Notes: generated by a model not told the origin, from the letters alone. A stretch of 64,000 nucleotides of DNA from Verrucomicrobiota bacterium (GCA_016342445.1 JAEIOF010000001.1:6777-70776), one strand, 5' to 3'. Shown: positions 1 to 64,000, counted from the stretch's first letter. Made by a program: numbers and translations.

Positions 1-239
1 AGCTTCATGGTGAGCAGCTTTTCGAGATCGGCCGCCGCAGTCGGCCCGGCGAGCTCGAACTCGCCCATGTGGCAGATGTCGAACAGGCCTGTTTTTGTAC
101 GGGCGTGTTCGTGTTCGGCCAAAATGCTTTCGTATTGGATCGGCATGTCCCATCCGCCAAATTCGGCCATGCGCGCGCCCAGGGCTACGTGCTCTTCATG
201 TAACGGTGTTGTTTTCAAAACTGCGCCAGCTCCTTCCAT
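1..239 (-). CDS. gcvT: glycine cleavage system aminomethyltransferase (T protein), N-terminal part; the gene runs off the left edge
   Basis: Missing from the ORF track because it is truncated by the window edge. The reverse complement of 1-239 reads MEGAGAVLKTTPLHEEHVALGARMAEFGGWDMPIQYESILAEHEHARTKTGLFDICHMGEFELAGPTAAADLEKLLTMK with no stop. This is the canonical GcvT N-terminus (TPL..EH...GA.M..F.GW.MP..Y....EH...R...G.FD..HM). The start is ATG at 239, or TTG at 218 preceded by GGAAGGAG. It overlaps the HAD gene stop. Confidence 0.8.
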   Translation of the reverse strand, partial: MEGAGAVLKTTPLHEEHVALGARMAEFGGWDMPIQYESILAEHEHARTKTGLFDICHMGEFELAGPTAAADLEKLLTMK

Positions 240-847
240 GTATATTTTTCAACGCCATCCACACTTCGTCCGCCGCCGGTATCGACCATGATCACCGGAC
301 AGCCCGCCCGCTGCGCGGCAGTCACTCCGCCGGGGCTATCCTCAAAAACCAGCACCTCGTCGGCCGAAAGACCGAGCCGCTCAAGAGTCAAAAGGTACAT
401 CTCCGGATCCGGCTTGCGGTGGCTGACATCATCGGCAGTGCACACCACGGCGAACAGGTCGATCATCCGGCCCTCCACCAGCGCATCTCTCACAAAATGC
501 TTTGGCGAATTGCTGGCCAGAGCCAGCCGCGTTCTACCTCGCCATTTTTGAATGAAGTTGATCGCGTGCGGAAAGACCTCGGTTTTGAAATGTTTCCGTA
601 CATGAACCCGCTTGTGCTCCAACACCTTCAACGGGTCAAGGTTCAGCCCGTGCCGCGCCGCGAGAATCGGCGTAAACGTGCTGGTTTGCGCCTCGAAGAA
701 CTCGCGCCGCTCGGCGGCGGTCAGCTGGTAGCCGCTCAACGCCTCCACCGCGAGGGCAAAGCCGTCGGCGTGATATTTCTCTGAATTGATTAGGGTTCCG
801 TCCAAATCGAAAACAAAGGCCTTAAACTGATTTAAATCAAGTTGCAT
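215..847 (-). CDS. HAD-IA family hydrolase (beta-phosphoglucomutase / phosphatase-like)
   Basis: 210-aa ORF with HAD motif I FVFDLDGTL, motif II LALASNS and motif III/IV K...VFEDSPGGV. Confidence 0.85.
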   Translation of the reverse strand: MQLDLNQFKAFVFDLDGTLINSEKYHADGFALAVEALSGYQLTAAERREFFEAQTSTFTPILAARHGLNLDPLKVLEHKRVHVRKHFKTEVFPHAINFIQKWRGRTRLALASNSPKHFVRDALVEGRMIDLFAVVCTADDVSHRKPDPEMYLLTLERLGLSADEVLVFEDSPGGVTAAQRAGCPVIMVDTGGGRSVDGVEKYTWKELAQF

Positions 848-1000
848 ATAGCCGACAAATTTCAGGTATAAATCATCCGCTGGAAAGAATCTTTTGAGAG
901 ATTCTTTCTCCAGCCGCCTCTCCGTCCGAAATTGCGTTGATTCAAGTGCCGAGAATCCGTACCCTCCTCCCTTTTAAACGCATTACCTTATGGTAAATTT

Positions 1001-3895
1001 ATGAGCAGTTTTGAATTAGTTCGCGAACAGGACATCCCGGAAGTCAACGGCACGGTGAAAACCTACCGCCACAAACCGACCGGTGCCGAGTATATTTCCG
1101 TCGAAAACGGCGACACCAACAAGGTGTTCGGTATCACCTTCCGCACCCCACCGTCCGACTCGACTGGCGTGGCCCACATCCTCGAACACTCCGTCCTGTG
1201 CGGCTCGCGCAAATACCCGCTCAAAGACCCCTTCGTCCAGCTTCTGAAAGGATCCCTGCAGACCTTTCTCAACGCAATGACCTACCCCGACAAAACGGTC
1301 TACCCCGTCGCCAGCGAGAACGAGCAGGACTTCTACAACCTTGTCGACGTCTACCTCGACGCCGTTTTCTTCCCGCGCATCACCCCCGCCTTCTTCCGTC
1401 AGGAAGGCTGGCACTACGAGCTCGAAAACATCGACGCCCCGCTCACCTGCAAAGGCGTCGTCTATAACGAAATGAAAGGCGTCTACTCATCCCCCGACAG
1501 CCTCCTGCTCGAACGCTCCCAGCAGGCGCTCTTCCCCGACATCACCTACGGCCTCGACTCCGGCGGCAACCCCGCCGAAATCCCGAACCTCACCTACGAC
1601 GCCTTCCGAACCTTCCACGAAACCTATTATCACCCATCCAACGCCCGCATCTTCTTCTACGGCGACGACGACCCCGCCCACCGCCTCAAAATCCTCGAGG
1701 GATATCTCGACGGCTTCCAATGTTTGGAAAATCCTCCGGATTCCTCCATCCCGCTTCAGACCCCTTTCGAAAAACCGATCGAAATCGAAGAGCCCTACGC
1801 CGTCAGCGAAGAAGACGGGAACGCCTTCATCACCGTCAACTGGGCTCTCCCCGACGGCATCCTCCACTTCGCCCTCATCATCCTAGACCAGATCCTCACC
1901 GGCACCTCCGGGTCGCCATTGCGCAAAGCCCTCATCGAATCCGACCTCGGCGAAGACCTCGCCGGCTTCGGCCTCGAAACCAACCTGCGCCAGCCCGCCT
2001 GGTCCATCGGCATGAAAGGCGTCGACGTTCCAAACCTTGGAAAAGTGGAAGGGATTATTTTCCAAACCTTGGAAAAACTGGTCAAAGACGGCATCGACCG
2101 AAACGACATCGAAGCCGCCCTCAACAGCTTCGAATTCGACCTGCGCGAAAACAACAGCGGATCCTGTCCGCAGGGCCTTTCCATCATGCTCAACATGATG
2201 GAAACATGGCTCTATGGGTGGAATCCTCTCGGCCTCGTCGCCTACGAACACCCGCTCGCCGAGCTCAAAAGCAAAATTTCCGAAAACCCCCGCTACTTCG
2301 AAGAGCTCATCCAAACCGCCCTGCTCGACAACACGCACCGCGCCACCATCAAGCTCGTCCCCGACGCCGACAAAGCCGCGCGCGACGAAGCGGAAGAACA
2401 AGCCCGCCTGCAGGCCGTCCGCGACCGGATGATCCCGGATGAGCTTCAGCAAACCGTCAACACCGCCGCGCGTCTGCTCGACATGCAGCAGACGCCCGAC
2501 TCGCCCGAAGCCGTCAAAACCCTGCCCCTGCTCAAACGCAGCGACCTCGACCCCAAAAGCCGAATCATCCCGCGCGAAACCGAAACCTTCGACAACGCCA
2601 CCGTCCTGTTCCACGACCTCTTCACCAGCGGCATCGTCTACCTCGACATTGGCTTCGACCTCCACACGCTCGACGCCGACGACCTCCCGTGGGTCTCCCT
2701 GCTCGGAAGCATGCTGCTCGAAATGGGCACGCAAAAAGAGGACTTCGCCTCGCTCGCCCTGCGCATCGCCCGTAAAACCGGCGGCCTCTACGCCACCCCC
2801 TTCCACGCGGCGCTCGAAAACAGCCCCGAAAGTGTCTGCCGCCTCTTCCTGCGCGGCAAATGCATGAACCACCAGCTGACCGACCTCTTCGACATCCTCG
2901 ACGACATCCTCTTCGCCCCCGCCTTCAACAACCGCAAACGCTTCCGGGAAGTCCTGCTCGAACAAAAAGCCGAAATGGAAAGCGGACTCATCCCCAGCGG
3001 ACACTCCGCCGTCCTCACGCGCATCAAAGCGCACGGACACGAAGCCGCCCGCGCCGCTGAAGCCATCAGCGGCATCGACGCGCTCTTCTTCCACCGCGAC
3101 ATGCAGAAGAAAATGAAAGAGGACTGGCCCGGCACCGTGGCGCGGATCGAAACCATCCTGCAAAAACTGCTCCGCGGCGGACTGATCGTCAACATCACCG
3201 CCGAAGGGAAAGACCGCGCGCCGATTTTCCAAACCCTGGAAAAATTCCTCGCAAAAGTTCCAAGCATTGGAAAATCCGGAGAAAAAAGTTCCAAAGGTTG
3301 GAAGTTTTCGGAAACACCGTCGAAATCTGAAGCGCTACTGATTCCCTCGCGCGTCAACTATGTCGGCCGCGGCATCAACCTGTTCGACAACGGCTATAAA
3401 ATGGACGGCTCGGCGCTGGTCATCACCAAATACCTGCGCACCGCGTGGCTCTGGGAAAAAATCCGAGTACAGGGCGGTGCCTATGGCGCGGTCTGCTCCT
3501 TCGATGCGCACTGCGGGTCGTTCGCCTTCGCCTCCTACCGCGACCCCAACCTCGCCGTCACCCTCGACGTCTACGGACAGACCGCCGACTTCCTGAAAAA
3601 TCTCACGCTCGACGAAGACGAACTCTCCCGCGCGCTCATCGGAACCATCGGTTCTATCGACGCCTACCTGCTTCCCGATGCCAAAGGCTACACCGATATG
3701 GTTCGCTACCTGGCCGGCATGACGGATGAAAAACGGCAGATGCGCCGCGATGAAGTGCTCTCGACCACCGCCGAAGATTTCAAGGAGTTCGCCGAATTCC
3801 TCAACATGGGCAACGCCGTCACCTCCGTCCTCGCCTCGCCCGAAGCGATCAAAGAAAGCGGACTGGAATTCCAAAGCACCTTGCGGGTTTTATAA
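1001..3895 (+). CDS. M16C family zinc metallopeptidase (PreP / presequence-protease-like)
   Basis: 964-aa ORF. It has the inverted zincin motif HILEH inside HILEHSVLCGSRKYPLKDPF and a length typical of M16C PreP-type enzymes. It carries six in-frame copies of the TTCCAA-N3-TTGGAA palindrome. Confidence 0.9.
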   Translation: MSSFELVREQDIPEVNGTVKTYRHKPTGAEYISVENGDTNKVFGITFRTPPSDSTGVAHILEHSVLCGSRKYPLKDPFVQLLKGSLQTFLNAMTYPDKTVYPVASENEQDFYNLVDVYLDAVFFPRITPAFFRQEGWHYELENIDAPLTCKGVVYNEMKGVYSSPDSLLLERSQQALFPDITYGLDSGGNPAEIPNLTYDAFRTFHETYYHPSNARIFFYGDDDPAHRLKILEGYLDGFQCLENPPDSSIPLQTPFEKPIEIEEPYAVSEEDGNAFITVNWALPDGILHFALIILDQILTGTSGSPLRKALIESDLGEDLAGFGLETNLRQPAWSIGMKGVDVPNLGKVEGIIFQTLEKLVKDGIDRNDIEAALNSFEFDLRENNSGSCPQGLSIMLNMMETWLYGWNPLGLVAYEHPLAELKSKISENPRYFEELIQTALLDNTHRATIKLVPDADKAARDEAEEQARLQAVRDRMIPDELQQTVNTAARLLDMQQTPDSPEAVKTLPLLKRSDLDPKSRIIPRETETFDNATVLFHDLFTSGIVYLDIGFDLHTLDADDLPWVSLLGSMLLEMGTQKEDFASLALRIARKTGGLYATPFHAALENSPESVCRLFLRGKCMNHQLTDLFDILDDILFAPAFNNRKRFREVLLEQKAEMESGLIPSGHSAVLTRIKAHGHEAARAAEAISGIDALFFHRDMQKKMKEDWPGTVARIETILQKLLRGGLIVNITAEGKDRAPIFQTLEKFLAKVPSIGKSGEKSSKGWKFSETPSKSEALLIPSRVNYVGRGINLFDNGYKMDGSALVITKYLRTAWLWEKIRVQGGAYGAVCSFDAHCGSFAFASYRDPNLAVTLDVYGQTADFLKNLTLDEDELSRALIGTIGSIDAYLLPDAKGYTDMVRYLAGMTDEKRQMRRDEVLSTTAEDFKEFAEFLNMGNAVTSVLASPEAIKESGLEFQSTLRVL
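1715..1729. repeat. TTCCAA-N3-TTGGAA iterated palindrome, 1 copy (in the M16 peptidase, read as FQCLE)
   Basis: TTCCAATGTTTGGAA read directly. Confidence 0.95.
2028..2074. repeat. iterated palindrome, 2 copies 32 bp apart (M16 peptidase: VPNLGK..FQTLEK)
   Basis: TTCCAAACCTTGGAA at 2028-2042 and at 2060-2074. Confidence 0.95.
3227..3303. repeat. iterated palindrome, phased array of 3 copies with a 31-bp period (M16 peptidase: FQTLEK..VPSIGK..SKGWK)
   Basis: TTCCAAACCCTGGAA at 3227, TTCCAAGCATTGGAA at 3258 and TTCCAAAGGTTGGAA at 3289. Confidence 0.95.
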
Positions 3896-3911
3896 GAAAG
3901 CGAAACAACGC

Positions 3912-4277
3912 ATGGCTTATCAAATCAAACCGCAGTCGAATTTTGTAGAAGTCCATGCCTCTGGACGCCTGTCTCACTGGGATGTGCTGGGAATCATTCA
4001 TCAGCTCCATAAAAACGATCCGCGCAAAGAAACGCCCGACCTCTGGATTCTCGATCCGGATCTCGACTTTGCGTTTCACTCTTTCCCGCCCGTTGTTCAT
4101 GGCATTCTAAAACTGATCGGCCAACGGTTGAAAAAGGGATGCCGAAGCGCCATTCTAACGGCAGACGAATTCCAGCGGAGCAAGATAGATTTATACTGCG
4201 CCGAAGCCGCTGTGCTCCCGTACGAAACCCTCGCCTTCACCTCCCGCGATGAAGCCCTCGCCTGGCTCCTAAACTGA
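3912..4277 (+). CDS. hypothetical protein, possibly STAS/SpoIIAA-like fold
   Basis: The internal ATG at 3912 in ORF 3726..4277 avoids overlap with the peptidase gene. The 121-aa product is MAYQIKPQSNFVEVHASG... and ends ..FTSRDEALAWLLN, a pattern I associate with small STAS-like proteins. The function call is weak. Confidence 0.45.
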   Translation: MAYQIKPQSNFVEVHASGRLSHWDVLGIIHQLHKNDPRKETPDLWILDPDLDFAFHSFPPVVHGILKLIGQRLKKGCRSAILTADEFQRSKIDLYCAEAAVLPYETLAFTSRDEALAWLLN

Positions 4278-4286
4278 CGCCGGACA

Positions 4287-5017
4287 TTAAAGCCCAACGG
4301 CTTTGCGGAGCTTGTCAACTTCCCACGGATCGAGGTTGCGGTGTTCGCCGGAACGGAGTTTTTCGAGGCGGAGCGGACCGACCGATACACGAACGAGCCG
4401 AACCACTTTACAGTCGAGCACCTCCATCATCCGGCGAATGTGGCGGTTTTTTCCCTCGCCGAGCGTCAGGGTGTAACCGGGCTGATTGACAAGAATGCGG
4501 CGAAGCGGCTCCACCTTAAGTGCTTTCAGCTTTTCGCCGCGCGAGTTGAGCCCGTTGAGCATGCGGTCGATCTCGGACGGAGTCAGTTCGCGGTCGATCC
4601 AGACCTGATATTTTTTTCAACGTGATGGCGGGGATGCATCAATCGGTGAGCGAGCTCGCCGTCGTTGGTGACAAGCAACAACCCTTCACTCATTACGTCA
4701 AGACGGCCGACGGTGTAGAGGCGGCTGGCGCAGGCGGGAAGCAAATCGAGGACGGTTTCACGTCCTTCGGGATCTTCGGAGGTACAGATGACGCCGGTCG
4801 GCTTGTTGAGCATGATCCAGACCTTTTCGTCCAGCACAACCGGCGTCCCCTCGCAGGTGACGCGGCTTTTGCCGGGCTCCACCTTGGTGCCGAGTTCCGT
4901 GATGACCACGCCATCCACGGTCACCAGTCCGTCCGTAATGAGCTTTTCCGAAGCGCGGCGAGAAGCCACCCCGCACTCAGCCAGATATTTTTGTAATCGG
5001 ATCATAACAATGCTCAA
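4287..5017 (-). pseudogene. rluB: RluB/RsuA-family 23S rRNA pseudouridine synthase interrupted by a frameshift in an A7 run
   Basis: ORF 4583..5017 has the S4 domain and the catalytic motif VGRLDVMSEGLLLVTNDG. ORF 4287..4562 is the C-terminal half of the same family. The two frames join if the A7 run (T7 on the plus strand, 4611-4617) were A8: ..HPRHHVEKKYQVWIDRELTPSEIDRMLNGL.. Confidence 0.8.
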
Positions 5018-5045
5018 TATTCACTTCGCAACACTCAACGCTCAC

Positions 5046-5071
5046 AAAAAAAGCCCCGGCAGAACCGAGGC
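5046..5071 (-). terminator. rho-independent terminator downstream of the small basic protein gene
   Basis: The minus strand reads GCCTCGG-TTCTG-CCGGGGC followed by TTTTTTT. That is a 7-bp stem with one G-U pair, a 5-nt loop and a T7 tail. Confidence 0.65.
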
Positions 5072-5093
5072 TTCGACATAAACCGGAAAGGAT

Positions 5094-5246
5094 TTACTCG
5101 GGTTTAGTTTTCGGGAGACCGAAACCACGATCGCCTTCTTTCCATTTTCCTTCGGACAGAAGCTTATCGACGCGCTCAAAACGCTTCAGAACATTGCGCT
5201 TTACTTCAATTTTGGCGGCGTTTTTCAAACTGGAATGCATTGTCAT
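5094..5246 (-). CDS. small basic protein (50 aa), below the ORF-track length cutoff
   Basis: Reverse-complement translation is MTMHSSLKNAAKIEVKRNVLKRFERVDKLLSEGKWKEGDRGFGLPKTKPE. AGGAGAAGAACC precedes the ATG. An upstream sigma70-like promoter is present (TTGACA 5317-5312, 16 nt, TATTCT 5295-5290) and the terminator lies at 5046-5071. It resembles a small basic protein family I recall from PVC-group bacteria; this is unverified. Confidence 0.6.
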   Translation of the reverse strand: MTMHSSLKNAAKIEVKRNVLKRFERVDKLLSEGKWKEGDRGFGLPKTKPE

Positions 5247-5354
5247 GGTTCTTCTCCTAAAAAATAGTTTTCTTTCGAATGAGCGGCAAAGAATACCTTT
5301 TCTGCCCGGGTTGTCAAATATGCAAACAACCTAATTCGCAATACGTATTATGCA

Positions 5355-7394
5355 CTAACGATTCTTCTTCATCTTGCGCCCTGTATACAAAATCTTTTTC
5401 TTTTCAGGCTCGAATTCCGGAATTGAAATGGTGGATTTGAGTTCGTAGAGCTCGTCGCGAAGGATGGCGGCGCGCTCAAACTCCAGTTTTTCGGCCGCTT
5501 CGAGCATTTCCTGCTCAACTTCGCGAATCGCCCGGTTCAGATCATAGGTTTCGCCGGTTTCGCGGACCACAAGCTCTTCCAGCTCTTCGGCCCCCTTCTT
5601 CATCGCCTGCAAACTGTCCTGAATTTTCGACCGGATTGCCTGCGGGGTGACGCCATGCGCCTCGTTATAGGCGATCTGATTTTCACGGCGATGGCGGGTC
5701 ACGTCCATCATCCGCCGCATCGAGTCGGTTATACGATCTGCATAGAGAATCACCCGTCCGCCCAGATGGCGGGCGGCGCGGCCTGCGGTTTGTACCAGCG
5801 AAGTTTCCGAGCGCAAAAAGCCCTCTTTGTCCGCATCGAGAATGGCAACCAATGACACCTCCGGCAAATCAAGCCCTTCGCGAAGCAGGTTAATGCCGAT
5901 TAAACAATCGAACTCCCCCAGCCGCAGGTCGCGCAGAATATCGACCCGCTCCAGAGCCCCGATATCGGAATGGAGATACTGCACACGCAATCCAACCTTC
6001 TTCAGGTAATCAGTCAAATCCTCGGCGGTGCGCTTGGTGAGCGTGGTCACCAGCGTCCGCTCACCCTGCTCGGCACAGGCACGAATCTCCTCCATCACGT
6101 CGTCAATCTGCCCGGTGAGCGGACGGACATCAACCGGCGGGTCGATGATGCCGGTCGGGCGAATAATCTGCTCAATCGGCGCGCCGCCCTCCTGCCGTTC
6201 GAAGGCGCCGGGCGTGGCGGTGGTAAAGATCATCGGGCCGGTGATGTTGAGGAACTCGTCAAACGCCAGCGGACGATTATCGAGTGCCGACGGCAGACGA
6301 AAGCCGTGCTCGATCAGGGTTCCTTTGCGGGCCTGATCGCCGTTAAACATGCCGCGCACTTGCGGAAGCGTCACATGCGACTCATCGACGATGGTGAGAA
6401 AATTTTCGGGGAAGTAGTCGATCAGGCAGGCGGGCCGCTCGCCCGCTTCGCGGGCGCCGAGATGGCGGGAGTAGTTTTCAATGCCACCGCAATAGCCGAT
6501 CTCGCGCATCATTTCGATGTCGTACATCGTCCGCATCCGGATGCGCTGGGCTTCGATCAGCTTGTCGTGATCTTCAAACCACTGAATCCGCTCTTTCAGC
6601 TCGGCCTCGATGCGGGCGATGGCCGGTTCAAGTTTTTCAGCCGGCATCACAAAATGCTTGGCGGGCGAAATCATGATCCGGTCGAGCACGTCCTCGACAT
6701 CCGCCGTCAGCGCGTCAATTCGTTTGATCGACTCCACCTCGTCGCCGAAAAAAGCAATGCGGATGCCGTGGGTCGCATAGGATGGAAACACATCGACGGT
6801 GTCGCCGCGCACGCGGAACGTTCCGGGCGTCGTGTCGTAATCGTTACGCTCATATTGAATCGCCACCAGCTTTTCGAGCATCGCGTCGCGCCCGCACTCC
6901 TCGCCGACATGAGCGGAAAAAACCATCTCGCGGTAATCCTCCGGCGAGCCGAGGCCGTAGATGCAGGAGACCGATGCGACGATGATCACATCGTCGCGGC
7001 TGAGCAGGCTGTCGGTTGCCGCCAGCCGCAGACGCTCAATCTCGGCGTTAATGGAGGCGTCCTTCTCAATAAACGTGTCGGTCTGCGGGATATAGGCTTC
7101 AGGCTGATAATAGTCGTAATAGCTGATAAAAAACTCGACCGCGTTGTGGGGGAAAAAGGATTTCAGCTCCGAGTAGAGCTGGGCGGCGAGCGTTTTATTG
7201 TGGGAGATCACCAGCGCGGGCTTTCCCTGCTTCGCAATCACATTGGCGATGGTGAACGTCTTGCCTGAGCCGGTCACCCCTTCCAATGTTTGGAAACGCT
7301 GCCCCGCCTCCAGCCCGGCGCACAGCGCCTCAATCGCCGCCGGCTGGTCACCGGTCGGCTGATAATCTGAAACAAGCTGGAAGGTTGAACTCAT
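5355..7394 (-). CDS. uvrB: excinuclease ABC subunit B
   Basis: 679-aa ORF with Walker [11 protein letters not shown], helicase motifs and a C-terminal UVR domain (..[17 protein letters not shown]). Confidence 0.97.
7281..7295. repeat. iterated palindrome, 1 copy inside uvrB directly upstream of Walker A
   Basis: TTCCAATGTTTGGAA, read on the coding strand as F-Q-T-L-E in [14 protein letters not shown]. Confidence 0.95.
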
Positions 7395-7416
7395 CGCCCA
7401 GCAGATTACCCCGAGT

Positions 7417-7431
7417 TTCCAATGTTTGGAA
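7417..7431. repeat. iterated palindrome, 1 intergenic copy (uvrB-ettA)
   Basis: TTTCCAATGTTTGGAAAAA. Confidence 0.95.
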
Positions 7432-7435
7432 AAAT

Positions 7436-7516
7436 TTTAACCACTAATCTTCACTGATCCGCACTCATCACAAAGGCCGTTCCATTAGTGGAAATTAGCA
7501 AAGATTAGTGGTTAAA
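7436..7516. promoter_or_regulatory. 16-bp perfect inverted repeat with three ATTAGTGG boxes in the divergent uvrB-ettA promoter region
   Basis: TTTAACCACTAATCTT (7436-7451) pairs with AAGATTAGTGGTTAAA (7501-7516), leaving a 49-nt loop. ATTAGTGG occurs at 7484-7491 and 7504-7511, and inverted at 7441-7448. TTCCA-TTAG-TGGAA lies at 7480-7493. Confidence 0.5.
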
Positions 7517-7548
7517 TCCCCTCTTCAATTTTCACAAGGAGTTCTCTC

Positions 7549-9225
<1,677 letters not shown>

Positions 9226-9259
9226 TATTTTTCAACCGCGAATAGACGCGAATGTTTTG

Positions 9260-9316
9260 GGTAGGGACAGACCGCTGGGCTGCCCGCTTCGGAGCGCTCG
9301 GCGATCGCGCCCTACC
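9260..9316. repeat. GC-rich REP-like imperfect hairpin downstream of ettA
   Basis: GGTAGGG (9260-9266) pairs with CCCTACC (9310-9316). The enclosed region contains the palindromes GAGCGCTC and GCGATCGC. A TTCCAAACATTGGAA copy abuts it at 9318. Confidence 0.5.
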
Positions 9317-9317
9317 T

Positions 9318-9372
9318 TTCCAAACATTGGAACTGACTGCGCCAGGGCTTGCAAATTTTCCAATGTTTGGAA
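9318..9372. repeat. iterated palindrome, 2 intergenic copies downstream of ettA
   Basis: TTCCAAACATTGGAA at 9318 and TTCCAATGTTTGGAA at 9358. Confidence 0.95.
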
Positions 9373-9448
9373 AACGTCATAGACGTTTCGGCTCGCTCCA
9401 GCCCCTTTAAGCCTTTACAAAAGAACCAACAAAAACAGGAGCAACACA

Positions 9449-10966
9449 ATGCTGGAAGAGTTAACGGCGATATCGTTAATAATTGTTCTGCCTATCATAC
9501 TGGGGATTCTTTTCACGGTGTTCCCTTTCTGGAACATCTGCAAGCGAGTCGGCCTGCATCCGGTACTATCGATCCTATCCCTCGTGCCGTTAGCCAATAT
9601 TGCCTTCCTATTTTATCTGGCATTCGCTCAATGGCCCTCCCTTGACAAAAGAAGTGCCCCTGACACCGCCCGGACCCAACCAAATCAAAAGAAATCCGGG
9701 AAAAAAATTCTGGTCTCAGTAGGGACAGTATTATTGGTACTGGCTCCGGTGATCGTCATCATTGGAACAACCTACACATTCACTCTTCCGAAGATTTATG
9801 CGGCTCAGGCACGGATTCAAATAAGCAATGACGACGTGATCCCAAATCCATTCGAAGATAAAACAACACAATCAGGATACGATCCGTACTTCCTGCGCAC
9901 TCAGCATGAAGTCATCAAATCCAGGCCAGTTTTGTATGAGGTCATCAACCGCCTGAACCTTCAGGAAGCTTGGGGGACAAGCGGGAAAAAGCTCCCCAAA
10001 GAATTTGCCTGCGAAATTTTACGCTCCAGCCTGCATATTAGCCAGTTTCGCGACACCAGCTTGGTTTCTATTCAGGCGCAACGGCAGAACCCAAAGGAAG
10101 CGATGCGTATTGCAAACACACTAGCCGATGTGTATCGCGATCAGCGTTTAGATCTGAAACGGAAAGAAATGACGCGTGCGTTAGATGCATTGCGCCACGA
10201 GCTTGAAAAACAACAAGCGAAGGTTGATGCCGCAGAGCAGAGGGTGGAAACCATCCGCACAGAACTCGACCTCCCCGCTTTTACAGCGAATGGAAGCCAG
10301 ATCGAAAAGCTCCGATTGCAGCAGCTGGAGGGAGACCGAATTGCAGCCCGCGTCGAAATGCTAACCCAGAAAGCGCGCTATGAGCAGATGTTAGCTATGA
10401 GCAATGAGGATTTGCTTACGTCCTCTGCTTATCTGGCGAGTGATCCGTTCGTGGAAACCATGAGAACCCAGATTCACGAGTATGATATTTCGCTGACCTC
10501 GCTACTCAAGAATTACGGCGAAAACCACCCGGAAGTTAAACAAACAAAGGCGGCGAAAGACGAACTGATGGCCAAACTGGCTCAAGCCGTGGAAGGAATT
10601 AAAAAGGGTGTAAACGCCCAGTACATTGTCGCCAAAGCCAAGTTTGATGCACTGGATCAGGAACTGCGCAAGGATCAGAATGTGGACAGGGATGCGCAAC
10701 GGGAAAAACTGCTGCCGTTTAACCGGGCGAAGCAGGAATTAGAAATTCAGCGGTCTATCATGAATGCCCTAGAAGCTCGACTGGCACAGGAAGGAATTAC
10801 GCTAAAAATCCCGCGGACTCCTGTGGAAATTATTGATGCGGCCAAAGAACCGACCCGCCCCATCAGCCCGAACCTGACTCTAAATGTTCTGCTCTCTGTT
10901 GGTATCGCTGGTATATTTTTTCTGACCGGCCTCCCCATGCTGATTATTGGACTGAAACGCGCATAA
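9449..10966 (+). CDS. Wzz/GumC-like polysaccharide chain-length determinant protein with an extra N-terminal two-helix membrane module
   Basis: 505-aa ORF. It has a Wzz-type segment (PKIYAAQARIQISNDD...YDPYFLRTQHEVIKSRPVLYEVINRLNL), a long coiled-coil periplasmic region and a C-terminal TM helix. The first ~65 aa form a separate small hydrophobic module. Confidence 0.7.
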   Translation: MLEELTAISLIIVLPIILGILFTVFPFWNICKRVGLHPVLSILSLVPLANIAFLFYLAFAQWPSLDKRSAPDTARTQPNQKKSGKKILVSVGTVLLVLAPVIVIIGTTYTFTLPKIYAAQARIQISNDDVIPNPFEDKTTQSGYDPYFLRTQHEVIKSRPVLYEVINRLNLQEAWGTSGKKLPKEFACEILRSSLHISQFRDTSLVSIQAQRQNPKEAMRIANTLADVYRDQRLDLKRKEMTRALDALRHELEKQQAKVDAAEQRVETIRTELDLPAFTANGSQIEKLRLQQLEGDRIAARVEMLTQKARYEQMLAMSNEDLLTSSAYLASDPFVETMRTQIHEYDISLTSLLKNYGENHPEVKQTKAAKDELMAKLAQAVEGIKKGVNAQYIVAKAKFDALDQELRKDQNVDRDAQREKLLPFNRAKQELEIQRSIMNALEARLAQEGITLKIPRTPVEIIDAAKEPTRPISPNLTLNVLLSVGIAGIFFLTGLPMLIIGLKRA

Positions 10967-10975
10967 ATTTTCAAT

Positions 10976-11036
10976 GTAGACGCAACCCCATTCTTGAGCA
11001 CGGAAGAACGCGACGAGGGCGTCGCGTCTACGTTTT
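10976..11036. terminator. bidirectional hairpin between the convergent Wzz-like and DUF1456 genes
   Basis: The outer stem is GTAGACGC (10976-10983) with GCGTCTAC (11024-11031). The inner perfect hairpin is ACGCGACG-AGGG-CGTCGCGT (11008-11027), followed by a TTTT run. Confidence 0.5.
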
Positions 11037-11043
11037 GGAAAAA

Positions 11044-11493
11044 TCAGACGCTGAGGCCTTTGATGAATTTGCGCAGGACCTGCTCGGGGCATTTGGCGAA
11101 TTTGGGATGATCAAATCGGCGGAAGAAGGAGCCCAGCTCAGCGCTGGAGACATCGAACTCGGCTTTCTTGAACACCGCCAGCATTCCGTCGGACTGCAGG
11201 TTCAGCGCAATCCGCAGTTTTTTCAAAATCTCATTGTTCGACAAATACTCGAGCGGAGCCGGCACAACCCCATCGGGGCGCGGCCCGCGCTTTTCCACGA
11301 TCAGTCCATCGAGAAAACTGCAAAGATCCTTATCGGACAGCGCGACGAACCCCGGTTCATCTTCGAGCTTCAGCCAGTTGATCACTTCCTCTTCGGTGGT
11401 TTCCCGTCCGGATTTGGAGGTGATCTGCGCAATGGCCAGATCGTTCTTATTCAGCGCGTAGCGCAATCGGCGCAGGGTGTCGTTATTGGTCAT
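11044..11493 (-). CDS. DUF1456 (YehS-like) family protein
   Basis: Best start is the ATG at 11493 (MTNNDTLRRLRYALNKNDLAIAQI...). The protein has a duplicated ~70-aa module (..ILKKLRIALNLQSDGMLAVF..) typical of YehS/DUF1456. The upstream 42 codons of the tracked ORF run through repeat-rich intergenic DNA. Confidence 0.75.
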   Translation of the reverse strand: MTNNDTLRRLRYALNKNDLAIAQITSKSGRETTEEEVINWLKLEDEPGFVALSDKDLCSFLDGLIVEKRGPRPDGVVPAPLEYLSNNEILKKLRIALNLQSDGMLAVFKKAEFDVSSAELGSFFRRFDHPKFAKCPEQVLRKFIKGLSV

Positions 11494-11575
11494 AGAAAAT
11501 TCCTTCGTTGAGGGATGCACTCTACGGAACCCCGCGAATTTGAAAAGAAGAATGCCTCTCGCAAAGGAGCGAAAT

Positions 11576-11684
11576 TTCCAATGGTTGGAAAAAATTTCAC
11601 CACGAAATACACAAAACACACGAAAGTTTCCAATGCTTGGAAAAAAGTCGAAATATCCAACGTAGTTGGTTCCAACGATTGGAA
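11576..11684. repeat. iterated palindrome, 3 intergenic copies plus one degenerate copy (DUF1456-nuclease divergent region)
   Basis: TTCCAATGGTTGGAA at 11576, TTCCAATGCTTGGAA at 11628 and TTCCAACGATTGGAA at 11670. A degenerate TCCAACGTAGTTGG lies at 11656. Confidence 0.95.
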
Positions 11685-11759
11685 GCAGGCTGAGCCTGCA
11701 CCCTTCTTTTTATCCAAACACTAGCAAATGAGGCGGGTTGCGGTTAAGCTCCCCGGACT

Positions 11760-12698
11760 ATGGCTAAATTAAAAAACACCTTTTCGTGGTCGTTCAGCGC
11801 GGCGGCCGATTTTGATGAATGCCGGCGGCGGCGGTACTGGAGCAAGTACGGCATGTGGGGCGGCTGGGAGCGCGACGCGGACGACGTGACGAAACAGGCC
11901 TATCGCCTGAATAAGATGACGAACCGCTGGGGCCTGATGGGCGTGGCGACCGAGGAGACGATCATGCGGGTGCTGCGTCAGCATCAGGCGGGCAATCCGA
12001 TGACCGCCGACGAAGCCTACGAAACGGTCGCCCGGCCCCTTTTGCGGAAATGCTGGGGCGAGTCGAAGCGCGGCGAGTGGAAAACCGACCCGAAAAACAA
12101 GTGCTGTCTGCACGGCCACTATTACGGGACGATGGAGGACGAACAGGCGGCGGGCGCGGCGATTACGGAGCAGATTAAAAACTGCACGCAGAATTTTATC
12201 GAACGGGTTCTTCCGAGGATTGGAAACAACAGCCGCGAAATGGAAATCCAGATTCAGACGCCGGACCTGGGCGGCGATCCCGAGAACATCACCTGGAACA
12301 AGGTGAAGATGTATGTGATTCCGGACTACGCCTACCGCATCGGCAACCAGATGCATATTCACGACTGGAAGGCGGGGAAGATCAAGGAGTCGCACCGCGA
12401 CCAGCTGGCGGGCTACGCGCTCTGGGCCGAGGTGAAATATAAGGTTCCGATCGAAGATATTTTTCTCTACGTGGAATATCTCAATGAGGGCCAGGTGCTC
12501 CCCTTCCAGCTGACGACCGAAGAGTTCGATGTGCAAAAAGCGCGCATTGAAGCCTCGGTGGCGGAGATGAGCGAATATCTAGTGGACTTTGACCGCGAGA
12601 AAAACGAGCCGCTCCCGAAGAATGAATGGGAACTGGCCGGCGATCCGGACTCCTGTAAAATGTGCAAGTTCTACGAGTTGTGCAGGGAAGAATTGTAG
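11760..12698 (+). CDS. PD-(D/E)XK nuclease family protein with a Cas4/AddB-type Fe-S cysteine cluster
   Basis: 312-aa ORF. Putative catalytic residues are D..(IHDWK). The cysteine pattern is C(21)...CKMCKFYELC (C-x2-C-x5-C at the C-terminus), as in Cas4/AddB-type nucleases. Confidence 0.65.
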   Translation: MAKLKNTFSWSFSAAADFDECRRRRYWSKYGMWGGWERDADDVTKQAYRLNKMTNRWGLMGVATEETIMRVLRQHQAGNPMTADEAYETVARPLLRKCWGESKRGEWKTDPKNKCCLHGHYYGTMEDEQAAGAAITEQIKNCTQNFIERVLPRIGNNSREMEIQIQTPDLGGDPENITWNKVKMYVIPDYAYRIGNQMHIHDWKAGKIKESHRDQLAGYALWAEVKYKVPIEDIFLYVEYLNEGQVLPFQLTTEEFDVQKARIEASVAEMSEYLVDFDREKNEPLPKNEWELAGDPDSCKMCKFYELCREEL

Positions 12699-12752
12699 GA
12701 AGTGAGAAGTGGAAGGCAGGATGTTCTTCACATTCTACATCCCACAATCCCC

Positions 12753-13904
12753 CTACGCCTTGCGCCGTTTGTCTTTGAAGAGCGCGGTCTTTTTCTTCGC
12801 CTTGGGGCTGCGGGCCGTGTGCGCGACGTTGACAAGCACTCCAATCATGACGGAGCAGACGAGCAGGCTCGATCCGCCGTAGCTGATGAAGGGAAGCGCG
12901 AGCCCTTTGGTCGGCATGGAGCCGGTGACGACCGCCAGATTGATGATCGCCTGCAGCGTAATCATCAATGTGACCCCGAGGGCGGTGAAGCGCCCGAAGT
13001 CGTCGTTCGCGCGCGAAGCGATCCGCATTCCGCAGATAAAAATGACGACAAAAAGCAGCAGCACCGAGAAGGTGGCGATCAGGCCGAGCTCTTCGCCGAT
13101 GATGGGGAAGATAAAGTCGGTATGGGCTTCGGGCAGGTAGAACTGTTTCTGAATGCTGTTGCCGAGGCCGGTTCCGTAGGCCCCGCCAGAAGCAAAGGCA
13201 TTCAAAGCGTTAATGAGCTGCCACGCTTCTTCCTGCGCATATTTTTCCGGATCGAGAAAAGCCATGATACGACCCATGCGATTGGCATTGTGCATCAAAA
13301 ACAGACCGAACACCCCGGCCCCGGCCCCGGCGAAGCTGAGCAGATGACTGAGGCGAACTCCGCCAATAAACAAAAGGATGAGACCCACCAGGCCGGTGAG
13401 CATCGTGGTTCCGAAGTCCGGCTCGATGATTAAAAGCCCGGCAAACATCCCCAGCCCGAGCATAGGAACGAGAATGCCGCGCTTAAACGTGTGCATGTAG
13501 CGGCGGCGGCGGGAGATCCACCAGGCCGCGGCCAGAATGATGCCAATTTTTGAAAACTCGGAGGGCTGAATGGTGAGCGGACCGAGGCGAAGCCAGCGCC
13601 AACTTCCGTTGATCTCATGCCCGATCCCGGGAATTCGAACCAGTACCAGAAAAAGCGCGCAGAGCGCCGCGACGGGCAGCGCGGCCTTGCGAAGCAGAGC
13701 GAGATCAATCCGGGCGCAGACGATGGCCGCCATCAGTGAAATAAGGAGCCAGATCAGCTGACGAACCAGAAAGTATTCGGTCGTTCCGTACGAACTTTCC
13801 CCGCGCACCAGACTGGCGCTGAACATCATGATCACACCAACCGTTGCCAGGATGAGAACGGCGGCAATCAGGGTGACGATGGTTCGGCGTTGCATGAAGA
13901 GCAC
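12753..13904 (-). CDS. ftsW: SEDS-family peptidoglycan glycosyltransferase FtsW (FtsW/RodA/SpoVE)
   Basis: 383-aa polytopic membrane ORF with the SEDS signature region ..PEAHTDFIFPIIGEELG.. It is the last gene of the dcw block. Confidence 0.9.
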   Translation of the reverse strand: MLFMQRRTIVTLIAAVLILATVGVIMMFSASLVRGESSYGTTEYFLVRQLIWLLISLMAAIVCARIDLALLRKAALPVAALCALFLVLVRIPGIGHEINGSWRWLRLGPLTIQPSEFSKIGIILAAAWWISRRRRYMHTFKRGILVPMLGLGMFAGLLIIEPDFGTTMLTGLVGLILLFIGGVRLSHLLSFAGAGAGVFGLFLMHNANRMGRIMAFLDPEKYAQEEAWQLINALNAFASGGAYGTGLGNSIQKQFYLPEAHTDFIFPIIGEELGLIATFSVLLLFVVIFICGMRIASRANDDFGRFTALGVTLMITLQAIINLAVVTGSMPTKGLALPFISYGGSSLLVCSVMIGVLVNVAHTARSPKAKKKTALFKDKRRKA

Positions 13905-14003
13905 TCTAATTCAGTCGAGGGTCGGAAGTCAAAATGTCGAAGGTCCAAATCAAAAAAAAGCGCCCCGTTGGAGAGGCGCTTCCTGTAATTCAGCATACAG
14001 ATC

Positions 14004-14918
14004 TTATTCCGGAATCGGAACAAGCAGTTTGGTGCCGGGCTTAACGGACGCAGGATCGGCGATGCCGTTCAAGGTCATGATCTCTTCTTTCGAGCTGCCG
14101 TACTGGCGGGCGACGTCTTCAAGCGTTTCGCCGGGATAAAGCACATGCTCGTAGACGGGCGCGGAGGTTGCGGTATCCACCGGTGCCGCTTCGGCAATCG
14201 GGGCCAATTCAGCCATCGGAGCCAAAACCGGCGCTTCAACCTTAATCGTTACGGGTTTGGAGGCCACATCCGAAAGAACCGTCACACTGACCTCTCCTTT
14301 TTTCGGAATGCTGAGGCTCTTGCCTGCGATAATCTGGCTGCCGGTGAGCGCGTTGGCCGCGCGGATCTCATCCACCGTCAGCCCGGCGCGCTTGGCGATG
14401 CCGGAAAGGGTGTCGCCCTTCTGAATAACGTAGGAGGCGCCCTGCTTAATCGGTGATGCGGCGGCCTTGACCGAAGCGGTCGGAGAGCTCGAGCGAATGA
14501 TCGGTGCCGGAGCGGAATCCAGCGATCCCGGGATGTTTATTTTCTGACCGACCAGCAATTTGTTGGGGTTGGAAAGGCTGTTGTACTCAGCGAGCTTCTT
14601 CCAAGTTGTTCCGTACATGGAGGCAATCGTCGAAAGCGTGTCGCCTTTCTTTACAACATAAACCTGCCCGGGCAATTCCACAGCGGCTTCGTAAGGAGCG
14701 GATGTATAGATGTCGGGCGGAAGAAGAATGGCATCGGTCGTGTCAACCATGTAGTCATCGGCCGGAAGAATGAGCGGTTCATCGACCGGTTGACCATAGG
14801 GCCAGTTCAGCCAGTCAACGGGGCAAGCCCCTGTGGCACATCCCTGCGTCAGTAAAAAACCGGCGAGTACAACCAGTTGCAAAGCTAAAATCTGAAAACG
14901 AATCTTTTTTGATTTCAT
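14004..14918 (-). CDS. secreted protein with three LysM peptidoglycan-binding domains
   Basis: The start at ATG 14918 (MKSKKIRFQILALQLVVLAGFLLTQGC.., signal peptide) avoids overlap with murD. Three LysM repeats are present: YVVKKGDTLSTIA..., YVIQKGDTLSGIA..., HVLYPGETLEDVA... Confidence 0.85.
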   Translation of the reverse strand: MKSKKIRFQILALQLVVLAGFLLTQGCATGACPVDWLNWPYGQPVDEPLILPADDYMVDTTDAILLPPDIYTSAPYEAAVELPGQVYVVKKGDTLSTIASMYGTTWKKLAEYNSLSNPNKLLVGQKINIPGSLDSAPAPIIRSSSPTASVKAAASPIKQGASYVIQKGDTLSGIAKRAGLTVDEIRAANALTGSQIIAGKSLSIPKKGEVSVTVLSDVASKPVTIKVEAPVLAPMAELAPIAEAAPVDTATSAPVYEHVLYPGETLEDVARQYGSSKEEIMTLNGIADPASVKPGTKLLVPIPE

Positions 14919-14952
14919 GACAACACCTCTCTCTATTCCTTCTATTCGATTT

Positions 14953-16293
14953 CTACGCGTCCACACACTCGCTCTTCAGGCGGCACACTTCTCGGGCGAA
15001 CAACTCGCCGCGCTCATTAAAACTGCGAAACTGATCAAAGCTGGTGCACGCGGGAGAAAGCAGCACAGTATCACCCGGTTCTGCACTCTCCCACACGGCG
15101 CAGACAGCCTGTTCCAGCGTTTCGCAGGGCAGACACTCAACTGAATCCGCCCAAGCCGCCTGCATCGCCTCGGAAGCTTCCCCGATAAGATATAGACGGG
15201 AAACCTGCTTCACCAGTAAATCTTTTGCAAAACTAAGATCCGTCTCCTTGGCCCGCCCTCCCGCGATCAAATGAACAGGTCCCGACACCATCCGGAGCGC
15301 CGCGCACATCCCCGCCAGATTGGTGGCCTTGGAGTCGTCGATAAATCTGACGCCGTTGATTTCCGCTACGGTCTCCATCCGGTGCGGCAATGGCTGAAAG
15401 GCGCGGGCCGAGGCCTCCACTGCGGACGGCGACAGGCCGCACGCCTCGCAAACCGCCGCAACGGCCGCGCCCGCCGCACCGAGCACCTTGTTGTCAAAAC
15501 AGGTTTCCGTCAGATCGATCTCGCCCACGTGTCCGCCGGCAAAACGGTAATCCGCGCCCTCTTCCGTCCCGAACGTTTTCGTAACGGCGCTGCGTCCTGC
15601 GTCAGGGCCCCAAGATTCAGGAACGTTTCGGCCCATTGTTCCAAGGCCTGGAACTTTTTCACCGGATTTTTCCAACCCCTGGAAAAAGTCAAAGGGCAGG
15701 ATCGCGGTATCCGAGCGCTGCATGTTTTCGAACAGCCGCAACTTAAACGCGCGGTAGGTTTCCATATCGCCGTGACGATCGAGATGGTTGGGAAGCACAT
15801 TGAGAAGCACGCCGATGTCAGGACGGAACTGCTCGATGGTTTCAAGCTGGAACGAGCTGACTTCGATCACAAGCCAGTCTGGGATTTCGGCGAGCATGAC
15901 CGCCGCGGAAACCGGCAAACCGTAGTTGCCGCAGGGAATCGCCCGCTGTCCGGCCTGCGCCAGCGCATCCACAATCCATTTAACGACCGTGCTCTTGCCG
16001 TTGGATCCGGTGACGGCGATGACCGGGCAATGGCGGCGCGACCAACCGAATTCGAGTTCTGAAAGAAGCGGGATTTCGCGGGCAATCAAATCCTGAATCC
16101 ACGGATGATCCAGAGAAAAGCCCGGACTGACGACAGCGATCTCGGGGGTGAAGTGGAGGTCTTCGTAGCGATAGTCGGGGGTGGTCTCTTCGCAAATGCA
16201 CACAGCCGGCGTGCCGTCCGTGCGCAACAGCGCTTCAGCGGCCCGCCCGCTGCGCCCGGCACCCAAAACTAAAGCTTTTTTGTATTGATGCAT
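14953..16293 (-). CDS. murD: UDP-N-acetylmuramoylalanine--D-glutamate ligase
   Basis: 446-aa ORF with the Mur ligase P-loop VIAVTGSNGKSTV, in dcw context. It contains a probable insertion (FFQGLEKSGEKVPGLGTMGRNVPESWG..) encoded by two palindrome copies. Confidence 0.93.
   Translation of the reverse strand: MHQYKKALVLGAGRSGRAAEALLRTDGTPAVCICEETTPDYRYEDLHFTPEIAVVSPGFSLDHPWIQDLIAREIPLLSELEFGWSRRHCPVIAVTGSNGKSTVVKWIVDALAQAGQRAIPCGNYGLPVSAAVMLAEIPDWLVIEVSSFQLETIEQFRPDIGVLLNVLPNHLDRHGDMETYRAFKLRLFENMQRSDTAILPFDFFQGLEKSGEKVPGLGTMGRNVPESWGPDAGRSAVTKTFGTEEGADYRFAGGHVGEIDLTETCFDNKVLGAAGAAVAAVCEACGLSPSAVEASARAFQPLPHRMETVAEINGVRFIDDSKATNLAGMCAALRMVSGPVHLIAGGRAKETDLSFAKDLLVKQVSRLYLIGEASEAMQAAWADSVECLPCETLEQAVCAVWESAEPGDTVLLSPACTSFDQFRSFNERGELFAREVCRLKSECVDA
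15639..15684. repeat. composite unit of two palindrome variants with a 16-nt spacer, inside murD
   Basis: TTCCAAGGCCTGGAA at 15639 and TTCCAACCCCTGGAA at 15670. The whole 46-nt unit resembles 3258-3303 in reverse complement. Confidence 0.9.
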
Positions 16294-16296
16294 GGT

Positions 16297-17427
16297 TTAC
16301 CGAATCTTCAGAGTGGCGACGCCGATGAGCGCGAAGATGATGCCGAGAATCCAGAAACGGATGGTGATGCGATTTTCGTAGGCACTCACCGACTTGCCCT
16401 GCTCCCGAGCCAGATATTCGAAATGGTGATGAAGCGGCGCGCAACGGAAGATGCGGCGGCCCGCACCGTACTTTTTGCGGGTATATTTGAACCAGATCTG
16501 CTGAAGAAGCACACTGACGGCTTCCATCACAAACACACCGCCGACGATGATGAGCACCAGCTCCTGTTTAATCAAAATGGCGACCGCGGCGATGCCGCCG
16601 CCGATGGCGAGGCTGCCGGTATCGCCCATAAACACCTTGGCCGGGTGGCAGTTAAACCAAAGGAACCCCAGCCCCGCACCGAGCAGCGCGCCGCAGAAAA
16701 CACTTAACTCCCCCGCCCCGCTCACAAACGGAATTTGCAGATATTGAGCGAAGGTGAAGTGCCCCGCCACGTAAGCTAAAGCCAAATAGGCGGCTACTGC
16801 CGAATTGCTGCAGCCGATCGCCAGTCCGTCTAGGCCATCCGTCAAATTAACCGCGTTGGACGCGCCGACCAGAACTAGTGCCAGAAAAATAAAGGTGCCG
16901 ACAATTCCCATCGACGCGATCACCGGATCTTTAAAAAACGGAACCATCAGCTGCTGGGTGCGTTGAAACGTTTCCACGTTTGAGAAGAGCGCAAAAAGAA
17001 GAATGACCGTCCAGACTCCCTGTCCCAGCAACTTGACGCGCGGCGAAAGGCCTTTGGCCCGTTTGATTTTGAGGTAGTCATCGATGAAACCGAGAATCCC
17101 CATGAACACAAAGGTGGTGAGCGCGCAGAGAACATAAAAATTACCGGGAACGGCCCAGACCACCGTTGCCGCCGCGGTCGTGAAAAGGATCATCAACCCG
17201 CCCATGGTCGGCGTGCCGACTTTGGATGAGCGGTCGAGCGCCGCGACACGCGTGTCCTCACACTGCTCTCCAAAATTGACCGCGCGCAGTTTTTCAATCA
17301 GCCACGGGCCGAGAACCAGACTGAAAATGAAGGCGGTTCCGGCGGCCATCACGGTGCGAAAGGTGATGTAGCGGAACATGCGCAAGGGGGAAAAAACATC
17401 ACTGAATTCGTTTAGCCAGTACAACAT
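16297..17427 (-). CDS. mraY: phospho-N-acetylmuramoyl-pentapeptide transferase
   Basis: 376-aa polytopic ORF with MraY signatures (NAVNLTDGLDGLA, MGDTGSLAIGG), in dcw context. Confidence 0.96.
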   Translation of the reverse strand: MLYWLNEFSDVFSPLRMFRYITFRTVMAAGTAFIFSLVLGPWLIEKLRAVNFGEQCEDTRVAALDRSSKVGTPTMGGLMILFTTAAATVVWAVPGNFYVLCALTTFVFMGILGFIDDYLKIKRAKGLSPRVKLLGQGVWTVILLFALFSNVETFQRTQQLMVPFFKDPVIASMGIVGTFIFLALVLVGASNAVNLTDGLDGLAIGCSNSAVAAYLALAYVAGHFTFAQYLQIPFVSGAGELSVFCGALLGAGLGFLWFNCHPAKVFMGDTGSLAIGGGIAAVAILIKQELVLIIVGGVFVMEAVSVLLQQIWFKYTRKKYGAGRRIFRCAPLHHHFEYLAREQGKSVSAYENRITIRFWILGIIFALIGVATLKIR

Positions 17428-17439
17428 AGGTCAGTCCAC

Positions 17440-18720
17440 TTATGATTTGAGTTCTTCAAGAATTGTTTCGAGCTTTTCGCCGCGCGAGGCCTTAAGGAGC
17501 ACCCTATCACCTGCTCTTAAAATTTCACGCAAAAGTTTAACGGCGGTCGATTTTTCGACTCCGACAACCCCTTCACACCCGATTTGCGTACCTGATTCGC
17601 CAATCGTAATGACGCCGTCGAACTTCAGGGAATCGACGAACCGCCCCAGCTCGCGGTGCTCGACGTCGCTGTCCGCGCCCAGCTCGCGCATCCCGCCGAG
17701 CACAACAAATTTCCGCCCCGTGCAGGGAAGCTCCGCGAATGCGGAAAGAGCCGCGCGCATGGAGAGCGGGTTGGCGTTGTAGGCATCGTTAATGAAAACC
17801 ACCCCGCCCTGTTCGCTTTCTTCCCAGCGCATGGGGGCTGGACGAAAGGCGTCGAGCCCCGCCTGAATCTCTTCAGGGGCAAGACCCAGCTCCAGCCCGA
17901 GCGTCGCGGCAAAGCGCGCATTTTGAACCATGTGCGCACCGGGTTGCGAAATACGAAAGGGCTCCCGGGTTAACACGACAACACGCCCCTGAAAACCGGC
18001 TTGAAGCCGATCGAACCACTCCGAATCGGCATCGAGGATCGCTTTCGAAGCGTGGTTGAGAATCGCCGCTTTCTCGCCTGCAATCCTTTCCAATGTCTGG
18101 AAATTTTTATCACGCCCCGGCTCAGTCGGCTGGAAAAACTCGGTATGGGCTTTCCCAATGGTTGTAATCACGGCCCAGTCCGGTTTCAGCAGACCCGCCA
18201 ACCGACCGATTTCGCCGGGATGATTCATTCCGAGTTCAAAAACGAAGTAGTCGGCGGAGCGGTCGGCGGCCATCATACTGAGCGGCAAGCCGATATCGTT
18301 GTTCCAGTTGCCGATGGTTTTGGCAACGCCCCCCTTCTGCGCCAGCACCGAGGCGACCAGCTCTTTGACGGTGGTCTTTCCGGCGCTGCCGGTGATTCCG
18401 ATCACGGTGCCCGTCCACTCGCGACGTACGCCCTCGGCCATCTGCCATAAAGCCTCAAGCGTGTCGGGGACAATCAGCTGCGGAGTTCCAAACATTGGAA
18501 AAAATTCCTCAACGATAAGACCGGCCGCGCCCTTTGCAACCGCTTGCGCGACAAAGTCGTGCCCGTCGTGGATTTCACCTTTAATGGCAATATACACATC
18601 GCCCGGTTTCAACGTCCGGGTGTCGTGAGAAATTCCAAGGATTGGAACCAACTGCGTTGGATTTTCTGAATTCTTCCAAGCATTGGAAGTCCAACTTGCG
18701 AGTTCAGCGAAGGAAACCAT
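17440..18720 (-). CDS. murF: UDP-N-acetylmuramoyl-tripeptide--D-alanyl-D-alanine ligase
   Basis: 426-aa ORF with the P-loop GITGSAGKTTVKE, in dcw context. It carries four in-frame palindrome copies. Confidence 0.93.
   Translation of the reverse strand: MVSFAELASWTSNAWKNSENPTQLVPILGISHDTRTLKPGDVYIAIKGEIHDGHDFVAQAVAKGAAGLIVEEFFPMFGTPQLIVPDTLEALWQMAEGVRREWTGTVIGITGSAGKTTVKELVASVLAQKGGVAKTIGNWNNDIGLPLSMMAADRSADYFVFELGMNHPGEIGRLAGLLKPDWAVITTIGKAHTEFFQPTEPGRDKNFQTLERIAGEKAAILNHASKAILDADSEWFDRLQAGFQGRVVVLTREPFRISQPGAHMVQNARFAATLGLELGLAPEEIQAGLDAFRPAPMRWEESEQGGVVFINDAYNANPLSMRAALSAFAELPCTGRKFVVLGGMRELGADSDVEHRELGRFVDSLKFDGVITIGESGTQIGCEGVVGVEKSTAVKLLREILRAGDRVLLKASRGEKLETILEELKS
18088..18102. repeat. 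iterated palindrome variant, 1 copy in murF (FQTLE)
   Basis: TTCCAATGTCTGGAA. Confidence 0.9.
18486..18500. repeat. iterated palindrome, 1 copy in murF (FPMFG)
   Basis: TTCCAAACATTGGAA. Confidence 0.95.
18633..18688. repeat. iterated palindrome, 2 copies in the murF 5' end (SNAWK..VPILG)
   Basis: TTCCAAGGATTGGAA at 18633 and TTCCAAGCATTGGAA at 18674. Confidence 0.95.
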
Positions 18721-20199
18721 TTAGAGCGCCTCCCGCACGGTTTCGCGGTCGTCGAAGGGGACGATGGTTCCGTTAAATTCCTGCGTTGTTTCGTGGCCCT
18801 TGCCCGCGACGAGAAGTACATCCTTTTTACCAATACAGTCCAGACCGCGCGCGATTGCGGCTTTCCGATCCAGACAGATTTCATATTTCCGTTCAGAGTC
18901 AAAGCCGGCGGCGATGTCGGCGGCGATCTTTTCCGGAACTTCGGTACGCGGGTTGTCGTTGGTGATGATGGCGTAGTCGGCCAGTCGCGCGGCCACTTCG
19001 CCCATGAGCCGGCGCTTGCCGCAGTCTCGGTTTCCGCCGCATCCGAAAACGACGACAAGTTTGCCGGGCGTGATTTCGCGCAGGGCCTCAAGCACATTGC
19101 GAAGCGCGTCATCGGTGTGGGCGTAGTCCACAAAAACCCGTTTGTTTTTCGAGCCGCCAACCGCTTCGAGCCGACCGGGGACGTTTTCCATTTTGCCGAG
19201 CGCGCGAACGATGATCTCCACCGGAATCCCCAGCGAGGCGGCGGCGGCGAACGCGGCGAGCGCATTGATGAGGTTGAACCGTCCGATCAGCTGAAGCGAA
19301 ATGCTGGCTTCACCCCACGGGCTTTCGACCCGCATCCGGGAGCCATTGGCGTCGGTCTTCACATCGAGGCCGCGCACGGTGGCGCCCTCTTCAAATCCGT
19401 AGGAGACGGGGTTGGCCGTCCGGCAGTTTTCTGCAAGGAGGCGCTTGCCCCACGGGTCGTCGCGATTGATGACGGCGGCTCCTTTCACCTGCGAAAAGAG
19501 GCGTGATTTAACTTCGAAATAGTTTTCGAGCGTTCCGTGGTAGTCGAGGTGATCCTGCGTGAGGTTGGTAAAAATGGCAGCGTCGAACTGAATGCCTTCA
19601 ACGCGATACTGATCCAGCGCATGGGAGGAAACCTCCATGACGACACTGTCGCACCCGGAGCGGGTCATCTGAGCCAGCATGCGCTGGATATCGGGCGCCT
19701 CGGGAGTGGTTCGCGCCGCAGGCAATACGCGGTCGCCGATTTCGTAGCGGACGGTTCCGATCAGGCCGGAGCGCCGATTGGCGGCCTGAAGAATTTCGCG
19801 CAGCATGAAGCTGACGGTGGTTTTCCCGTTGGTTCCGGTGACGGCCAACGTGCAAAGCTTTTCGGCGGGCTGACCATAAAAGACCCGCGAGAGCTGCGCG
19901 AGCGCCAACCGGGCATTGGAAACCTGTACGCAAGGAAAGTCGCCGCCGAGGGCGCAAGGTGTTTGCGAAACCACCGCGACCGCACCCCGATGCGCGGCCT
20001 CTTCGATGTAACCCGATCCGTCCACATGATCACCGGGCAAGGCCACGAACAACGCGCCGGGAGTGACCCGCCGCGAGTCGTACTCGATGGAGCTGATCTC
20101 GCAGGAAATATCTCCGGCTATCTCAACCGTCTGGATGCCCGACAAAAGCGTTTCGAGCATCATTCTTTTTCCATCACTCTTCATAATTCTACCGGTCAC
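18721..20199 (-). CDS. murE: UDP-N-acetylmuramoyl-L-alanyl-D-glutamate--2,6-diaminopimelate ligase
   Basis: 492-aa ORF with the P-loop AVTGTNGKTTV and a DNPR motif (ITNDNPRTE). The start is GTG at 20199, or ATG at 20184. Confidence 0.93.
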   Translation of the reverse strand: MTGRIMKSDGKRMMLETLLSGIQTVEIAGDISCEISSIEYDSRRVTPGALFVALPGDHVDGSGYIEEAAHRGAVAVVSQTPCALGGDFPCVQVSNARLALAQLSRVFYGQPAEKLCTLAVTGTNGKTTVSFMLREILQAANRRSGLIGTVRYEIGDRVLPAARTTPEAPDIQRMLAQMTRSGCDSVVMEVSSHALDQYRVEGIQFDAAIFTNLTQDHLDYHGTLENYFEVKSRLFSQVKGAAVINRDDPWGKRLLAENCRTANPVSYGFEEGATVRGLDVKTDANGSRMRVESPWGEASISLQLIGRFNLINALAAFAAAASLGIPVEIIVRALGKMENVPGRLEAVGGSKNKRVFVDYAHTDDALRNVLEALREITPGKLVVVFGCGGNRDCGKRRLMGEVAARLADYAIITNDNPRTEVPEKIAADIAAGFDSERKYEICLDRKAAIARGLDCIGKKDVLLVAGKGHETTQEFNGTIVPFDDRETVREAL

Positions 20200-21940
20200 T
20201 TTCTTCTTTCAGGAGCTGTGCTTCAAGCTCACTGACATATTCGGTGGGAAACCCCTGCGGCGAAATGCGCAGGTAGCGAACGGTCTGGTCCGCAATTTCC
20301 TGAAAATAGGGGGCGCAGACGGTTCCGCCATAGTGGGCGCCCTGCGGATCATCGGCGACCACCATAATGCTGATGGCCGGGTTTTCAACGGGGAGGAATC
20401 CGGCAAACGAGGCGATGTATTTATTGGCGTAGTAGCCGCCCTCTTCCAGATTCACTTTCTGGGCGGTTCCGGTTTTTCCCGCAACCAGATAGCCGCGCAA
20501 CGCCGCCTTGGTTCCCGTGCCGCCGGGCTGGGTAACACGGGCGAGCAGGCGACACATTTCCTTGGCCGTCTCGGGACTGATGGGCCGCCCCAGCTCTTCA
20601 GGGATGGCCTCCATAATGGTTTTCCCGTCGGCATCAACGATCTTCTCTATGATGAGTGGACGCATACGGATGCCGTCGTTGGCGATGGCGCCGAGAGCAG
20701 AGAGGATTTGCATGGAAGTCACCAAAATCTCGTGGCCCATTGCAAGGCGGGTGGCACTGATTTTCGACCAGCGATTAACACTCCAGAGAATCCCCGCATC
20801 CTCGCCGGGAAGATCAATCTCCGTCTGCGCGCCAAAGCCAAACTCCTTCAGGCTCTGATAGACTTTTTCGTCGCCCATTTTCAGAGCAATTTTTGCAGCG
20901 CCAATGTTGCTCGATTTTTTCAGAATATCGGCCACCGTGAGCAGGCCTTCGCCATGTGAGTCGTGTAGCGCCTTGCCGCCATACATCCACCGGCCATTTT
21001 CGCAGTCAAAAATATCCTGAGCACTGACTGCACCGGAATCGAGAGCGGAGGCGATGATCATCGCCTTCATGGTCGAGCCCGGCTCGTAAGTGTAGTTGAT
21101 GACGCGGTTACGCATCCACTCCGCCGGAGCCGCGCCGAAACTGTTCAGGTTGAAGGTCGGCCACGAAGCCATGGCGAGGATTTCACCGGTGCGCACATTC
21201 TGCACAACAGCCCAGGCCCCTTTGGGCTGATATTTGGCGACCATCTCATCCAGCGCCTTTTCGGCAAAATGCTGCACCTGCTGATCGATGGTCAGGTAAA
21301 CATCGGCACCGGGCTGCGGTTCGATGTCGACTGTGCGGCGGCTGTAAATTTCGCGGCGGCGTCCATCTTTCTGGCTGATCCGCAGACCGGAACTCCCCTG
21401 AAGGTAGGAATTCATCTTCTGCTCAATCCCGGCACTCCCGACCCCTTCGTGGTTCGCAAAACCAGTCACGTGCGCGCCGAGCACCCCTTTGGGATAGTTT
21501 CGAATGGGCACCTCTTCAAAAATAAGCCCTTTGAGGTTCATAGCCTGAAGCGGCTCAAGGCCTTTTTCTCTCATGTACTTCTGAATGCGCACATATTGAC
21601 GCGTCGGCTGATCGAGTAGCTTCCAGACTTCTTCGCGATTGAGATGGAGCTGGCTAGTGAGCGCTTCACAAACCTGCTGAATATCGCCGTGTTCCAGAAT
21701 AAATTTCGGATCGGCGCACACATGCCTGGCCGCGATATCCACCGCTAGGATATTCCCCTCCCGATCCAGAATCCGTCCGCGCGGCCCGCGGGTTTTTTCT
21801 TCCAGATGCCGGCCTTTTTCGATGCGAGCCAGTGTACTTTCGGCAGGCTTTAAATGCAAAAAAGCCAGGCGAACACCCAGCCCCGCAAAAACCGCGACGA
21901 TCAAACCCGCGGTGATTAAAATTCTGCCCTTATCGTTCAT
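20189..21940 (-). CDS. ftsI: class B penicillin-binding protein (PBP3-type transpeptidase)
   Basis: 583-aa ORF with an N-terminal TM anchor, a PBP dimerisation domain and the transpeptidase motifs STMK, SSN and KTGT. Confidence 0.92.
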   Translation of the reverse strand: MNDKGRILITAGLIVAVFAGLGVRLAFLHLKPAESTLARIEKGRHLEEKTRGPRGRILDREGNILAVDIAARHVCADPKFILEHGDIQQVCEALTSQLHLNREEVWKLLDQPTRQYVRIQKYMREKGLEPLQAMNLKGLIFEEVPIRNYPKGVLGAHVTGFANHEGVGSAGIEQKMNSYLQGSSGLRISQKDGRRREIYSRRTVDIEPQPGADVYLTIDQQVQHFAEKALDEMVAKYQPKGAWAVVQNVRTGEILAMASWPTFNLNSFGAAPAEWMRNRVINYTYEPGSTMKAMIIASALDSGAVSAQDIFDCENGRWMYGGKALHDSHGEGLLTVADILKKSSNIGAAKIALKMGDEKVYQSLKEFGFGAQTEIDLPGEDAGILWSVNRWSKISATRLAMGHEILVTSMQILSALGAIANDGIRMRPLIIEKIVDADGKTIMEAIPEELGRPISPETAKEMCRLLARVTQPGGTGTKAALRGYLVAGKTGTAQKVNLEEGGYYANKYIASFAGFLPVENPAISIMVVADDPQGAHYGGTVCAPYFQEIADQTVRYLRISPQGFPTEYVSELEAQLLKEESDR

Positions 21941-21961
21941 CCATAGAAGTCCATCACAAGG

Positions 21962-22318
21962 CTATTTGTTATAGGCCAACGTCACGGTCTCCGAAGCGAC
22001 TCCGCCACGGCGCACACGGACGATCTGACGTTCGTCGGGAAGCGTCATGGCCAGATGGTGGCGCTTGAGCGCGCGCTCAAAGTTGGCGGGAGCCAGCAGG
22101 TTCGACCAGCGGTCCTGTTCATTAATCATCCGAAGCCGAGCCCCCCGTCGGACAGTTTCCAGCCGGTTAATCTCCTGCCCCAACGTGTCGCACCGGGCGC
22201 AGAGCCAGACATAACTGAGTCCGAAAACGGCGACGAAAACCAGAATGTTTGCCAGAAGCATCGGAAATGGAATCCGAACCTCTGCTTTACGGTTTGTATT
22301 TTTCCGTTTCTTTTTCAT
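21962..22318 (-). CDS. ftsL: cell division protein FtsL-like (small bitopic membrane protein)
   Basis: 118-aa ORF with a single TM helix followed by a coiled-coil-like segment. It sits in the canonical position between rsmH and ftsI. The call rests mainly on position. Confidence 0.6.
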   Translation of the reverse strand: MKKKRKNTNRKAEVRIPFPMLLANILVFVAVFGLSYVWLCARCDTLGQEINRLETVRRGARLRMINEQDRWSNLLAPANFERALKRHHLAMTLPDERQIVRVRRGGVASETVTLAYNK

Positions 22319-23244
22319 ACTGTCATCTCCTTTTCCACCACCCGCAATTTCGCCGAACGCGCGCGCGGGTTGTCCGCCAATTCCTGTTTCGTGGCAGTCA
22401 CCGGTTTTCCGGTAATTCGTCGTACTGCCGGTTCGTCATAAACTAATTTTTCACCACCCTGCTGAAGCGACTCGCGCTTCACGGTGTGGCGTTTAAAGCA
22501 TTCCTTCACCATCCGGTCTTCCAGACTATGGAAGGTGATCACAGTCATCCGTCCGCCCGGGCGAAGCATCGAGAGGCCCGCCTCCAGGCCGGTCTCCAGA
22601 CTTTCCAGCTCGGCATTGACTGCCATGCGAAGCGCCTGAAATGTCTGGGTGGCCGGATGAGTCGGCCCGCGGCGCCCGCCGACGGCTTTTTCAACAATCG
22701 CGGCCAACTCGAGTGTCCGCTCGATCCGACCCGTTTTACGCGCCTCCACAATGGCGCGGGCAATCCGGCGCGATTTGCGCTCTTCGCCCAATCGATAAAT
22801 CACATTGGCGAGCGTCTCTTCATCCTCTTCGTTCACCCAGTCGGCGACCGAACGGCCCTGCGTTTGATCCATGCGCATATCGAGCGGGCCGTCCTTACCG
22901 AAGCTAAATCCGCGTTCCGCGACATCAAGCTGCGGCGAGCTGACGCCGAGGTCGAGGAGCACCCCGTCCACTTCCGTCACACCGATCGTTTTGCAAAGCT
23001 CTTTCATATCCGCAAAATTTCCATGAATCCGCTGCACCTGATTTCCAAACCCCTTCAACCTCTCCGCCGTCTGCATGATGGCCTCCGCGTCGCGATCCAG
23101 CCCGATCAACCGTCCGTCCGGCGAAAGCCGTTTTAAAATTTCCAGTGCATGTCCGCCGCGCCCGAGCGTCCCGTCGATGTACGTTCCTGCCGGATTGGTA
23201 ATCAGCAGATCCAACGTTTCGTTCAGCAATACCGGAACATGCAT
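22315..23244 (-). CDS. rsmH: 16S rRNA (cytosine1402-N4)-methyltransferase
   Basis: 309-aa ORF starting MHVPVLLNETLDLL..DGTLGRGGH.., the typical RsmH/MraW signature, in dcw context. Confidence 0.95.
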   Translation of the reverse strand: MHVPVLLNETLDLLITNPAGTYIDGTLGRGGHALEILKRLSPDGRLIGLDRDAEAIMQTAERLKGFGNQVQRIHGNFADMKELCKTIGVTEVDGVLLDLGVSSPQLDVAERGFSFGKDGPLDMRMDQTQGRSVADWVNEEDEETLANVIYRLGEERKSRRIARAIVEARKTGRIERTLELAAIVEKAVGGRRGPTHPATQTFQALRMAVNAELESLETGLEAGLSMLRPGGRMTVITFHSLEDRMVKECFKRHTVKRESLQQGGEKLVYDEPAVRRITGKPVTATKQELADNPRARSAKLRVVEKEMTV

Positions 23245-23446
23245 CTCGTCCCCTAACCCAGTAACGCCGATGCCAGAACCCGACGCGAACAGGCCGCCGA
23301 AAACGTGGCCTCCTGCTTTTCGGTCATTAGCACCGTGCGAGGAAACCGGCTGTCGGGAAGCCGGAGATAGCGTTCCTTCTCGCTCTTCAAGTCAATGGCC
23401 TGCGAGAGGTGCATATATTTTGCGATACCTGTCATACTCATAATTT

Positions 23447-23905
23447 TCAATAGCCTCCGTAAAATGTGTTTTCAGCGAGCGACGAAGCCGTCGGTAGAGC
23501 CAAATCAAAATGTTCTTCACTCCAAAGCTCGATGCGCGTCAGCGTGCCGACCAACACCACCTTGGTTTTCACCTCCGCATGCGCGAGGAGTTCATCCTTA
23601 ATGCGCACCCGGCCCTGAACATCCGTCAGCAGAGCATCCGCCGAAGCCGTCATCGCGCGAATCGCCTGCTCATCCTCTGCATCCGGAGTTCCCGCCGCGC
23701 GCAACTGCCCCAGACGGCGGTTCATTTCCGCCAGGGTGTAGATATAAAGGCAGGGACGATCCGGGTGAGGAAGAACGTAAAGCCGGGAGGGTTCGCCAAG
23801 CAGAGAGCGCCACATAGACGGCACAATCAACCGGCGTTTTGGATCCAGTGAGTGATGAAAAGACCCAACGAATAACTCTTCACTAATCAGTTCTGATGTA
23901 TTCAT
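23447..23905 (-). CDS. mraZ: division/cell wall cluster transcriptional regulator MraZ
   Basis: 152-aa ORF with a duplicated SpoVT/AbrB-like MraZ module (HSLDPKRRLIVP.. and DVQGRVRIKDEL..). It is the first gene of the dcw block. Confidence 0.9.
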   Translation of the reverse strand: MNTSELISEELFVGSFHHSLDPKRRLIVPSMWRSLLGEPSRLYVLPHPDRPCLYIYTLAEMNRRLGQLRAAGTPDAEDEQAIRAMTASADALLTDVQGRVRIKDELLAHAEVKTKVVLVGTLTRIELWSEEHFDLALPTASSLAENTFYGGY

Positions 23906-24471
23906 TTACTCCACCTCGCTCCTTTATGCCCCCTTTTGTGTCACTACACCCCACCACGGTCAACATATTTTGATATGTTTTTTCATTAGAAAGGGCTGAA
24001 AACATCACCGCCGGAGCCGGAGAAAACCAAAGTTCTTTGGTGCTATTTAGGCGGAAAAAGAGGAGCTGCTTATGAAAAAGTTTTGCGAAACCAATAGTGA
24101 GCAACGCGAATGGTTCACCGAAGTCGGCGGAACGCGACCTCGGCGTCTTTGCGCTGATGATCCCGGATTCTGAATGTTTTTCCACGCAGAGCCGCAAAGA
24201 ACGAAACACCGTCCCCTGAAATCGCAGCGATAGATGATTTTTCCGAAGGCCCGAAGCGTAGCGCAGATAATTTCCAAAAGGGAAATAGCGGGTGAAACGA
24301 GTGACTCATGGCCGGAAAACTCAAGCCTGTGTTCCTGACCTCCACAACTCAAAGAGTTCCGGAGATTCCGAGAAACCACCCTTTCGCTCCCTGCGTTCTT
24401 TTTCGGTTAAATAAAACTGACCGAACCGCATTAGGGATTGGAAAAACATCGGAGAGAACAACGGTTCCGCC

Positions 24472-25833
24472 CTACCCGATACACGCCTTAACCACGGCGG
24501 TGAGCTCTTCGGCGAGACGAAGGGTCATTTCATCGGTCGGGCCTTCGACCATGACGCGACACATTGGCTGTGTGCCGGAATAACGAATCAAGACACGACC
24601 GCTGTCGCCCAGCTCGGCTTCGGCTTTTTTGACCGCCGCCTGAATTCCTTCAATCTCTTCGAGCGGCGGCTTGGTGGCGACGTCGAAGTTGATGAGCTTC
24701 TGTGGAAAGACCTTCATCACCTTCGCTAACTCGGAAAGCGGCTTTCCGGTTTCGCGCATGATGCTGAGCAACTGAAGCGCGGCGATGATGCCGTCGCCGG
24801 TGGAGTGGTGATTGTGGAAAATAACGTGGCCGGAGGCTTCGCCGCCGAGCACCACATCATCCTGAATCATTCGTTCGAGCACATAGCGGTCGCCAACCGG
24901 GGTGATTTCGACATCAATCCCCATCTCTTTCATAGCGGCAAGGAATCCAAAGTTGCTCATGACGGTGGCGACCACTTTGTTGTTTTTAAGCAGGCCCCGT
25001 TCCCGGTACTGCTTCGCGCAGATGGCGATGATCTGGTCGCCGGAAAGTTCGATGCCGGTTTCGTCCACGACGATCAGGCGGTCGGCATCGCCATCGAAGG
25101 CCAGCCCGACTTCCGCGCCGGTCGCGAGCACTTTGGCTTTGAGGTCGTCAGTGTGCTGCGAGCCGCAGTTGTCGTTGATGTTCATGCCGTTCGGGCTGAC
25201 ATGAATCGCGTTCACATCTGCACCCAGCTCGGAAAAGATGATTGGAGCGACTTTGTAGGCGGCGCCATTGGCGCAATCGAGGGCGATCTTCATACCGTCG
25301 AGCGTCATGCCTTCCGGGAAGGTGTTTTTGCAAAAAACAATATAGCGGCCAATGGCATCATCGATGCGTTTGGCTTTACCGATGTCGGATTCGGTGGAGC
25401 GGATATCGCGCAACTTGTGGCTGTTGACCAGCTCTTCCATCTCCGCCTCTTCAGCGTCGGGCAATTTATAGCCGGTACGCGAAAAGATTTTAATGCCGTT
25501 GTCGTGATAGGGGTTGTGCGAAGCCGAGATGACAATCCCTGCGTCCGCCCGCATGTCCTGCGTGATGAAGGCGACGCCGGGCGTGGGAAGCGGGCCGAGC
25601 AGTAGCACATCGACCCCGACGGAACAGACGCCGGCAGTCAGCGCGCTTTCGAGCATGTAGCCGCTCAAACGGGTGTCTTTTCCAATCACGATGCGCGGAC
25701 GAGTGCCCTTTTCTTTGTGATATTCTTTGCAGACATGAGCGAGAGCGCGGCCGATTTCGAGCGCCTGCTCGGCCGTCATGTTACCCATGTTCGCCATATC
25801 GCGAACTCCGTCGGTTCCAAAAAGTTTCCCCAT
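24472..25833 (-). CDS. glmM: phosphoglucosamine mutase
   Basis: 453-aa ORF starting MGKLFGTDGVRD.., with the active-site loop SASHNP and a metal-binding motif DGDADR. Confidence 0.96.
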   Translation of the reverse strand: MGKLFGTDGVRDMANMGNMTAEQALEIGRALAHVCKEYHKEKGTRPRIVIGKDTRLSGYMLESALTAGVCSVGVDVLLLGPLPTPGVAFITQDMRADAGIVISASHNPYHDNGIKIFSRTGYKLPDAEEAEMEELVNSHKLRDIRSTESDIGKAKRIDDAIGRYIVFCKNTFPEGMTLDGMKIALDCANGAAYKVAPIIFSELGADVNAIHVSPNGMNINDNCGSQHTDDLKAKVLATGAEVGLAFDGDADRLIVVDETGIELSGDQIIAICAKQYRERGLLKNNKVVATVMSNFGFLAAMKEMGIDVEITPVGDRYVLERMIQDDVVLGGEASGHVIFHNHHSTGDGIIAALQLLSIMRETGKPLSELAKVMKVFPQKLINFDVATKPPLEEIEGIQAAVKKAEAELGDSGRVLIRYSGTQPMCRVMVEGPTDEMTLRLAEELTAVVKACIG

Positions 25834-25848
25834 GATGATCTACTCCTT

Positions 25849-26955
25849 TTATTCGGCTAAAATTGCGGATTCATCGACGATGCCCTGGAGCCATGCCGTG
25901 GCACCGGCGCGTGCACCCTCGCTTAAATTCTGAACTGCGGACAGATAGTCCGCCTTGTCCGACTGTTCGATTTCGATCATAAGACCGGCATTAGCGACGG
26001 TGTCGAGCGGCTCTTCGAGCCGCGTGCGCAGCGTTTTCCAAACATTGGAAAATTCGCGCTGCTTTTTTCCAAGCATTGGAAAATTTCCGTCCATTTTTTC
26101 CAATGTTTGGAAAGAATACTCCATCTTATCGGCCAATTGTTCCAACCGCTGGAAACGTTCATTCAAAATCAGGTCGAAGTTGGCGAGTGCGCCGTCGAAA
26201 ACGGCCTGATCAAATGCATCGCGGATAAAAAGGATGCGGACATGCTCGTACCACGCTTTAAGTGCTTTGATGTTGCCGATGTAAAGGAGGTTGTTTTTGA
26301 CGATCCGTCCGATTTTTTTATAGACGCCCTGCTCGTAGGGAATGGTTTTCTCTGCCGGAGTCGCTGGAATATGCAGCTGATTTTCTTCGAGAATGTCTTT
26401 GCGGCAGATGCCGCCTGCGGCGATGACGGTTCCGTAGGCGATGCGCGCCGGGCCGACAAGTCCGCCCTGCCCGCCGAGGAAAACGGGTTTCTGATCAAGC
26501 AGTACGCCGCGCGGCACATCTCCGACGAGCGAGGCGGTGGCTTTGTCCTGATTGGGCGTGAAGTTGAAATGAATGTAGGAGGAGCCGACCTCACTGTGGT
26601 CCCTGCGACTGCTGCCTCCCGCCATCAGGATGTCGCAAAAGTTGATTAAACTTCCGAGGGTGACGAAAGGAAGAAGTACGGTTTGTTTGAGGCCGACGGC
26701 GTGCGCGCCGCTGGCCTGTTCTTCGAGAATGGTTCCCGCGCGCACATGTGCGCCGCTTCCCATGCCGGCCCCGTCGAGAAAGACCGCGCCGGAGAAAAAC
26801 CCGCCGTGGAGCGTTACGTTGCGGCCAAGCCGACAATTCTCGACGGTGACGGGCCCTTCTGCGCCGATTTCGCTGCCGGGGCCGATGGAGGAGTTTGTGA
26901 TCCGGCATCCGGGATGAATGACAGCATCCGGGGAAATGTTGTTTTTGGAACTCAT
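25849..26955 (-). CDS. left-handed beta-helix (hexapeptide-repeat) protein, possible GlmU-C-like GlcN-1-P N-acetyltransferase, with a repeat-laden C-terminal half
   Basis: 368-aa ORF. The N-terminal ~200 aa have hexapeptide periodicity (..IGPGSEIGAEGPVTVENCRLGRNVTLHGG..). It lies immediately downstream of glmM. The function is inferred from fold and context only. The C-terminal half contains four palindrome copies. Confidence 0.55.
   Translation of the reverse strand: MSSKNNISPDAVIHPGCRITNSSIGPGSEIGAEGPVTVENCRLGRNVTLHGGFFSGAVFLDGAGMGSGAHVRAGTILEEQASGAHAVGLKQTVLLPFVTLGSLINFCDILMAGGSSRRDHSEVGSSYIHFNFTPNQDKATASLVGDVPRGVLLDQKPVFLGGQGGLVGPARIAYGTVIAAGGICRKDILEENQLHIPATPAEKTIPYEQGVYKKIGRIVKNNLLYIGNIKALKAWYEHVRILFIRDAFDQAVFDGALANFDLILNERFQRLEQLADKMEYSFQTLEKMDGNFPMLGKKQREFSNVWKTLRTRLEEPLDTVANAGLMIEIEQSDKADYLSAVQNLSEGARAGATAWLQGIVDESAILAE
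26036..26154. repeat. iterated palindrome, array of 4 copies (31, 31 and 42 bp apart) in the hexapeptide-repeat protein gene
   Basis: TTCCAAACATTGGAA at 26036, TTCCAAGCATTGGAA at 26067, TTCCAATGTTTGGAA at 26098 and TTCCAACCGCTGGAA at 26140. The protein reads FQRLEQ..FQTLEK..FPMLGK..FSNVWK. Confidence 0.95.
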
Positions 26956-27128
26956 TTAAGCAGCGCTCCGATCACGATTCCGATCCCGGTAAACAACAAC
27001 AGCGCGAGGGACGTCTTGAGTTTCAGTGCGAAGGAGAAAATCTCAACGGTGGTGTTACCGCCGGTGAAAATAAAAAAAAGCACGCAAAGCGCAATCAGCA
27101 ACAGGGCCCAAATCAGTCTGCGATTCAT
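26952..27128 (-). CDS. LapA/DUF1049-like small membrane protein (58 aa), below the ORF-track cutoff
   Basis: Reverse-complement translation is MNRRLIWALLLIALCVLFFIFTGGNTTVEIFSFALKLKTSLALLLFTGIGIVIGALLK. AAGGAGAGACGGT precedes the ATG. Its TGA overlaps the ATG of the downstream gene (ATGA). Confidence 0.6.
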   Translation of the reverse strand: MNRRLIWALLLIALCVLFFIFTGGNTTVEIFSFALKLKTSLALLLFTGIGIVIGALLK

Positions 27129-27206
27129 ACCGTCTCTCCTTCTGAAAGATTCACCGGGTGAGGTTACAACGATTGAAAGGGCGGGGCAATGGTTTATGGC
27201 AACGCG

Positions 27207-27611
27207 TTAATCGGAGATCTGCTCGAAGGTGCTATAGATCCAGTCGAGCATGGATTCGAAGCGGGGGTCGCCGCGCAAAAAGGCGAGATCTACGTCCTTT
27301 TTCATCCACTCATAATCGTCATAGCCCAAATCCATAGCGCGGCTCAGGGCTTCAAGCGCGTCGTCTTTGCGTCTGGAAAGCGAAAAGCTACAGGCGAGGT
27401 TGTACCAAACCATTGGGTCTTCCGGACAAAGGCGACTGAGGCGTTCGTCGACGTGCAACCCTTCGGCGGTTTCGCCCGTGCGGGTGTAAAGATCTGCCAG
27501 CGCCCGCAACACTTCGGTGTCTTCCGGAAGGCGCGCCATAATCCGCTGGAGAAATTCCAGTTCCTGTTTGTCTTCGCGGAGGGCGTCCGCGCCGCTTCGG
27601 GGCTGAGTCAT
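27207..27611 (-). CDS. tetratricopeptide-repeat protein
   Basis: 134-aa ORF with TPR-like helical repeats (..VLRALADLYTRTGETAEGL.., ..WYNLACSFSLSRRKDDALEALSRAMDLG..). Confidence 0.65.
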   Translation of the reverse strand: MTQPRSGADALREDKQELEFLQRIMARLPEDTEVLRALADLYTRTGETAEGLHVDERLSRLCPEDPMVWYNLACSFSLSRRKDDALEALSRAMDLGYDDYEWMKKDVDLAFLRGDPRFESMLDWIYSTFEQISD

Positions 27612-27624
27612 GCTGGAAATTCCA

Positions 27625-28923
27625 TTACTTGCGGTTAGAGATCGGAGTCACTTTGCGGACATTGGGGCCGGTGTAGACCTGGCGCGGACGGGCAATCGGC
27701 GTTTCGCTCTTTTTCATTTCGAGCCACTGGGCAATCCAGCCCGGCAGACGTCCGATGGCGAACATGACGGTGAACATATTGGTCGGAATGCCCATTTCAC
27801 GATAGGTGAGCCCGGTGTAGAAATCGACGTTTGGATAGAGGTTGCGCTCCTGGAAATACGAGTCAGCCAAAGCCCGTTCTTCCAATTCCAGAGCGATATC
27901 CAGCAGTGGATCCTTCGTGTTGGTCTCTGCAATCACCTTCATGCAAAGCTCTTTGGCAATTTTTGCACGCGGGTCATAGGACTTGTAGACGCGGTGTCCG
28001 AAACCCATCAACCGGAAGGGGCTGCGCGGGTTTTTGGCCCGTTCAATCACTTTGCTGACGTCGCCGCCGTCCCGATAAATCTCTTCGAGCATTTCAATCA
28101 CCTGCTGATTGGCGCCGCCATGACGCGGCCCCCACAGAGCGCAGATCCCGGCGGCGATGGAGGCATACAGATTGATCCCGGAACTGCCCACGCTGCGCAC
28201 AACAGAGGTTGAGCAGTTCTGTTCATGATCGGCATGAATGATCAGCAGCTTATTCAGCGCATCCGCCATGACCGGACTGTACGACTCCTGACGAACCGGC
28301 GAACTGAACATCATGTTCAAGAAGTTTTCGCAGTATTTCAGATCGTGGCGCGGATAGACGCCGGGCTCCCCGATGGATTTTTTATAGGAAAAAGCCGCAA
28401 TGGTGCGCAGTTTTGAAATCAACCGTGTAACGGTCATGTCCAGATCTTCCTTCATGTCCTGTCCCAATTCGGGGTAGAAGGATGAAAGCGATACGGACAT
28501 GGCGGACAAAATGGCCATGGGGTGGGAATGTTCCGGATAATGACTGAAGAAGTCCCGCATATCCTCGTGGATCATGGAGTGGCTGTTCAACAAATCGCTA
28601 TACCGCGCCTTTTGCTTGGTGTTCGGCAAAGAACCGTTAACCAGCAAATAAGCCACTTCAATAAATTCGCAGTTTTCGGCCAGATCGGCCACATCGTATC
28701 CGCGATAGCGCAAAACTCCCTTTTCACCGTCAATAAAGGTGATGTCGCTGGAACAAGATCCGGTATTCATGAATCCGGAGTCATACGTGATCAGGCCGGT
28801 TTCCTTACGCAGCTTACTGATATCAAGCGCCCGCTCGCCTTCCGTGCCTTGATAGACCGGACAAACCAGCTTCTGATCATCGATACGTATTTCTGCTTGT
28901 CCGACTTTTTCCATTTTTGACAT
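27625..28923 (-). CDS. gltA: citrate synthase
   Basis: 432-aa ORF with the citrate synthase signature (..GFGHRVYK..) and the catalytic His/Asp context. Confidence 0.95.
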   Translation of the reverse strand: MSKMEKVGQAEIRIDDQKLVCPVYQGTEGERALDISKLRKETGLITYDSGFMNTGSCSSDITFIDGEKGVLRYRGYDVADLAENCEFIEVAYLLVNGSLPNTKQKARYSDLLNSHSMIHEDMRDFFSHYPEHSHPMAILSAMSVSLSSFYPELGQDMKEDLDMTVTRLISKLRTIAAFSYKKSIGEPGVYPRHDLKYCENFLNMMFSSPVRQESYSPVMADALNKLLIIHADHEQNCSTSVVRSVGSSGINLYASIAAGICALWGPRHGGANQQVIEMLEEIYRDGGDVSKVIERAKNPRSPFRLMGFGHRVYKSYDPRAKIAKELCMKVIAETNTKDPLLDIALELEERALADSYFQERNLYPNVDFYTGLTYREMGIPTNMFTVMFAIGRLPGWIAQWLEMKKSETPIARPRQVYTGPNVRKVTPISNRK

Positions 28924-29024
28924 ATATATCCTCTTCTAAAATTTCGAGCCGCGTATTTTATTGGGCAAGGGCTGTTTTACGCAAGAAAAAAGCCCGCTTC
29001 TGCGGTTAAAGCTCAGCTGGAACC

Positions 29025-30863
29025 TTATTCCACCGTGACGCTTTTGGCCAGATTGCGCGGTTTATCAATATCCGTTCCGCGGGCGCGGGCCGCATAATAG
29101 GCCAAGAGCTGCAAGGCCGCCACATTCACCATGGGCGAAAACTCGTCGCGCACAGCTGGCACAATGATCACGTCGTCGGTCAGCTTCGCAAGCTCGGTGT
29201 CCCCTTCGCTCACAACGGCAATAATCCGCCCACTGCGCGCCTCCACCTCTTTGACGTTCGAGAGCATCTTCTCGTAGACCTCGTCGGCGGTCTTCGTGCA
29301 GATGCAAATCACCGGCAGAGACTCATTAATCAGCGCGATCGGCCCGTGCTTCATCTCACCCGCCGCATAGCCCTCGGCGTGTTGATAGGAAATTTCCTTA
29401 TTCTTCAACGCCCCTTCCAGAGCCGTTGGATAATTGTAGCGGCGGCCCAGATACAGAGAGCTGGGGCCGTCATGATGTTTTTCGCCGATCAGCTGAATCT
29501 CCGCCTTTTTCTGGATCACATAATGAACGGCATCCGGCACCTCGCGCAGGGCCTTCAGATACTCCTTTAATTTCTCCGGCGTCAGATCGCCGCGCACCGA
29601 AGCAATATAGAGAGCCAACAGCGCAAACGCCATCTGCTGCGCCGTATAGGCCTTGGTCGACGCCACGCCGATTTCAGGGCCGCAGTTTGTGAAAAAGGTC
29701 GCATCGCTTTCGCGCACCACGGAAGAGCCCTCGACATTACAGATCGCAAAAATTTTGCAGCCCCAGCTTTTGGCCATACGGATCGAGGCCAGTGTGTCGG
29801 CAGTCTCACCCGACTGCGACACCGGAATGATCAACGTCCCGGGATCAATCTTCGGATCGCGGTAGCGGAACTCGCTTGCAAGATCCGTTTCGACCGCAAT
29901 ACCGGTCAGATTTTCCAGCAACAATTTGCCGTACATCCCCGCGTGATAAGCCGTTCCGCAGGAGACGATCATGATGCGGTTGAGCTTGCGGAAATAGTCC
30001 GGGCTCAAACCGGTTCCCAGCTCAAGGGTTCCATCCGCCATAACATGCTTTGCGAGCAGTGCCCGCAAAATACGCGGCTGTTCATGGATTTCCTTCAGCA
30101 TAAAGGTCTCAAAACCTGCATGCTCCGCATCCTCGGCCTTAAACTCAATTTTTTTCACCTCCGGCGTCACGATCCTGCCATCGATTGTGCTGACCTCCAC
30201 CCCGTCCGCGCGCAGAGCCGCCATTTCACCGTCGTTTAGATAAATCACCTCGGATATCCGGTTAATGATCGCCGGCACATCACTGGCAATAAAATTCTCG
30301 TTCTCGCCCAACCCGATAATCAGCGGACTACCCAGCCGCGCGCAGTAGACCGTGTCCGGATCATCGCGGAACAAAACGCCCAACGCGTAAGCCCCGCGTA
30401 GCCGGCTCAGGGCGCTACGCAACGCCTCCGCAGAAGAGGCTGCGCCATCTTTCAGCGCCTGTTCAATAAGGTGAGGGACCACTTCCGTATCGGTTTCTGA
30501 CAAAAATTTGTGCCCCTGGCCCGTCAGTTCATCGCGCAATTCGGCGTAATTCTCAATAATTCCGTTATGCACAACCGCAATAGCCCCGTCCGAACTTAAA
30601 TGCGGATGCGAATTTACCTGCGAAGGCGCCCCGTGGGTTGCCCAGCGGGTGTGACCGATCCCGCGCGTTCCGGCAATCGGGTTCTTTTCCAGCTCCCGCT
30701 CCAGATTCGCCAGACGACCCACCTCTTTACCAAAAACAACCTTCCCGCCGCAGGACACCGCAATACCGGCCGAATCGTACCCGCGATATTCCAAGCGCTG
30801 CAGCCCGTCGATCAAAATCGGGGCAGCTTCTTTGTTTCCAATATAGCCAACGACTCCGCACAT
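29025..30863 (-). CDS. glmS: glutamine--fructose-6-phosphate aminotransferase
   Basis: 612-aa ORF starting MCGVVGYIG (N-terminal nucleophile Cys), with two SIS domains and the C-terminal ..LAKSVTVE. Confidence 0.97.
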   Translation of the reverse strand: MCGVVGYIGNKEAAPILIDGLQRLEYRGYDSAGIAVSCGGKVVFGKEVGRLANLERELEKNPIAGTRGIGHTRWATHGAPSQVNSHPHLSSDGAIAVVHNGIIENYAELRDELTGQGHKFLSETDTEVVPHLIEQALKDGAASSAEALRSALSRLRGAYALGVLFRDDPDTVYCARLGSPLIIGLGENENFIASDVPAIINRISEVIYLNDGEMAALRADGVEVSTIDGRIVTPEVKKIEFKAEDAEHAGFETFMLKEIHEQPRILRALLAKHVMADGTLELGTGLSPDYFRKLNRIMIVSCGTAYHAGMYGKLLLENLTGIAVETDLASEFRYRDPKIDPGTLIIPVSQSGETADTLASIRMAKSWGCKIFAICNVEGSSVVRESDATFFTNCGPEIGVASTKAYTAQQMAFALLALYIASVRGDLTPEKLKEYLKALREVPDAVHYVIQKKAEIQLIGEKHHDGPSSLYLGRRYNYPTALEGALKNKEISYQHAEGYAAGEMKHGPIALINESLPVICICTKTADEVYEKMLSNVKEVEARSGRIIAVVSEGDTELAKLTDDVIIVPAVRDEFSPMVNVAALQLLAYYAARARGTDIDKPRNLAKSVTVE

Positions 30864-31050
30864 AAATCCTGCTCCGTTAAAAATTTCAAGAAAGGTTGCC
30901 CATTCTGCCGAAACTTCGCCCTACAAACAAAACAAAAAGCCACCCGCCCCCCCCCCTTTCTCCACCTAACTTTGCGCACAAAAAGGATTGCACGGGAGGG
31001 GCTTTTCCTGTTTTATCCCCACTTCGCAGAACAAATGAGGAATCCGATTT

Positions 31051-31356
31051 ATGGCTAAGAAAAGCAGTATTGCTAAAAACGAGAAGCGCATGAAGCTGGC
31101 GGACAAGTACTACGCCAAGCGCATTGAGCTCAAAAAAATTATTGTCGACCCGAAAACCAGCTACGAAGACCAGCAGGCTGCCTTCACAAAACTGCGCAGT
31201 TTTCCGCGTGATGCCAACCCCGCTCGCGTCATGAACCGCTGCCGCGTAACGGGACGCCCGCGTGCCGTCTACAAAAAATTCGGTATCTCCCGCATTGTTC
31301 TGCGCGAAATGGCATCCGAAGGGCTCATCCCCGGAATGACCAAAGCCAGCTGGTAA
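31051..31356 (+). CDS. rpsN: 30S ribosomal protein S14 (long, non-zinc form)
   Basis: 101-aa ORF starting [16 protein letters not shown].. and ending ..[21 protein letters not shown]. It has no CxxC pairs. It lies outside any ribosomal protein cluster. Confidence 0.9.
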
Positions 31357-31377
31357 ACGGAACAACCGTTTCGGACA

Positions 31378-31408
31378 AAAAGCCTCGGACTCGTCCGGGG
31401 CTTTTTTT
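31378..31408 (+). terminator. rho-independent terminator of rpsN
   Basis: AAAAGCCTCGGAC-TCG-TCCGGGGCTTTTTTT: a GC-rich stem followed by a T7 run. Confidence 0.7.
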
Positions 31409-31475
31409 ATGTGTAATCAAGTTCGGGGTTCACAAGCAAATTCTGAACCGGGAACTGCGAACTCTGAACTGATAC

Positions 31476-31530
31476 AAAAAAAACCGACCCTTGAAAAAGG
31501 ATCGGCTTTCAAAAACAGAAACTATTTCTG
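31476..31530 (-). terminator. tandem terminator hairpins downstream of rpmB
   Basis: On the minus strand, CAGAAA-TAG-TTTCTG plus TTTTT comes first. It is followed by AGCCGATCC-TTTTTCAA-GGGTCGGTT plus a T8 run. Confidence 0.6.
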
Positions 31531-31531
31531 C

Positions 31532-31759
31532 TTAGGCTTTAGTGATTGAGCCATCGCGAATCGCTTTGGCCGAAACCCAAATGCGCTTAACAGCGCCGTT
31601 TTCGTCCCTAACGCGAATGCGCTGCAGGTTGGCTTTGAACTTACGTTTGGTAGCGCCCGTCACGTGAAGACCGATACCGCCTTTTTTCTTTGCCAAACCT
31701 TTACGAACAATCCGGCGACCCGAAACTGTTCCCTTACCTGTTATTGCACATTTAGCCAT
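31532..31759 (-). CDS. rpmB: 50S ribosomal protein L28
   Basis: 75-aa ORF MAKCAITGKGTVSGRRIVRKG.., a typical L28. Confidence 0.9.
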   Translation of the reverse strand: MAKCAITGKGTVSGRRIVRKGLAKKKGGIGLHVTGATKRKFKANLQRIRVRDENGAVKRIWVSAKAIRDGSITKA

Positions 31760-31837
31760 GATTCTTCCTCACAAATTCAAAATTGACTTAAAGAGGGCGT
31801 AATCTACGCACCGCCCCCGCCATTGGCAAGCGCAATA

Positions 31838-32899
31838 TCAGACCAATTCAGCAAACACTGAATCGCTCACAAAAAGAGCCTCTTCGGAAAGCCGGACGCG
31901 CCGTCCCTCGATCACCAGCAACCCCTGTTTTTCCAATGCTTGGAAACATTCGCCGAGATGTTTCCAGCCACTGGAAGAAACCTTCACGCCCGCCAGAAGC
32001 CGCAACCCCATCACCCGCGTCTCGCGCTCCTTCGCCTCCGGACCGAGCGTTTCCTCGAACTCTCGGCGCGGGCCGTTGGCGCAATAATCGTCCAGATCGG
32101 ACACATTCGCCCAGCGCACCCCGTTCCAGTGCGAATGGGCCGCCGGGCCGCAGCCGATATATTCGCCACCCGTCCAGTAGAGCAAATTGTGGCGGCACTC
32201 GAAGCCCGGCTTCGCAAAATTTGAAATCTCGTAATGCACAAACCCCGCCGCGTTCAGCCGCGCACGGATCCGGTCGTACATCTCGCGCTCGAGATCTTCA
32301 TCCAGCCGATCGAGCCGCGCCTCCATCGGGGTCCCCGCTTCGTACATCAAGTTATAAATCGCAATATGCTCCGGCCCGAGGGCAAGCGCACGATCGAGAT
32401 CGGACTCCAACATCTGCATTGTCTGACCCGGCACGCCAAACATCAGATCGACACTCATGTTTTCAAAACCCACCCTGCGCGCCAGCCGAAAGGCCGCTTC
32501 CGCCTGCTCCGCCGAATGAATCCGCCCCAGCGTTTCCAGACATTGGAAATCAAACGACTGCACCCCGACCGAAAGCCGGTTCACACCGCTCCGTTTCAAC
32601 AGCGCCAGCTTGGCTTCATCAACGGTTCCCGGATTAACCTCCACCGAAAACTCCATCGGACGGAATTTTCCAAGGCTTGGAAGAAACTTTTCCAATGCCT
32701 GGAAACCCGGGGCGGTCGGCGTGCCGCCGCCGATAAAAACGGTCTCCGGCGCGAAGTCCGGCGGCAACCCGCTCAGCTCTTTTTCCAATGTTTGGAAAAA
32801 CCGCTCCTGTTTTTTCCAATCATTGGAAACAACGGAGTAGAAAGCGCAGTAGGAACACTTGCGCTCACAAAACGGAATATGAATGTACAGACCTGACAT
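31838..32899 (-). CDS. hemW: radical SAM heme chaperone HemW (coproporphyrinogen III oxidase-like)
   Basis: Radical SAM motif LYIHIPFCERKCSYCAF. The ATG at 32899 (MSGLYIHIPFC) is preferred because the tracked start at 32968 would overlap the divergent tlyA. The gene carries seven palindrome copies. Confidence 0.85.
   Translation of the reverse strand: MSGLYIHIPFCERKCSYCAFYSVVSNDWKKQERFFQTLEKELSGLPPDFAPETVFIGGGTPTAPGFQALEKFLPSLGKFRPMEFSVEVNPGTVDEAKLALLKRSGVNRLSVGVQSFDFQCLETLGRIHSAEQAEAAFRLARRVGFENMSVDLMFGVPGQTMQMLESDLDRALALGPEHIAIYNLMYEAGTPMEARLDRLDEDLEREMYDRIRARLNAAGFVHYEISNFAKPGFECRHNLLYWTGGEYIGCGPAAHSHWNGVRWANVSDLDDYCANGPRREFEETLGPEAKERETRVMGLRLLAGVKVSSSGWKHLGECFQALEKQGLLVIEGRRVRLSEEALFVSDSVFAELV
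31931..31976. repeat. iterated palindrome, 2 copies in the hemW 3' end
   Basis: TTCCAATGCTTGGAA at 31931 and TTCCAGCCACTGGAA at 31962. Confidence 0.9.
32534..32548. repeat. iterated palindrome variant, 1 copy in hemW
   Basis: TTCCAGACATTGGAA. Confidence 0.9.
32668..32704. repeat. iterated palindrome, 2 copies 22 bp apart in hemW
   Basis: TTCCAAGGCTTGGAA at 32668 and TTCCAATGCCTGGAA at 32690. Confidence 0.95.
32783..32828. repeat. iterated palindrome, 2 copies with a 31-bp period in hemW
   Basis: TTCCAATGTTTGGAA at 32783 and TTCCAATCATTGGAA at 32814. Confidence 0.95.
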
Positions 32900-32944
32900 G
32901 ATTGCCGATTGTAGATTGTCGATTTGCGATTTACACTCACTCAC

Positions 32945-33679
32945 GTGAAAAAAATACGACTCGATCAATTACTTGTTGAAAAAGGACTCGCCGAAAGCCG
33001 CGAAAAGGCTAAGCGCCTGATTCTGGCAGGTCAAGTTCTCGTCGACGGCCACCCCTCCCCGAAACCAGGCCACCCGCTGGCACCCGATCACAAAATCGTC
33101 CTAGAGGAAGCCGCGCGCTTTGTCAGCCGCGGCGGAGACAAGCTCGAAGGGGCGATGGAGGCCTTCCCGATTGAGCTGACCGATAAGGTCTGCCTCGATA
33201 TCGGCTCGTCGACCGGCGGCTTCACCGACTGCATGCTCCAGCACGGCGCAACCAAGGTCTACGCTGTCGACGTCGGCAAAGGACAGCTCCACTGGAAGTT
33301 GCGCGAAGATCCGCGCGTTGTCGTGATGGAGGGAACCAATGCCCGCTATCTGACGCCCGCCGATCTGCCGGAGCTGGCCGATTTTGCCTCGATCGACACC
33401 TCATTCATTTCTCTCACCAATATTCTGCCGGCTGTCGAAAGTCTGCTGAAACCGGGAGGCGAAATCGTCTCGCTGATCAAGCCTCAGTTTGAAGCGGGTA
33501 AAGAAGAAGTGGACAAGGGGCGCGGCGTGATCACCGATCCGGCGATTCACGAAGAGGTGGTTTCCAAGGTTCGGAAATTCGGAACCGAAAAACTGGGGCT
33601 CGAATGGATCGGCCTGTCCACCTCGCCACTCAAAGGCCCCAAAGGCAATGTGGAGTTTCTGGCCTACTGGAAAAAGTGA
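32945..33679 (+). CDS. tlyA: TlyA family rRNA (cytidine-2'-O)-methyltransferase
   Basis: An S4 domain plus an FtsJ-like methyltransferase. The GTG start at 32945 gives VKKIRLDQLLVEKGLAESREKAKRLI.., which matches the usual TlyA N-terminus. The tracked ORF starts at TTG 32924. Confidence 0.88.
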   Translation: MKKIRLDQLLVEKGLAESREKAKRLILAGQVLVDGHPSPKPGHPLAPDHKIVLEEAARFVSRGGDKLEGAMEAFPIELTDKVCLDIGSSTGGFTDCMLQHGATKVYAVDVGKGQLHWKLREDPRVVVMEGTNARYLTPADLPELADFASIDTSFISLTNILPAVESLLKPGGEIVSLIKPQFEAGKEEVDKGRGVITDPAIHEEVVSKVRKFGTEKLGLEWIGLSTSPLKGPKGNVEFLAYWKK

Positions 33680-33954
33680 AGGTCGGCCGACCAGGTTGAA
33701 TAGCCATTCGAACCGACACCTTCACAAACCCACGACTCACACAGAATCGAGTCGAAGGGTTTTTCCACACACCCGTCTGCACGCCTTTTGATGTTTTCCG
33801 ACCGAGCAGTATGCTGTCCGGCAAAACCTTTCACGACCGCCGCCGCTCAGCTTTCGTCGCCCGACAGGCCAACAACGTTGATCCTGTTTGCAAAAAGTTT
33901 GATTTTGCTCCGCCTTCACAGGCTCCGCCCCCGATTAAAAAATCGAACCCGCGC

Positions 33955-34857
33955 CTATCCCCAAAGGTTATCAGGGTAGACGCCGGCTTCGACAAGGGTG
34001 CGGATACCGGCCATGACCTGCGGCTTGTCTTCGGAATAGGTGACGCCCATCCATTTTTCATTGGAGGGCAGCACGACCACGTCCGCATCACCGTCTTTGA
34101 TCATTTGGTCGATCAGCTCCGGAAGCAGATATTCGCTTTTCAGCTCGCCGCCGGCACGCTGAAGAAATTCAACGAAGCCGCTCTCCAGAAAATCGAACAG
34201 CTTCGGGGTGAAGCCCCATGTGTTCATGGAGACCATGTCGTCGTCGGCCATCTCTTTGAGCCCGTCGTCCGTTTCGTAGCGGATCACGCCGTCCTCTTGG
34301 CGCTCGATGTTGAAACGTTCGACGACGGTGGCGAGCTTGCAGTCCCGCACATCGCAGTAGCCGCGCGCCACGCCGCCGTGGGACGAGAGGGTATTTTTGA
34401 TATAGAAGCCGACCATCGAAAAGTCGGTGCTGTCCACGTCGGTGGCCATCAACTGCTTCGCAATCACCTCAAACGATTCGCGCCCGTAAAAGTCGTCGGC
34501 ATTGATGACGGCGAAGGGCTCGTTAACCGCCTCTTTGGCGACCAAAATAGCCTGTCCGGTTCCCCACGGCTTGGTGCGGCCCTCGGGAACCGTGAACCCT
34601 TCTGGAATTCCTTTCAGGGTTTGGAAAACGTATTCGACGTCGATCTTTCCCTCAAGCTTGCTGCCGATCGCCTCTTTAAAGTCGGCCTCGATATCGGGGC
34701 GGATAATGAAAACCACCTTGCCGAAGCCGGCGCGGATGGCGTCGTAGACGGAGTAATCGAGCACGATTTCGCCGGACGGGCCGACGGGATCAATCTGCTT
34801 GAGCCCGCCGTAGCGGCTTCCAATACCTGCGGCCATAATCACGAGAGTCGGTTTCAT
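33955..34857 (-). CDS. sugar-1-phosphate nucleotidyltransferase (candidate UDP-HexNAc pyrophosphorylase)
   Basis: 300-aa ORF starting MKPTLVIMAAGIGSRYGG.K (the NTP-transferase G-x-G-x-R motif). It is the last gene of the amino-sugar operon. Confidence 0.75.
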   Translation of the reverse strand: MKPTLVIMAAGIGSRYGGLKQIDPVGPSGEIVLDYSVYDAIRAGFGKVVFIIRPDIEADFKEAIGSKLEGKIDVEYVFQTLKGIPEGFTVPEGRTKPWGTGQAILVAKEAVNEPFAVINADDFYGRESFEVIAKQLMATDVDSTDFSMVGFYIKNTLSSHGGVARGYCDVRDCKLATVVERFNIERQEDGVIRYETDDGLKEMADDDMVSMNTWGFTPKLFDFLESGFVEFLQRAGGELKSEYLLPELIDQMIKDGDADVVVLPSNEKWMGVTYSEDKPQVMAGIRTLVEAGVYPDNLWG

Positions 34858-34869
34858 ACGTCGGTTCCT

Positions 34870-35781
34870 TTATTTAGTGAAAAATTTGATGGTGGCTTCG
34901 AGGCCCTTGTCAAAACTGGAGGTCGGCTCGAAGCCGGCGGCTTTGATTTTTTCGATTGAGGCCATGGAGTGCTTCACATCCCCTGCCCGTTCCGGCGCGT
35001 ATTCGATCTTCGACGACGAGCCGGTCAGCTCAATGATTTTTCCGGCAAGATCATTGATGGTCAGGCGTTTGCCGTAAGCGACATTGAAAAAGCCGGGCTC
35101 CGTGTCGTTCATCGCCAGAAACACATTGGCTGCGACGATATCCTTCACATAGATGAAGTCGCGGGTCTGCTCGCCATCGCCGAAAATGGTGATGGTTTCG
35201 TTTTTCACCGCTTTATCGATGAAGATCGGAACGGCGGCGGCGTAGGCGCTTTTCGGATCCTGCCGCGGACCGAACACGTTGAAGTAGCGCATGACGCCGG
35301 TGGCGAGCTTGCCCTCGCGGCTGAACATGTCGCAGTAGTACTCGCCGTCGAGCTTGGTGATGGCGTACGGGCTTTTCGGCTCGGGCAGCATGGTTTCGAG
35401 CTTCGGCACGACGGGGTTGTCGCCATAGTTGGCGGCCGAGCTGGAGAAGCACATTTTCTTCACGCCGGCCTTGGCGGCCTCTTCGAGCACCACCAGCGTG
35501 CCGGTGGTGTTAATTTCGACGCACTCGATCGGCTTGTCCTTCGACTCCGGCACGCTGATCATCGCAGCCATGTGAAAAATGTAATCAACACCTTCAACCG
35601 CTTTTTTCACGACCTCCCGGTCGGTGATGGAGCCTTCGATAAATTCGTGGTCGAGCCCTTCAAGGTTTTTGAGGTAGCCGCTGCGCAGGTTATCCAAAAC
35701 CCGCACATCCGCTTTCCCCTGAAAATGCTCCACAATGTGGCTTCCGATAAATCCGGCTCCGCCGGTAACTAAAACTCTCAT
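34870..35781 (-). CDS. NAD-dependent nucleotide-sugar 4-epimerase (WbpP/GalE-like, SDR family)
   Basis: 303-aa ORF with the Rossmann motif VTGGAGFIGSH and a YxxxK catalytic motif (SPYAITK). Its start overlaps the upstream stop (ATGA). Confidence 0.85.
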   Translation of the reverse strand: MRVLVTGGAGFIGSHIVEHFQGKADVRVLDNLRSGYLKNLEGLDHEFIEGSITDREVVKKAVEGVDYIFHMAAMISVPESKDKPIECVEINTTGTLVVLEEAAKAGVKKMCFSSSAANYGDNPVVPKLETMLPEPKSPYAITKLDGEYYCDMFSREGKLATGVMRYFNVFGPRQDPKSAYAAAVPIFIDKAVKNETITIFGDGEQTRDFIYVKDIVAANVFLAMNDTEPGFFNVAYGKRLTINDLAGKIIELTGSSSKIEYAPERAGDVKHSMASIEKIKAAGFEPTSSFDKGLEATIKFFTK

Positions 35782-36872
35782 TGGTACTTCTCCATTACAC
35801 GTTGCATCGCATCCGCCTGGCGCTCCATCGATTCGACCATTTTAAACTGCTTGCGGCAACGGTCAATATTCTGCCCCTCGCGGTGCGTTTTAAAATAAAC
35901 ATCGCCCTGCAGGTAGTCGGTCAAAAAGCGTAGCCCGATTTCAAAGGTAATCAGCTGGCCGGAAAACGGCAGCAGCTCAATCTCCTTCGCCGTCAGAAAG
36001 CCGGATGCTGTTTCAAGATATCCTTTCACCAGCGCCTCGAAATACTCGATGTCCATCTCGACCGCGGACAGATCCGTTTCGTCCTCCGGGGCGCGAGTGG
36101 TGGTCGTGCGGATCATGTCGCCGAAGTCGTAAAGAACCGAACCGGGCATAACGGTGTCGAGGTCAATCACGCACATCCCTTTACCGGTCGCATTGTCGAT
36201 CAGCACGTTGTTAAGTTTGGTATCATTGTGCGTCACACGCTCAGGAATTCCCCCGGAGGCCATCAGATCAATCACGACATCGACCATCTCCTCGCGGGCC
36301 ATAGCAAACTCGATCTCCGCCTTCACAGCATCCGCCCGTCCGTGGATATCGGCATCGATGGCGGCTCTCAAAACGTTAAAGCGCGAGCGCGTATGATGAA
36401 AATCCGGAATGGTGTCGTGCAGGCGGCCCGGAAGATCGGCTAGCTGACACTGGAACTCGCCAAACGCCTTGGCCGACTCGTAGGCCTGACCCGTGTTTTC
36501 AATCACATCGATACCAACAGCATCTTCGATGAACACATAGGTGCGCCAGAAGTCGCCGCGGGCATCGACAAAATAATCCTTGCCGTCCACGGTCGACACC
36601 AGCGTCAGCACACGGCGATCCAGATCGTCCGCACCGGCCTCTTCAAACTTTTTGCGCTGGTGACGGGTCACCCTGCCGATATTGTCCATCAGGCCGGGAA
36701 CATTCTTGAAAATGTTTTTGTTCACCCGCTGGTGGATATAATGCACCTCGCGGCCGTCCTGCTCGTAAACCGCCCGATAGGTGTCGTTAATGTGCCCGCT
36801 CCCGTACGGCGCTTCGCCGAGGCAGGTTCCGGGGCACTGAAATGCTGATGCAACGTCTTTAAACTGATCCAT
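35778..36872 (-). CDS. aminoglycoside-phosphotransferase-fold kinase, NahK/AmgK-like anomeric N-acetylhexosamine 1-kinase candidate
   Basis: The start at ATG 36872 (MDQFKDVAS..) is preceded by GGAGAAAAACC. The product has GSGHINDTY..YIHQRVNKNIFKNV and an APH-type catalytic loop (THNDTKLNNVL, DLD). The specificity is inferred from similarity recalled from memory and from context. Confidence 0.65.
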   Translation of the reverse strand: MDQFKDVASAFQCPGTCLGEAPYGSGHINDTYRAVYEQDGREVHYIHQRVNKNIFKNVPGLMDNIGRVTRHQRKKFEEAGADDLDRRVLTLVSTVDGKDYFVDARGDFWRTYVFIEDAVGIDVIENTGQAYESAKAFGEFQCQLADLPGRLHDTIPDFHHTRSRFNVLRAAIDADIHGRADAVKAEIEFAMAREEMVDVVIDLMASGGIPERVTHNDTKLNNVLIDNATGKGMCVIDLDTVMPGSVLYDFGDMIRTTTTRAPEDETDLSAVEMDIEYFEALVKGYLETASGFLTAKEIELLPFSGQLITFEIGLRFLTDYLQGDVYFKTHREGQNIDRCRKQFKMVESMERQADAMQRVMEKYQ

Positions 36873-36886
36873 GGTTTTTCTCCTTT

Positions 36887-37675
36887 TTAAGCGTCGGCCT
36901 GCCACTCCGGTTTGCCTTCATAGACCCAGCGATAATAGTCCGCCAGTTTCAAATCAGTTGCGGCGGCTTCGTCGATGAAAAGTTTTGCCGACGGGTGGTG
37001 CTGCAGGATCGACGCGGGCATGATGGAGGCCACCGGGCCCTCGACCGTAGCGGCCACGGCATCTGCCTTATTTGCGCCGAAGGCGAGCATGATGTTCATG
37101 CGCGCATCCATGATCGTGCCGATGCCCATCGTGATGCAGTGATGAGGAACCTTCGATTCGTCGCCGCCAAAGAAGCGGGCATTATCCGCCACGGTCTGGC
37201 GCGTCAGCGTTTTAATGCGGGTGCGCGAAGCGAATGATGAGGTCGGTTCGTTGAACCCGACATGCCCGTCGGAACCGATACCGAGCACCTGCAGATCGAT
37301 GCCGCCAGCATCTGCAATCGCCTGCTCGTAGGCCGCGCACGCGGCGGGAACATCTTCGGCCATGCCGTCGGGAACATGGGTATTCTCCAGCTTGATATTG
37401 ATCTGGCTGAAAAGATTTTCATTCATGAAACGCCGGTACGACTGCTCGTGATCCGCAGACAAACCGATGTATTCATCGAGGTTGAAAGTGACGACCTCGC
37501 TGAAGTCGAGCCCCTCCTCGTTATGCATGCGGATCAGTTCTTTATAGAGCGTCAGCGGTGTGCTGCCGGTCGCCAGGCCCAGCACCGCATCCGGTTTCGC
37601 ACGAACCAGCCGGGCAACAACCCGCGCAGCGGCACAGCTGCCTTCCTGCGCATCTTTTTTGATAATAATTTCCAT
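36887..37675 (-). CDS. nagB: glucosamine-6-phosphate deaminase
   Basis: 262-aa ORF with LGLATGSTP and LGIGSDGHVGFNEP signatures. Confidence 0.95.
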   Translation of the reverse strand: MEIIIKKDAQEGSCAAARVVARLVRAKPDAVLGLATGSTPLTLYKELIRMHNEEGLDFSEVVTFNLDEYIGLSADHEQSYRRFMNENLFSQINIKLENTHVPDGMAEDVPAACAAYEQAIADAGGIDLQVLGIGSDGHVGFNEPTSSFASRTRIKTLTRQTVADNARFFGGDESKVPHHCITMGIGTIMDARMNIMLAFGANKADAVAATVEGPVASIMPASILQHHPSAKLFIDEAAATDLKLADYYRWVYEGKPEWQADA

Positions 37676-38466
37676 TAAATGATCTCCGTCAAATTGTCAT
37701 CCATCGCCAGCATCCGACCCGTTTCCAAGGTTCGGAAAAGTTCCCCGTCCTGCCATTTGCTCAGGCGGTAGAGCGTGGCGAACGCAAAGTCCGGCACCGC
37801 GCCGCCCTGCCCGCCGACGAGTTCGCCGCCGCGGCGGACATTGTCCTGCATCCATGCCGGAAGCAGCAGGTGATAGGGATTGCGCGCCACTTCCTCAACG
37901 TGCAGCGAGGTCGCCGCAACCAGATCGGCCAGCGTCTGCGCATCGGCCTCAACCATCAGGTTGGGATCGTCCATCGCGCCCCAGAACTCGGCTTCAATCA
38001 CCGTGCAGGAAAAATCAGACGGCATTTCCGCCAGGGCTTCCATCACCAGAAAATGGGTGGCGATGTGGCGCGAGTTCCAATCCTTGGAATGCGGGAAAAA
38101 GAGGGCCTTGGGCTGCACCGCTTTCAGAATCTCAACAAGATCCTGTTTTTCCAGATTCTGGAAGCCGTTGCGTTGCTGAATGCCCCATCCCAGGTAATCG
38201 CAGGCGTCTTGGAGTTCGGCGGCACGGCCGGGCTGGCGCTCGACATTGCTGCCGAAGGTGACGGGAACATTGATGATCTGCATTCCGGCTTCACGCATCA
38301 GCCGCAACGGAAGCAGGCCGGTAATGCACTCATCATCCGGATGCGGAGAAAAGAGCAGAACCTTTTTGTCCGATTCGACCGGCGCGGTTTTTCCTTCAGC
38401 AACCAGCCCCTTGGCCGATTCGACATTGGCCTGAATGTTTTCAACAAATTTCAGATACGGGTTCAT
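37675..38466 (-). CDS. PIG-L/LmbE family N-acetylglucosaminyl deacetylase
   Basis: 263-aa ORF with the family motif LLFSPHPDDECITG. It is translationally coupled to its neighbours (ATGA and TAATG overlaps). Confidence 0.8.
   Translation of the reverse strand: MNPYLKFVENIQANVESAKGLVAEGKTAPVESDKKVLLFSPHPDDECITGLLPLRLMREAGMQIINVPVTFGSNVERQPGRAAELQDACDYLGWGIQQRNGFQNLEKQDLVEILKAVQPKALFFPHSKDWNSRHIATHFLVMEALAEMPSDFSCTVIEAEFWGAMDDPNLMVEADAQTLADLVAATSLHVEEVARNPYHLLLPAWMQDNVRRGGELVGGQGGAVPDFAFATLYRLSKWQDGELFRTLETGRMLAMDDNLTEII
38075..38163. repeat. iterated palindrome, 2 copies in the PIG-L deacetylase gene
   Basis: TTCCAATCCTTGGAA at 38075 and TTCCAGATTCTGGAA at 38149. A degenerate TTCCAAGGTTCGGAA lies at 37723. 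Confidence 0.9.
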
Positions 38467-39830
38467 GCTTTTCCTCCGATCATCGGAAGGCTGGCGGCGG
38501 CGACCGCCTGCCCGTGCCGTTTCATCTGTTCATCGGGCGTCGTGATGCTGATCTTTTCAGCCAGCGAAGGAAACTCCGCGCGCAAAACTGCTTCAGCTTT
38601 TTCAATAATGATCTGCCCGCCCTCGCCGCTGGTGACGCGTCCAAGGATAAGCAGATTACGGAAATCGTAGAAGTCGGAATAGTGAGCAATCGTGTAGCCG
38701 AAGCAGACGCCGATGGTTTCGTAGATCTGGCGGGCGCGCTGGTCGCCTTCGGCCATCAGGCGCTGCACCTCGACGAGCTGCTCAGCGAACGGCGTGTCCG
38801 CGGGAAACTCGATTCCGGCCAGCGGGGCAAGACGCGCCACGCCTTGCTGAGAGAAGAACTGCACGCCGCAGCCGGCGTCGCCGGACCACTCGTCGACGGG
38901 GCCGTTTTCGCGATAGTCGACCGGAACAAAGGCCAGTTCATTAAGCCAGGAGGTGATGTTGCCTTCGGGCGTCACATAACCCGCCGCGAGGCTGGTGCCC
39001 ATAGAAATGCCGAGTACCGCATCGTCTTTGAGCGACATTGCCCCGGCCAAGGCGGTCACTTCGCCGTCGTTGACCACATCGAACGGGATACCGCCCCATG
39101 CTTCTTTGAGCTGCTTGAAAATAGGGCGCACCTTTTCTTCGAACTGGTCGTCCGGCACGCCGCGGAAAAGCGACGCCACGCGCACTTCGTTATTCACATA
39201 GACGCCCGCCGCGCTGCCGCCGATTGCATCAACCCGAGGAAGGTGCTCCGCCGCCCGTTTGAGCGAGGCCATCGTGCCTTCAAAATGATACTGCGGATTC
39301 TTCTCAAAATAGGGATCCCATTTGATCTCTTCGGAGAAGACCACTTCGCCGTCGATGACGGCGGCGCACTTGCGGTCGGAACCGCCGAGGTCGAAGCCGA
39401 TGCGGCAGCCGTCGAGATGCCGGCCGAGAGCCGCGCCCTCCTGCGAGGGTTCCGGAATTTCATCCGCCGCCGCTTTTTCAATTTTCAGCGCATGGTCGTA
39501 AATTTTTTCACCGATGATTTCGGAGTCGAAGCGGCCGATAGCCGAAGCGGAATAATGTTTTTCCAACCTTTGGAAAATTTCGTCCGGTCCGGCAAACAGA
39601 ACGCGATTGCCGCCGATCGCCCAGAGCATTGCTTTGAGCAGGCGTTCCAAATATTGGAAACTCCGGTCGACATCCGACAGAACCTTCAGCGTACGCCGCG
39701 CCACAACCTTGTCGTTGCGGAACAATCCGATCGTCACAGCATCGGAACTGTTTTCGGCCTCCTGCTCGAATGACCGGTTCCAAAGAACCGCCGGAACAAA
39801 CTCAGAATCTAGAATCGGTTTTATTTTCAT
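38463..39830 (-). CDS. ASKHA-superfamily sugar kinase (ROK/BadF-like) with an N-terminal extension
   Basis: 455-aa ORF with the phosphate-1 motif IGFDLGGSDRK and later glycine-rich ATP motifs. It is the first gene of the amino-sugar operon. The substrate is not determinable from sequence. Confidence 0.6.
   Translation of the reverse strand: MKIKPILDSEFVPAVLWNRSFEQEAENSSDAVTIGLFRNDKVVARRTLKVLSDVDRSFQYLERLLKAMLWAIGGNRVLFAGPDEIFQRLEKHYSASAIGRFDSEIIGEKIYDHALKIEKAAADEIPEPSQEGAALGRHLDGCRIGFDLGGSDRKCAAVIDGEVVFSEEIKWDPYFEKNPQYHFEGTMASLKRAAEHLPRVDAIGGSAAGVYVNNEVRVASLFRGVPDDQFEEKVRPIFKQLKEAWGGIPFDVVNDGEVTALAGAMSLKDDAVLGISMGTSLAAGYVTPEGNITSWLNELAFVPVDYRENGPVDEWSGDAGCGVQFFSQQGVARLAPLAGIEFPADTPFAEQLVEVQRLMAEGDQRARQIYETIGVCFGYTIAHYSDFYDFRNLLILGRVTSGEGGQIIIEKAEAVLRAEFPSLAEKISITTPDEQMKRHGQAVAAASLPMIGGKA
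39561..39659. repeat. iterated palindrome, 2 copies in the ROK-like kinase gene
   Basis: TTCCAACCTTTGGAA at 39561 and TTCCAAATATTGGAA at 39645. Confidence 0.95.
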
Positions 39831-39939
39831 GCAGACAGAGTACCCACTCCGCCAAAAAACACGAAGATCAATAAATTAACTATTTTGACCATTTTTTAAC
39901 AATATTGACTTTACGAATTAACGTCGTTATTTTCGCTGC

Positions 39940-40800
39940 ATGAAACCAATCGATAAATCCCTGTTGGAATTGGAAGAGCCGGAAGATTATTTTCAGGGAG
40001 TCGGAAAGAGAAAACTGCCGACACCCACGGAACTTCTGCTGTTCTTTCGCCCGACACGGGAAAAGCTGCAGCAGGAAGCGTTGCAGAACCGGTCGCACCA
40101 TCGCTTTGTCCTGGCCTTCAATCTGAAAAGCAAAGGTCATGTGCATGTCGACCACCTCTCCCTGAACTTCCATCCGGGACAGGCTCTACTGATCCACCCC
40201 TATCAATTCCACCACTTCAGCCAGTTGGAGTCACCAAGCCTTCAGTGGCTCTTCTGCACCTTCGAACTGGAACCCGGCACATTTCTGGAACCGTTGCGCA
40301 ACCGGGTGGTCGATATAAGCGACAAAACGCAAAAACTGATCGAACAGCTCTTGCAAGAGTGGCATCAGGAATACCAACCGGAGGCTCTGCAAGCGATCCT
40401 GCTTCACCTGTTGCTTTCCCTAAAACTGGATCGGCAGAAAACGGGCAGCGACCTGCCCCCCGAGCCACGGGACAACCTTCTTCGAAGCATCAACCGCCTG
40501 CTGGCCGAATGGCGCGGACGCACCGTAACCGTTGCCGATCTGGCGGATGCACTGGGCCTTTCGGAATCGCGGTTGCGCGCGGTATTCAAGGAAACCGCCG
40601 GCATCCCGCTCGGCAGCTATATTCAAAACTACCGGATCAACCGATCTATGTCGCTTTTGCGCACCTCAACGCTGTCAATCACCGATGTCGCCGAAGAGGC
40701 CGGCTTCGGCTCTCCACAGGCGTTCAGCCGAATCTTCAAGAAAGAAACCGGCCAAACGCCTCGCTCCTACAGAATTAATCAGCCTTGTTGCGGCGGGTGA
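39940..40800 (+). CDS. AraC family transcriptional regulator
   Basis: 286-aa ORF with an N-terminal cupin-like sensor region and a C-terminal double HTH (..VADLADALGLSESRLRAVFKE.., ..ITDVAEEAGFGSPQAFSRIFKKETGQTPRSYR). It is divergent from the amino-sugar operon. Confidence 0.9.
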   Translation: MKPIDKSLLELEEPEDYFQGVGKRKLPTPTELLLFFRPTREKLQQEALQNRSHHRFVLAFNLKSKGHVHVDHLSLNFHPGQALLIHPYQFHHFSQLESPSLQWLFCTFELEPGTFLEPLRNRVVDISDKTQKLIEQLLQEWHQEYQPEALQAILLHLLLSLKLDRQKTGSDLPPEPRDNLLRSINRLLAEWRGRTVTVADLADALGLSESRLRAVFKETAGIPLGSYIQNYRINRSMSLLRTSTLSITDVAEEAGFGSPQAFSRIFKKETGQTPRSYRINQPCCGG

Positions 40801-41039
40801 CATCCGGATTAGCGGCCCTGTCGCCGTCACGGGCGGGGAAGGCATGACCCTCACGCGGGACAGCGCCTCCCGACAGGCCTACGATGTGGAAAGCCCGAGC
40901 AATCTGGCGACCCTCAACCGATGCTTCGAACATGTGCCGCGCATGATTTCCGGGAGCGCCGACAAAGTCGATCTGACCCGCGTTTTCACGACAATTCTAC
41001 CGTGAATTGTTTTTTACCCTACCAGTGTCACTTTTTTTA

Positions 41040-41216
41040 CTATTCGGAGAGGGTCAGTTTCCGTCCGGAGTCGATCCACTGCTGCAGGATAATTTTGCAG
41101 TATTTGCTTGTGGAAATATTCATCGAGGAGGCGCGGCGATCCAGCTCATTGGCCATTTTAAGCGCCATGTTGATTCCGATAGTTTTAGTATCTTTGCCGA
41201 TGGGGTTAGTTGCCAT
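41040..41216 (-). CDS. small ribbon-helix-helix (CopG/Arc-like) protein candidate
   Basis: The internal ATG at 41216 gives MATNPIGKDTKTIGINMALKMANELDRRASSMNISTSKYCKIILQQWIDSGRKLTLSE. This has a beta-strand plus two-helix pattern like RHH proteins. It is the last ORF of the secretin module. Confidence 0.45.
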   Translation of the reverse strand: MATNPIGKDTKTIGINMALKMANELDRRASSMNISTSKYCKIILQQWIDSGRKLTLSE

Positions 41217-41265
41217 ACGCTTGCCTTTTTCGGCGGAGCCGGTCTGACCGGCCCCGCCCGCTTTA

Positions 41266-42774
41266 TTATTCAAATGAACGAGCGGACACCGCGCCACTCG
41301 GCTGAACTTTACGAGCCGTCACGAAGATCATGAGGTTACGCTTCACAGCCCGCTCCCCTTCGGAACGGAACAGGCGCCCGATGAGCGGAACGCTCCCCAG
41401 CAGCGGAACCCGGTCTTCAAACGCTTCGATTTTCTCGCCGATTAGTCCGCCCAGCCCAACGGTGGCACCGTTGGCAACCGAAATTTCGGTTTTAATTTCG
41501 CGACGTTTAAAGACAGGCAATCTGGCAACCACCGGATCGTGCTCGAACTGCAAACCGATACGCTGCTGATAATAGGTGTAGGAGCTGTTGGCAGGTGCCA
41601 GCTGATACTGCTCCCATCCGAGAAGCTCGGTGATGCGCGGGTTGATTTTCATTTTGATCTCATCGTTGTTGATCGTGGGAGTCACTTCCATCTCAACCCC
41701 AAGGATTTTCTCCTCGAAGTCTTCGTATTTCACATGGACCATCGTTCCGCCCGTTCCGCCGGACTCATAGACTTCCGGATAGGAGTGGCGTTCGCCCACA
41801 ATAATGGTTGCGGATTCGCCGCTGAGGGTCGTGATACTCGGAGCGGAGAGAACGTCCACACCGGCGGTCTGATCGAGAGCATTGATCAGCAGATCAATCG
41901 CCGTTCCGTCCATCTCGCCGGACAAGGCGAGCGTGCCCGCATCCGCGCTGAACATGTCTTCGATCCGGTTAACACTCCACTCGCCGGTGGTTGAGCGGAC
42001 TTCACCCAGCCCCAGAGTTTCGGTCTGAGTAAACGGCACGCTGCGCAGGGCGTCGGAGAACAGGTTTTGATCGCCATCCAGGCTCCAGTTGCTGGGGAGA
42101 TCAACCCCGTCCGGAGCGGACCACCGGAAGCCCAGTTCTTCGAGTGCACCTTCGGAAAACTCAACGAAGCGGGCTTCGATTTCAACCTGCTCTGCGGAGG
42201 CCTGGGCTTCGGCTTCGCCGAACGCCGCCAATACTTCCTCGAGCTTGGAGAGATTCGCGGCCGTGTTTTTCACGAACAGTTTCTGCAGATCCGGCATATA
42301 GAGAGCGGAGGATCCTTTAGGAAAGTCCACCACGGAAAACTGATCCGCAATATCGGTTACCTGATCGACGCCTTCCAGAGACATGCTTTCCACGAAGCGT
42401 TCGGTCACGGGATAATACCGCAAAATCAGTCCCCAATCCAAATCGACCTTTTTCAGGGCCGCCTCTTCGGCATTCTTATGAGTCAGGACCTTTGCCTTCT
42501 TCGCCGCGGACCGTGCGGGGACAACCGCAACGGCCTCCAGCTCGACGACCGGGGCTTCTGCAACCACGACTGGTGCTTCTGCAACCACGACCGGGGCTTC
42601 TTCTACAACCACAGCAGGCGCCTCTGCCGCCACGCCCGAGGCTTCAGTCGCCGGGGCGTTCACGACAGAGTTGAGCTCGTTCAGAACTGATTGAACGGAT
42701 CCATTGTCCTGTTGTGCAAACACGGTCCCCATCATCAGCACACTGAGTATTAAAAAATTTGTAATCTGTTTCAT
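41266..42774 (-). CDS. secretin-family outer-membrane channel protein (paralog A)
   Basis: 502-aa ORF with a signal peptide, an (EAPVVVA)x3 linker, one N1-like domain (FPKGSSALYMPDLQKLFVKNTAANLSKLEEVL) and a secretin domain. The C-terminal signature is GLGGLIGEK...RVPLLGSVPLIGRLFRSEGERAVKRNLMIFVTARKV. Confidence 0.8.
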   Translation of the reverse strand: MKQITNFLILSVLMMGTVFAQQDNGSVQSVLNELNSVVNAPATEASGVAAEAPAVVVEEAPVVVAEAPVVVAEAPVVELEAVAVVPARSAAKKAKVLTHKNAEEAALKKVDLDWGLILRYYPVTERFVESMSLEGVDQVTDIADQFSVVDFPKGSSALYMPDLQKLFVKNTAANLSKLEEVLAAFGEAEAQASAEQVEIEARFVEFSEGALEELGFRWSAPDGVDLPSNWSLDGDQNLFSDALRSVPFTQTETLGLGEVRSTTGEWSVNRIEDMFSADAGTLALSGEMDGTAIDLLINALDQTAGVDVLSAPSITTLSGESATIIVGERHSYPEVYESGGTGGTMVHVKYEDFEEKILGVEMEVTPTINNDEIKMKINPRITELLGWEQYQLAPANSSYTYYQQRIGLQFEHDPVVARLPVFKRREIKTEISVANGATVGLGGLIGEKIEAFEDRVPLLGSVPLIGRLFRSEGERAVKRNLMIFVTARKVQPSGAVSARSFE

Positions 42775-42798
42775 GAGTTTCTCCTTTTCTTAAATCGT

Positions 42799-44421
42799 TC
42801 AGTTATTGAGCGCCGCAGCCGACCGGCTCTGCCCATTGTTATTCAACTGAGTGGCAGATACAAAGATCATGAGGTTGCGCTTGATGCTCTTCTCGCCTTC
42901 CGAACGGAACAGACGGCCCAGCAGAGGGATGCTGCCGAGGACGGGGACCTTGTCCTTGTAGGTTTCGAGACGGTCATAAATGAGTCCGCCCAGACCGACG
43001 GTGCTGCCGTCAGCAACCGCCACTTTGGTTTTGATTTCGCGCACCCGGAAATAGGGAAGTTGTCCGTTGATCGACGGGAGCGGGATGCCCAGCTCGTCAT
43101 GATGGATCGGAGCGCTCTGACTGTAATAACCGTATTGTGGAGATCGATAGTTGTCTGCGGGAACAGTATCGCTGCTGTCGTTGGGGTCATTATTATCCCC
43201 AAGGAACGGGGACAATGATTCCTGAGCCAGATTCCAAAGACCATTAACGGATGATGTGTTGAAGATCGGAAACCGTCCCTGCGGGCGAATGGTGTTCGCG
43301 CCATATCCGTTATAAACCATCATGGAGGCGTTCGGGGAGAGCTGATAGGTGTCGTAGCCGATCAGATCGATAATCTTCGGGTTGAGATCCAGACGGATCA
43401 GGTTGTTCTCCTGGATTTTCGGCGTCACGCTGAACTGAACGCCCATCAGCTCGGAATTCCAGTCGCTGTGCTCCACATGGATATTCACTTCTGACGATTT
43501 GGTCTGGAAGCCTTTCGGAACCATGCGGTCTTCACCCACCCAGATTTCAGCTTTTTTCCCGTCCGTGGTGGTCAGGCTCGGGGCGGAAAGCACATCGGAA
43601 TCACCGGCCTGCTCGAGAGCATCGATCGCAAGCGTCAAGGGCATCCAGCCGGTTTTGGTCAACACCATGGATCCAACTGCCGGGGCCCCGCCAAAGGCGG
43701 CGGCGGCCGTACGGATCCCGGCCCCAAATACGTCCTGATTCGGATTGACCATCCAGTCGGTATCAAACAGACGCGCTCCATCGCCGATATCCTGAATATC
43801 CCAGGTGAAGCCGAGCTGATTGAGTGTGCTCTGACTGACTTCAATAAATTTGGCGTTGATCTCAACCTGTTCGAAGTCCTGCTCCCCTTTTGCATAGGTG
43901 GCCAGGATGCTTTCAACCTGCGCGAGGTTGGACGGTGTGTTGCGCACCAGCAACTGCCCGTAAGCTGATTGGAAATCAGCCGAGGCCCCTTTCGGAAAGT
44001 CGACTCCGCTGAAGAAGGGCGTCACGTCCAGGAAGGCACCGCGCTGAACCCCGTCAATCTCCATCGCCTTGCTGATCGCGGGACTAACTCTGTAGGAGCG
44101 GAACAGAATATCGCCTGAATTGTCCCAACCATCGGTAACGGTTTGCAGCATCTCGTCACGGGTCGCCTCTTGCAGATCCCCGGCAAATGCCGACTGGATG
44201 CCGTACGCTGTGTTGCGAAGTTCGTCACTGGTGTAGCCCATCACATCCGCGACGACTTTAACGGTATCAGCCGGAAGATCTTTCACGGCATCTACGACGG
44301 ATTCGAGCACCACGTCACTTTCATCCGGCAATCCGGTCGGCGAGGTGATCACCACTTCAGCCGATGCGAATCGTGCAAACGCCGATGCGACTGTTATGAG
44401 CCAAACAATACTTTTCTTCAT
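42799..44421 (-). CDS. secretin-family outer-membrane channel protein (paralog B)
   Basis: 540-aa ORF with a signal peptide, an N1-like domain (FPKGASADFQSAYGQLLVRNTPSNLAQVESIL) and a secretin domain. The C-terminal signature is GLGGLIYDR...KVPVLGSIPLLGRLFRSEGEKSIKRNLMIFVSATQL. Confidence 0.8.
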   Translation of the reverse strand: MKKSIVWLITVASAFARFASAEVVITSPTGLPDESDVVLESVVDAVKDLPADTVKVVADVMGYTSDELRNTAYGIQSAFAGDLQEATRDEMLQTVTDGWDNSGDILFRSYRVSPAISKAMEIDGVQRGAFLDVTPFFSGVDFPKGASADFQSAYGQLLVRNTPSNLAQVESILATYAKGEQDFEQVEINAKFIEVSQSTLNQLGFTWDIQDIGDGARLFDTDWMVNPNQDVFGAGIRTAAAAFGGAPAVGSMVLTKTGWMPLTLAIDALEQAGDSDVLSAPSLTTTDGKKAEIWVGEDRMVPKGFQTKSSEVNIHVEHSDWNSELMGVQFSVTPKIQENNLIRLDLNPKIIDLIGYDTYQLSPNASMMVYNGYGANTIRPQGRFPIFNTSSVNGLWNLAQESLSPFLGDNNDPNDSSDTVPADNYRSPQYGYYSQSAPIHHDELGIPLPSINGQLPYFRVREIKTKVAVADGSTVGLGGLIYDRLETYKDKVPVLGSIPLLGRLFRSEGEKSIKRNLMIFVSATQLNNNGQSRSAAALNN

Positions 44422-44539
44422 TCTCTGCTCCTTGCATTTTGGGGGTTGTATCCGCGACCTCGCAAACTTACAACCCGCTGTTCCCTGACCCTATTATCCT
44501 GCCGATATCTCCCGCTGGAGCCCCGGCCCATGAAACTCT

Positions 44540-47500
44540 CTACTCCGCTGTCACTTTATAATAGACCACCGGTTCTTTACTGTGCGCCGCATCCAGGTAC
44601 GCCGTCCCGTCCGTCACCGTGGCCAAAAGATTCCACCCGCTCATCAAATCCGCCGTCCAATAAATCTTGTAGGTTCGTTGCGACCCGTCGAGCGGAGCTT
44701 CCCATGAGAGAAGCGCGCCGTTTGCGGTGCGCGTTACTTCCGGCGTAAAGGCCGATGCGGCATCCTGCGGATCGGTTCCGGCGATTCGTTCGTCGTCATC
44801 GGCGACCCCGTCGCCATCGCTGTCATCCGTTGGGGCCGCAGAGAAAACGGTCTGCTGGCTATTGGTAACCGTAAAGGTGACGTCGAGTGTGTTTGTTCCG
44901 GGCGTCCCGTTATGCACAATATTCAACTGCGTGTCGGCGCTGATCGTATTGCCGCCCAACGCAAGGCCGGACGCATTGCCGGTGAGTGTGATTTCCGCCG
45001 TGCCCCCGACGGGAACAGAACCGCTATTTGGCGAGTAGGTAATGACCTGAACCTCATCGGGCTGAACCGCAATGACGCGTTCTGAAACCGAGTCGACATA
45101 TTGGGTATATGAGGTGCTGGAGGTTGGGTAATTGGTGTTGATCGTCCAGTCACCCGCCTGACGGATATCTCCGGATCCGGCGAATAACACTCCGCTCCCT
45201 GCCCCACTCCCCACGACATCACGCACCACATTCCGCAACCCGCCAACCACTGTTTTCGGCCACGAATGTCCTTCCAAAAACTTATACTGGCAGGTGATGC
45301 GTCCAGTCGGTTCCAAAATGACCTGGAATGTAAGATTACTTCCGGCTTCATATCCGTACTGCCCCATATTTTCCCAGGTAACAACAAGACGCTCCGCTGT
45401 GGAGTGGTATTTGAGGGTGGCGTTCCCGTCGATAAACAGATCGCCGCCGTAGGGGGCAATCAGTTGATCGGGCAAAATCGCAGGAAGCTTGTCCGAGGCG
45501 ATATCCCGCACATCAAAAATCCGCCCCGTGGTATCGAGCCGCAGGGCCCCGTTCACTCCGATGCAGAATTCACTGTAGCTTGTGCCAAAAAACGGAAACG
45601 CAAATCCGATAGGAATCATTTCGCTATAGCCTTCATCGGCGGCAGTCACAAACGGATTTACACCGGGTTTAATCAGATCAGCCGGATGGCCGATGGCGGA
45701 GATATCAACCCAGTCGTACACAGCGTTTGTTACAACAATCATCGTAGCCGTCAGGGCGCTGTCATCACTGATCGTGAAGGTCAGCGGACCGGTTCCCGTG
45801 TTGGTAATGACAAACGGAGCGGATGTGACCTGCCCGGCGGCCCCTGTGAAAGAGAGGCTGGAAACGGCGCTGTAGGCCGGCATTGCCGCCGTAACCGTGG
45901 CGCTCACCGCAACGGCGTCCGAGGTGCCGGTGCTCCAGTTAAAGGTGGCAGTGAAGCTGTTACTGTCTCCCGCGCTTCGATCGGTTGCATCCGCGATGAA
46001 GGTCACCTCAACGGACTGCTGCGGGCCGACGCTCACGTTGCTGGCGGGCGCATAAGACACCCAACGAACCGGAACCGGCATGATCAAGACAGAGGTCCCG
46101 CTCGCCGGAGTGATGGAAAGATTTTCATAGTGATCGGCATCGCCCTGAATGCCGACGGTCACCCGATCCAATCGGTCGCCATTGATGTTTTTATAGCGAA
46201 ACTCGACCCGGCCATCGGCATAAAGAATGGCCTGAAATGACAGGTTGGTTCCACCATAGGTGAGTTTATCGACCCCCAGATAGGAGATCACAACCCGCTC
46301 TTCACTCGCCGTGTAGCGGATGCTGCCTTCCGGCGAGCTCAGCATGCTCCAGAATGGCGCGATCAGCGGGTTGTCATCGCCATCGGGCAGTGCGCCATAG
46401 CTGTCGCCAAGTGCAGGCGTGTTGGTCGTATTACCCAAGCCGATCACCCCGTCCGATGTGACATAGAACTTGCTGTATGTTATGCCATAAAGAGGGAAGT
46501 TAAACCCAAGATCTATCGCCGAGCTGACCCCCTTGGTTGCGGGGCTATCTCCGTTCAATGTGATGGGTGTAGCAGCTCCGGCAAACCGGTTGTCTCCTGT
46601 TTCGACAGCATAAACAACATCCCAGACCGCATCATCCGTGATCGTAAAGGAAACCGGAGCATTCCCGCTGTTTGTCACGGTGACGGTTGTGGCATCACTC
46701 TGTCCTTCCACAGCGCTCAAATTAACTACGGCGGGTGTAATGGCCGGCAAAGCATCCACGAAGATATCCATAGAGAAGGTGTCCGCCCAAACCCTGGAAC
46801 CGGCCTGGTTGGTTACACTGAACCAATGGGTTCCGGCAGGCGTATTCGGATCGATCGTGACCCGATAGGTCGTCGAGGTGGCGTCACCAACAGCCATAAA
46901 CGGATACAGGGATGAGGTGAGGTTTGAAATCGAAAAATACGACAGATTTGCAGACAGAGAATTTACAATATTACTGACATCGTTCGCACCGTTGTTTGTG
47001 CTGAATACCGTTATATCGACCACTTCATTGGGTTCGTATCTTCCGGAGACCACTCCACCGGAAACTTCTGCAACGCTGTTGGTCAGGTAGATGATCGACG
47101 AGCCAACCGTCAGCGGGAATGTCGTATTCGTGTATACTCCGCCGTCAGCGGTGACCTCCACATTAAAGTCGTGCGTACCGGTCTGAGCATTGGTGTTGGC
47201 CACCAGGAAAAAGGTGTTCGTGAGATATTCCGGATAGCTCAACGTCTCGGGGGAGCTGTTGGAAACAATCGTGAAATACTCCGGGTGGGCGACCGCGCTC
47301 ACAAACGAAATAACGTTGGTCGCTGGTGCATTAAGATTACGAATCACCACGGCAACAGTATTGGTCTCGCCGATTTCAGTGCTCGCCATTCCGCTTGGAT
47401 TGGTAACCGTAACACTAACGATCTCAAGCATCGGCCCTGTGGAAAAATCAGGAGTCGGAATCAGGATATCCGCCCATGTTGAGGCCGTGCGCAGATTGTC

Positions 47501-48190
47501 CATACGGGCAAAGTCCGAGGACCCCAGCGGGCGAAAATCGCCCGTCGCATGGAAACGGAGATTATCGATGGCCCCCAGCGTGATATTGGTTGAAAAAGAA
47601 GGCGTGCTTACATCAAATTCATCCGACCCAGTCAAACTGTACCAAACCTTCAGCGTATTACTGTCCAAATCCACTGCGGCAATCGCCGTCAACGTCCCGC
47701 TTTGAGCGATCTCATCCTCAGCCGCAACAGTTACCGTATAATTAGTCGGTGCCGCATCGCCGCCAGTATCATAATTCAATACCAATCCGGCCACCTTGCC
47801 ATTGGAGCTGTCAGTGAAGTAGGCCCCGAATATGGCCCCGCTGTCGTTCAACGCGTTGGTCAGCGAGTACTCTATGTCGTAGCGCAGATAGCAAATTCCA
47901 GAAGTTCGACTGGCGACCCCGGCATCAAGGACGGCACCATTGGTCCACATACCGTTTACACCAACGGCATCATTTATACAGAGGAGCCCTCCGAGGCCGT
48001 CTGTTTCTAAAAAGCCGGCACCGCCGCTCGAAAAAACCGAACCCTCGCTTCCGACATTTTCCGCCTGAGATAAGGTCAACCCGGCAAGGTCTGCTTCAAA
48101 CGTCCACTCATTGGACACTTCCGCTCCCGCCGAAATTGCGAAGAAAAAAAGGATGAAATGTAAACTTACCGTTATAAAAAGTTTTTTCAT
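44540..48190 (-). CDS. 1216-aa secreted multidomain protein with two NIDO-like domains, a thrombospondin-type-3-like Asp-rich Ca-binding motif and a C-terminal beta-sandwich
   Basis: Signal peptide MKKLFITVSLHFILFFFAISAGA. Two ~115-aa modules match the NIDO pattern (GFNFPLYGITYSKFYVTSDG..IAPFW..FQAILYADGRVEFRY and IGFAFPFFGTSYSEFCIGVNG..IAPYGGDL..VVTWENMG..TFQVILEPTGRITCQY). The motif DDSDGDGVADDDE lies near the C-terminus. Confidence 0.75.
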   Translation of the reverse strand: MKKLFITVSLHFILFFFAISAGAEVSNEWTFEADLAGLTLSQAENVGSEGSVFSSGGAGFLETDGLGGLLCINDAVGVNGMWTNGAVLDAGVASRTSGICYLRYDIEYSLTNALNDSGAIFGAYFTDSSNGKVAGLVLNYDTGGDAAPTNYTVTVAAEDEIAQSGTLTAIAAVDLDSNTLKVWYSLTGSDEFDVSTPSFSTNITLGAIDNLRFHATGDFRPLGSSDFARMDNLRTASTWADILIPTPDFSTGPMLEIVSVTVTNPSGMASTEIGETNTVAVVIRNLNAPATNVISFVSAVAHPEYFTIVSNSSPETLSYPEYLTNTFFLVANTNAQTGTHDFNVEVTADGGVYTNTTFPLTVGSSIIYLTNSVAEVSGGVVSGRYEPNEVVDITVFSTNNGANDVSNIVNSLSANLSYFSISNLTSSLYPFMAVGDATSTTYRVTIDPNTPAGTHWFSVTNQAGSRVWADTFSMDIFVDALPAITPAVVNLSAVEGQSDATTVTVTNSGNAPVSFTITDDAVWDVVYAVETGDNRFAGAATPITLNGDSPATKGVSSAIDLGFNFPLYGITYSKFYVTSDGVIGLGNTTNTPALGDSYGALPDGDDNPLIAPFWSMLSSPEGSIRYTASEERVVISYLGVDKLTYGGTNLSFQAILYADGRVEFRYKNINGDRLDRVTVGIQGDADHYENLSITPASGTSVLIMPVPVRWVSYAPASNVSVGPQQSVEVTFIADATDRSAGDSNSFTATFNWSTGTSDAVAVSATVTAAMPAYSAVSSLSFTGAAGQVTSAPFVITNTGTGPLTFTISDDSALTATMIVVTNAVYDWVDISAIGHPADLIKPGVNPFVTAADEGYSEMIPIGFAFPFFGTSYSEFCIGVNGALRLDTTGRIFDVRDIASDKLPAILPDQLIAPYGGDLFIDGNATLKYHSTAERLVVTWENMGQYGYEAGSNLTFQVILEPTGRITCQYKFLEGHSWPKTVVGGLRNVVRDVVGSGAGSGVLFAGSGDIRQAGDWTINTNYPTSSTSYTQYVDSVSERVIAVQPDEVQVITYSPNSGSVPVGGTAEITLTGNASGLALGGNTISADTQLNIVHNGTPGTNTLDVTFTVTNSQQTVFSAAPTDDSDGDGVADDDERIAGTDPQDAASAFTPEVTRTANGALLSWEAPLDGSQRTYKIYWTADLMSGWNLLATVTDGTAYLDAAHSKEPVVYYKVTAE

Positions 48191-48400
48191 TTAAAACATC
48201 TTCCCTATTCTGGCTACGACCCTCACCCCAAGAGCACTTGGCTTTTGTTTTTCAACCAAAGTGCTCATTTAACAACCTAGCCCTCTCCTGAAAAGGTTCA
48301 CTAACAGCCGCGTTGCCAACCGCACCTCTTCTCCTGGCAAAGACTATCCTGCAACACTCTATTTCGCAAATAGGCGTTTTGCGCAAAATAGCGCGCGATT

Positions 48401-48763
48401 TTGCGACACGGCGAACCCGCCAATCCAGCGCTCCATGTGAATGAAAAAGAAAAGACCGCCTTTGCTGAGGATCTGCCCCCCCCTCCCTCTCTCTCCGAAC
48501 TGGATGACAACCTCCCCAAAACCATTGACCGCCTGATGGCCGAATGTAGAGGAAGACCCGTCGCGGGTGCCGACCTGACAAGAGAGCTCGGTCTGCCTGA
48601 ATCGCAATTGAGAATCACATTCAAGACGACCGCGGGCATCCCGTCGGGAAATGATTTTAAGAATTACCGTATTAACAAAGCCATGTCGCTTTTGCGCACC
48701 TCAACCCTATCGATCACCGATATTACCGGAGAAGCTGGGCTCGGCTCGCCCCAATCCTTATAG
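48401..48763 (+). pseudogene. truncated AraC-family regulator (C-terminal HTH half only, frameshifted end)
   Basis: The translation ..LPKTIDRLMAECRGRPVAGADLTRELGLPESQLRITFKTTAGIPSGNDFKNYRINKAMSLLRTSTLSITDITGEAGLGSPQSL aligns with residues ~165-270 of the AraC gene at 39940..40800. This includes a 23-nt identical DNA stretch (48683-48705 = 40648-40670). There is no sensor domain. Homology continues past the stop in another frame (SRIKNSNTPRE vs SRIFKKETGQTPRS). Confidence 0.7.
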
Positions 48764-48917
48764 CCGCATTAAAAACAGCAACACCCCACGCGAGGCCACC
48801 GACGGAAAAGACAGCCCTTGGCGCAAATAGACCCCCCTATTGGCGCACAAGTGAAGTTGCATACACTCGTCGCTTCACCATAAAGTGGTAACCAATAGTC
48901 ACAAACAGGAGAACCGA

Positions 48918-50675
48918 ATGTTAACAGGATGGGATTATAGCGTAATTGGTATTTATCTGGTTTTCATGATGGGGATCGGCCTTCTGTGGAGCCGGATCAA
49001 CAAAAACTCTTCCGACTATTTTCGGGGTGGTGGCAACATCCTGTGGTGGATCAACGGCATGTCTTCACTCGCTGTCGGGCTGACCGCCTACTCTTTCACG
49101 GCTGCCGGAGCCAAAGTGTTTGAGACCGGCTTCCTGCTGGTGCTCGTCTACCTCGGTGGTGTCATCCCTTATCTGTTGATCTACTTTTTCCTTGCGGCGC
49201 GCTACCGCCAAATGCGCGCGGTCACCGTCTGCGACGCCATTCGTCGCCGCTTCGGCAAGCCGACCGAACAGTTCTGGGTCTGGACGGCGCTTCCGATCGG
49301 CCTGTTTCAGGGAGGCGTCATGCTCTACATCATCTCCCTCTTCGTCAGCGCGGCGGTCGGATTCCCCATCATACCCACCATTATTGTGCTGGCAATTGCC
49401 GTCACCGTACTGGCCAGTAGCGGCGGTTCCTACGCCGTATCCGCCAGCGACTTCATCCAAATGCTGATCATTATCGTCGTATCCGTCACCATCTTAGTGC
49501 GGACCCTGCTCTTGCCGGAAGTGGGCGGACTCTCCGGATTCGTCGGCCAGCTACCGGAGCACTACACCAACTTCAACCTCTTCGAGCGGCCTGCGGTCTG
49601 GATTTCCCTGATGATGATGTTCACCACCGTGAACGTGATGCGGGCGATGGATTTGAACACCAACGGCGCAAAGTTCCTCACCGTAAAGGACGGCCACCAC
49701 GCCAAGAAGGCCTGCATGATGATGATCATCGGAACCGCCGTCGTGCCTCTGATTGCCTTCACGCCGATCATGGCCGCCGGCATGATGAACTTCGATCTGC
49801 CCGCCATGTTCCCGAACCTGCAAAATGCCGGCGAAGGCGCCTACATCGCCATCGCCAAACAGGTGTTGCCCCAGGGCATGATGGGGCTGATGGTCTGCTC
49901 GATCTTTGCCGCCACGCTTTCCAGCATGGACACCGCGCTGAACAAAAACGCGGGTTTCTTCGTGAAAAACTTCTATGGCGACATCATCAACCCCAACGCC
50001 TCCGAAAAGACTCTCCTAAATCTCGGGCGCCTGTTTTCCGTCATATTCGGCGTCATCGTTATGAGCGCGGCCATCCTGATTTCGATGTTCCGAGGTGCGG
50101 ATCTCTTTTCAATGCTTCTGAAATTTAACGTCCTGCTGCAGTTCCCGCTCATCATCCCGATGGTGCTCGGCATCCTCTACAAACGCACACCGGGCTGGAG
50201 CTGCTGGAGCACCGTCGTCGTCTCCATGGGCGCCGCCTGGCTCACGCAAAAGATACTCGTCATTGATTCGCTGGCGGCTCGGCTCGGCATGCAAATGCCG
50301 CTCAATGCGCTCGAAGGGAAAGATATGGCCTTCATCGTCAGCGGACTCATCACCATCCTGGCCGGAACGGCCTGGTATTTCTTCACCGCGCTCTTCTACA
50401 AACAGTTCGCCACAAAGGAATACACGGCGAGCGTCGAATCCTTCTACAAGGATATGAACACGCCCATCGACCATGTTGCCGAAGACACTGTCAATCAGGA
50501 TGCCACGCAATACCGTAACATGAGCCTCATGTGCTTCGTCTATGGCGGCGCCATCACACTCGGCACCCTGATCCCCAACACACTCGGAGAGCGCATGCTC
50601 TTCGTCTATTGCGGCGGCACCTTCCTCGCCATCGGCGGGCTCCTGCGCTTCATCTACCACCGGAAAACATCATAA
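48918..50675 (+). CDS. sodium:solute symporter family (SSF) transporter
   Basis: A ~585-aa polytopic ORF. The ATG at 48918 is preceded by AGGAG. The N-terminus MLTGWDYSVIGIYLVFMMGIGLLW..SSDYFRGGG is typical of SSF. Confidence 0.8.
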   Translation: MLTGWDYSVIGIYLVFMMGIGLLWSRINKNSSDYFRGGGNILWWINGMSSLAVGLTAYSFTAAGAKVFETGFLLVLVYLGGVIPYLLIYFFLAARYRQMRAVTVCDAIRRRFGKPTEQFWVWTALPIGLFQGGVMLYIISLFVSAAVGFPIIPTIIVLAIAVTVLASSGGSYAVSASDFIQMLIIIVVSVTILVRTLLLPEVGGLSGFVGQLPEHYTNFNLFERPAVWISLMMMFTTVNVMRAMDLNTNGAKFLTVKDGHHAKKACMMMIIGTAVVPLIAFTPIMAAGMMNFDLPAMFPNLQNAGEGAYIAIAKQVLPQGMMGLMVCSIFAATLSSMDTALNKNAGFFVKNFYGDIINPNASEKTLLNLGRLFSVIFGVIVMSAAILISMFRGADLFSMLLKFNVLLQFPLIIPMVLGILYKRTPGWSCWSTVVVSMGAAWLTQKILVIDSLAARLGMQMPLNALEGKDMAFIVSGLITILAGTAWYFFTALFYKQFATKEYTASVESFYKDMNTPIDHVAEDTVNQDATQYRNMSLMCFVYGGAITLGTLIPNTLGERMLFVYCGGTFLAIGGLLRFIYHRKTS

Positions 50676-50914
50676 CCCGAGAGGGCTTCACCGCCCTCAA
50701 ACCAACCGTGTCAACCGGGCGGATTCATCCGTCAGGTGATCGTTGTTTTTCGCGTGCGGGACGCATAGCTCATTCGGGGGCGACGACGGTGATCATGGAA
50801 CAGTGCGGCCCCGCCTCGAGCGCGGCATGAACAACAACGACTCTCCGCTGATCAGCCTGAAGTCCGGACGTCTCGTCTCCGGCAACAGTAAAAACGGTCT
50901 CGAAACAAAAGACC

Positions 50915-50948
50915 GCCCCGGCGTTCCCGGCGACGGTCTTTTGCCTGC
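50915..50948. terminator. bidirectional terminator candidate between the convergent symporter and SGNH genes
   Basis: AAAAGACCGCCCCGGCG-TTC-CCGGCGACGGTCTTTT: an imperfect GC-rich hairpin flanked by an A run and a T run. Confidence 0.45.
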
Positions 50949-51023
50949 AAACCCGCTTCACATCCAGACTACCCGACAAGCCCGTCTGCAACTTTTCAGA
51001 ATCCTATCTGAATCCTGAACATG

Positions 51024-51707
51024 TCATTTAAGATATGCCTGAACCCGGTCTTCAATAGCCGCAGCCCATAGCCCATACCCTGCCTCGTTGGGATGAAGGA
51101 GATCCGGCATAATGGTTTCAGGCAAAACACTATTCTCACCCAGAAAAACCGTATTGATGTCGATGAACTCCACAAACGAATAGGATTGAGCAACTGCCTT
51201 GATCAAGACATTGGCTTGTTCATTATTTTTCCGCAGAGGATCACTCGCATCCAGGCCCCGCGGGAAAATTGCATGTAAAAGAATATGGCTCGCAGGCGAT
51301 CTGAAGTGGATACATTCAACGATGGCTTTGACACCGGCGCAGATCTCCTCGGGAGAATCCATCCGGCGTCCCGTATTATTTGTCCCGGCCATGAGCACGA
51401 CGAGTTCCGGCGCAATCTGCTCAAAAATTCCGTTTTCAAGCCGCCATAAAATATTCTCGGTACAGTCGCCGCCGCTCCCGACATTCACGGCCTTGCGATC
51501 GGCATAATACTTTTCCCATACACGCAGGCCATACTCATCAAGGCTCCAGTGTTCAGTGATGGAATCGCCAACAAACAGCAGTTCACAATCCGACATATCC
51601 CTTGTGGCCTGGATCTGACGGCCGAACTTCTCCATCCACATCACGATGTGGTTTTCCATATCGGGATTGGGGGTTCGGATGGCCGGACGGGTGGCTAAGC
51701 AGTTCAC
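51024..51707 (-). CDS. SGNH/GDSL hydrolase (carbohydrate O-acetylesterase candidate)
   Basis: 227-aa ORF with block I FVGDSITEHW, block III AGTNNTG and block V PDLLHPN. Its start overlaps the upstream stop (ATGA). Confidence 0.8.
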   Translation of the reverse strand: MNCLATRPAIRTPNPDMENHIVMWMEKFGRQIQATRDMSDCELLFVGDSITEHWSLDEYGLRVWEKYYADRKAVNVGSGGDCTENILWRLENGIFEQIAPELVVLMAGTNNTGRRMDSPEEICAGVKAIVECIHFRSPASHILLHAIFPRGLDASDPLRKNNEQANVLIKAVAQSYSFVEFIDINTVFLGENSVLPETIMPDLLHPNEAGYGLWAAAIEDRVQAYLK

Positions 51708-52417
51708 TTCGGGTCTCCCTTCAGATCGAGCAAAGCATACTCTTCAATCAAATGATAGTCGGTGGCGGACAAGGCCGGTGCCATGGAAAGCTCCGGATCG
51801 GACAGATCCTCCGAGTTGTAGTTGTAGCGCCCGCAGAAGACCGTCCATTTCGTGCCCTCGCCCCACCCCGCGCCAAGCGCGGTAAGTTGCGAGGCCGGGA
51901 CGAACATCCGCGCTTTCCAACCCTTGGACCTGAGGTATTCCGAAAGTGCTTTTGGTATTCCCAAAAGAAGAGAGCGAAGCGAACGGCAACGAGGCTGAGC
52001 CTCCACCCTGTTATTCTTCCAAGGTTTGGAAAATTCTATGCTCGTAACTTCCAGACATTGGAAATCATGTTCGTTCAGCGCTTGCTCCGGGGTAAGTTCC
52101 GAGGGCCATTCCGGAAAAAAAAGCGTTGTTTTGTTGCCGAACGGCGTGGCGTACATTTCCCACTTGTAAGGCGCATGCAGCGGCTTCACAAACAACTCCA
52201 GCACATCGCCGGTCTGATAATGCAACTGCTGGTCCTCCCGGTTCTGCTGAATCAGACAGGAGTCCTCCAGTTCGGCAGAAACATACAGGCCGGACTCATC
52301 CCACGCAAAGCGGACGGTCGCGCCTTCCTTCGGCGAGCCTTCACAATCGTTACTGAACGCAAACGGATAAACAGGGCCATACTCCGGATAACGGGCGGCT
52401 TCAAAAACAGGTCTCAT
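51704..52417 (-). CDS. CBM9-like / DOMON-like carbohydrate-binding domain protein
   Basis: 237-aa ORF with ..ATVRFAWDESGLYVSAELEDS.., the pattern I associate with the family 9-like binding domain. It contains a repeat-encoded insertion (FQCLEVTSIEFSKPWKN..). Confidence 0.5.
   Translation of the reverse strand: MRPVFEAARYPEYGPVYPFAFSNDCEGSPKEGATVRFAWDESGLYVSAELEDSCLIQQNREDQQLHYQTGDVLELFVKPLHAPYKWEMYATPFGNKTTLFFPEWPSELTPEQALNEHDFQCLEVTSIEFSKPWKNNRVEAQPRCRSLRSLLLGIPKALSEYLRSKGWKARMFVPASQLTALGAGWGEGTKWTVFCGRYNYNSEDLSDPELSMAPALSATDYHLIEEYALLDLKGDPK
52017..52063. repeat. iterated palindrome, 2 copies 32 bp apart in the CBM9-like gene
   Basis: TTCCAAGGTTTGGAA at 52017 and TTCCAGACATTGGAA at 52049. 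A degenerate TTCCAACCCTTGGAC lies at 51915. Confidence 0.9.
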
Positions 52418-52418
52418 G

Positions 52419-55400
52419 CTAATCCCCTAAAACTGAAACAGTAAAATCTTTATACCGCGCGGACTTCATCCACATGTGGCGCAGGCCGATACGGCCTTCG
52501 GTTACTTCACCGATCAGCGGCGACTGCCAGGCAAAGAGCTTTTCCTGTCCGTCGCCCGCCACATTGAAGAACAACCGGCTGCCTTTTTTGATGGCCGTAA
52601 TGTGATAGGTCTTACCCGTGCGGAACAGTCCGGTGCGGAATGAGTCAGGTTTGATTTCGGTTTTGGAAAATTCACCGTCATCCGCTTTGGGATAGCGGCG
52701 GCAACGGACATAGTCGTCGTCCGGCCCGTTGTCATCCGCGCCGTAAGCGGCATAGCTGATATGCAGAAGCTTCATGGTTTCGAAATAGTTTTTCATCCAC
52801 GGTTCTTTGCGGACCTCCGCCCAGTCCATGATATCGGGAGCAAACTCGCCGCCCTTGCCGGTAGCTTCGATGTAGAGAATGTTCACCCACTTATTGATGT
52901 CATCGAGCCGGGTATATTCATACTCGATTTTCAGGTCGCCCTGAAACGAATCCTTCGTCCACAGCACGGCATGGTGCGCGTGGTTCCACTCCTCGGAGCC
53001 GGCCGAAAACTCCAGACCGTCCGCAATGTCGGTAATCCTGGCGAACTCGCCGTCGAGTTTCCAATCCTTGGAACTTTTTCCGGAGAACACCGGCTTCCAG
53101 TTAAGGGCTTTTGCCGCTTCAAACAACGCCTGATCTTCGCCCATCTCTAATTCAACCTCCATTGATGCGCCATCCTTGCATTTCACCGTCAGCAGCGTCG
53201 AATCGCCTGCGGCTTCCGTCCAGGCCGGCGCGGAACCTTTAATTTTCCACAGCCCCTTCAGCCGCAGCGTCACCGAGGCCTCTTTGGACGGACCGTTAAA
53301 GTGCCCCTTCACCGGATCCTCTTCCTGATTGAGGTCGGGATTTGCCACCGACACCTTCAGCAAATCAGCCTCCTGGATCATCACATAGCAAGGGACTGAA
53401 ATCGACTCCAGCAATCCCTCCTTCAACCCGCCGGCTTCGAAACAGGCATAGGCCGTTGTGGACTCCCACTCCACCACGTGCGCCTGATTATCCTGTCGGC
53501 GAATTGAAAACGGTGTGTCCCGAGGTGCCGACGTTCCAACCATTGGAAAAACCACATAGGCATACGAGGCGTTTTTCGAAGCGGCACCGTGGTCGATCCA
53601 GGCTTTGGCAAACAGGCCGGACGCGTCGGCCTTCGCGCCTTTTTTACCTTCGCCTTTGCGCAGCGAATATTTGTTATTGGGCGACGACTGCTCCCCGACG
53701 GTAATGACCGGCTCCGCGCCGTCGAGAATCTTATAGCCGTTACCGATCGGGTCGAACAGCCAATCGCCCTCGCGCCGCACCGCTCCATCGATTGGCTTAA
53801 TGCTGTTCTGAAACAGCGTGGTATGCACCGGGGCGGACGGATCGTCTGATTCAATTCCGGAACCGAGGCAGAGAATCTGTTCACCGAAACAGAAGACCGA
53901 TTTACGGGCTTTCAATTTCCCGGGGAACGACATTTTCTCCTTCACGGGATCGATAGTGAAGCCGTCGCCTTCATTGAGCTTCATAGCCCACACCCCGTTG
54001 CCGTCGAGCGAACAGCCGCCAGCGTAGGATTCCTCGGACTTGAACATAACCAGCGGCGCCTCGGGTTCGAGCTCGGCGAACGGCCGCTCAATGGTGGTCG
54101 CGCCCGGCGGATGGTTCCAATCCCAGCCGTCCTCGGTATAGCCAGCCTCCTTTTGGGACAGATTCGGCAGGACCTGAACGACGCCGCTGGACTGATAACG
54201 TCCGTAGCGGTTGTCGAGATTGTAGATTTCCGAGGCCCAGACATACTTGCTATAGCCCTTGATATTCACCGACCAGTCGGCGCGGCGATGAACCGAAAGC
54301 GCGGCGTAAGGAAAGGTCCAGTGACCGTTCGGCGGCTCGGTGTTGAGGTTGCATGTTGCGAACAACGCTTTCGCGACTTGATCGTTTGGAACGCCCCACA
54401 AACGCTGGTACGCTGCGGCCACCTCGGCATCCAGCGGTTCGGCCCCATCAGGGGTTCCGCTCAGAGCGAGTTTAAGATAGGCCTCGCCCAGAGATTTAAT
54501 GGAGCCGCCCAGCGGATGGCGCCCGGCCTGACCCAGGCCGTAACAGAACGGATTACTGTAAAGGGTGGCGGCCAGCATCGCCTTTTTAAAATTGGAATGC
54601 CCGGCCTCATCAATCCGGAAAGATGTTCCGGAAAGCGCATAGAACGTAATCGGGATTCGATCGAAGGCGCCGGTTGCATAAGCCGGATAGTGTCCCCAGT
54701 GATGCCACGCGGTGCCGTCCGGCTTAAACCCGCCGGTGCTGTCTGTCAGAGCCAGTGAATATGAAAGATGAGCCGAATACGCTTTCAGAAGAGCAGACTG
54801 ACGGCCCGGATCGGCCGGAAGCAGCGCGACCATCAGGCGGAACGCCGATTGGGTGTTGTAATAATCGAGGTTGGCCTCGAACGTCTCCTGCGGCATCAGC
54901 ATTTCACCGCAATCGAGCATCCAGAGCGTGGTATCGCCGATATCGTCCAACAGCCCTTCCTCGGCCAGAACCTCTTTCATCAGAAAAAAAGAGGTCATCA
55001 ATTCCCGCAACTGATATCCGAAATGATGCATTGTGCCGAGCGAACTTCCGGCACACCAGCCCTGATCCAGAACATAATGGCAAGCCGCGGCATATACCCG
55101 GCCCAGTTCCGCACGGGCAGACAGATCAACGGTTGACCGATACTCGTTGGCCAGCTGAAGCATCCGTATTCCGAAAGGTCGGACGACGATATACTCCGGC
55201 TTATCGTCCAGCCCCAACTCGTAACGAACCGGAGAAACCTGCACGTCCAGCCGCAGCGGAACAGGGGAAAAGCCGACGGCTCCGTCTTCCGCCAGAATTC
55301 CATCATCCACCAGTTTGCTACGGTACCAGTCCGCGCCGAAAAGCTGTTTGGATTTTTTGAAATACTCGTCAATCAGCCGGAGCCGGATGGTTTCCAGCTC

Positions 55401-56057
55401 TTTGAAAACCAGCGGGGTAACCGGATCCGGCGTCACCGCCGCGATCCGTTTCCAATGGTCCAGCTTCGGCATCCAGTGATCCCAAACGCCGGCACCCCCG
55501 TTTTTTATAAACGGAACCTGCAGGTCGGGATAAGCATGACGGTCATCAATATACTGCGAGAAAACCAGATCATCGATCCACAGCGCCCCCGCCGTCTCCG
55601 GCGCAATCAACCGAGCCGAATGAACATCGTACGGGCTTCCGGCCTCCGGAACGTCCCCCTGCATTTCATAAAACGGAACCCATACCGTTCGCCAGCCCTT
55701 GAAGTTCAGCTGCAGATCAAAGTGCACCGTCCCGTTAAATTCGATGCGCAAGACCTCCTCTGCCGGAGCCTCATTATAAAGCGACATCACGAACGTTGGA
55801 CTGACCGGAAATTGAGCGCCGTACTTTGCCCCGCTCTCCTCCGGCGAGAGCGAGCCAATATTCGACACGGTTAAAATTCCGCCGCCCCATTTCAACGACT
55901 TCGAACCGAACTGCGCGCGGTCTGCCACGACCGCGAATCCGGTTCCTGAAAAATGAGCCAGATCGGAATCCTTTTCGAAAGAAGTTCCACCCAGCGGAAC
56001 CTCCGCACGGCATGCCATCACGGACATCAACAGCAGAATCATATGTGTCGACTTCAT
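52419..56057 (-). CDS. polysaccharide lyase family 8 (chondroitinase ABC-like) fused to a C-terminal concanavalin-like domain (DUF1961-like)
   Basis: 1212-aa ORF with a signal peptide. The central region contains GWDWNHPPGATTIERP, the W.W..(P)G.TT pattern of PL8 lyases. The last ~230 aa form a separate beta-sandwich-like domain. Confidence 0.65.
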   Translation of the reverse strand: MKSTHMILLLMSVMACRAEVPLGGTSFEKDSDLAHFSGTGFAVVADRAQFGSKSLKWGGGILTVSNIGSLSPEESGAKYGAQFPVSPTFVMSLYNEAPAEEVLRIEFNGTVHFDLQLNFKGWRTVWVPFYEMQGDVPEAGSPYDVHSARLIAPETAGALWIDDLVFSQYIDDRHAYPDLQVPFIKNGGAGVWDHWMPKLDHWKRIAAVTPDPVTPLVFKELETIRLRLIDEYFKKSKQLFGADWYRSKLVDDGILAEDGAVGFSPVPLRLDVQVSPVRYELGLDDKPEYIVVRPFGIRMLQLANEYRSTVDLSARAELGRVYAAACHYVLDQGWCAGSSLGTMHHFGYQLRELMTSFFLMKEVLAEEGLLDDIGDTTLWMLDCGEMLMPQETFEANLDYYNTQSAFRLMVALLPADPGRQSALLKAYSAHLSYSLALTDSTGGFKPDGTAWHHWGHYPAYATGAFDRIPITFYALSGTSFRIDEAGHSNFKKAMLAATLYSNPFCYGLGQAGRHPLGGSIKSLGEAYLKLALSGTPDGAEPLDAEVAAAYQRLWGVPNDQVAKALFATCNLNTEPPNGHWTFPYAALSVHRRADWSVNIKGYSKYVWASEIYNLDNRYGRYQSSGVVQVLPNLSQKEAGYTEDGWDWNHPPGATTIERPFAELEPEAPLVMFKSEESYAGGCSLDGNGVWAMKLNEGDGFTIDPVKEKMSFPGKLKARKSVFCFGEQILCLGSGIESDDPSAPVHTTLFQNSIKPIDGAVRREGDWLFDPIGNGYKILDGAEPVITVGEQSSPNNKYSLRKGEGKKGAKADASGLFAKAWIDHGAASKNASYAYVVFPMVGTSAPRDTPFSIRRQDNQAHVVEWESTTAYACFEAGGLKEGLLESISVPCYVMIQEADLLKVSVANPDLNQEEDPVKGHFNGPSKEASVTLRLKGLWKIKGSAPAWTEAAGDSTLLTVKCKDGASMEVELEMGEDQALFEAAKALNWKPVFSGKSSKDWKLDGEFARITDIADGLEFSAGSEEWNHAHHAVLWTKDSFQGDLKIEYEYTRLDDINKWVNILYIEATGKGGEFAPDIMDWAEVRKEPWMKNYFETMKLLHISYAAYGADDNGPDDDYVRCRRYPKADDGEFSKTEIKPDSFRTGLFRTGKTYHITAIKKGSRLFFNVAGDGQEKLFAWQSPLIGEVTEGRIGLRHMWMKSARYKDFTVSVLGD
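53059..53073. repeat. iterated palindrome, 1 copy in the PL8 lyase gene
   Basis: TTCCAATCCTTGGAA. Confidence 0.95.
53534..53548. repeat. iterated palindrome, 1 copy in the PL8 lyase gene
   Basis: TTCCAACCATTGGAA. Confidence 0.95.
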
Positions 56058-56071
56058 TCGTTATCCTTTTC

Positions 56072-57745
56072 TCATTTCTTATTCACCTTATACGGGCGGT
56101 CTCGGTGCGCATGCGTCTCGCACATCATCTTCAGCAATTCTCCTTGAACCGCCCCATCGGCAGTATAGCTGCTCGGATTTTCCTTAAGCCACGATGGCCC
56201 GACATCCTTGAACTCCAGCGGACGGGCCACCTCCTCCAAACCGTCCAGATCAATGGCCGGCGATTTAGATAGCGTTTTGATCTTTCCATCCACCAGAGCA
56301 TTCGGATCGACCGGCAGATGTGAATCGACCTCGAACGAGACCGATCGGCGGCACACGGCAACGAACTCGGCGGACGGCATCGGTAGTCCGCCCTCGCCGA
56401 CCACCAACTCAAACTCGCGCACGTCGTTGCCCGTCACGGACGCCCCGTCGAGGGGATGCTTTCGCTGGATATTATCCGTCCATTGCTGCAGAGCCATGGC
56501 CTCGTGATTCTCCACAAACGCCCACGGTTTATAGGATGGATCGAGTGTGGCCACAACATTACCGACAAACCGGTTTCCGGTCGGCAGCAGCTCGCGTTCA
56601 TCCACCGCTTTGGCGGCATCGGCCCGGCGCTCAAGCAGCGCGGTCAAATCGGCCACGGAGCCCTTTTTGCCCAGAACGATATTGTTGGCGATCAGGTTGC
56701 GATCTGCGCGCGCATGCGATGAGCCAGCAACGCCGGCGTTGAGATACAGACAGGCTTCACCGCGATCCTTAAGGGTGCGCGGCAAATAGAAATAGTTTCC
56801 GACGACCGCGTGATCGCTGCCCCAGATAAACATGCCGCCGTAGCCAAAGAGTTCGTCGGTGCCGAGGAAATAGTTGTGGATCGCATACTGCCGGTCGCCA
56901 TGGCGAAAGTTCAGGGTGCCCTGGCAATTCTTGAAGGTGTTCGCGTAGAAGATGTTTTCGCGGGATTTGCTGGTGATGATCTCCGCCTCGCTGTCATGGC
57001 GCTCGAACAGGTTGTGGTCGACGAGACTACGGCCGGTATCATTGCGCCAGGTACCAATGCGGATGCCGCCGCCGGCATTTCCTGTTTTTGGAGGATTGCT
57101 GAAATAGCAGTGGTCGACGCGGTGGTACATCGGCGGAGCGCCCTCTGCGCCGTCAACCTTCTTGTAGGTCGACTCCCACAACTTACGGTCGCAGTTGTTG
57201 AGGTTGATCACCTGATCGAAGGTGGGCTTGTCGGTAAAGCTGCAATGGTCGATCCGTACGAATTCGGGAACCTTTCCGCTCGCGGGGGGCGTAACCGTGA
57301 TCCATCCGCCGTCGGCGGTATCGAACCGATGGAACGCGCATTCGGTGATGCGCACATGGCTACTGTAGACGGTTACCAGCCCGGGACCGTGCGAGCCCCA
57401 TTCGTCCGGATCTCGATCGCCATCCTTAAAATAGAAGCCGGCCAATATTACATGCTCGCCATGTATAGAAACCGAGGAATCCCCGGAAATGATCGCCTGT
57501 CCGGGATTGAGCGCGCGAATAATGATCGGCTGCCCTTCGCGGCCCGACGCCGTGATCTCCAGCTCAACATTGCGATAAACGCCATCAGCCACCGCAATCA
57601 CCTGCCCGGCTCTTGCCTTGCGAACTGCCGACTCAAGCTCTCCAACCGACTTAACCACCACCGGTTGCGCGGCATGAGCCGACATCGCTCCGATCAGAAC
57701 GAGAGCAAGCAACAGCCTAGCTATATATTTTCCATTCATAATCAT
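56072..57745 (-). CDS. polysaccharide lyase family 6 (chondroitinase B / alginate lyase-like right-handed beta-helix)
   Basis: 557-aa ORF with a signal peptide (..LIGAMSAHAAQP). The N-terminal pattern ..LESAVRKARAGQVIAVADGVYRNVELEITASGREGQPIIIRALNPGQAIISG..IHGEHVILAGFYFKDG is typical of PL6. Confidence 0.6.
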   Translation of the reverse strand: MIMNGKYIARLLLALVLIGAMSAHAAQPVVVKSVGELESAVRKARAGQVIAVADGVYRNVELEITASGREGQPIIIRALNPGQAIISGDSSVSIHGEHVILAGFYFKDGDRDPDEWGSHGPGLVTVYSSHVRITECAFHRFDTADGGWITVTPPASGKVPEFVRIDHCSFTDKPTFDQVINLNNCDRKLWESTYKKVDGAEGAPPMYHRVDHCYFSNPPKTGNAGGGIRIGTWRNDTGRSLVDHNLFERHDSEAEIITSKSRENIFYANTFKNCQGTLNFRHGDRQYAIHNYFLGTDELFGYGGMFIWGSDHAVVGNYFYLPRTLKDRGEACLYLNAGVAGSSHARADRNLIANNIVLGKKGSVADLTALLERRADAAKAVDERELLPTGNRFVGNVVATLDPSYKPWAFVENHEAMALQQWTDNIQRKHPLDGASVTGNDVREFELVVGEGGLPMPSAEFVAVCRRSVSFEVDSHLPVDPNALVDGKIKTLSKSPAIDLDGLEEVARPLEFKDVGPSWLKENPSSYTADGAVQGELLKMMCETHAHRDRPYKVNKK

Positions 57746-59499
57746 CCGTTTTCCGGCACGAGCCGGAGTTCAATTAGATTCAGGGTGCGATTCTCTTCGA
57801 GGTCTTCGCAGAGCGGATCTGCCGCTTCGAAGACCGGCATTGCCGTAACACTTATTTCCACGTCATAGACGCCCGGCTCGAGGAAACAGGTCGTGCCGAG
57901 ATGACTGATGGTTTCGGGATGATATTTGGACTGGATATTTTCGAGTACGACATCCGGCATCAACGCGGCCGTTATCGACTCGCCATTCACCGTGATCTCC
58001 ACCTGAACGCCCGCAATCCATTCGTGACTCCAGTGGCGATTGGTCAGGGCGTCGATGCGATACCGGCCCGACTGCGACATCCCGAATTTCCACCGGAGCG
58101 ACCCGCTACCTTCGTGGAAGCTGATGGGCAGCCCCTTGCGATCGACGGATAAACGGCTCCCGTTCACACGATGAACCTTGGCATTCCCGGTAAGCAGCGA
58201 AACGGTTCCGTCCTCCGCCTGCACCAGTTCCTGTTCGGCGGCAGGAATGCCCGCCAGCTCGAGGCGAACCACAGAAAAGAAGGAATCCGGCGCGTGCTCC
58301 GGAAGGTTGTCCAGCTGGAGGCTGTTTTTTACCCTGTCCCCCTCATCCCATTCCTGTTCCTTTTTCACCTTTCGTCCGGGCTCCGCAAGAACCGTCGCTT
58401 CCACCACCTGGTTTTTCAGCCCCTGAAGCCGGAAAGAAGAACCCGGCCACTTGGAAAAAATGAGATAAAGAAAATGATCCTTCACCGTCATCATGCCCCA
58501 CGGAAACGGATTGGGAAACGGCGCGGCCCCCGCTCCATAAATGGCTTCCCCGTTGGTGCGCATCCATCGCCCCATAGCCTGCAACCGCTCCACGCTTTCG
58601 GACGGAACAGTTCCGTCCGCCTTCGGACCGATGTTGAGCAGGTAGTTGCAGCCGTTGGAAGCGGATCGAATCAGAGAATAGAGCAGCTGATCGACGCTTT
58701 TCCAATTGTAGTCGGTACGTTTATATCCCCACGAATGGTTCATCGTTGCCGGCACTTCGCCATCCATATTCCGGCTGCAATAGGGAAACTCGTTGTCCCC
58801 GAGCACGGCGTAGTCGCCATACCCGTTTCCAACACGATCGCAGACGAGACACCCCGGTTGCCGACGGTGCACCAGCTCCGCAAAGGCCCGGCTCTGCGCC
58901 GGGGTGGAGTCCACGGCAGTATCGTACCAAACCAGTCCGATCGGACCGTATTCGGTCAGCAGCTCCTTCATCTGAGGAATGCACTTTTCTTCCATGCACC
59001 GGTTGAAATCAACCTCCCGCTCATCAACGGGAACCGGATGCTGGTTCGCCCACTCATTCCACGATCCATCCGGGTGGTGCCAGTCCTGCCGCTGTGAATA
59101 GTAGATGCAGAATTTGATCCCGGCTGCTTCACAGGCCGCTGCCAGCTCTTGAACGATGTCCCGTCCGAACGGCGTGGCATCAACGATATTGAATGGATCA
59201 ACATCCGACTTGAACAGGGCAAACCCGTCGTGGTGCTTGGCGGTAATGACGAGATATTTCATCCCGGCATCGACCGCAAGCTGCACAACCGCATCGGCAT
59301 CAAACTTTATCGGATTGAATTCAGCCGCCAGCTTTTCATATTCGCTCATGGGGATTTCGGCGAAACGCAAAATCTGCTCGCCGATGCCCGGAACTTCACG
59401 ACCTTTCCAAATTCCCGCAGGGATGGAATAAAGCCCCCAATGGATAAAGAGCCCGAAGCGCGCCTCGCGCCACCAATTCAATTTGTCGGCGGCTTTCAT
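57742..59499 (-). CDS. alpha-L-fucosidase, GH29 family, without a signal peptide
   Basis: WWREARFGLFIHWGLYS and HHDGFALF signatures. The ATG at 59499 forms an ATGA overlap with the upstream sulfatase stop. The tracked start at 59562 would overlap that gene by 67 nt. Confidence 0.85.
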   Translation of the reverse strand: MKAADKLNWWREARFGLFIHWGLYSIPAGIWKGREVPGIGEQILRFAEIPMSEYEKLAAEFNPIKFDADAVVQLAVDAGMKYLVITAKHHDGFALFKSDVDPFNIVDATPFGRDIVQELAAACEAAGIKFCIYYSQRQDWHHPDGSWNEWANQHPVPVDEREVDFNRCMEEKCIPQMKELLTEYGPIGLVWYDTAVDSTPAQSRAFAELVHRRQPGCLVCDRVGNGYGDYAVLGDNEFPYCSRNMDGEVPATMNHSWGYKRTDYNWKSVDQLLYSLIRSASNGCNYLLNIGPKADGTVPSESVERLQAMGRWMRTNGEAIYGAGAAPFPNPFPWGMMTVKDHFLYLIFSKWPGSSFRLQGLKNQVVEATVLAEPGRKVKKEQEWDEGDRVKNSLQLDNLPEHAPDSFFSVVRLELAGIPAAEQELVQAEDGTVSLLTGNAKVHRVNGSRLSVDRKGLPISFHEGSGSLRWKFGMSQSGRYRIDALTNRHWSHEWIAGVQVEITVNGESITAALMPDVVLENIQSKYHPETISHLGTTCFLEPGVYDVEISVTAMPVFEAADPLCEDLEENRTLNLIELRLVPENG

Positions 59500-60971
59500 T
59501 TCACCAGTCGCTGGTACTCTTCCAGACTCCAAACAAGCGGTTTTTCCAGACGGGAAGCCCATGCTTTATAATCACTGCGCAAGGATTCAACCACATCGGT
59601 CTGAATCGAAGAGACTTCGCTTCGCTCACCAGGATCGGCGGACACATCGAACAGCTCCACATGGCCGGTCACCTCGTTACAGCGCAGCAGCCATTGATCC
59701 TTCTGTACAGCCCATGAGGCGTCGCCCACCTTGAGCGGACTGGTCGGCGCGTCGTCGGTGCGCTCGGTGACATATTCCCAGTAGTCGCGCCAGAACTCCT
59801 TGTTGTCCTCGCTCCAGTGCATAATTTCCGGCCCGGCCCAATAAAGCGCCTCGTGCGAATCTTCCTTTTTCCCAAGCATTGGAAAAATATCCGCCCCGTC
59901 CAGATTGCCCGGCAACTTGATGCCGGCGGCGACCAGCGCGGTCGGCAACACATCGATCGAGGCGACTCGCGGATCAAATTTTGACGGGGTCAGCCCGGCG
60001 GGCCAGTGCGCAACCATCGGCACATGCATGCCCCCCTGATGAAAGTTGCCCTTGTTGCCGCGGAACGGCCCGTTCATCGGTTGCGGCGAATCGATCACCG
60101 CGCCGTTATCGCTGAGGTAGAAAATCAGTGTGTTTTCAAGCAGCCCCTTCTCCTCCAGCGTGGAAACGATTTTCCCGAGGCCGTCATCAACGGCAGCAAG
60201 AGTGGCGTAGTAGTTATCCACTTCCGGGTTGCCCGTATTGAACCGCTGATAGGTTGATGGCGCGGGATCTTCGAGCGGGATGTGCGGCGCGCTGTAGGCC
60301 AGATAAACAAAGAACGGATCGTTGCCGGACTCTTCAATGAACCGAAGCGCATCGTCGGTGAACTCATCGGTGGCGTAACCCGTAGCCTTCACGTTTTCCA
60401 GACCTCGGAAAAGGCTGGGCGAATCGTAATAGGTGGTGCCGGACGTGTTGAAGCCGAAATAGTGATCAAAGCCGCGATTAATCGGATTGTGCTCGGGGAT
60501 ACAACCGATGGTGGCGTTTTTGTGATAGTCGTGCGTCTGCACCGGAAGCGGTTTTTTCGTGGTTTTGCCGAGATGCCACTTGCCGATCATCGCCGTGCGA
60601 TAACCCGCCTTCTGGAACAGTTCGGAAAGCATGGTTTCCGAAAGAGGAACCCCGGCTTTAGAGAGGTCGCAGTTATCATAGACGCCGAAACGCTGCTGGT
60701 AGCGGCCGGTCATCAACGCGGCGCGCGACGGGCCGCACACCGGCGAGGTGACGTGCGCATTCATGAAGGTGACACCGTTGTCCGCCAGTTTCTGCAGATT
60801 GGGCATTGCAGCCTTCGCCGCCGCCCTGGCTTTCTGCCGATCGCACTTATAGCGCTCCGTATTTTGGGTCAGAAACAGCATTTCATCCGGATAGGCATCC
60901 GAATAAACGGGCAGTTGCCCGAAGCCCTGGTCATCGACCAGCACCACGATCACATTGGGGGCATCATCCAT
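59496..60971 (-). CDS. sulfatase (S1 family, Cys-type formylglycine motif), without a signal peptide
   Basis: PNVIVVLVDDQGFG and SPVCGPSRAALMTGRY (C-x-P-x-R). The start is probably ATG 60971 (MDDAPNVIV..). The tracked start at 60998 overlaps the upstream gene. Confidence 0.9.
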   Translation of the reverse strand: MDDAPNVIVVLVDDQGFGQLPVYSDAYPDEMLFLTQNTERYKCDRQKARAAAKAAMPNLQKLADNGVTFMNAHVTSPVCGPSRAALMTGRYQQRFGVYDNCDLSKAGVPLSETMLSELFQKAGYRTAMIGKWHLGKTTKKPLPVQTHDYHKNATIGCIPEHNPINRGFDHYFGFNTSGTTYYDSPSLFRGLENVKATGYATDEFTDDALRFIEESGNDPFFVYLAYSAPHIPLEDPAPSTYQRFNTGNPEVDNYYATLAAVDDGLGKIVSTLEEKGLLENTLIFYLSDNGAVIDSPQPMNGPFRGNKGNFHQGGMHVPMVAHWPAGLTPSKFDPRVASIDVLPTALVAAGIKLPGNLDGADIFPMLGKKEDSHEALYWAGPEIMHWSEDNKEFWRDYWEYVTERTDDAPTSPLKVGDASWAVQKDQWLLRCNEVTGHVELFDVSADPGERSEVSSIQTDVVESLRSDYKAWASRLEKPLVWSLEEYQRLVK

Positions 60972-62376
60972 ATCCGTTCCCTTTCGCATCTTCTTCACAG
61001 CGGTTCAACAGTTCAACCAGCTCGGACTGCACCCCTTCGGCCTCCGGTAAGTTCCAAACATTGGAAAAATCGGCAGGCCCCGAATCGAGGCGGTAGAGTT
61101 CGTGCACCTGCGTGCCGTCCTCGTTGCGGAAGCGAATCAGCTTCCAGTCGTCGCGCGCCACCATCGTCCAGGGATATTGCTCGCTGTAGGTCACATTGTC
61201 CCACGCATCCAACTGCACGTCATCGATCAACGGCACAAGCGAGCGCGATGCGGTTTGCGGCGCTTCGACCCCGGCGCGTTCGAGCAGCGTGGCATAGAGG
61301 TCGAGGTTGTTGACCAGCTTGCGGCACGTGCCGGCCCCCTTGGCGGGATCGGCCACAAACAGCGGAACACGCACTGAATTTTCGTACATCGTACTTTTGA
61401 AAAAGAGTCCGAACTGCCCGGCATGATCGCCATGGTCGGAAGTGAAAACCACGATCGTGTTGTCGGCCAGCCCCTGCGCATCCAGCTCGTCGAGGATGCG
61501 GCCGATGCCGTGGTCGATCATAGAAATCTGGCCGTAGTAGGCGGCGAGCGCCTCGCGGTATTGCCGCCCGGTCAACCCTTTTTTAAAAATCGGACTGCTG
61601 TCCTTCTTTTCGGCGGCCAGCGGCTTGTCGCCGGTTTCCGTGTAAAACTCCGGCGGCAGCTCCATCTCGTCCGGAGAGTACATCGAGGCCCACGGTTCCG
61701 GCGGCATCATCGGCTGGTGCGGCCCGAAGTAGGAGGTGAACATGAAAAACGGGCGGTCATGTTTTTTGCGCAGAAAGTCGAGGGTGCGCTCGGTGACCCA
61801 GCTGTTGGAATGCTCCTTCTCGGAACGCCAGTTCGAACCCATGATGAAACGGAACGGGTCGGTTTCCAAACACGCTTCATCGGCGTTAAACTGCGCAATC
61901 ACCTTCTGAATGTCGCCGCCATAACTCTTGTCGGCCAGCCACTGCACATACTCGGAGTTGAGCGGCTCGTCCTCGCGGTACACGTTGTATCCGGCGTCGT
62001 GCAGATGCTTTTCCTCGAAGCCGTGCGCAACTTCAATCGGCGCGAGGTGCAGCTTGCCCGCCATCGCGGTTTCATACCCCGCGCGGCGCAGGGCCTCCGG
62101 CAAAAGCAACGTGCCATCGCGGTGCGGCATATAATTTTTGGTGACCCCGCTCGCCGCCGGATAAAGTCCGCAGAATATCGAAGCCCGCGACGGGCCGCAA
62201 ACCGGACTGGCGCAATAGGCTCGCGTAAAGTTGACGCCCCGCTCCGCGATGCGGTCCATGTTCGGGGTTTTAACGACGGGGTGTCCGAGGCAGCTGAGCG
62301 TTTCCGCCTGCTGCTGATCCGTCATGATGAATAAAATGTTGGGGCGTTCCGGCGGCGCGGTCTTTTCATTGTCCAT
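60964..62376 (-). CDS. sulfatase (S1 family, Cys-type formylglycine motif), without a signal peptide
   Basis: PNILFIMTDQQ and SPVCGPSRASIFCGLY. ATG 62376 (MDNEKTAPPERPNILF) is preferred over the tracked TTG at 62427. Confidence 0.9.
   Translation of the reverse strand: MDNEKTAPPERPNILFIMTDQQQAETLSCLGHPVVKTPNMDRIAERGVNFTRAYCASPVCGPSRASIFCGLYPAASGVTKNYMPHRDGTLLLPEALRRAGYETAMAGKLHLAPIEVAHGFEEKHLHDAGYNVYREDEPLNSEYVQWLADKSYGGDIQKVIAQFNADEACLETDPFRFIMGSNWRSEKEHSNSWVTERTLDFLRKKHDRPFFMFTSYFGPHQPMMPPEPWASMYSPDEMELPPEFYTETGDKPLAAEKKDSSPIFKKGLTGRQYREALAAYYGQISMIDHGIGRILDELDAQGLADNTIVVFTSDHGDHAGQFGLFFKSTMYENSVRVPLFVADPAKGAGTCRKLVNNLDLYATLLERAGVEAPQTASRSLVPLIDDVQLDAWDNVTYSEQYPWTMVARDDWKLIRFRNEDGTQVHELYRLDSGPADFSNVWNLPEAEGVQSELVELLNRCEEDAKGNGYG
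61052..61066. repeat. iterated palindrome, 1 copy in the sulfatase gene 3' end
   Basis: TTCCAAACATTGGAA. A related 16-nt variant, TTCCCAAGCATTGGAA, lies at 59869-59884 in the other sulfatase gene. Confidence 0.95.
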
Positions 62377-62456
62377 ACAGGGAGTCTCAACAAAACCTGC
62401 ACTTTCTACAATCGAAGAAATGCGCAATTAATAGCACCAGATCGCGCCAGACGGCT

Positions 62457-64000
62457 TTATGGGACGAAAACTTTTACGCGATATGCCCCCGACTCTTGGC
62501 CTTCGTTCGCAACAGAGATGGTGGTGACTCCGTTGGAACCCGCCACACCGCTGGCGACATTCGTCCACCCCCCCGTTAGATCTTCAGCAAACTCGATCGT
62601 GTAATGCCGCGCATTGGTGGTTGCCCCGAACGTCACCTCCACAGACGGGCCGATTTCGATGGAATGCACCAGTAGCGGTGTATTGCTGACGAGCGGGCTG
62701 TAGCCGAGGATATATTCGTCGAGGTTGGAAATATTGTCCGTATCGTTATGCGCATGGGGAAGCAGTCCCGTCGTGGAGCCGGAATACCGGAGTTCCCAGT
62801 CGTTGGGAATGCCGTCGTCATCGCGGTCGTCGGTCACAATGAGCGTGACGGCCATATTCGTCGACGCCACAACGCTGTCGAGGTCATACGCGGTGACGAT
62901 GCCGTGATAGGTTCCGTTGGCAAGGCCTTCGGCGCTGACGGTCAGCGGATGCGTAAACGAGTCCCCCGCCAAAAGGTTGGCGCTCAGCGTCACATCGTCA
63001 ATGCCCAGCAGATCGGTGCTGGTGGGGGAATAATCGCGTACGCTGGCGATGCGCAGACCGAGAGTCTGTCCATGTTCGGCGCTACCTGCGGTGAACGAGG
63101 CCTCATAGGCATAACCACTGGTATTATTCATGGAGAAGGTCTCCCCGTTACCGCTCCCCAGACTGGCGGAATAGTTGTTTCCGGCACCAAAGGCCAAATC
63201 TGTTCCGGCGGCATCGGTGAAAGCCACCTGCACCTTGGCATAGGAACTCGAAACCTGTCGCATCGACATTGCCACCCGATAGGTGGTTCCTGACGACATG
63301 GTGACGGGCAGAATCTGCGTGAGCTGGCTGGAGCGTCCCAGGTTGTAATAGGCGTTGCTCACAGCCGGATCGGCGGTCCAGGAGCCGGTTTCATAATAGC
63401 CCTGATAGGCGTGGTCGCCGGCGCTGAGGATATCGGTAAAGGTCCAGCCCGCGGCAGCGGGTTGCTCGAAATCGCCGTTGACGAGAATTGCGGTGTTGGT
63501 AAGCCACGACACATTGTTGCTCAAACCGTAGTAAATCGATCCGCCGCCGCCGTAGAGCACGTCAAAGTCAACCGAGGTGCTTTCGCCGGAGGCGAGGCGA
63601 ATGGTTTTCGCATTGGGGGAGATGATCAACACGGGATCCTGCTGGATCTCAACCACGACATCCGCATCGAGAGTCAGGCCGCCCGCATCCGTTACACGAA
63701 CCGTATTCGTGAAGGTTGCCGTATTGACCTGCACCGGTGCGACAACAGTCATGATCCCGTTGGTGCCCAGACTGACCCATGCCGGGCCGTCCAGCAGCTC
63801 AAAGGTCACGCCGCTTTCGGGATCATTGAATTCCTGCGAGAGATCAAAGTCGGCGGTCGTCCCGCCGTCCAGTGCATACTCCGGCGGATTTTCCAGCCGG
63901 TACGGCGGGTTGTTGCCCAGGGCATCCACCAAAACGAATGATTGCGATGCCCCGTGCTGACAGTCCACTTCCAGCGTGGTGCTGCCGGCCGTCTGGCTGA
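62457..64000 (-). CDS. large secreted glycan-binding/adhesin-like protein, C-terminal part (the gene continues beyond the right edge)
   Basis: The frame stays open to position 64000 (..SQTAGSTTLEVDCQHG..). It has a cadherin/Ig-like segment, a CBM-like segment (NGDFEQPAAAGWTF), the Asp-rich motif TDDRDDDGIPNDWE and a C-terminal beta-sandwich ending ..SGAYRVKVFVP. Confidence 0.7.
   Translation of the reverse strand, partial: SQTAGSTTLEVDCQHGASQSFVLVDALGNNPPYRLENPPEYALDGGTTADFDLSQEFNDPESGVTFELLDGPAWVSLGTNGIMTVVAPVQVNTATFTNTVRVTDAGGLTLDADVVVEIQQDPVLIISPNAKTIRLASGESTSVDFDVLYGGGGSIYYGLSNNVSWLTNTAILVNGDFEQPAAAGWTFTDILSAGDHAYQGYYETGSWTADPAVSNAYYNLGRSSQLTQILPVTMSSGTTYRVAMSMRQVSSSYAKVQVAFTDAAGTDLAFGAGNNYSASLGSGNGETFSMNNTSGYAYEASFTAGSAEHGQTLGLRIASVRDYSPTSTDLLGIDDVTLSANLLAGDSFTHPLTVSAEGLANGTYHGIVTAYDLDSVVASTNMAVTLIVTDDRDDDGIPNDWELRYSGSTTGLLPHAHNDTDNISNLDEYILGYSPLVSNTPLLVHSIEIGPSVEVTFGATTNARHYTIEFAEDLTGGWTNVASGVAGSNGVTTISVANEGQESGAYRVKVFVP

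What the first reader, a model, noticed from the sequence alone, without database searches (positions are those of the whole stretch)
41040..48190. Orphan module: two tandem secretin paralogs, a 1216-aa secreted NIDO-domain protein and a small RHH protein, with no other secretion-system genes
Both secretins have signal peptides, one N1-like domain and the canonical C-terminal secretin signature (..VP.LGS.PL.GRLFRSEGE...KRNLMIFV.A). They are clearly paralogous to each other. They are short (502 and 540 aa), and one has an (EAPVVVA)x3 spacer. The window contains no GspE/PilB ATPase, no platform protein, no pseudopilins, no PilMNOP, and no phage or T3SS genes. Immediately upstream in the same transcriptional direction is a giant secreted protein. 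Secretins characterised so far are homo-oligomeric and work with inner-membrane machinery. A two-paralog secretin set dedicated to a single large cargo would be a new arrangement. It could be a hetero-oligomeric channel or two stacked or alternative channels. This is a hypothesis from gene order only.
Basis: inference. Interest (0 to 1): 0.7.

Follow-up and report, generated by a model that had tools for sequence, protein, structure and literature searches.

The report
Paired-secretin plus exoprotein cassette of Kiritimatiellales
The two adjacent outer-membrane channel (secretin) genes and the giant secreted protein beside them are a real three-gene cassette that is conserved, often in several copies per genome, across one order of marine and freshwater sugar-degrading bacteria, always without the usual secretion motor genes nearby, so it may be an undescribed way of using secretins.

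Summary
On the minus strand lie a 1216-aa Sec-dependent all-beta exoprotein (44540-48190), secretin B (42799-44421), secretin A (41266-42774) and a 58-aa RHH-like ORF.

In about 75 related loci from Kiritimatiellales genomes and metagenomes:
- Every A-type secretin with enough upstream sequence (46 of 46) has a B-type secretin directly upstream.
- 35 of 39 informative loci carry a homologue of the exoprotein next to the pair, on either side.
- Several genomes hold 2-3 cassettes. The window's own assembly holds a second secretin pair.
- The A/B duplication predates the cassette radiation, and A and B distances co-vary (r = 0.95).
- No T2SS/T4P ATPase or prepilin motif occurs in 873 kb of cassette surroundings.

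Both secretins have only one N-domain plus the secretin core. No N0 domain is detectable. The exoproteins share a C-terminal domain that in most ends ...YYKVTV[EQ].

Best reading: a cargo-specific secretin pair. Whether the ring is mixed, and whether it needs inner-membrane machinery encoded elsewhere, could not be tested. The RHH ORF is not part of the conserved unit, and the NIDO assignment is weak. I found no paper describing this. It is a new variant of a known kind; interest 0.65.

The parts
44540..48190 (-). Exoprotein ('big'), 1216 aa: signal peptide, N-terminal family domain, Ig-like beta-sandwich array with two NIDO-like repeats, TSP3 repeat, conserved C-terminal domain
   Evidence: ORF. 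Homologues adjacent to secretin pairs. AF2 all-beta model, mean pLDDT 74. Foldseek hits only Ig-like/MG domain arrays. No sequence match in the PDB.
48119..48190 (-). Signal peptide of the exoprotein (residues 1-24, ...SAGA/EV)
   Evidence: Sequence. Homologue P0182 aligns from residue 1. The public gene call starts at codon 25.
47456..48118 (-). N-terminal family domain (residues 25-245)
   Evidence: Exhaustive HMMER finds only 72 cluster representatives in 1.84 billion. In full-length proteins the first copy lies at or close to the N-terminus (mostly from about residue 20-45), in 1-3 copies that are usually tandem. It is 50% identical to the N-terminus of SASA esterases that are not next to secretins.
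46184..46507 (-). NIDO-like repeat 1 (residues 562-669)
   Evidence: Motif GFNFPLYG...FRYKNI by eye. The Pfam NIDO hit is borderline.
45275..45607 (-). NIDO-like repeat 2 (residues 862-972)
   Evidence: Best Pfam NIDO stretch is 933-964, whole-protein E = 1.4e-5. Coordinates.
44543..44833 (-). TSP3 repeat plus conserved C-terminal domain (residues 1120-1216, ending ...PVVYYKVTAE)
   Evidence: TSP3_bac hit. A CTD HMM hits 95 of 124 family proteins, most of which end ...YYKVTV[EQ]. It also hits the exoprotein next to the secretin pair in nearly all loci where that gene's C-terminus is on the contig, including those lacking the N-domain.
44422..44539 (-). 118-nt spacer between the exoprotein and secretin B, with RBS (AAGGAG) before the ATG at 44421
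   Evidence: Sequence.
42799..44421 (-). Secretin B (540 aa): signal peptide, conserved N-terminal peptide (SDVVLESVVDAVKDLP), one N-domain (~105-181), secretin core with a ~75-aa insertion (371-445)
   Evidence: Pfam Secretin E = 1.2e-33. NCBIfam scores all below cut-offs. Family conservation. Always directly upstream of an A-type secretin.
42775..42798 (-). 24-nt secB-secA spacer with RBS (AAAGGAG)
   Evidence: Sequence. The gap is roughly 20-30 nt in most related loci with start-trimmed ORFs.
41266..42774 (-). Secretin A (502 aa): signal peptide, conserved SVQSVLNEL peptide, A/P/E/V-rich spacer with (EAPVVVA) repeats, one N-domain (116-192), secretin core (193-490)
   Evidence: Pfam Secretin E = 8.6e-35. 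PDB sequence hits to GspD/PilQ cover only N3 and the core. AF2. Top 36 Foldseek hits are all secretins. Repeat.
41040..41216 (-). 58-aa RHH-like ORF; associated only in the closest relatives, so probably not a core part
   Evidence: Sequence. 84% identical copies after secA in L002 and L004 only. Sub-threshold BrnA hit.

Best explanation
This is one copy of a lineage-specific three-gene cassette of Kiritimatiellales (PVC superphylum).

The exoprotein is a large, Sec-exported, non-enzymatic, all-beta protein. It has an N-terminal family domain, an Ig-like/NIDO-like middle, a Ca-binding TSP3 linker and a conserved C-terminal beta-sandwich ending ...YYKVT[AV]E. Beside it lie a cognate pair of anciently diverged, co-expressed short secretins, B then A.

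Proposed mechanism (inferred):
- After Sec export the exoprotein folds in the periplasm.
- It is passed through, and possibly stays tethered to, an outer-membrane conduit built from the two secretins.
- Recognition most likely occurs through its conserved terminal domain(s).
- The exoprotein then serves as a surface fibre or adhesin.

Shown: gene content; the invariance of the B-A tandem; the adjacency and co-diversification of the exoprotein; multi-copy status; the reduced secretin architecture (signal peptide, flexible linker, one N-domain, core; no detectable N0, no S-domain, no lipobox); and the local absence of T2SS/T4P motor or pilin motifs.

Inferred: that the exoprotein is the cargo; that both secretins act in one channel (a mixed ring or two rings); and the energy source. 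My guess for the energy source is a T2SS/T4P-type piston encoded elsewhere acting in trans (about half of this scenario). The alternatives are no motor, or another envelope motor.
For: - Secretin identity.
- 46 of 46 A-type secretins have a B-type directly upstream on the same strand, and 35 of 39 informative loci have an adjacent exoprotein homologue, 22 downstream and 13 upstream (built).
- Only the secretins and the exoprotein are conserved among flanking ORFs. 109 neighbouring proteins fall into 107 Pfam families.
- 2-3 cassettes occur per MAG. A second pair lies in the window's own assembly, ERZ24794676 NODE_4.
- The cassette occurs in records labelled Pontiellaceae and Tichowtungia and in a MAG labelled Kiritimatiellaceae.
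- The A/B split is older than all cassettes: A-A minimum 42% identity against A-B maximum 39%. Pairwise distances correlate at r = 0.95 for A against B and 0.66 for A against the exoprotein. Upstream-type and downstream-type cassettes form separate clades in all three trees.
- The CTD is present in the adjacent exoprotein in nearly all loci where its C-terminus is on the contig, and the extreme C-terminus is strongly conserved.
- Both secretin genes have their own RBS, with a 24-nt gap between them.
- The exoprotein has no enzyme fold.
- A canonical GspD found in the same scan (L077) does give Pfam N0 and Secretin_N hits with GspC and GspL beside it, whereas the window secretins give neither.
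Against: - There is no experimental or structural evidence that the exoprotein passes through these secretins.
- All characterised secretins work with inner-membrane machinery, and none was seen here only because just +/-10 kb per locus could be read.
- The phylum is reported to have a T2SS (PMC5148204).
- Four informative loci lack a detectable family exoprotein. L026 and L029 carry a different protein with a CTD-like end, plus a TPR/ExbB/ExbD cluster. L040 carries a PEP-CTERM protein and an IS fragment. L058 has nothing detectable.
- The N-domain also occurs on esterases that are not next to secretins, so it is not cassette-exclusive.
- Correlated distances are expected from linkage alone.
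Confidence: 0.5

Rival explanations
1. The exoprotein is not cargo. It is an accessory or structural partner of the secretin channel, for example a surface cap, tether or glycan-binding arm. The channel moves something else: exopolysaccharide or slime outward, or large polysaccharides or DNA inward.
For: [quoted passage not shown]
- PilQ/HofQ-type secretins take up DNA; the NCBIfam 'DNA uptake porin HofQ' models give sub-threshold hits.
- The exoprotein is non-enzymatic and built of Ig-like and lectin-like modules.
- Its N-domain is shared with carbohydrate esterases in a polysaccharide-utilisation locus.
- The window cassette sits among lyases, sulfatases and a sugar symporter.
- A variant cassette is followed by TPR-ExbB-ExbD-ExbD genes typical of energised outer-membrane transport.
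- Spring et al. found no TonB-dependent uptake systems in K. glycovorans.
Against: - Association with polysaccharide-utilisation genes is not general: only 2 of 109 neighbours are sulfatases and the flanks are heterogeneous.
- The exoproteins vary greatly in length (about 700-2700 aa) and in their middle regions. That is more typical of a surface-exposed product than of a machine part.
- There is no polysaccharide synthesis or export gene in the cassette.
Confidence: 0.25
2. The two secretins are ordinary outer-membrane components of a T2SS or T4P whose other genes lie elsewhere ('displaced components'). The neighbouring exoprotein is just one of many substrates, or a bystander.
For: - The best sequence and profile matches are GspD, PilQ and the Akkermansia Amuc_1098 T4P secretin family.
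- A T2SS is reported for K. glycovorans.
- A T4P is inferred in the common ancestor of this clade.
- Gene clusters for such systems are often split in non-proteobacterial phyla (general knowledge).
Against: - There are several paralogous pairs per genome, each linked to its own paralogous exoprotein and co-diversifying with it.
- All scores are far below the family cut-offs: 146 against 351 bits for GspD, 123 against 284 for PilQ, 202 against 750 for Amuc_1098.
- No N0 docking domain is detected, whereas a canonical GspD in L077 shows it.
- No pilin or ATPase motif occurs in 873 kb around ~75 cassettes.
Confidence: 0.15
3. An autonomous secretin-only export pathway. A mixed A/B ring recognises the conserved C-terminal (or N-terminal) domain of the exoprotein and lets it out without any T2SS/T4P motor, analogous in logic to two-partner secretion.
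For: - Both paralogues have a minimal architecture without N0.
- Linkage within the cassette is strict and no other conserved partner gene exists.
- Most exoproteins share a conserved extreme C-terminus...YYKVTV[EQ].
- No motor genes are nearby.
Against: - There is no precedent for motor-independent secretin gating.
- Inner-membrane partners elsewhere could not be excluded.
- Conserved N-terminal peptides on long flexible linkers in both secretins look like docking sites for some periplasmic or inner-membrane partner.
Confidence: 0.1

Closest known systems
T2SS secretin GspD, with T2SS variants dedicated to one neighbouring substrate (e.g. Klebsiella Pul/PulA, Pseudomonas Hxc/LapA; general knowledge)
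   Same: Same C-terminal secretin core with the VP.LG..P.LG.LFR motif and one N3-like ring domain. The best PDB sequence matches are GspD chains. The logic of a substrate gene next to its export genes is the same.
   Different: No N0/N1/N2 and no S-domain. 146 bits against the 351-bit cut-off of TIGR02517. There are two paralogous secretins instead of one. No GspC/E/F/G-M genes lie nearby. A canonical GspC-GspD-GspL locus (L077) looks quite different.
Type IV pilus secretins: PilQ and the Akkermansia Amuc_1098 family (NF042912)
   Same: The top NCBIfam hit for both paralogues is Amuc_1098_fam, over the C-terminal ~140 residues. The top Foldseek hit is V. cholerae competence PilQ. The PVC lineage is shared.
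   Different: 202 and 164 bits against a cut-off of 750. The proteins are about 300 residues shorter and have no AMIN or N0 domains. No pilM/N/O/P or pilin genes are nearby.
Two-partner secretion (TpsA/TpsB) and chaperone-usher operons (general knowledge)
   Same: The logic is similar: a large beta-rich exoprotein encoded next to its own dedicated outer-membrane channel, in multiple paralogous cassettes per genome, each channel co-evolving with its cargo.
   Different: The channel here is a secretin (a multimeric gated pore for folded proteins), not an Omp85 or usher barrel. There is no TPS domain. Two channel paralogues are present.
T9SS C-terminal domain (CTD) sorting signal (general knowledge)
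   Same: A ~75-100-aa beta-sandwich at the extreme C-terminus shared by the exoproteins, with a conserved last strand.
   Different: No sequence relationship was shown, and there are no T9SS genes. A role for the domain as a signal is only inferred here.
Secretin 'slime nozzles' of cyanobacteria and myxobacteria (PMC12475490)
   Same: A precedent for secretins being used for something other than classical T2SS protein export or pili.
   Different: Those are canonical single PilQ/GspD proteins. No paired paralogues or linked exoprotein are described in the abstract.

Membership tests
Secretin superfamily (Pfam PF00263) | C-terminal secretin domain scoring above the Pfam gathering threshold | tested here: met
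   120.3 and 116.5 bits against a cut-off of 27.5. The top 36 Foldseek PDB hits of the secA model are all secretins.
Secretin superfamily (Pfam PF00263) | Signal peptide and at least one periplasmic N (ring-building) domain before the core | tested here: met
   SPase-I signal peptides by sequence. A beta-alpha-beta-beta-alpha domain at residues 117-190 with pLDDT 82-86. It aligns to the N3 region of GspD.
T2SS secretin GspD (TIGR02517 equivalog) | Score at or above the curated cut-off; N0-N1-N2-N3 architecture | tested here: not met
   145.7 and 150.4 bits against 351.35. The match starts at profile position 305 of 600. There are no Pfam N0 or Secretin_N hits, whereas the control GspD in L077 gives both.
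Type IV pilus secretin PilQ (TIGR02515) and Amuc_1098 family (NF042912) | Score at or above the curated cut-off | tested here: not met
   PilQ: 123 and 115 bits against 284. Amuc_1098: 202 and 164 bits against 750.
Complete T2SS or T4P system | GspE/PilB-type ATPase, GspF/PilC platform and prepilin-like (pseudo)pilins encoded with the secretin | tested here: not met
   None among ~42 window ORFs scanned with Pfam. None in the 10 kb beyond the left edge. No Walker-A, RQDPD or prepilin-core motif in six-frame translations of 78 sequences totalling 873 kb. None in the gene tables of L001, L002, L037, L039 and L040.
Complete T2SS or T4P system | The same components encoded anywhere else in the genome | not testable with these tools
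   Only +/-10 kb around known proteins can be read. The literature says only that K. glycovorans has 'a type II secretion system' and that a T4P is inferred in the clade's ancestor.
NIDO (nidogen-like) domain proteins (PF06119) | Domain hit above the gathering threshold | tested here: inconclusive
   25.7 bits against 25 for the whole protein, but no single stretch passes. 4 of 20 family members hit at E <= 0.01. A few homologues have a precomputed PF06119 hit.
Ribbon-helix-helix / BrnA antitoxin (NF047399) | Score at or above the cut-off; partner toxin gene adjacent | tested here: not met
   20.7 bits against 60. No Pfam hit. No toxin-like ORF is adjacent.
Hetero-oligomeric (mixed-subunit) secretin channel (hypothetical class) | Physical co-assembly of A and B subunits | not testable with these tools
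   Only indirect evidence exists: invariant tandem order, spacers of roughly 20-30 nt where start-trimmed ORFs allow a measurement, and r = 0.95 between the distance matrices.

The most novel reading that the evidence does not exclude
Kiritimatiellales possess a previously unrecognised, self-contained secretion or display pathway. A hetero-oligomeric or two-ring channel made of two N0-less secretin paralogues exports a cognate giant beta-sandwich exoprotein. The exoprotein is recognised through a conserved C-terminal domain (in most family members ending ...YYKVTV[EQ]-COOH). No T2SS/T4P motor is involved, making this a secretin-based counterpart of two-partner secretion.
Probability: 0.12. Interest if true: 0.9.

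Novelty: new variant of a known kind. Interest (0 to 1): 0.65.

Why it matters
Secretins are textbook homo-oligomeric gates that always serve a trans-envelope machine (T2SS, T3SS, T4P or filamentous phage). A strictly paired, anciently duplicated secretin couple raises two direct questions. The couple has lost the N0 docking domain, is inherited together with its own giant exoprotein, and is multiplied within genomes. Can secretin rings be heteromeric? Can they be gated without the canonical piston?

It would also point to how little-studied PVC polysaccharide degraders build their cell surface. It would define a candidate C-terminal sorting or tethering domain that could be tested by simple fusions. 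Cultured hosts exist (Tichowtungia aerotolerans carries the cassette), so the questions are experimentally tractable.

Tried and rejected
1. A homologue search with the C-terminal domain alone returned nothing, because the query was too short for the word index. I replaced it with local HMMs.
2. Look-ups of two further exoprotein homologues (P0126, P0179) from a MAG that shares the P0045 protein cluster with the window's assembly failed.
3. The supplement of Spring et al. 2016 with the T2SS gene list is not held.
4. Literature searches for Kiritimatiell* with secretin/T2SS, for tandem, heteromeric or paralogous secretins, and for orphan secretins found nothing relevant.
5. The idea that cassettes are parts of polysaccharide-utilisation loci was rejected as a general rule. 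The neighbours are heterogeneous, and the only recurring synteny is murG-murC-accD-comF in 4-6 loci.
6. The sigma-70 promoter and terminator scan was uninformative, with counts at or below shuffle expectation.
7. The monomer AF2 model of secretin A is poor (pLDDT 52), as is usual for secretin protomers. I used it only for the N-domain and the fold class.
8. Phage origin (pIV-like) was rejected. There are no phage genes, and the cassette is inherited across the order in chromosomal contexts.
9. A genome-wide T2SS/T4P census was not achievable. I found no way to retrieve a Kiritimatiellales GspE/PilB as a seed.

Full report
**What is in the window**

On the minus strand there are four consecutive ORFs:
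- 44540-48190, 1216 aa (the exoprotein).
- 42799-44421, 540 aa, here called secretin B.
- 41266-42774, 502 aa, here called secretin A.
- 41040-41297, a small ORF.

Both mid-sized proteins carry a full Pfam Secretin domain, with E = 8.6e-35 and 1.2e-33. They are paralogues: 32% identical over the N-domain and barrel, and 51% over the last ~100 residues.

Each has an SPase-I type signal peptide and no lipobox. A flexible N-terminal stretch follows. In A it contains a 21-nt x2.7 repeat encoding EAPVVVA. Then comes one N-domain and the secretin core. The spacers are 118 nt (exoprotein to B) and 24 nt (B to A), each with a good RBS.

The small ORF most likely starts at ATG 41216, giving 58 aa. It has an RHH-like pattern but only a sub-threshold BrnA hit.

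The 1216-aa protein starts with a signal peptide. The public gene call of 1192 aa omits it, but homologues align from residue 1. Its Pfam hits are only weak: NIDO, TSP3_bac and a HYDIN-type Ig domain.

**Is the window free of other secretion genes?**

Yes, locally. Pfam scans of all ~42 substantial ORFs found:
- a dcw cell-wall cluster, glmS and citrate synthase;
- an amino-sugar-related gene set, two AraC-type genes and an SSF symporter;
- a PL8 lyase, a chondroitinase-B-like lyase, a fucosidase and sulfatases.

No T2SS, T4P, T3SS or phage families appeared. Six-frame motif scans for the T2SSE Walker A, the RQDPD box and the prepilin core found nothing. The 10 kb beyond the left edge holds queuosine genes and a PEP-CTERM protein.

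**Relatives**

Secretin A has 1732 hits at E <= 1e-10. The top 120 are 43-87% identical. All those that carry an organism name are Kiritimatiellales or 'Verrucomicrobia' MAGs, plus the isolate Tichowtungia aerotolerans. I gathered loci from three sources:
- one scan of species-representative genomes;
- one scan of JGI metagenomes;
- several exact-protein look-ups.

This gave about 75 loci, 873 kb in total with the window. Classification with local HMMs gave:
- 72 A-type secretin genes.
- All 46 with at least 1.2 kb of upstream sequence have a B-type secretin directly upstream on the same strand. The spacer is roughly 20-30 nt in most loci where start-trimmed ORFs allow a measurement.
- Of the loci with both secretins, 35 have a homologue of the 1216-aa protein immediately adjacent: 22 downstream (B-A-exo) and 13 upstream (exo-B-A, as in the window).
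- 11 loci are cut too short to tell, and 4 have none.

All-against-all clustering of flanking ORFs shows that nothing else is conserved. 109 neighbouring proteins fall into 107 Pfam families. The only recurring synteny is murG-murC-accD-comF in 4-6 Tichowtungia-like loci.

Several MAGs carry two or three separate cassettes. The window's own assembly, ENA ERZ24794676, has a second pair on another contig of equal coverage. The cassette occurs in records labelled Pontiellaceae and Tichowtungia, and in a MAG labelled Kiritimatiellaceae.

**Evolutionary pattern**

Every A is closer to every other A (at least 42% identity) than to any B (at most 39%). The duplication therefore predates the radiation of the cassettes.

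Pairwise distance matrices correlate at r = 0.95 for A against B, and 0.66 for either secretin against the exoprotein. Upstream-type and downstream-type cassettes form separate clades in all three proteins.

The three genes have therefore been inherited and duplicated as a block without shuffling. That is what a specific functional partnership predicts, although linkage alone would also give it.

**The secretins**

The best profile matches are, in order:

| NCBIfam model | Secretin A (bits) | Secretin B (bits) | Cut-off |
|---|---|---|---|
| Amuc_1098 T4P family | 202 | 164 | 750 |
| GspD | 146 | 150 | 351 |
| PilQ | 123 | 115 | 284 |

All are far below the curated cut-offs, and the matches cover only the N3-equivalent domain and the core.

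PDB sequence hits are GspD, PilQ, RcpA and pIV, again only over N3 and the core. The AF2 protomer model is poor overall (pLDDT 52) but confident for a single N-domain at 117-190. Its top 36 structural neighbours are all secretins.

No Pfam N0 or Secretin_N hit is obtained. As a positive control, a canonical GspC-GspD-GspL locus picked up by the same scan (L077) shows both domains.

Both paralogues carry a short, conserved peptide at the mature N-terminus ahead of a variable linker. In A it is ...SVQSILNEL.... In B it is ...SDVVLESAV..K..P.DTV.... These are plausible docking motifs for an unknown partner. B has a ~75-aa insertion in the region between the gate and the C-terminal conserved block.

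**The exoprotein**

The AF2 model (mean pLDDT 74) is an all-beta string of sandwiches. Foldseek finds only Ig-like/MG-domain arrays such as HYDIN-type ciliary proteins, complement C5 and alpha-2-macroglobulin. No enzyme fold appears, and there is no sequence match in the PDB.

Two modules define the family:
- *The N-terminal domain (residues 25-245).* It is rare: 72 cluster representatives among 1.84 billion. In full-length proteins the first copy lies at or close to the N-terminus, in one to three copies that are usually tandem. It also heads ~975-aa SASA-type esterases in a Pontiella polysaccharide locus that has no secretins.
- *The C-terminal domain, which follows a TSP3 repeat.* It is found in the exoprotein next to the secretin pair in nearly all loci where that gene's C-terminus is on the contig, including those without the N-domain. 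In most family members it ends with the motif ...PV[IV][FY]YKVTV[EQ]-COOH.

The NIDO assignment is weak, though two NIDO-like repeats are visible by eye.

**Exceptions**

These are informative:
- L026 and L029 have a more divergent pair. It is preceded by a different 730-850-aa FN3/CBM4_9 protein with a similar-looking C-terminal end. It is followed by a 202-aa ORF, a 1059-aa TPR protein, ExbB and two ExbD genes.
- L040, in the window's own assembly, has a 264-aa PEP-CTERM protein and an IS30-like fragment after the pair.

**Interpretation**

Its central idea, a secretin pair specifically tied to the neighbouring giant protein, gains strong comparative support.

What remains inference:
- that the protein is the cargo rather than an accessory;
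- that A and B co-assemble;
- that no inner-membrane machinery is needed.

The last point could not be tested. Only +/-10 kb around known proteins is readable. The literature states only that K. glycovorans has 'a type II secretion system' (PMC5148204) and that a type IV pilus is inferred for the clade's ancestor (PMC9816063).

I therefore favour a cargo-specific secretin-pair cassette (0.5), probably energised in trans. The alternatives are:
- an accessory role for the exoprotein in a channel that moves polymers in or out (0.25; precedent for non-protein export in PMC12475490);
- plain displaced T2SS/T4P secretins (0.15);
- a fully autonomous pathway (0.1).

**Novelty**

No paper in the searchable library describes tandem paralogous secretins or this cassette. 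It is best classed as a new variant of a known kind (secretin-based export). There is a modest chance of being categorically new if motor-independent or heteromeric. The RHH ORF should be dropped from the module.

Noticed in passing
L040 (ENA ERZ24794676 NODE_4, same assembly and coverage as the window's contig), 8391-12940: A second secB-secA pair in the same genome is followed not by a family exoprotein but by a 264-aa PEP-CTERM protein (…VIPEPATVGMLGLGALVTMFVRRFKRR) and a 128-aa IS30-like transposase fragment. The cassette may have been disrupted, or there may be a link to exosortase substrates.
   Followed up: partly
L026 6225-19041 and L029 5262-16366: A divergent cassette variant: an FN3/CBM4_9 exoprotein, then secB', secA', a 202-aa ORF, a 1059-aa TPR protein, a 148-aa TPR ORF, ExbB, ExbD, ExbD and a 371-aa ORF. 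Stop and start codons overlap from the 202-aa ORF onward. This could hint at a proton-motive-force motor coupled to a secretin pair.
   Followed up: partly
L036 10001-12937 (Pontiella contig): A 978-aa SASA-family carbohydrate esterase begins with the same N-terminal domain (50% identity to exoprotein residues 1-245) and ends with TSP3 plus a CTD-like domain. It sits in a rhamnosidase/sulfatase locus with no secretins nearby.
   Followed up: partly
window 33680-41039: In the closest relatives (L002, L004) an S4/FtsJ methyltransferase gene follows the RHH ORF within ~200 nt. In the window a gene of the same architecture (32924-33679) is ~7.3 kb away. In between lie an AraC regulator, a 455-aa unknown, a PIG-L deacetylase, a glucosamine-6-P isomerase-like gene, an APH-type kinase, an epimerase and a 382-aa unknown. 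This looks like an inserted amino-sugar gene set.
   Followed up: partly
window 48440-48763 (+): A short (~108 aa) ORF with a single AraC-type HTH_18 motif lies between the exoprotein promoter region and the divergently oriented SSF symporter gene. It may be a truncated regulator.
   Followed up: no
alignment A1 (secretin A orthologues) and L076 2148-4730: Many secretin A orthologues carry a TPR-like helical hairpin (Y..G....A...F..V...DP.N..A..YL.K) in the N-terminal linker. The window's copy lacks it and has the EAPVVVA repeats there instead. A distant single 860-aa secretin (L076) has several N-terminal TPR repeats, reminiscent of a fused pilotin.
   Followed up: no
L001, L013, L019 and similar loci, directly upstream of secB: In Tichowtungia-type genomes the pair sits next to a divergently transcribed murG-murC-accD-comF(ComFC-like) block. 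In the window the dcw cluster (12.7-23.9 kb) ends at ftsW and lies ~17 kb from the cassette.
   Followed up: partly
L024 4021-4962: A 313-aa ORF made of degenerate FSQVDKR.D repeats is inserted between secretin A and the exoprotein gene.
   Followed up: no
L034 (contig labelled Desulfuromusa sp. MAG): A 3.4-kb contig with a typical secA-exoprotein junction is assigned to a Desulfuromusa bin. This is probably a binning error rather than evidence of the cassette outside Kiritimatiellales.
   Followed up: no
window 51024-63968 (-): A polysaccharide-degradation cluster: GDSL esterase, a 237-aa CBM9-like protein, a 1212-aa PL8 lyase with a C-terminal DUF1961, a chondroitinase-B-like lyase, an alpha-L-fucosidase, two sulfatases and a 503-aa He_PIG/CBM-like protein. 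It is consistent with a sulfated-glycan specialist.
   Followed up: no
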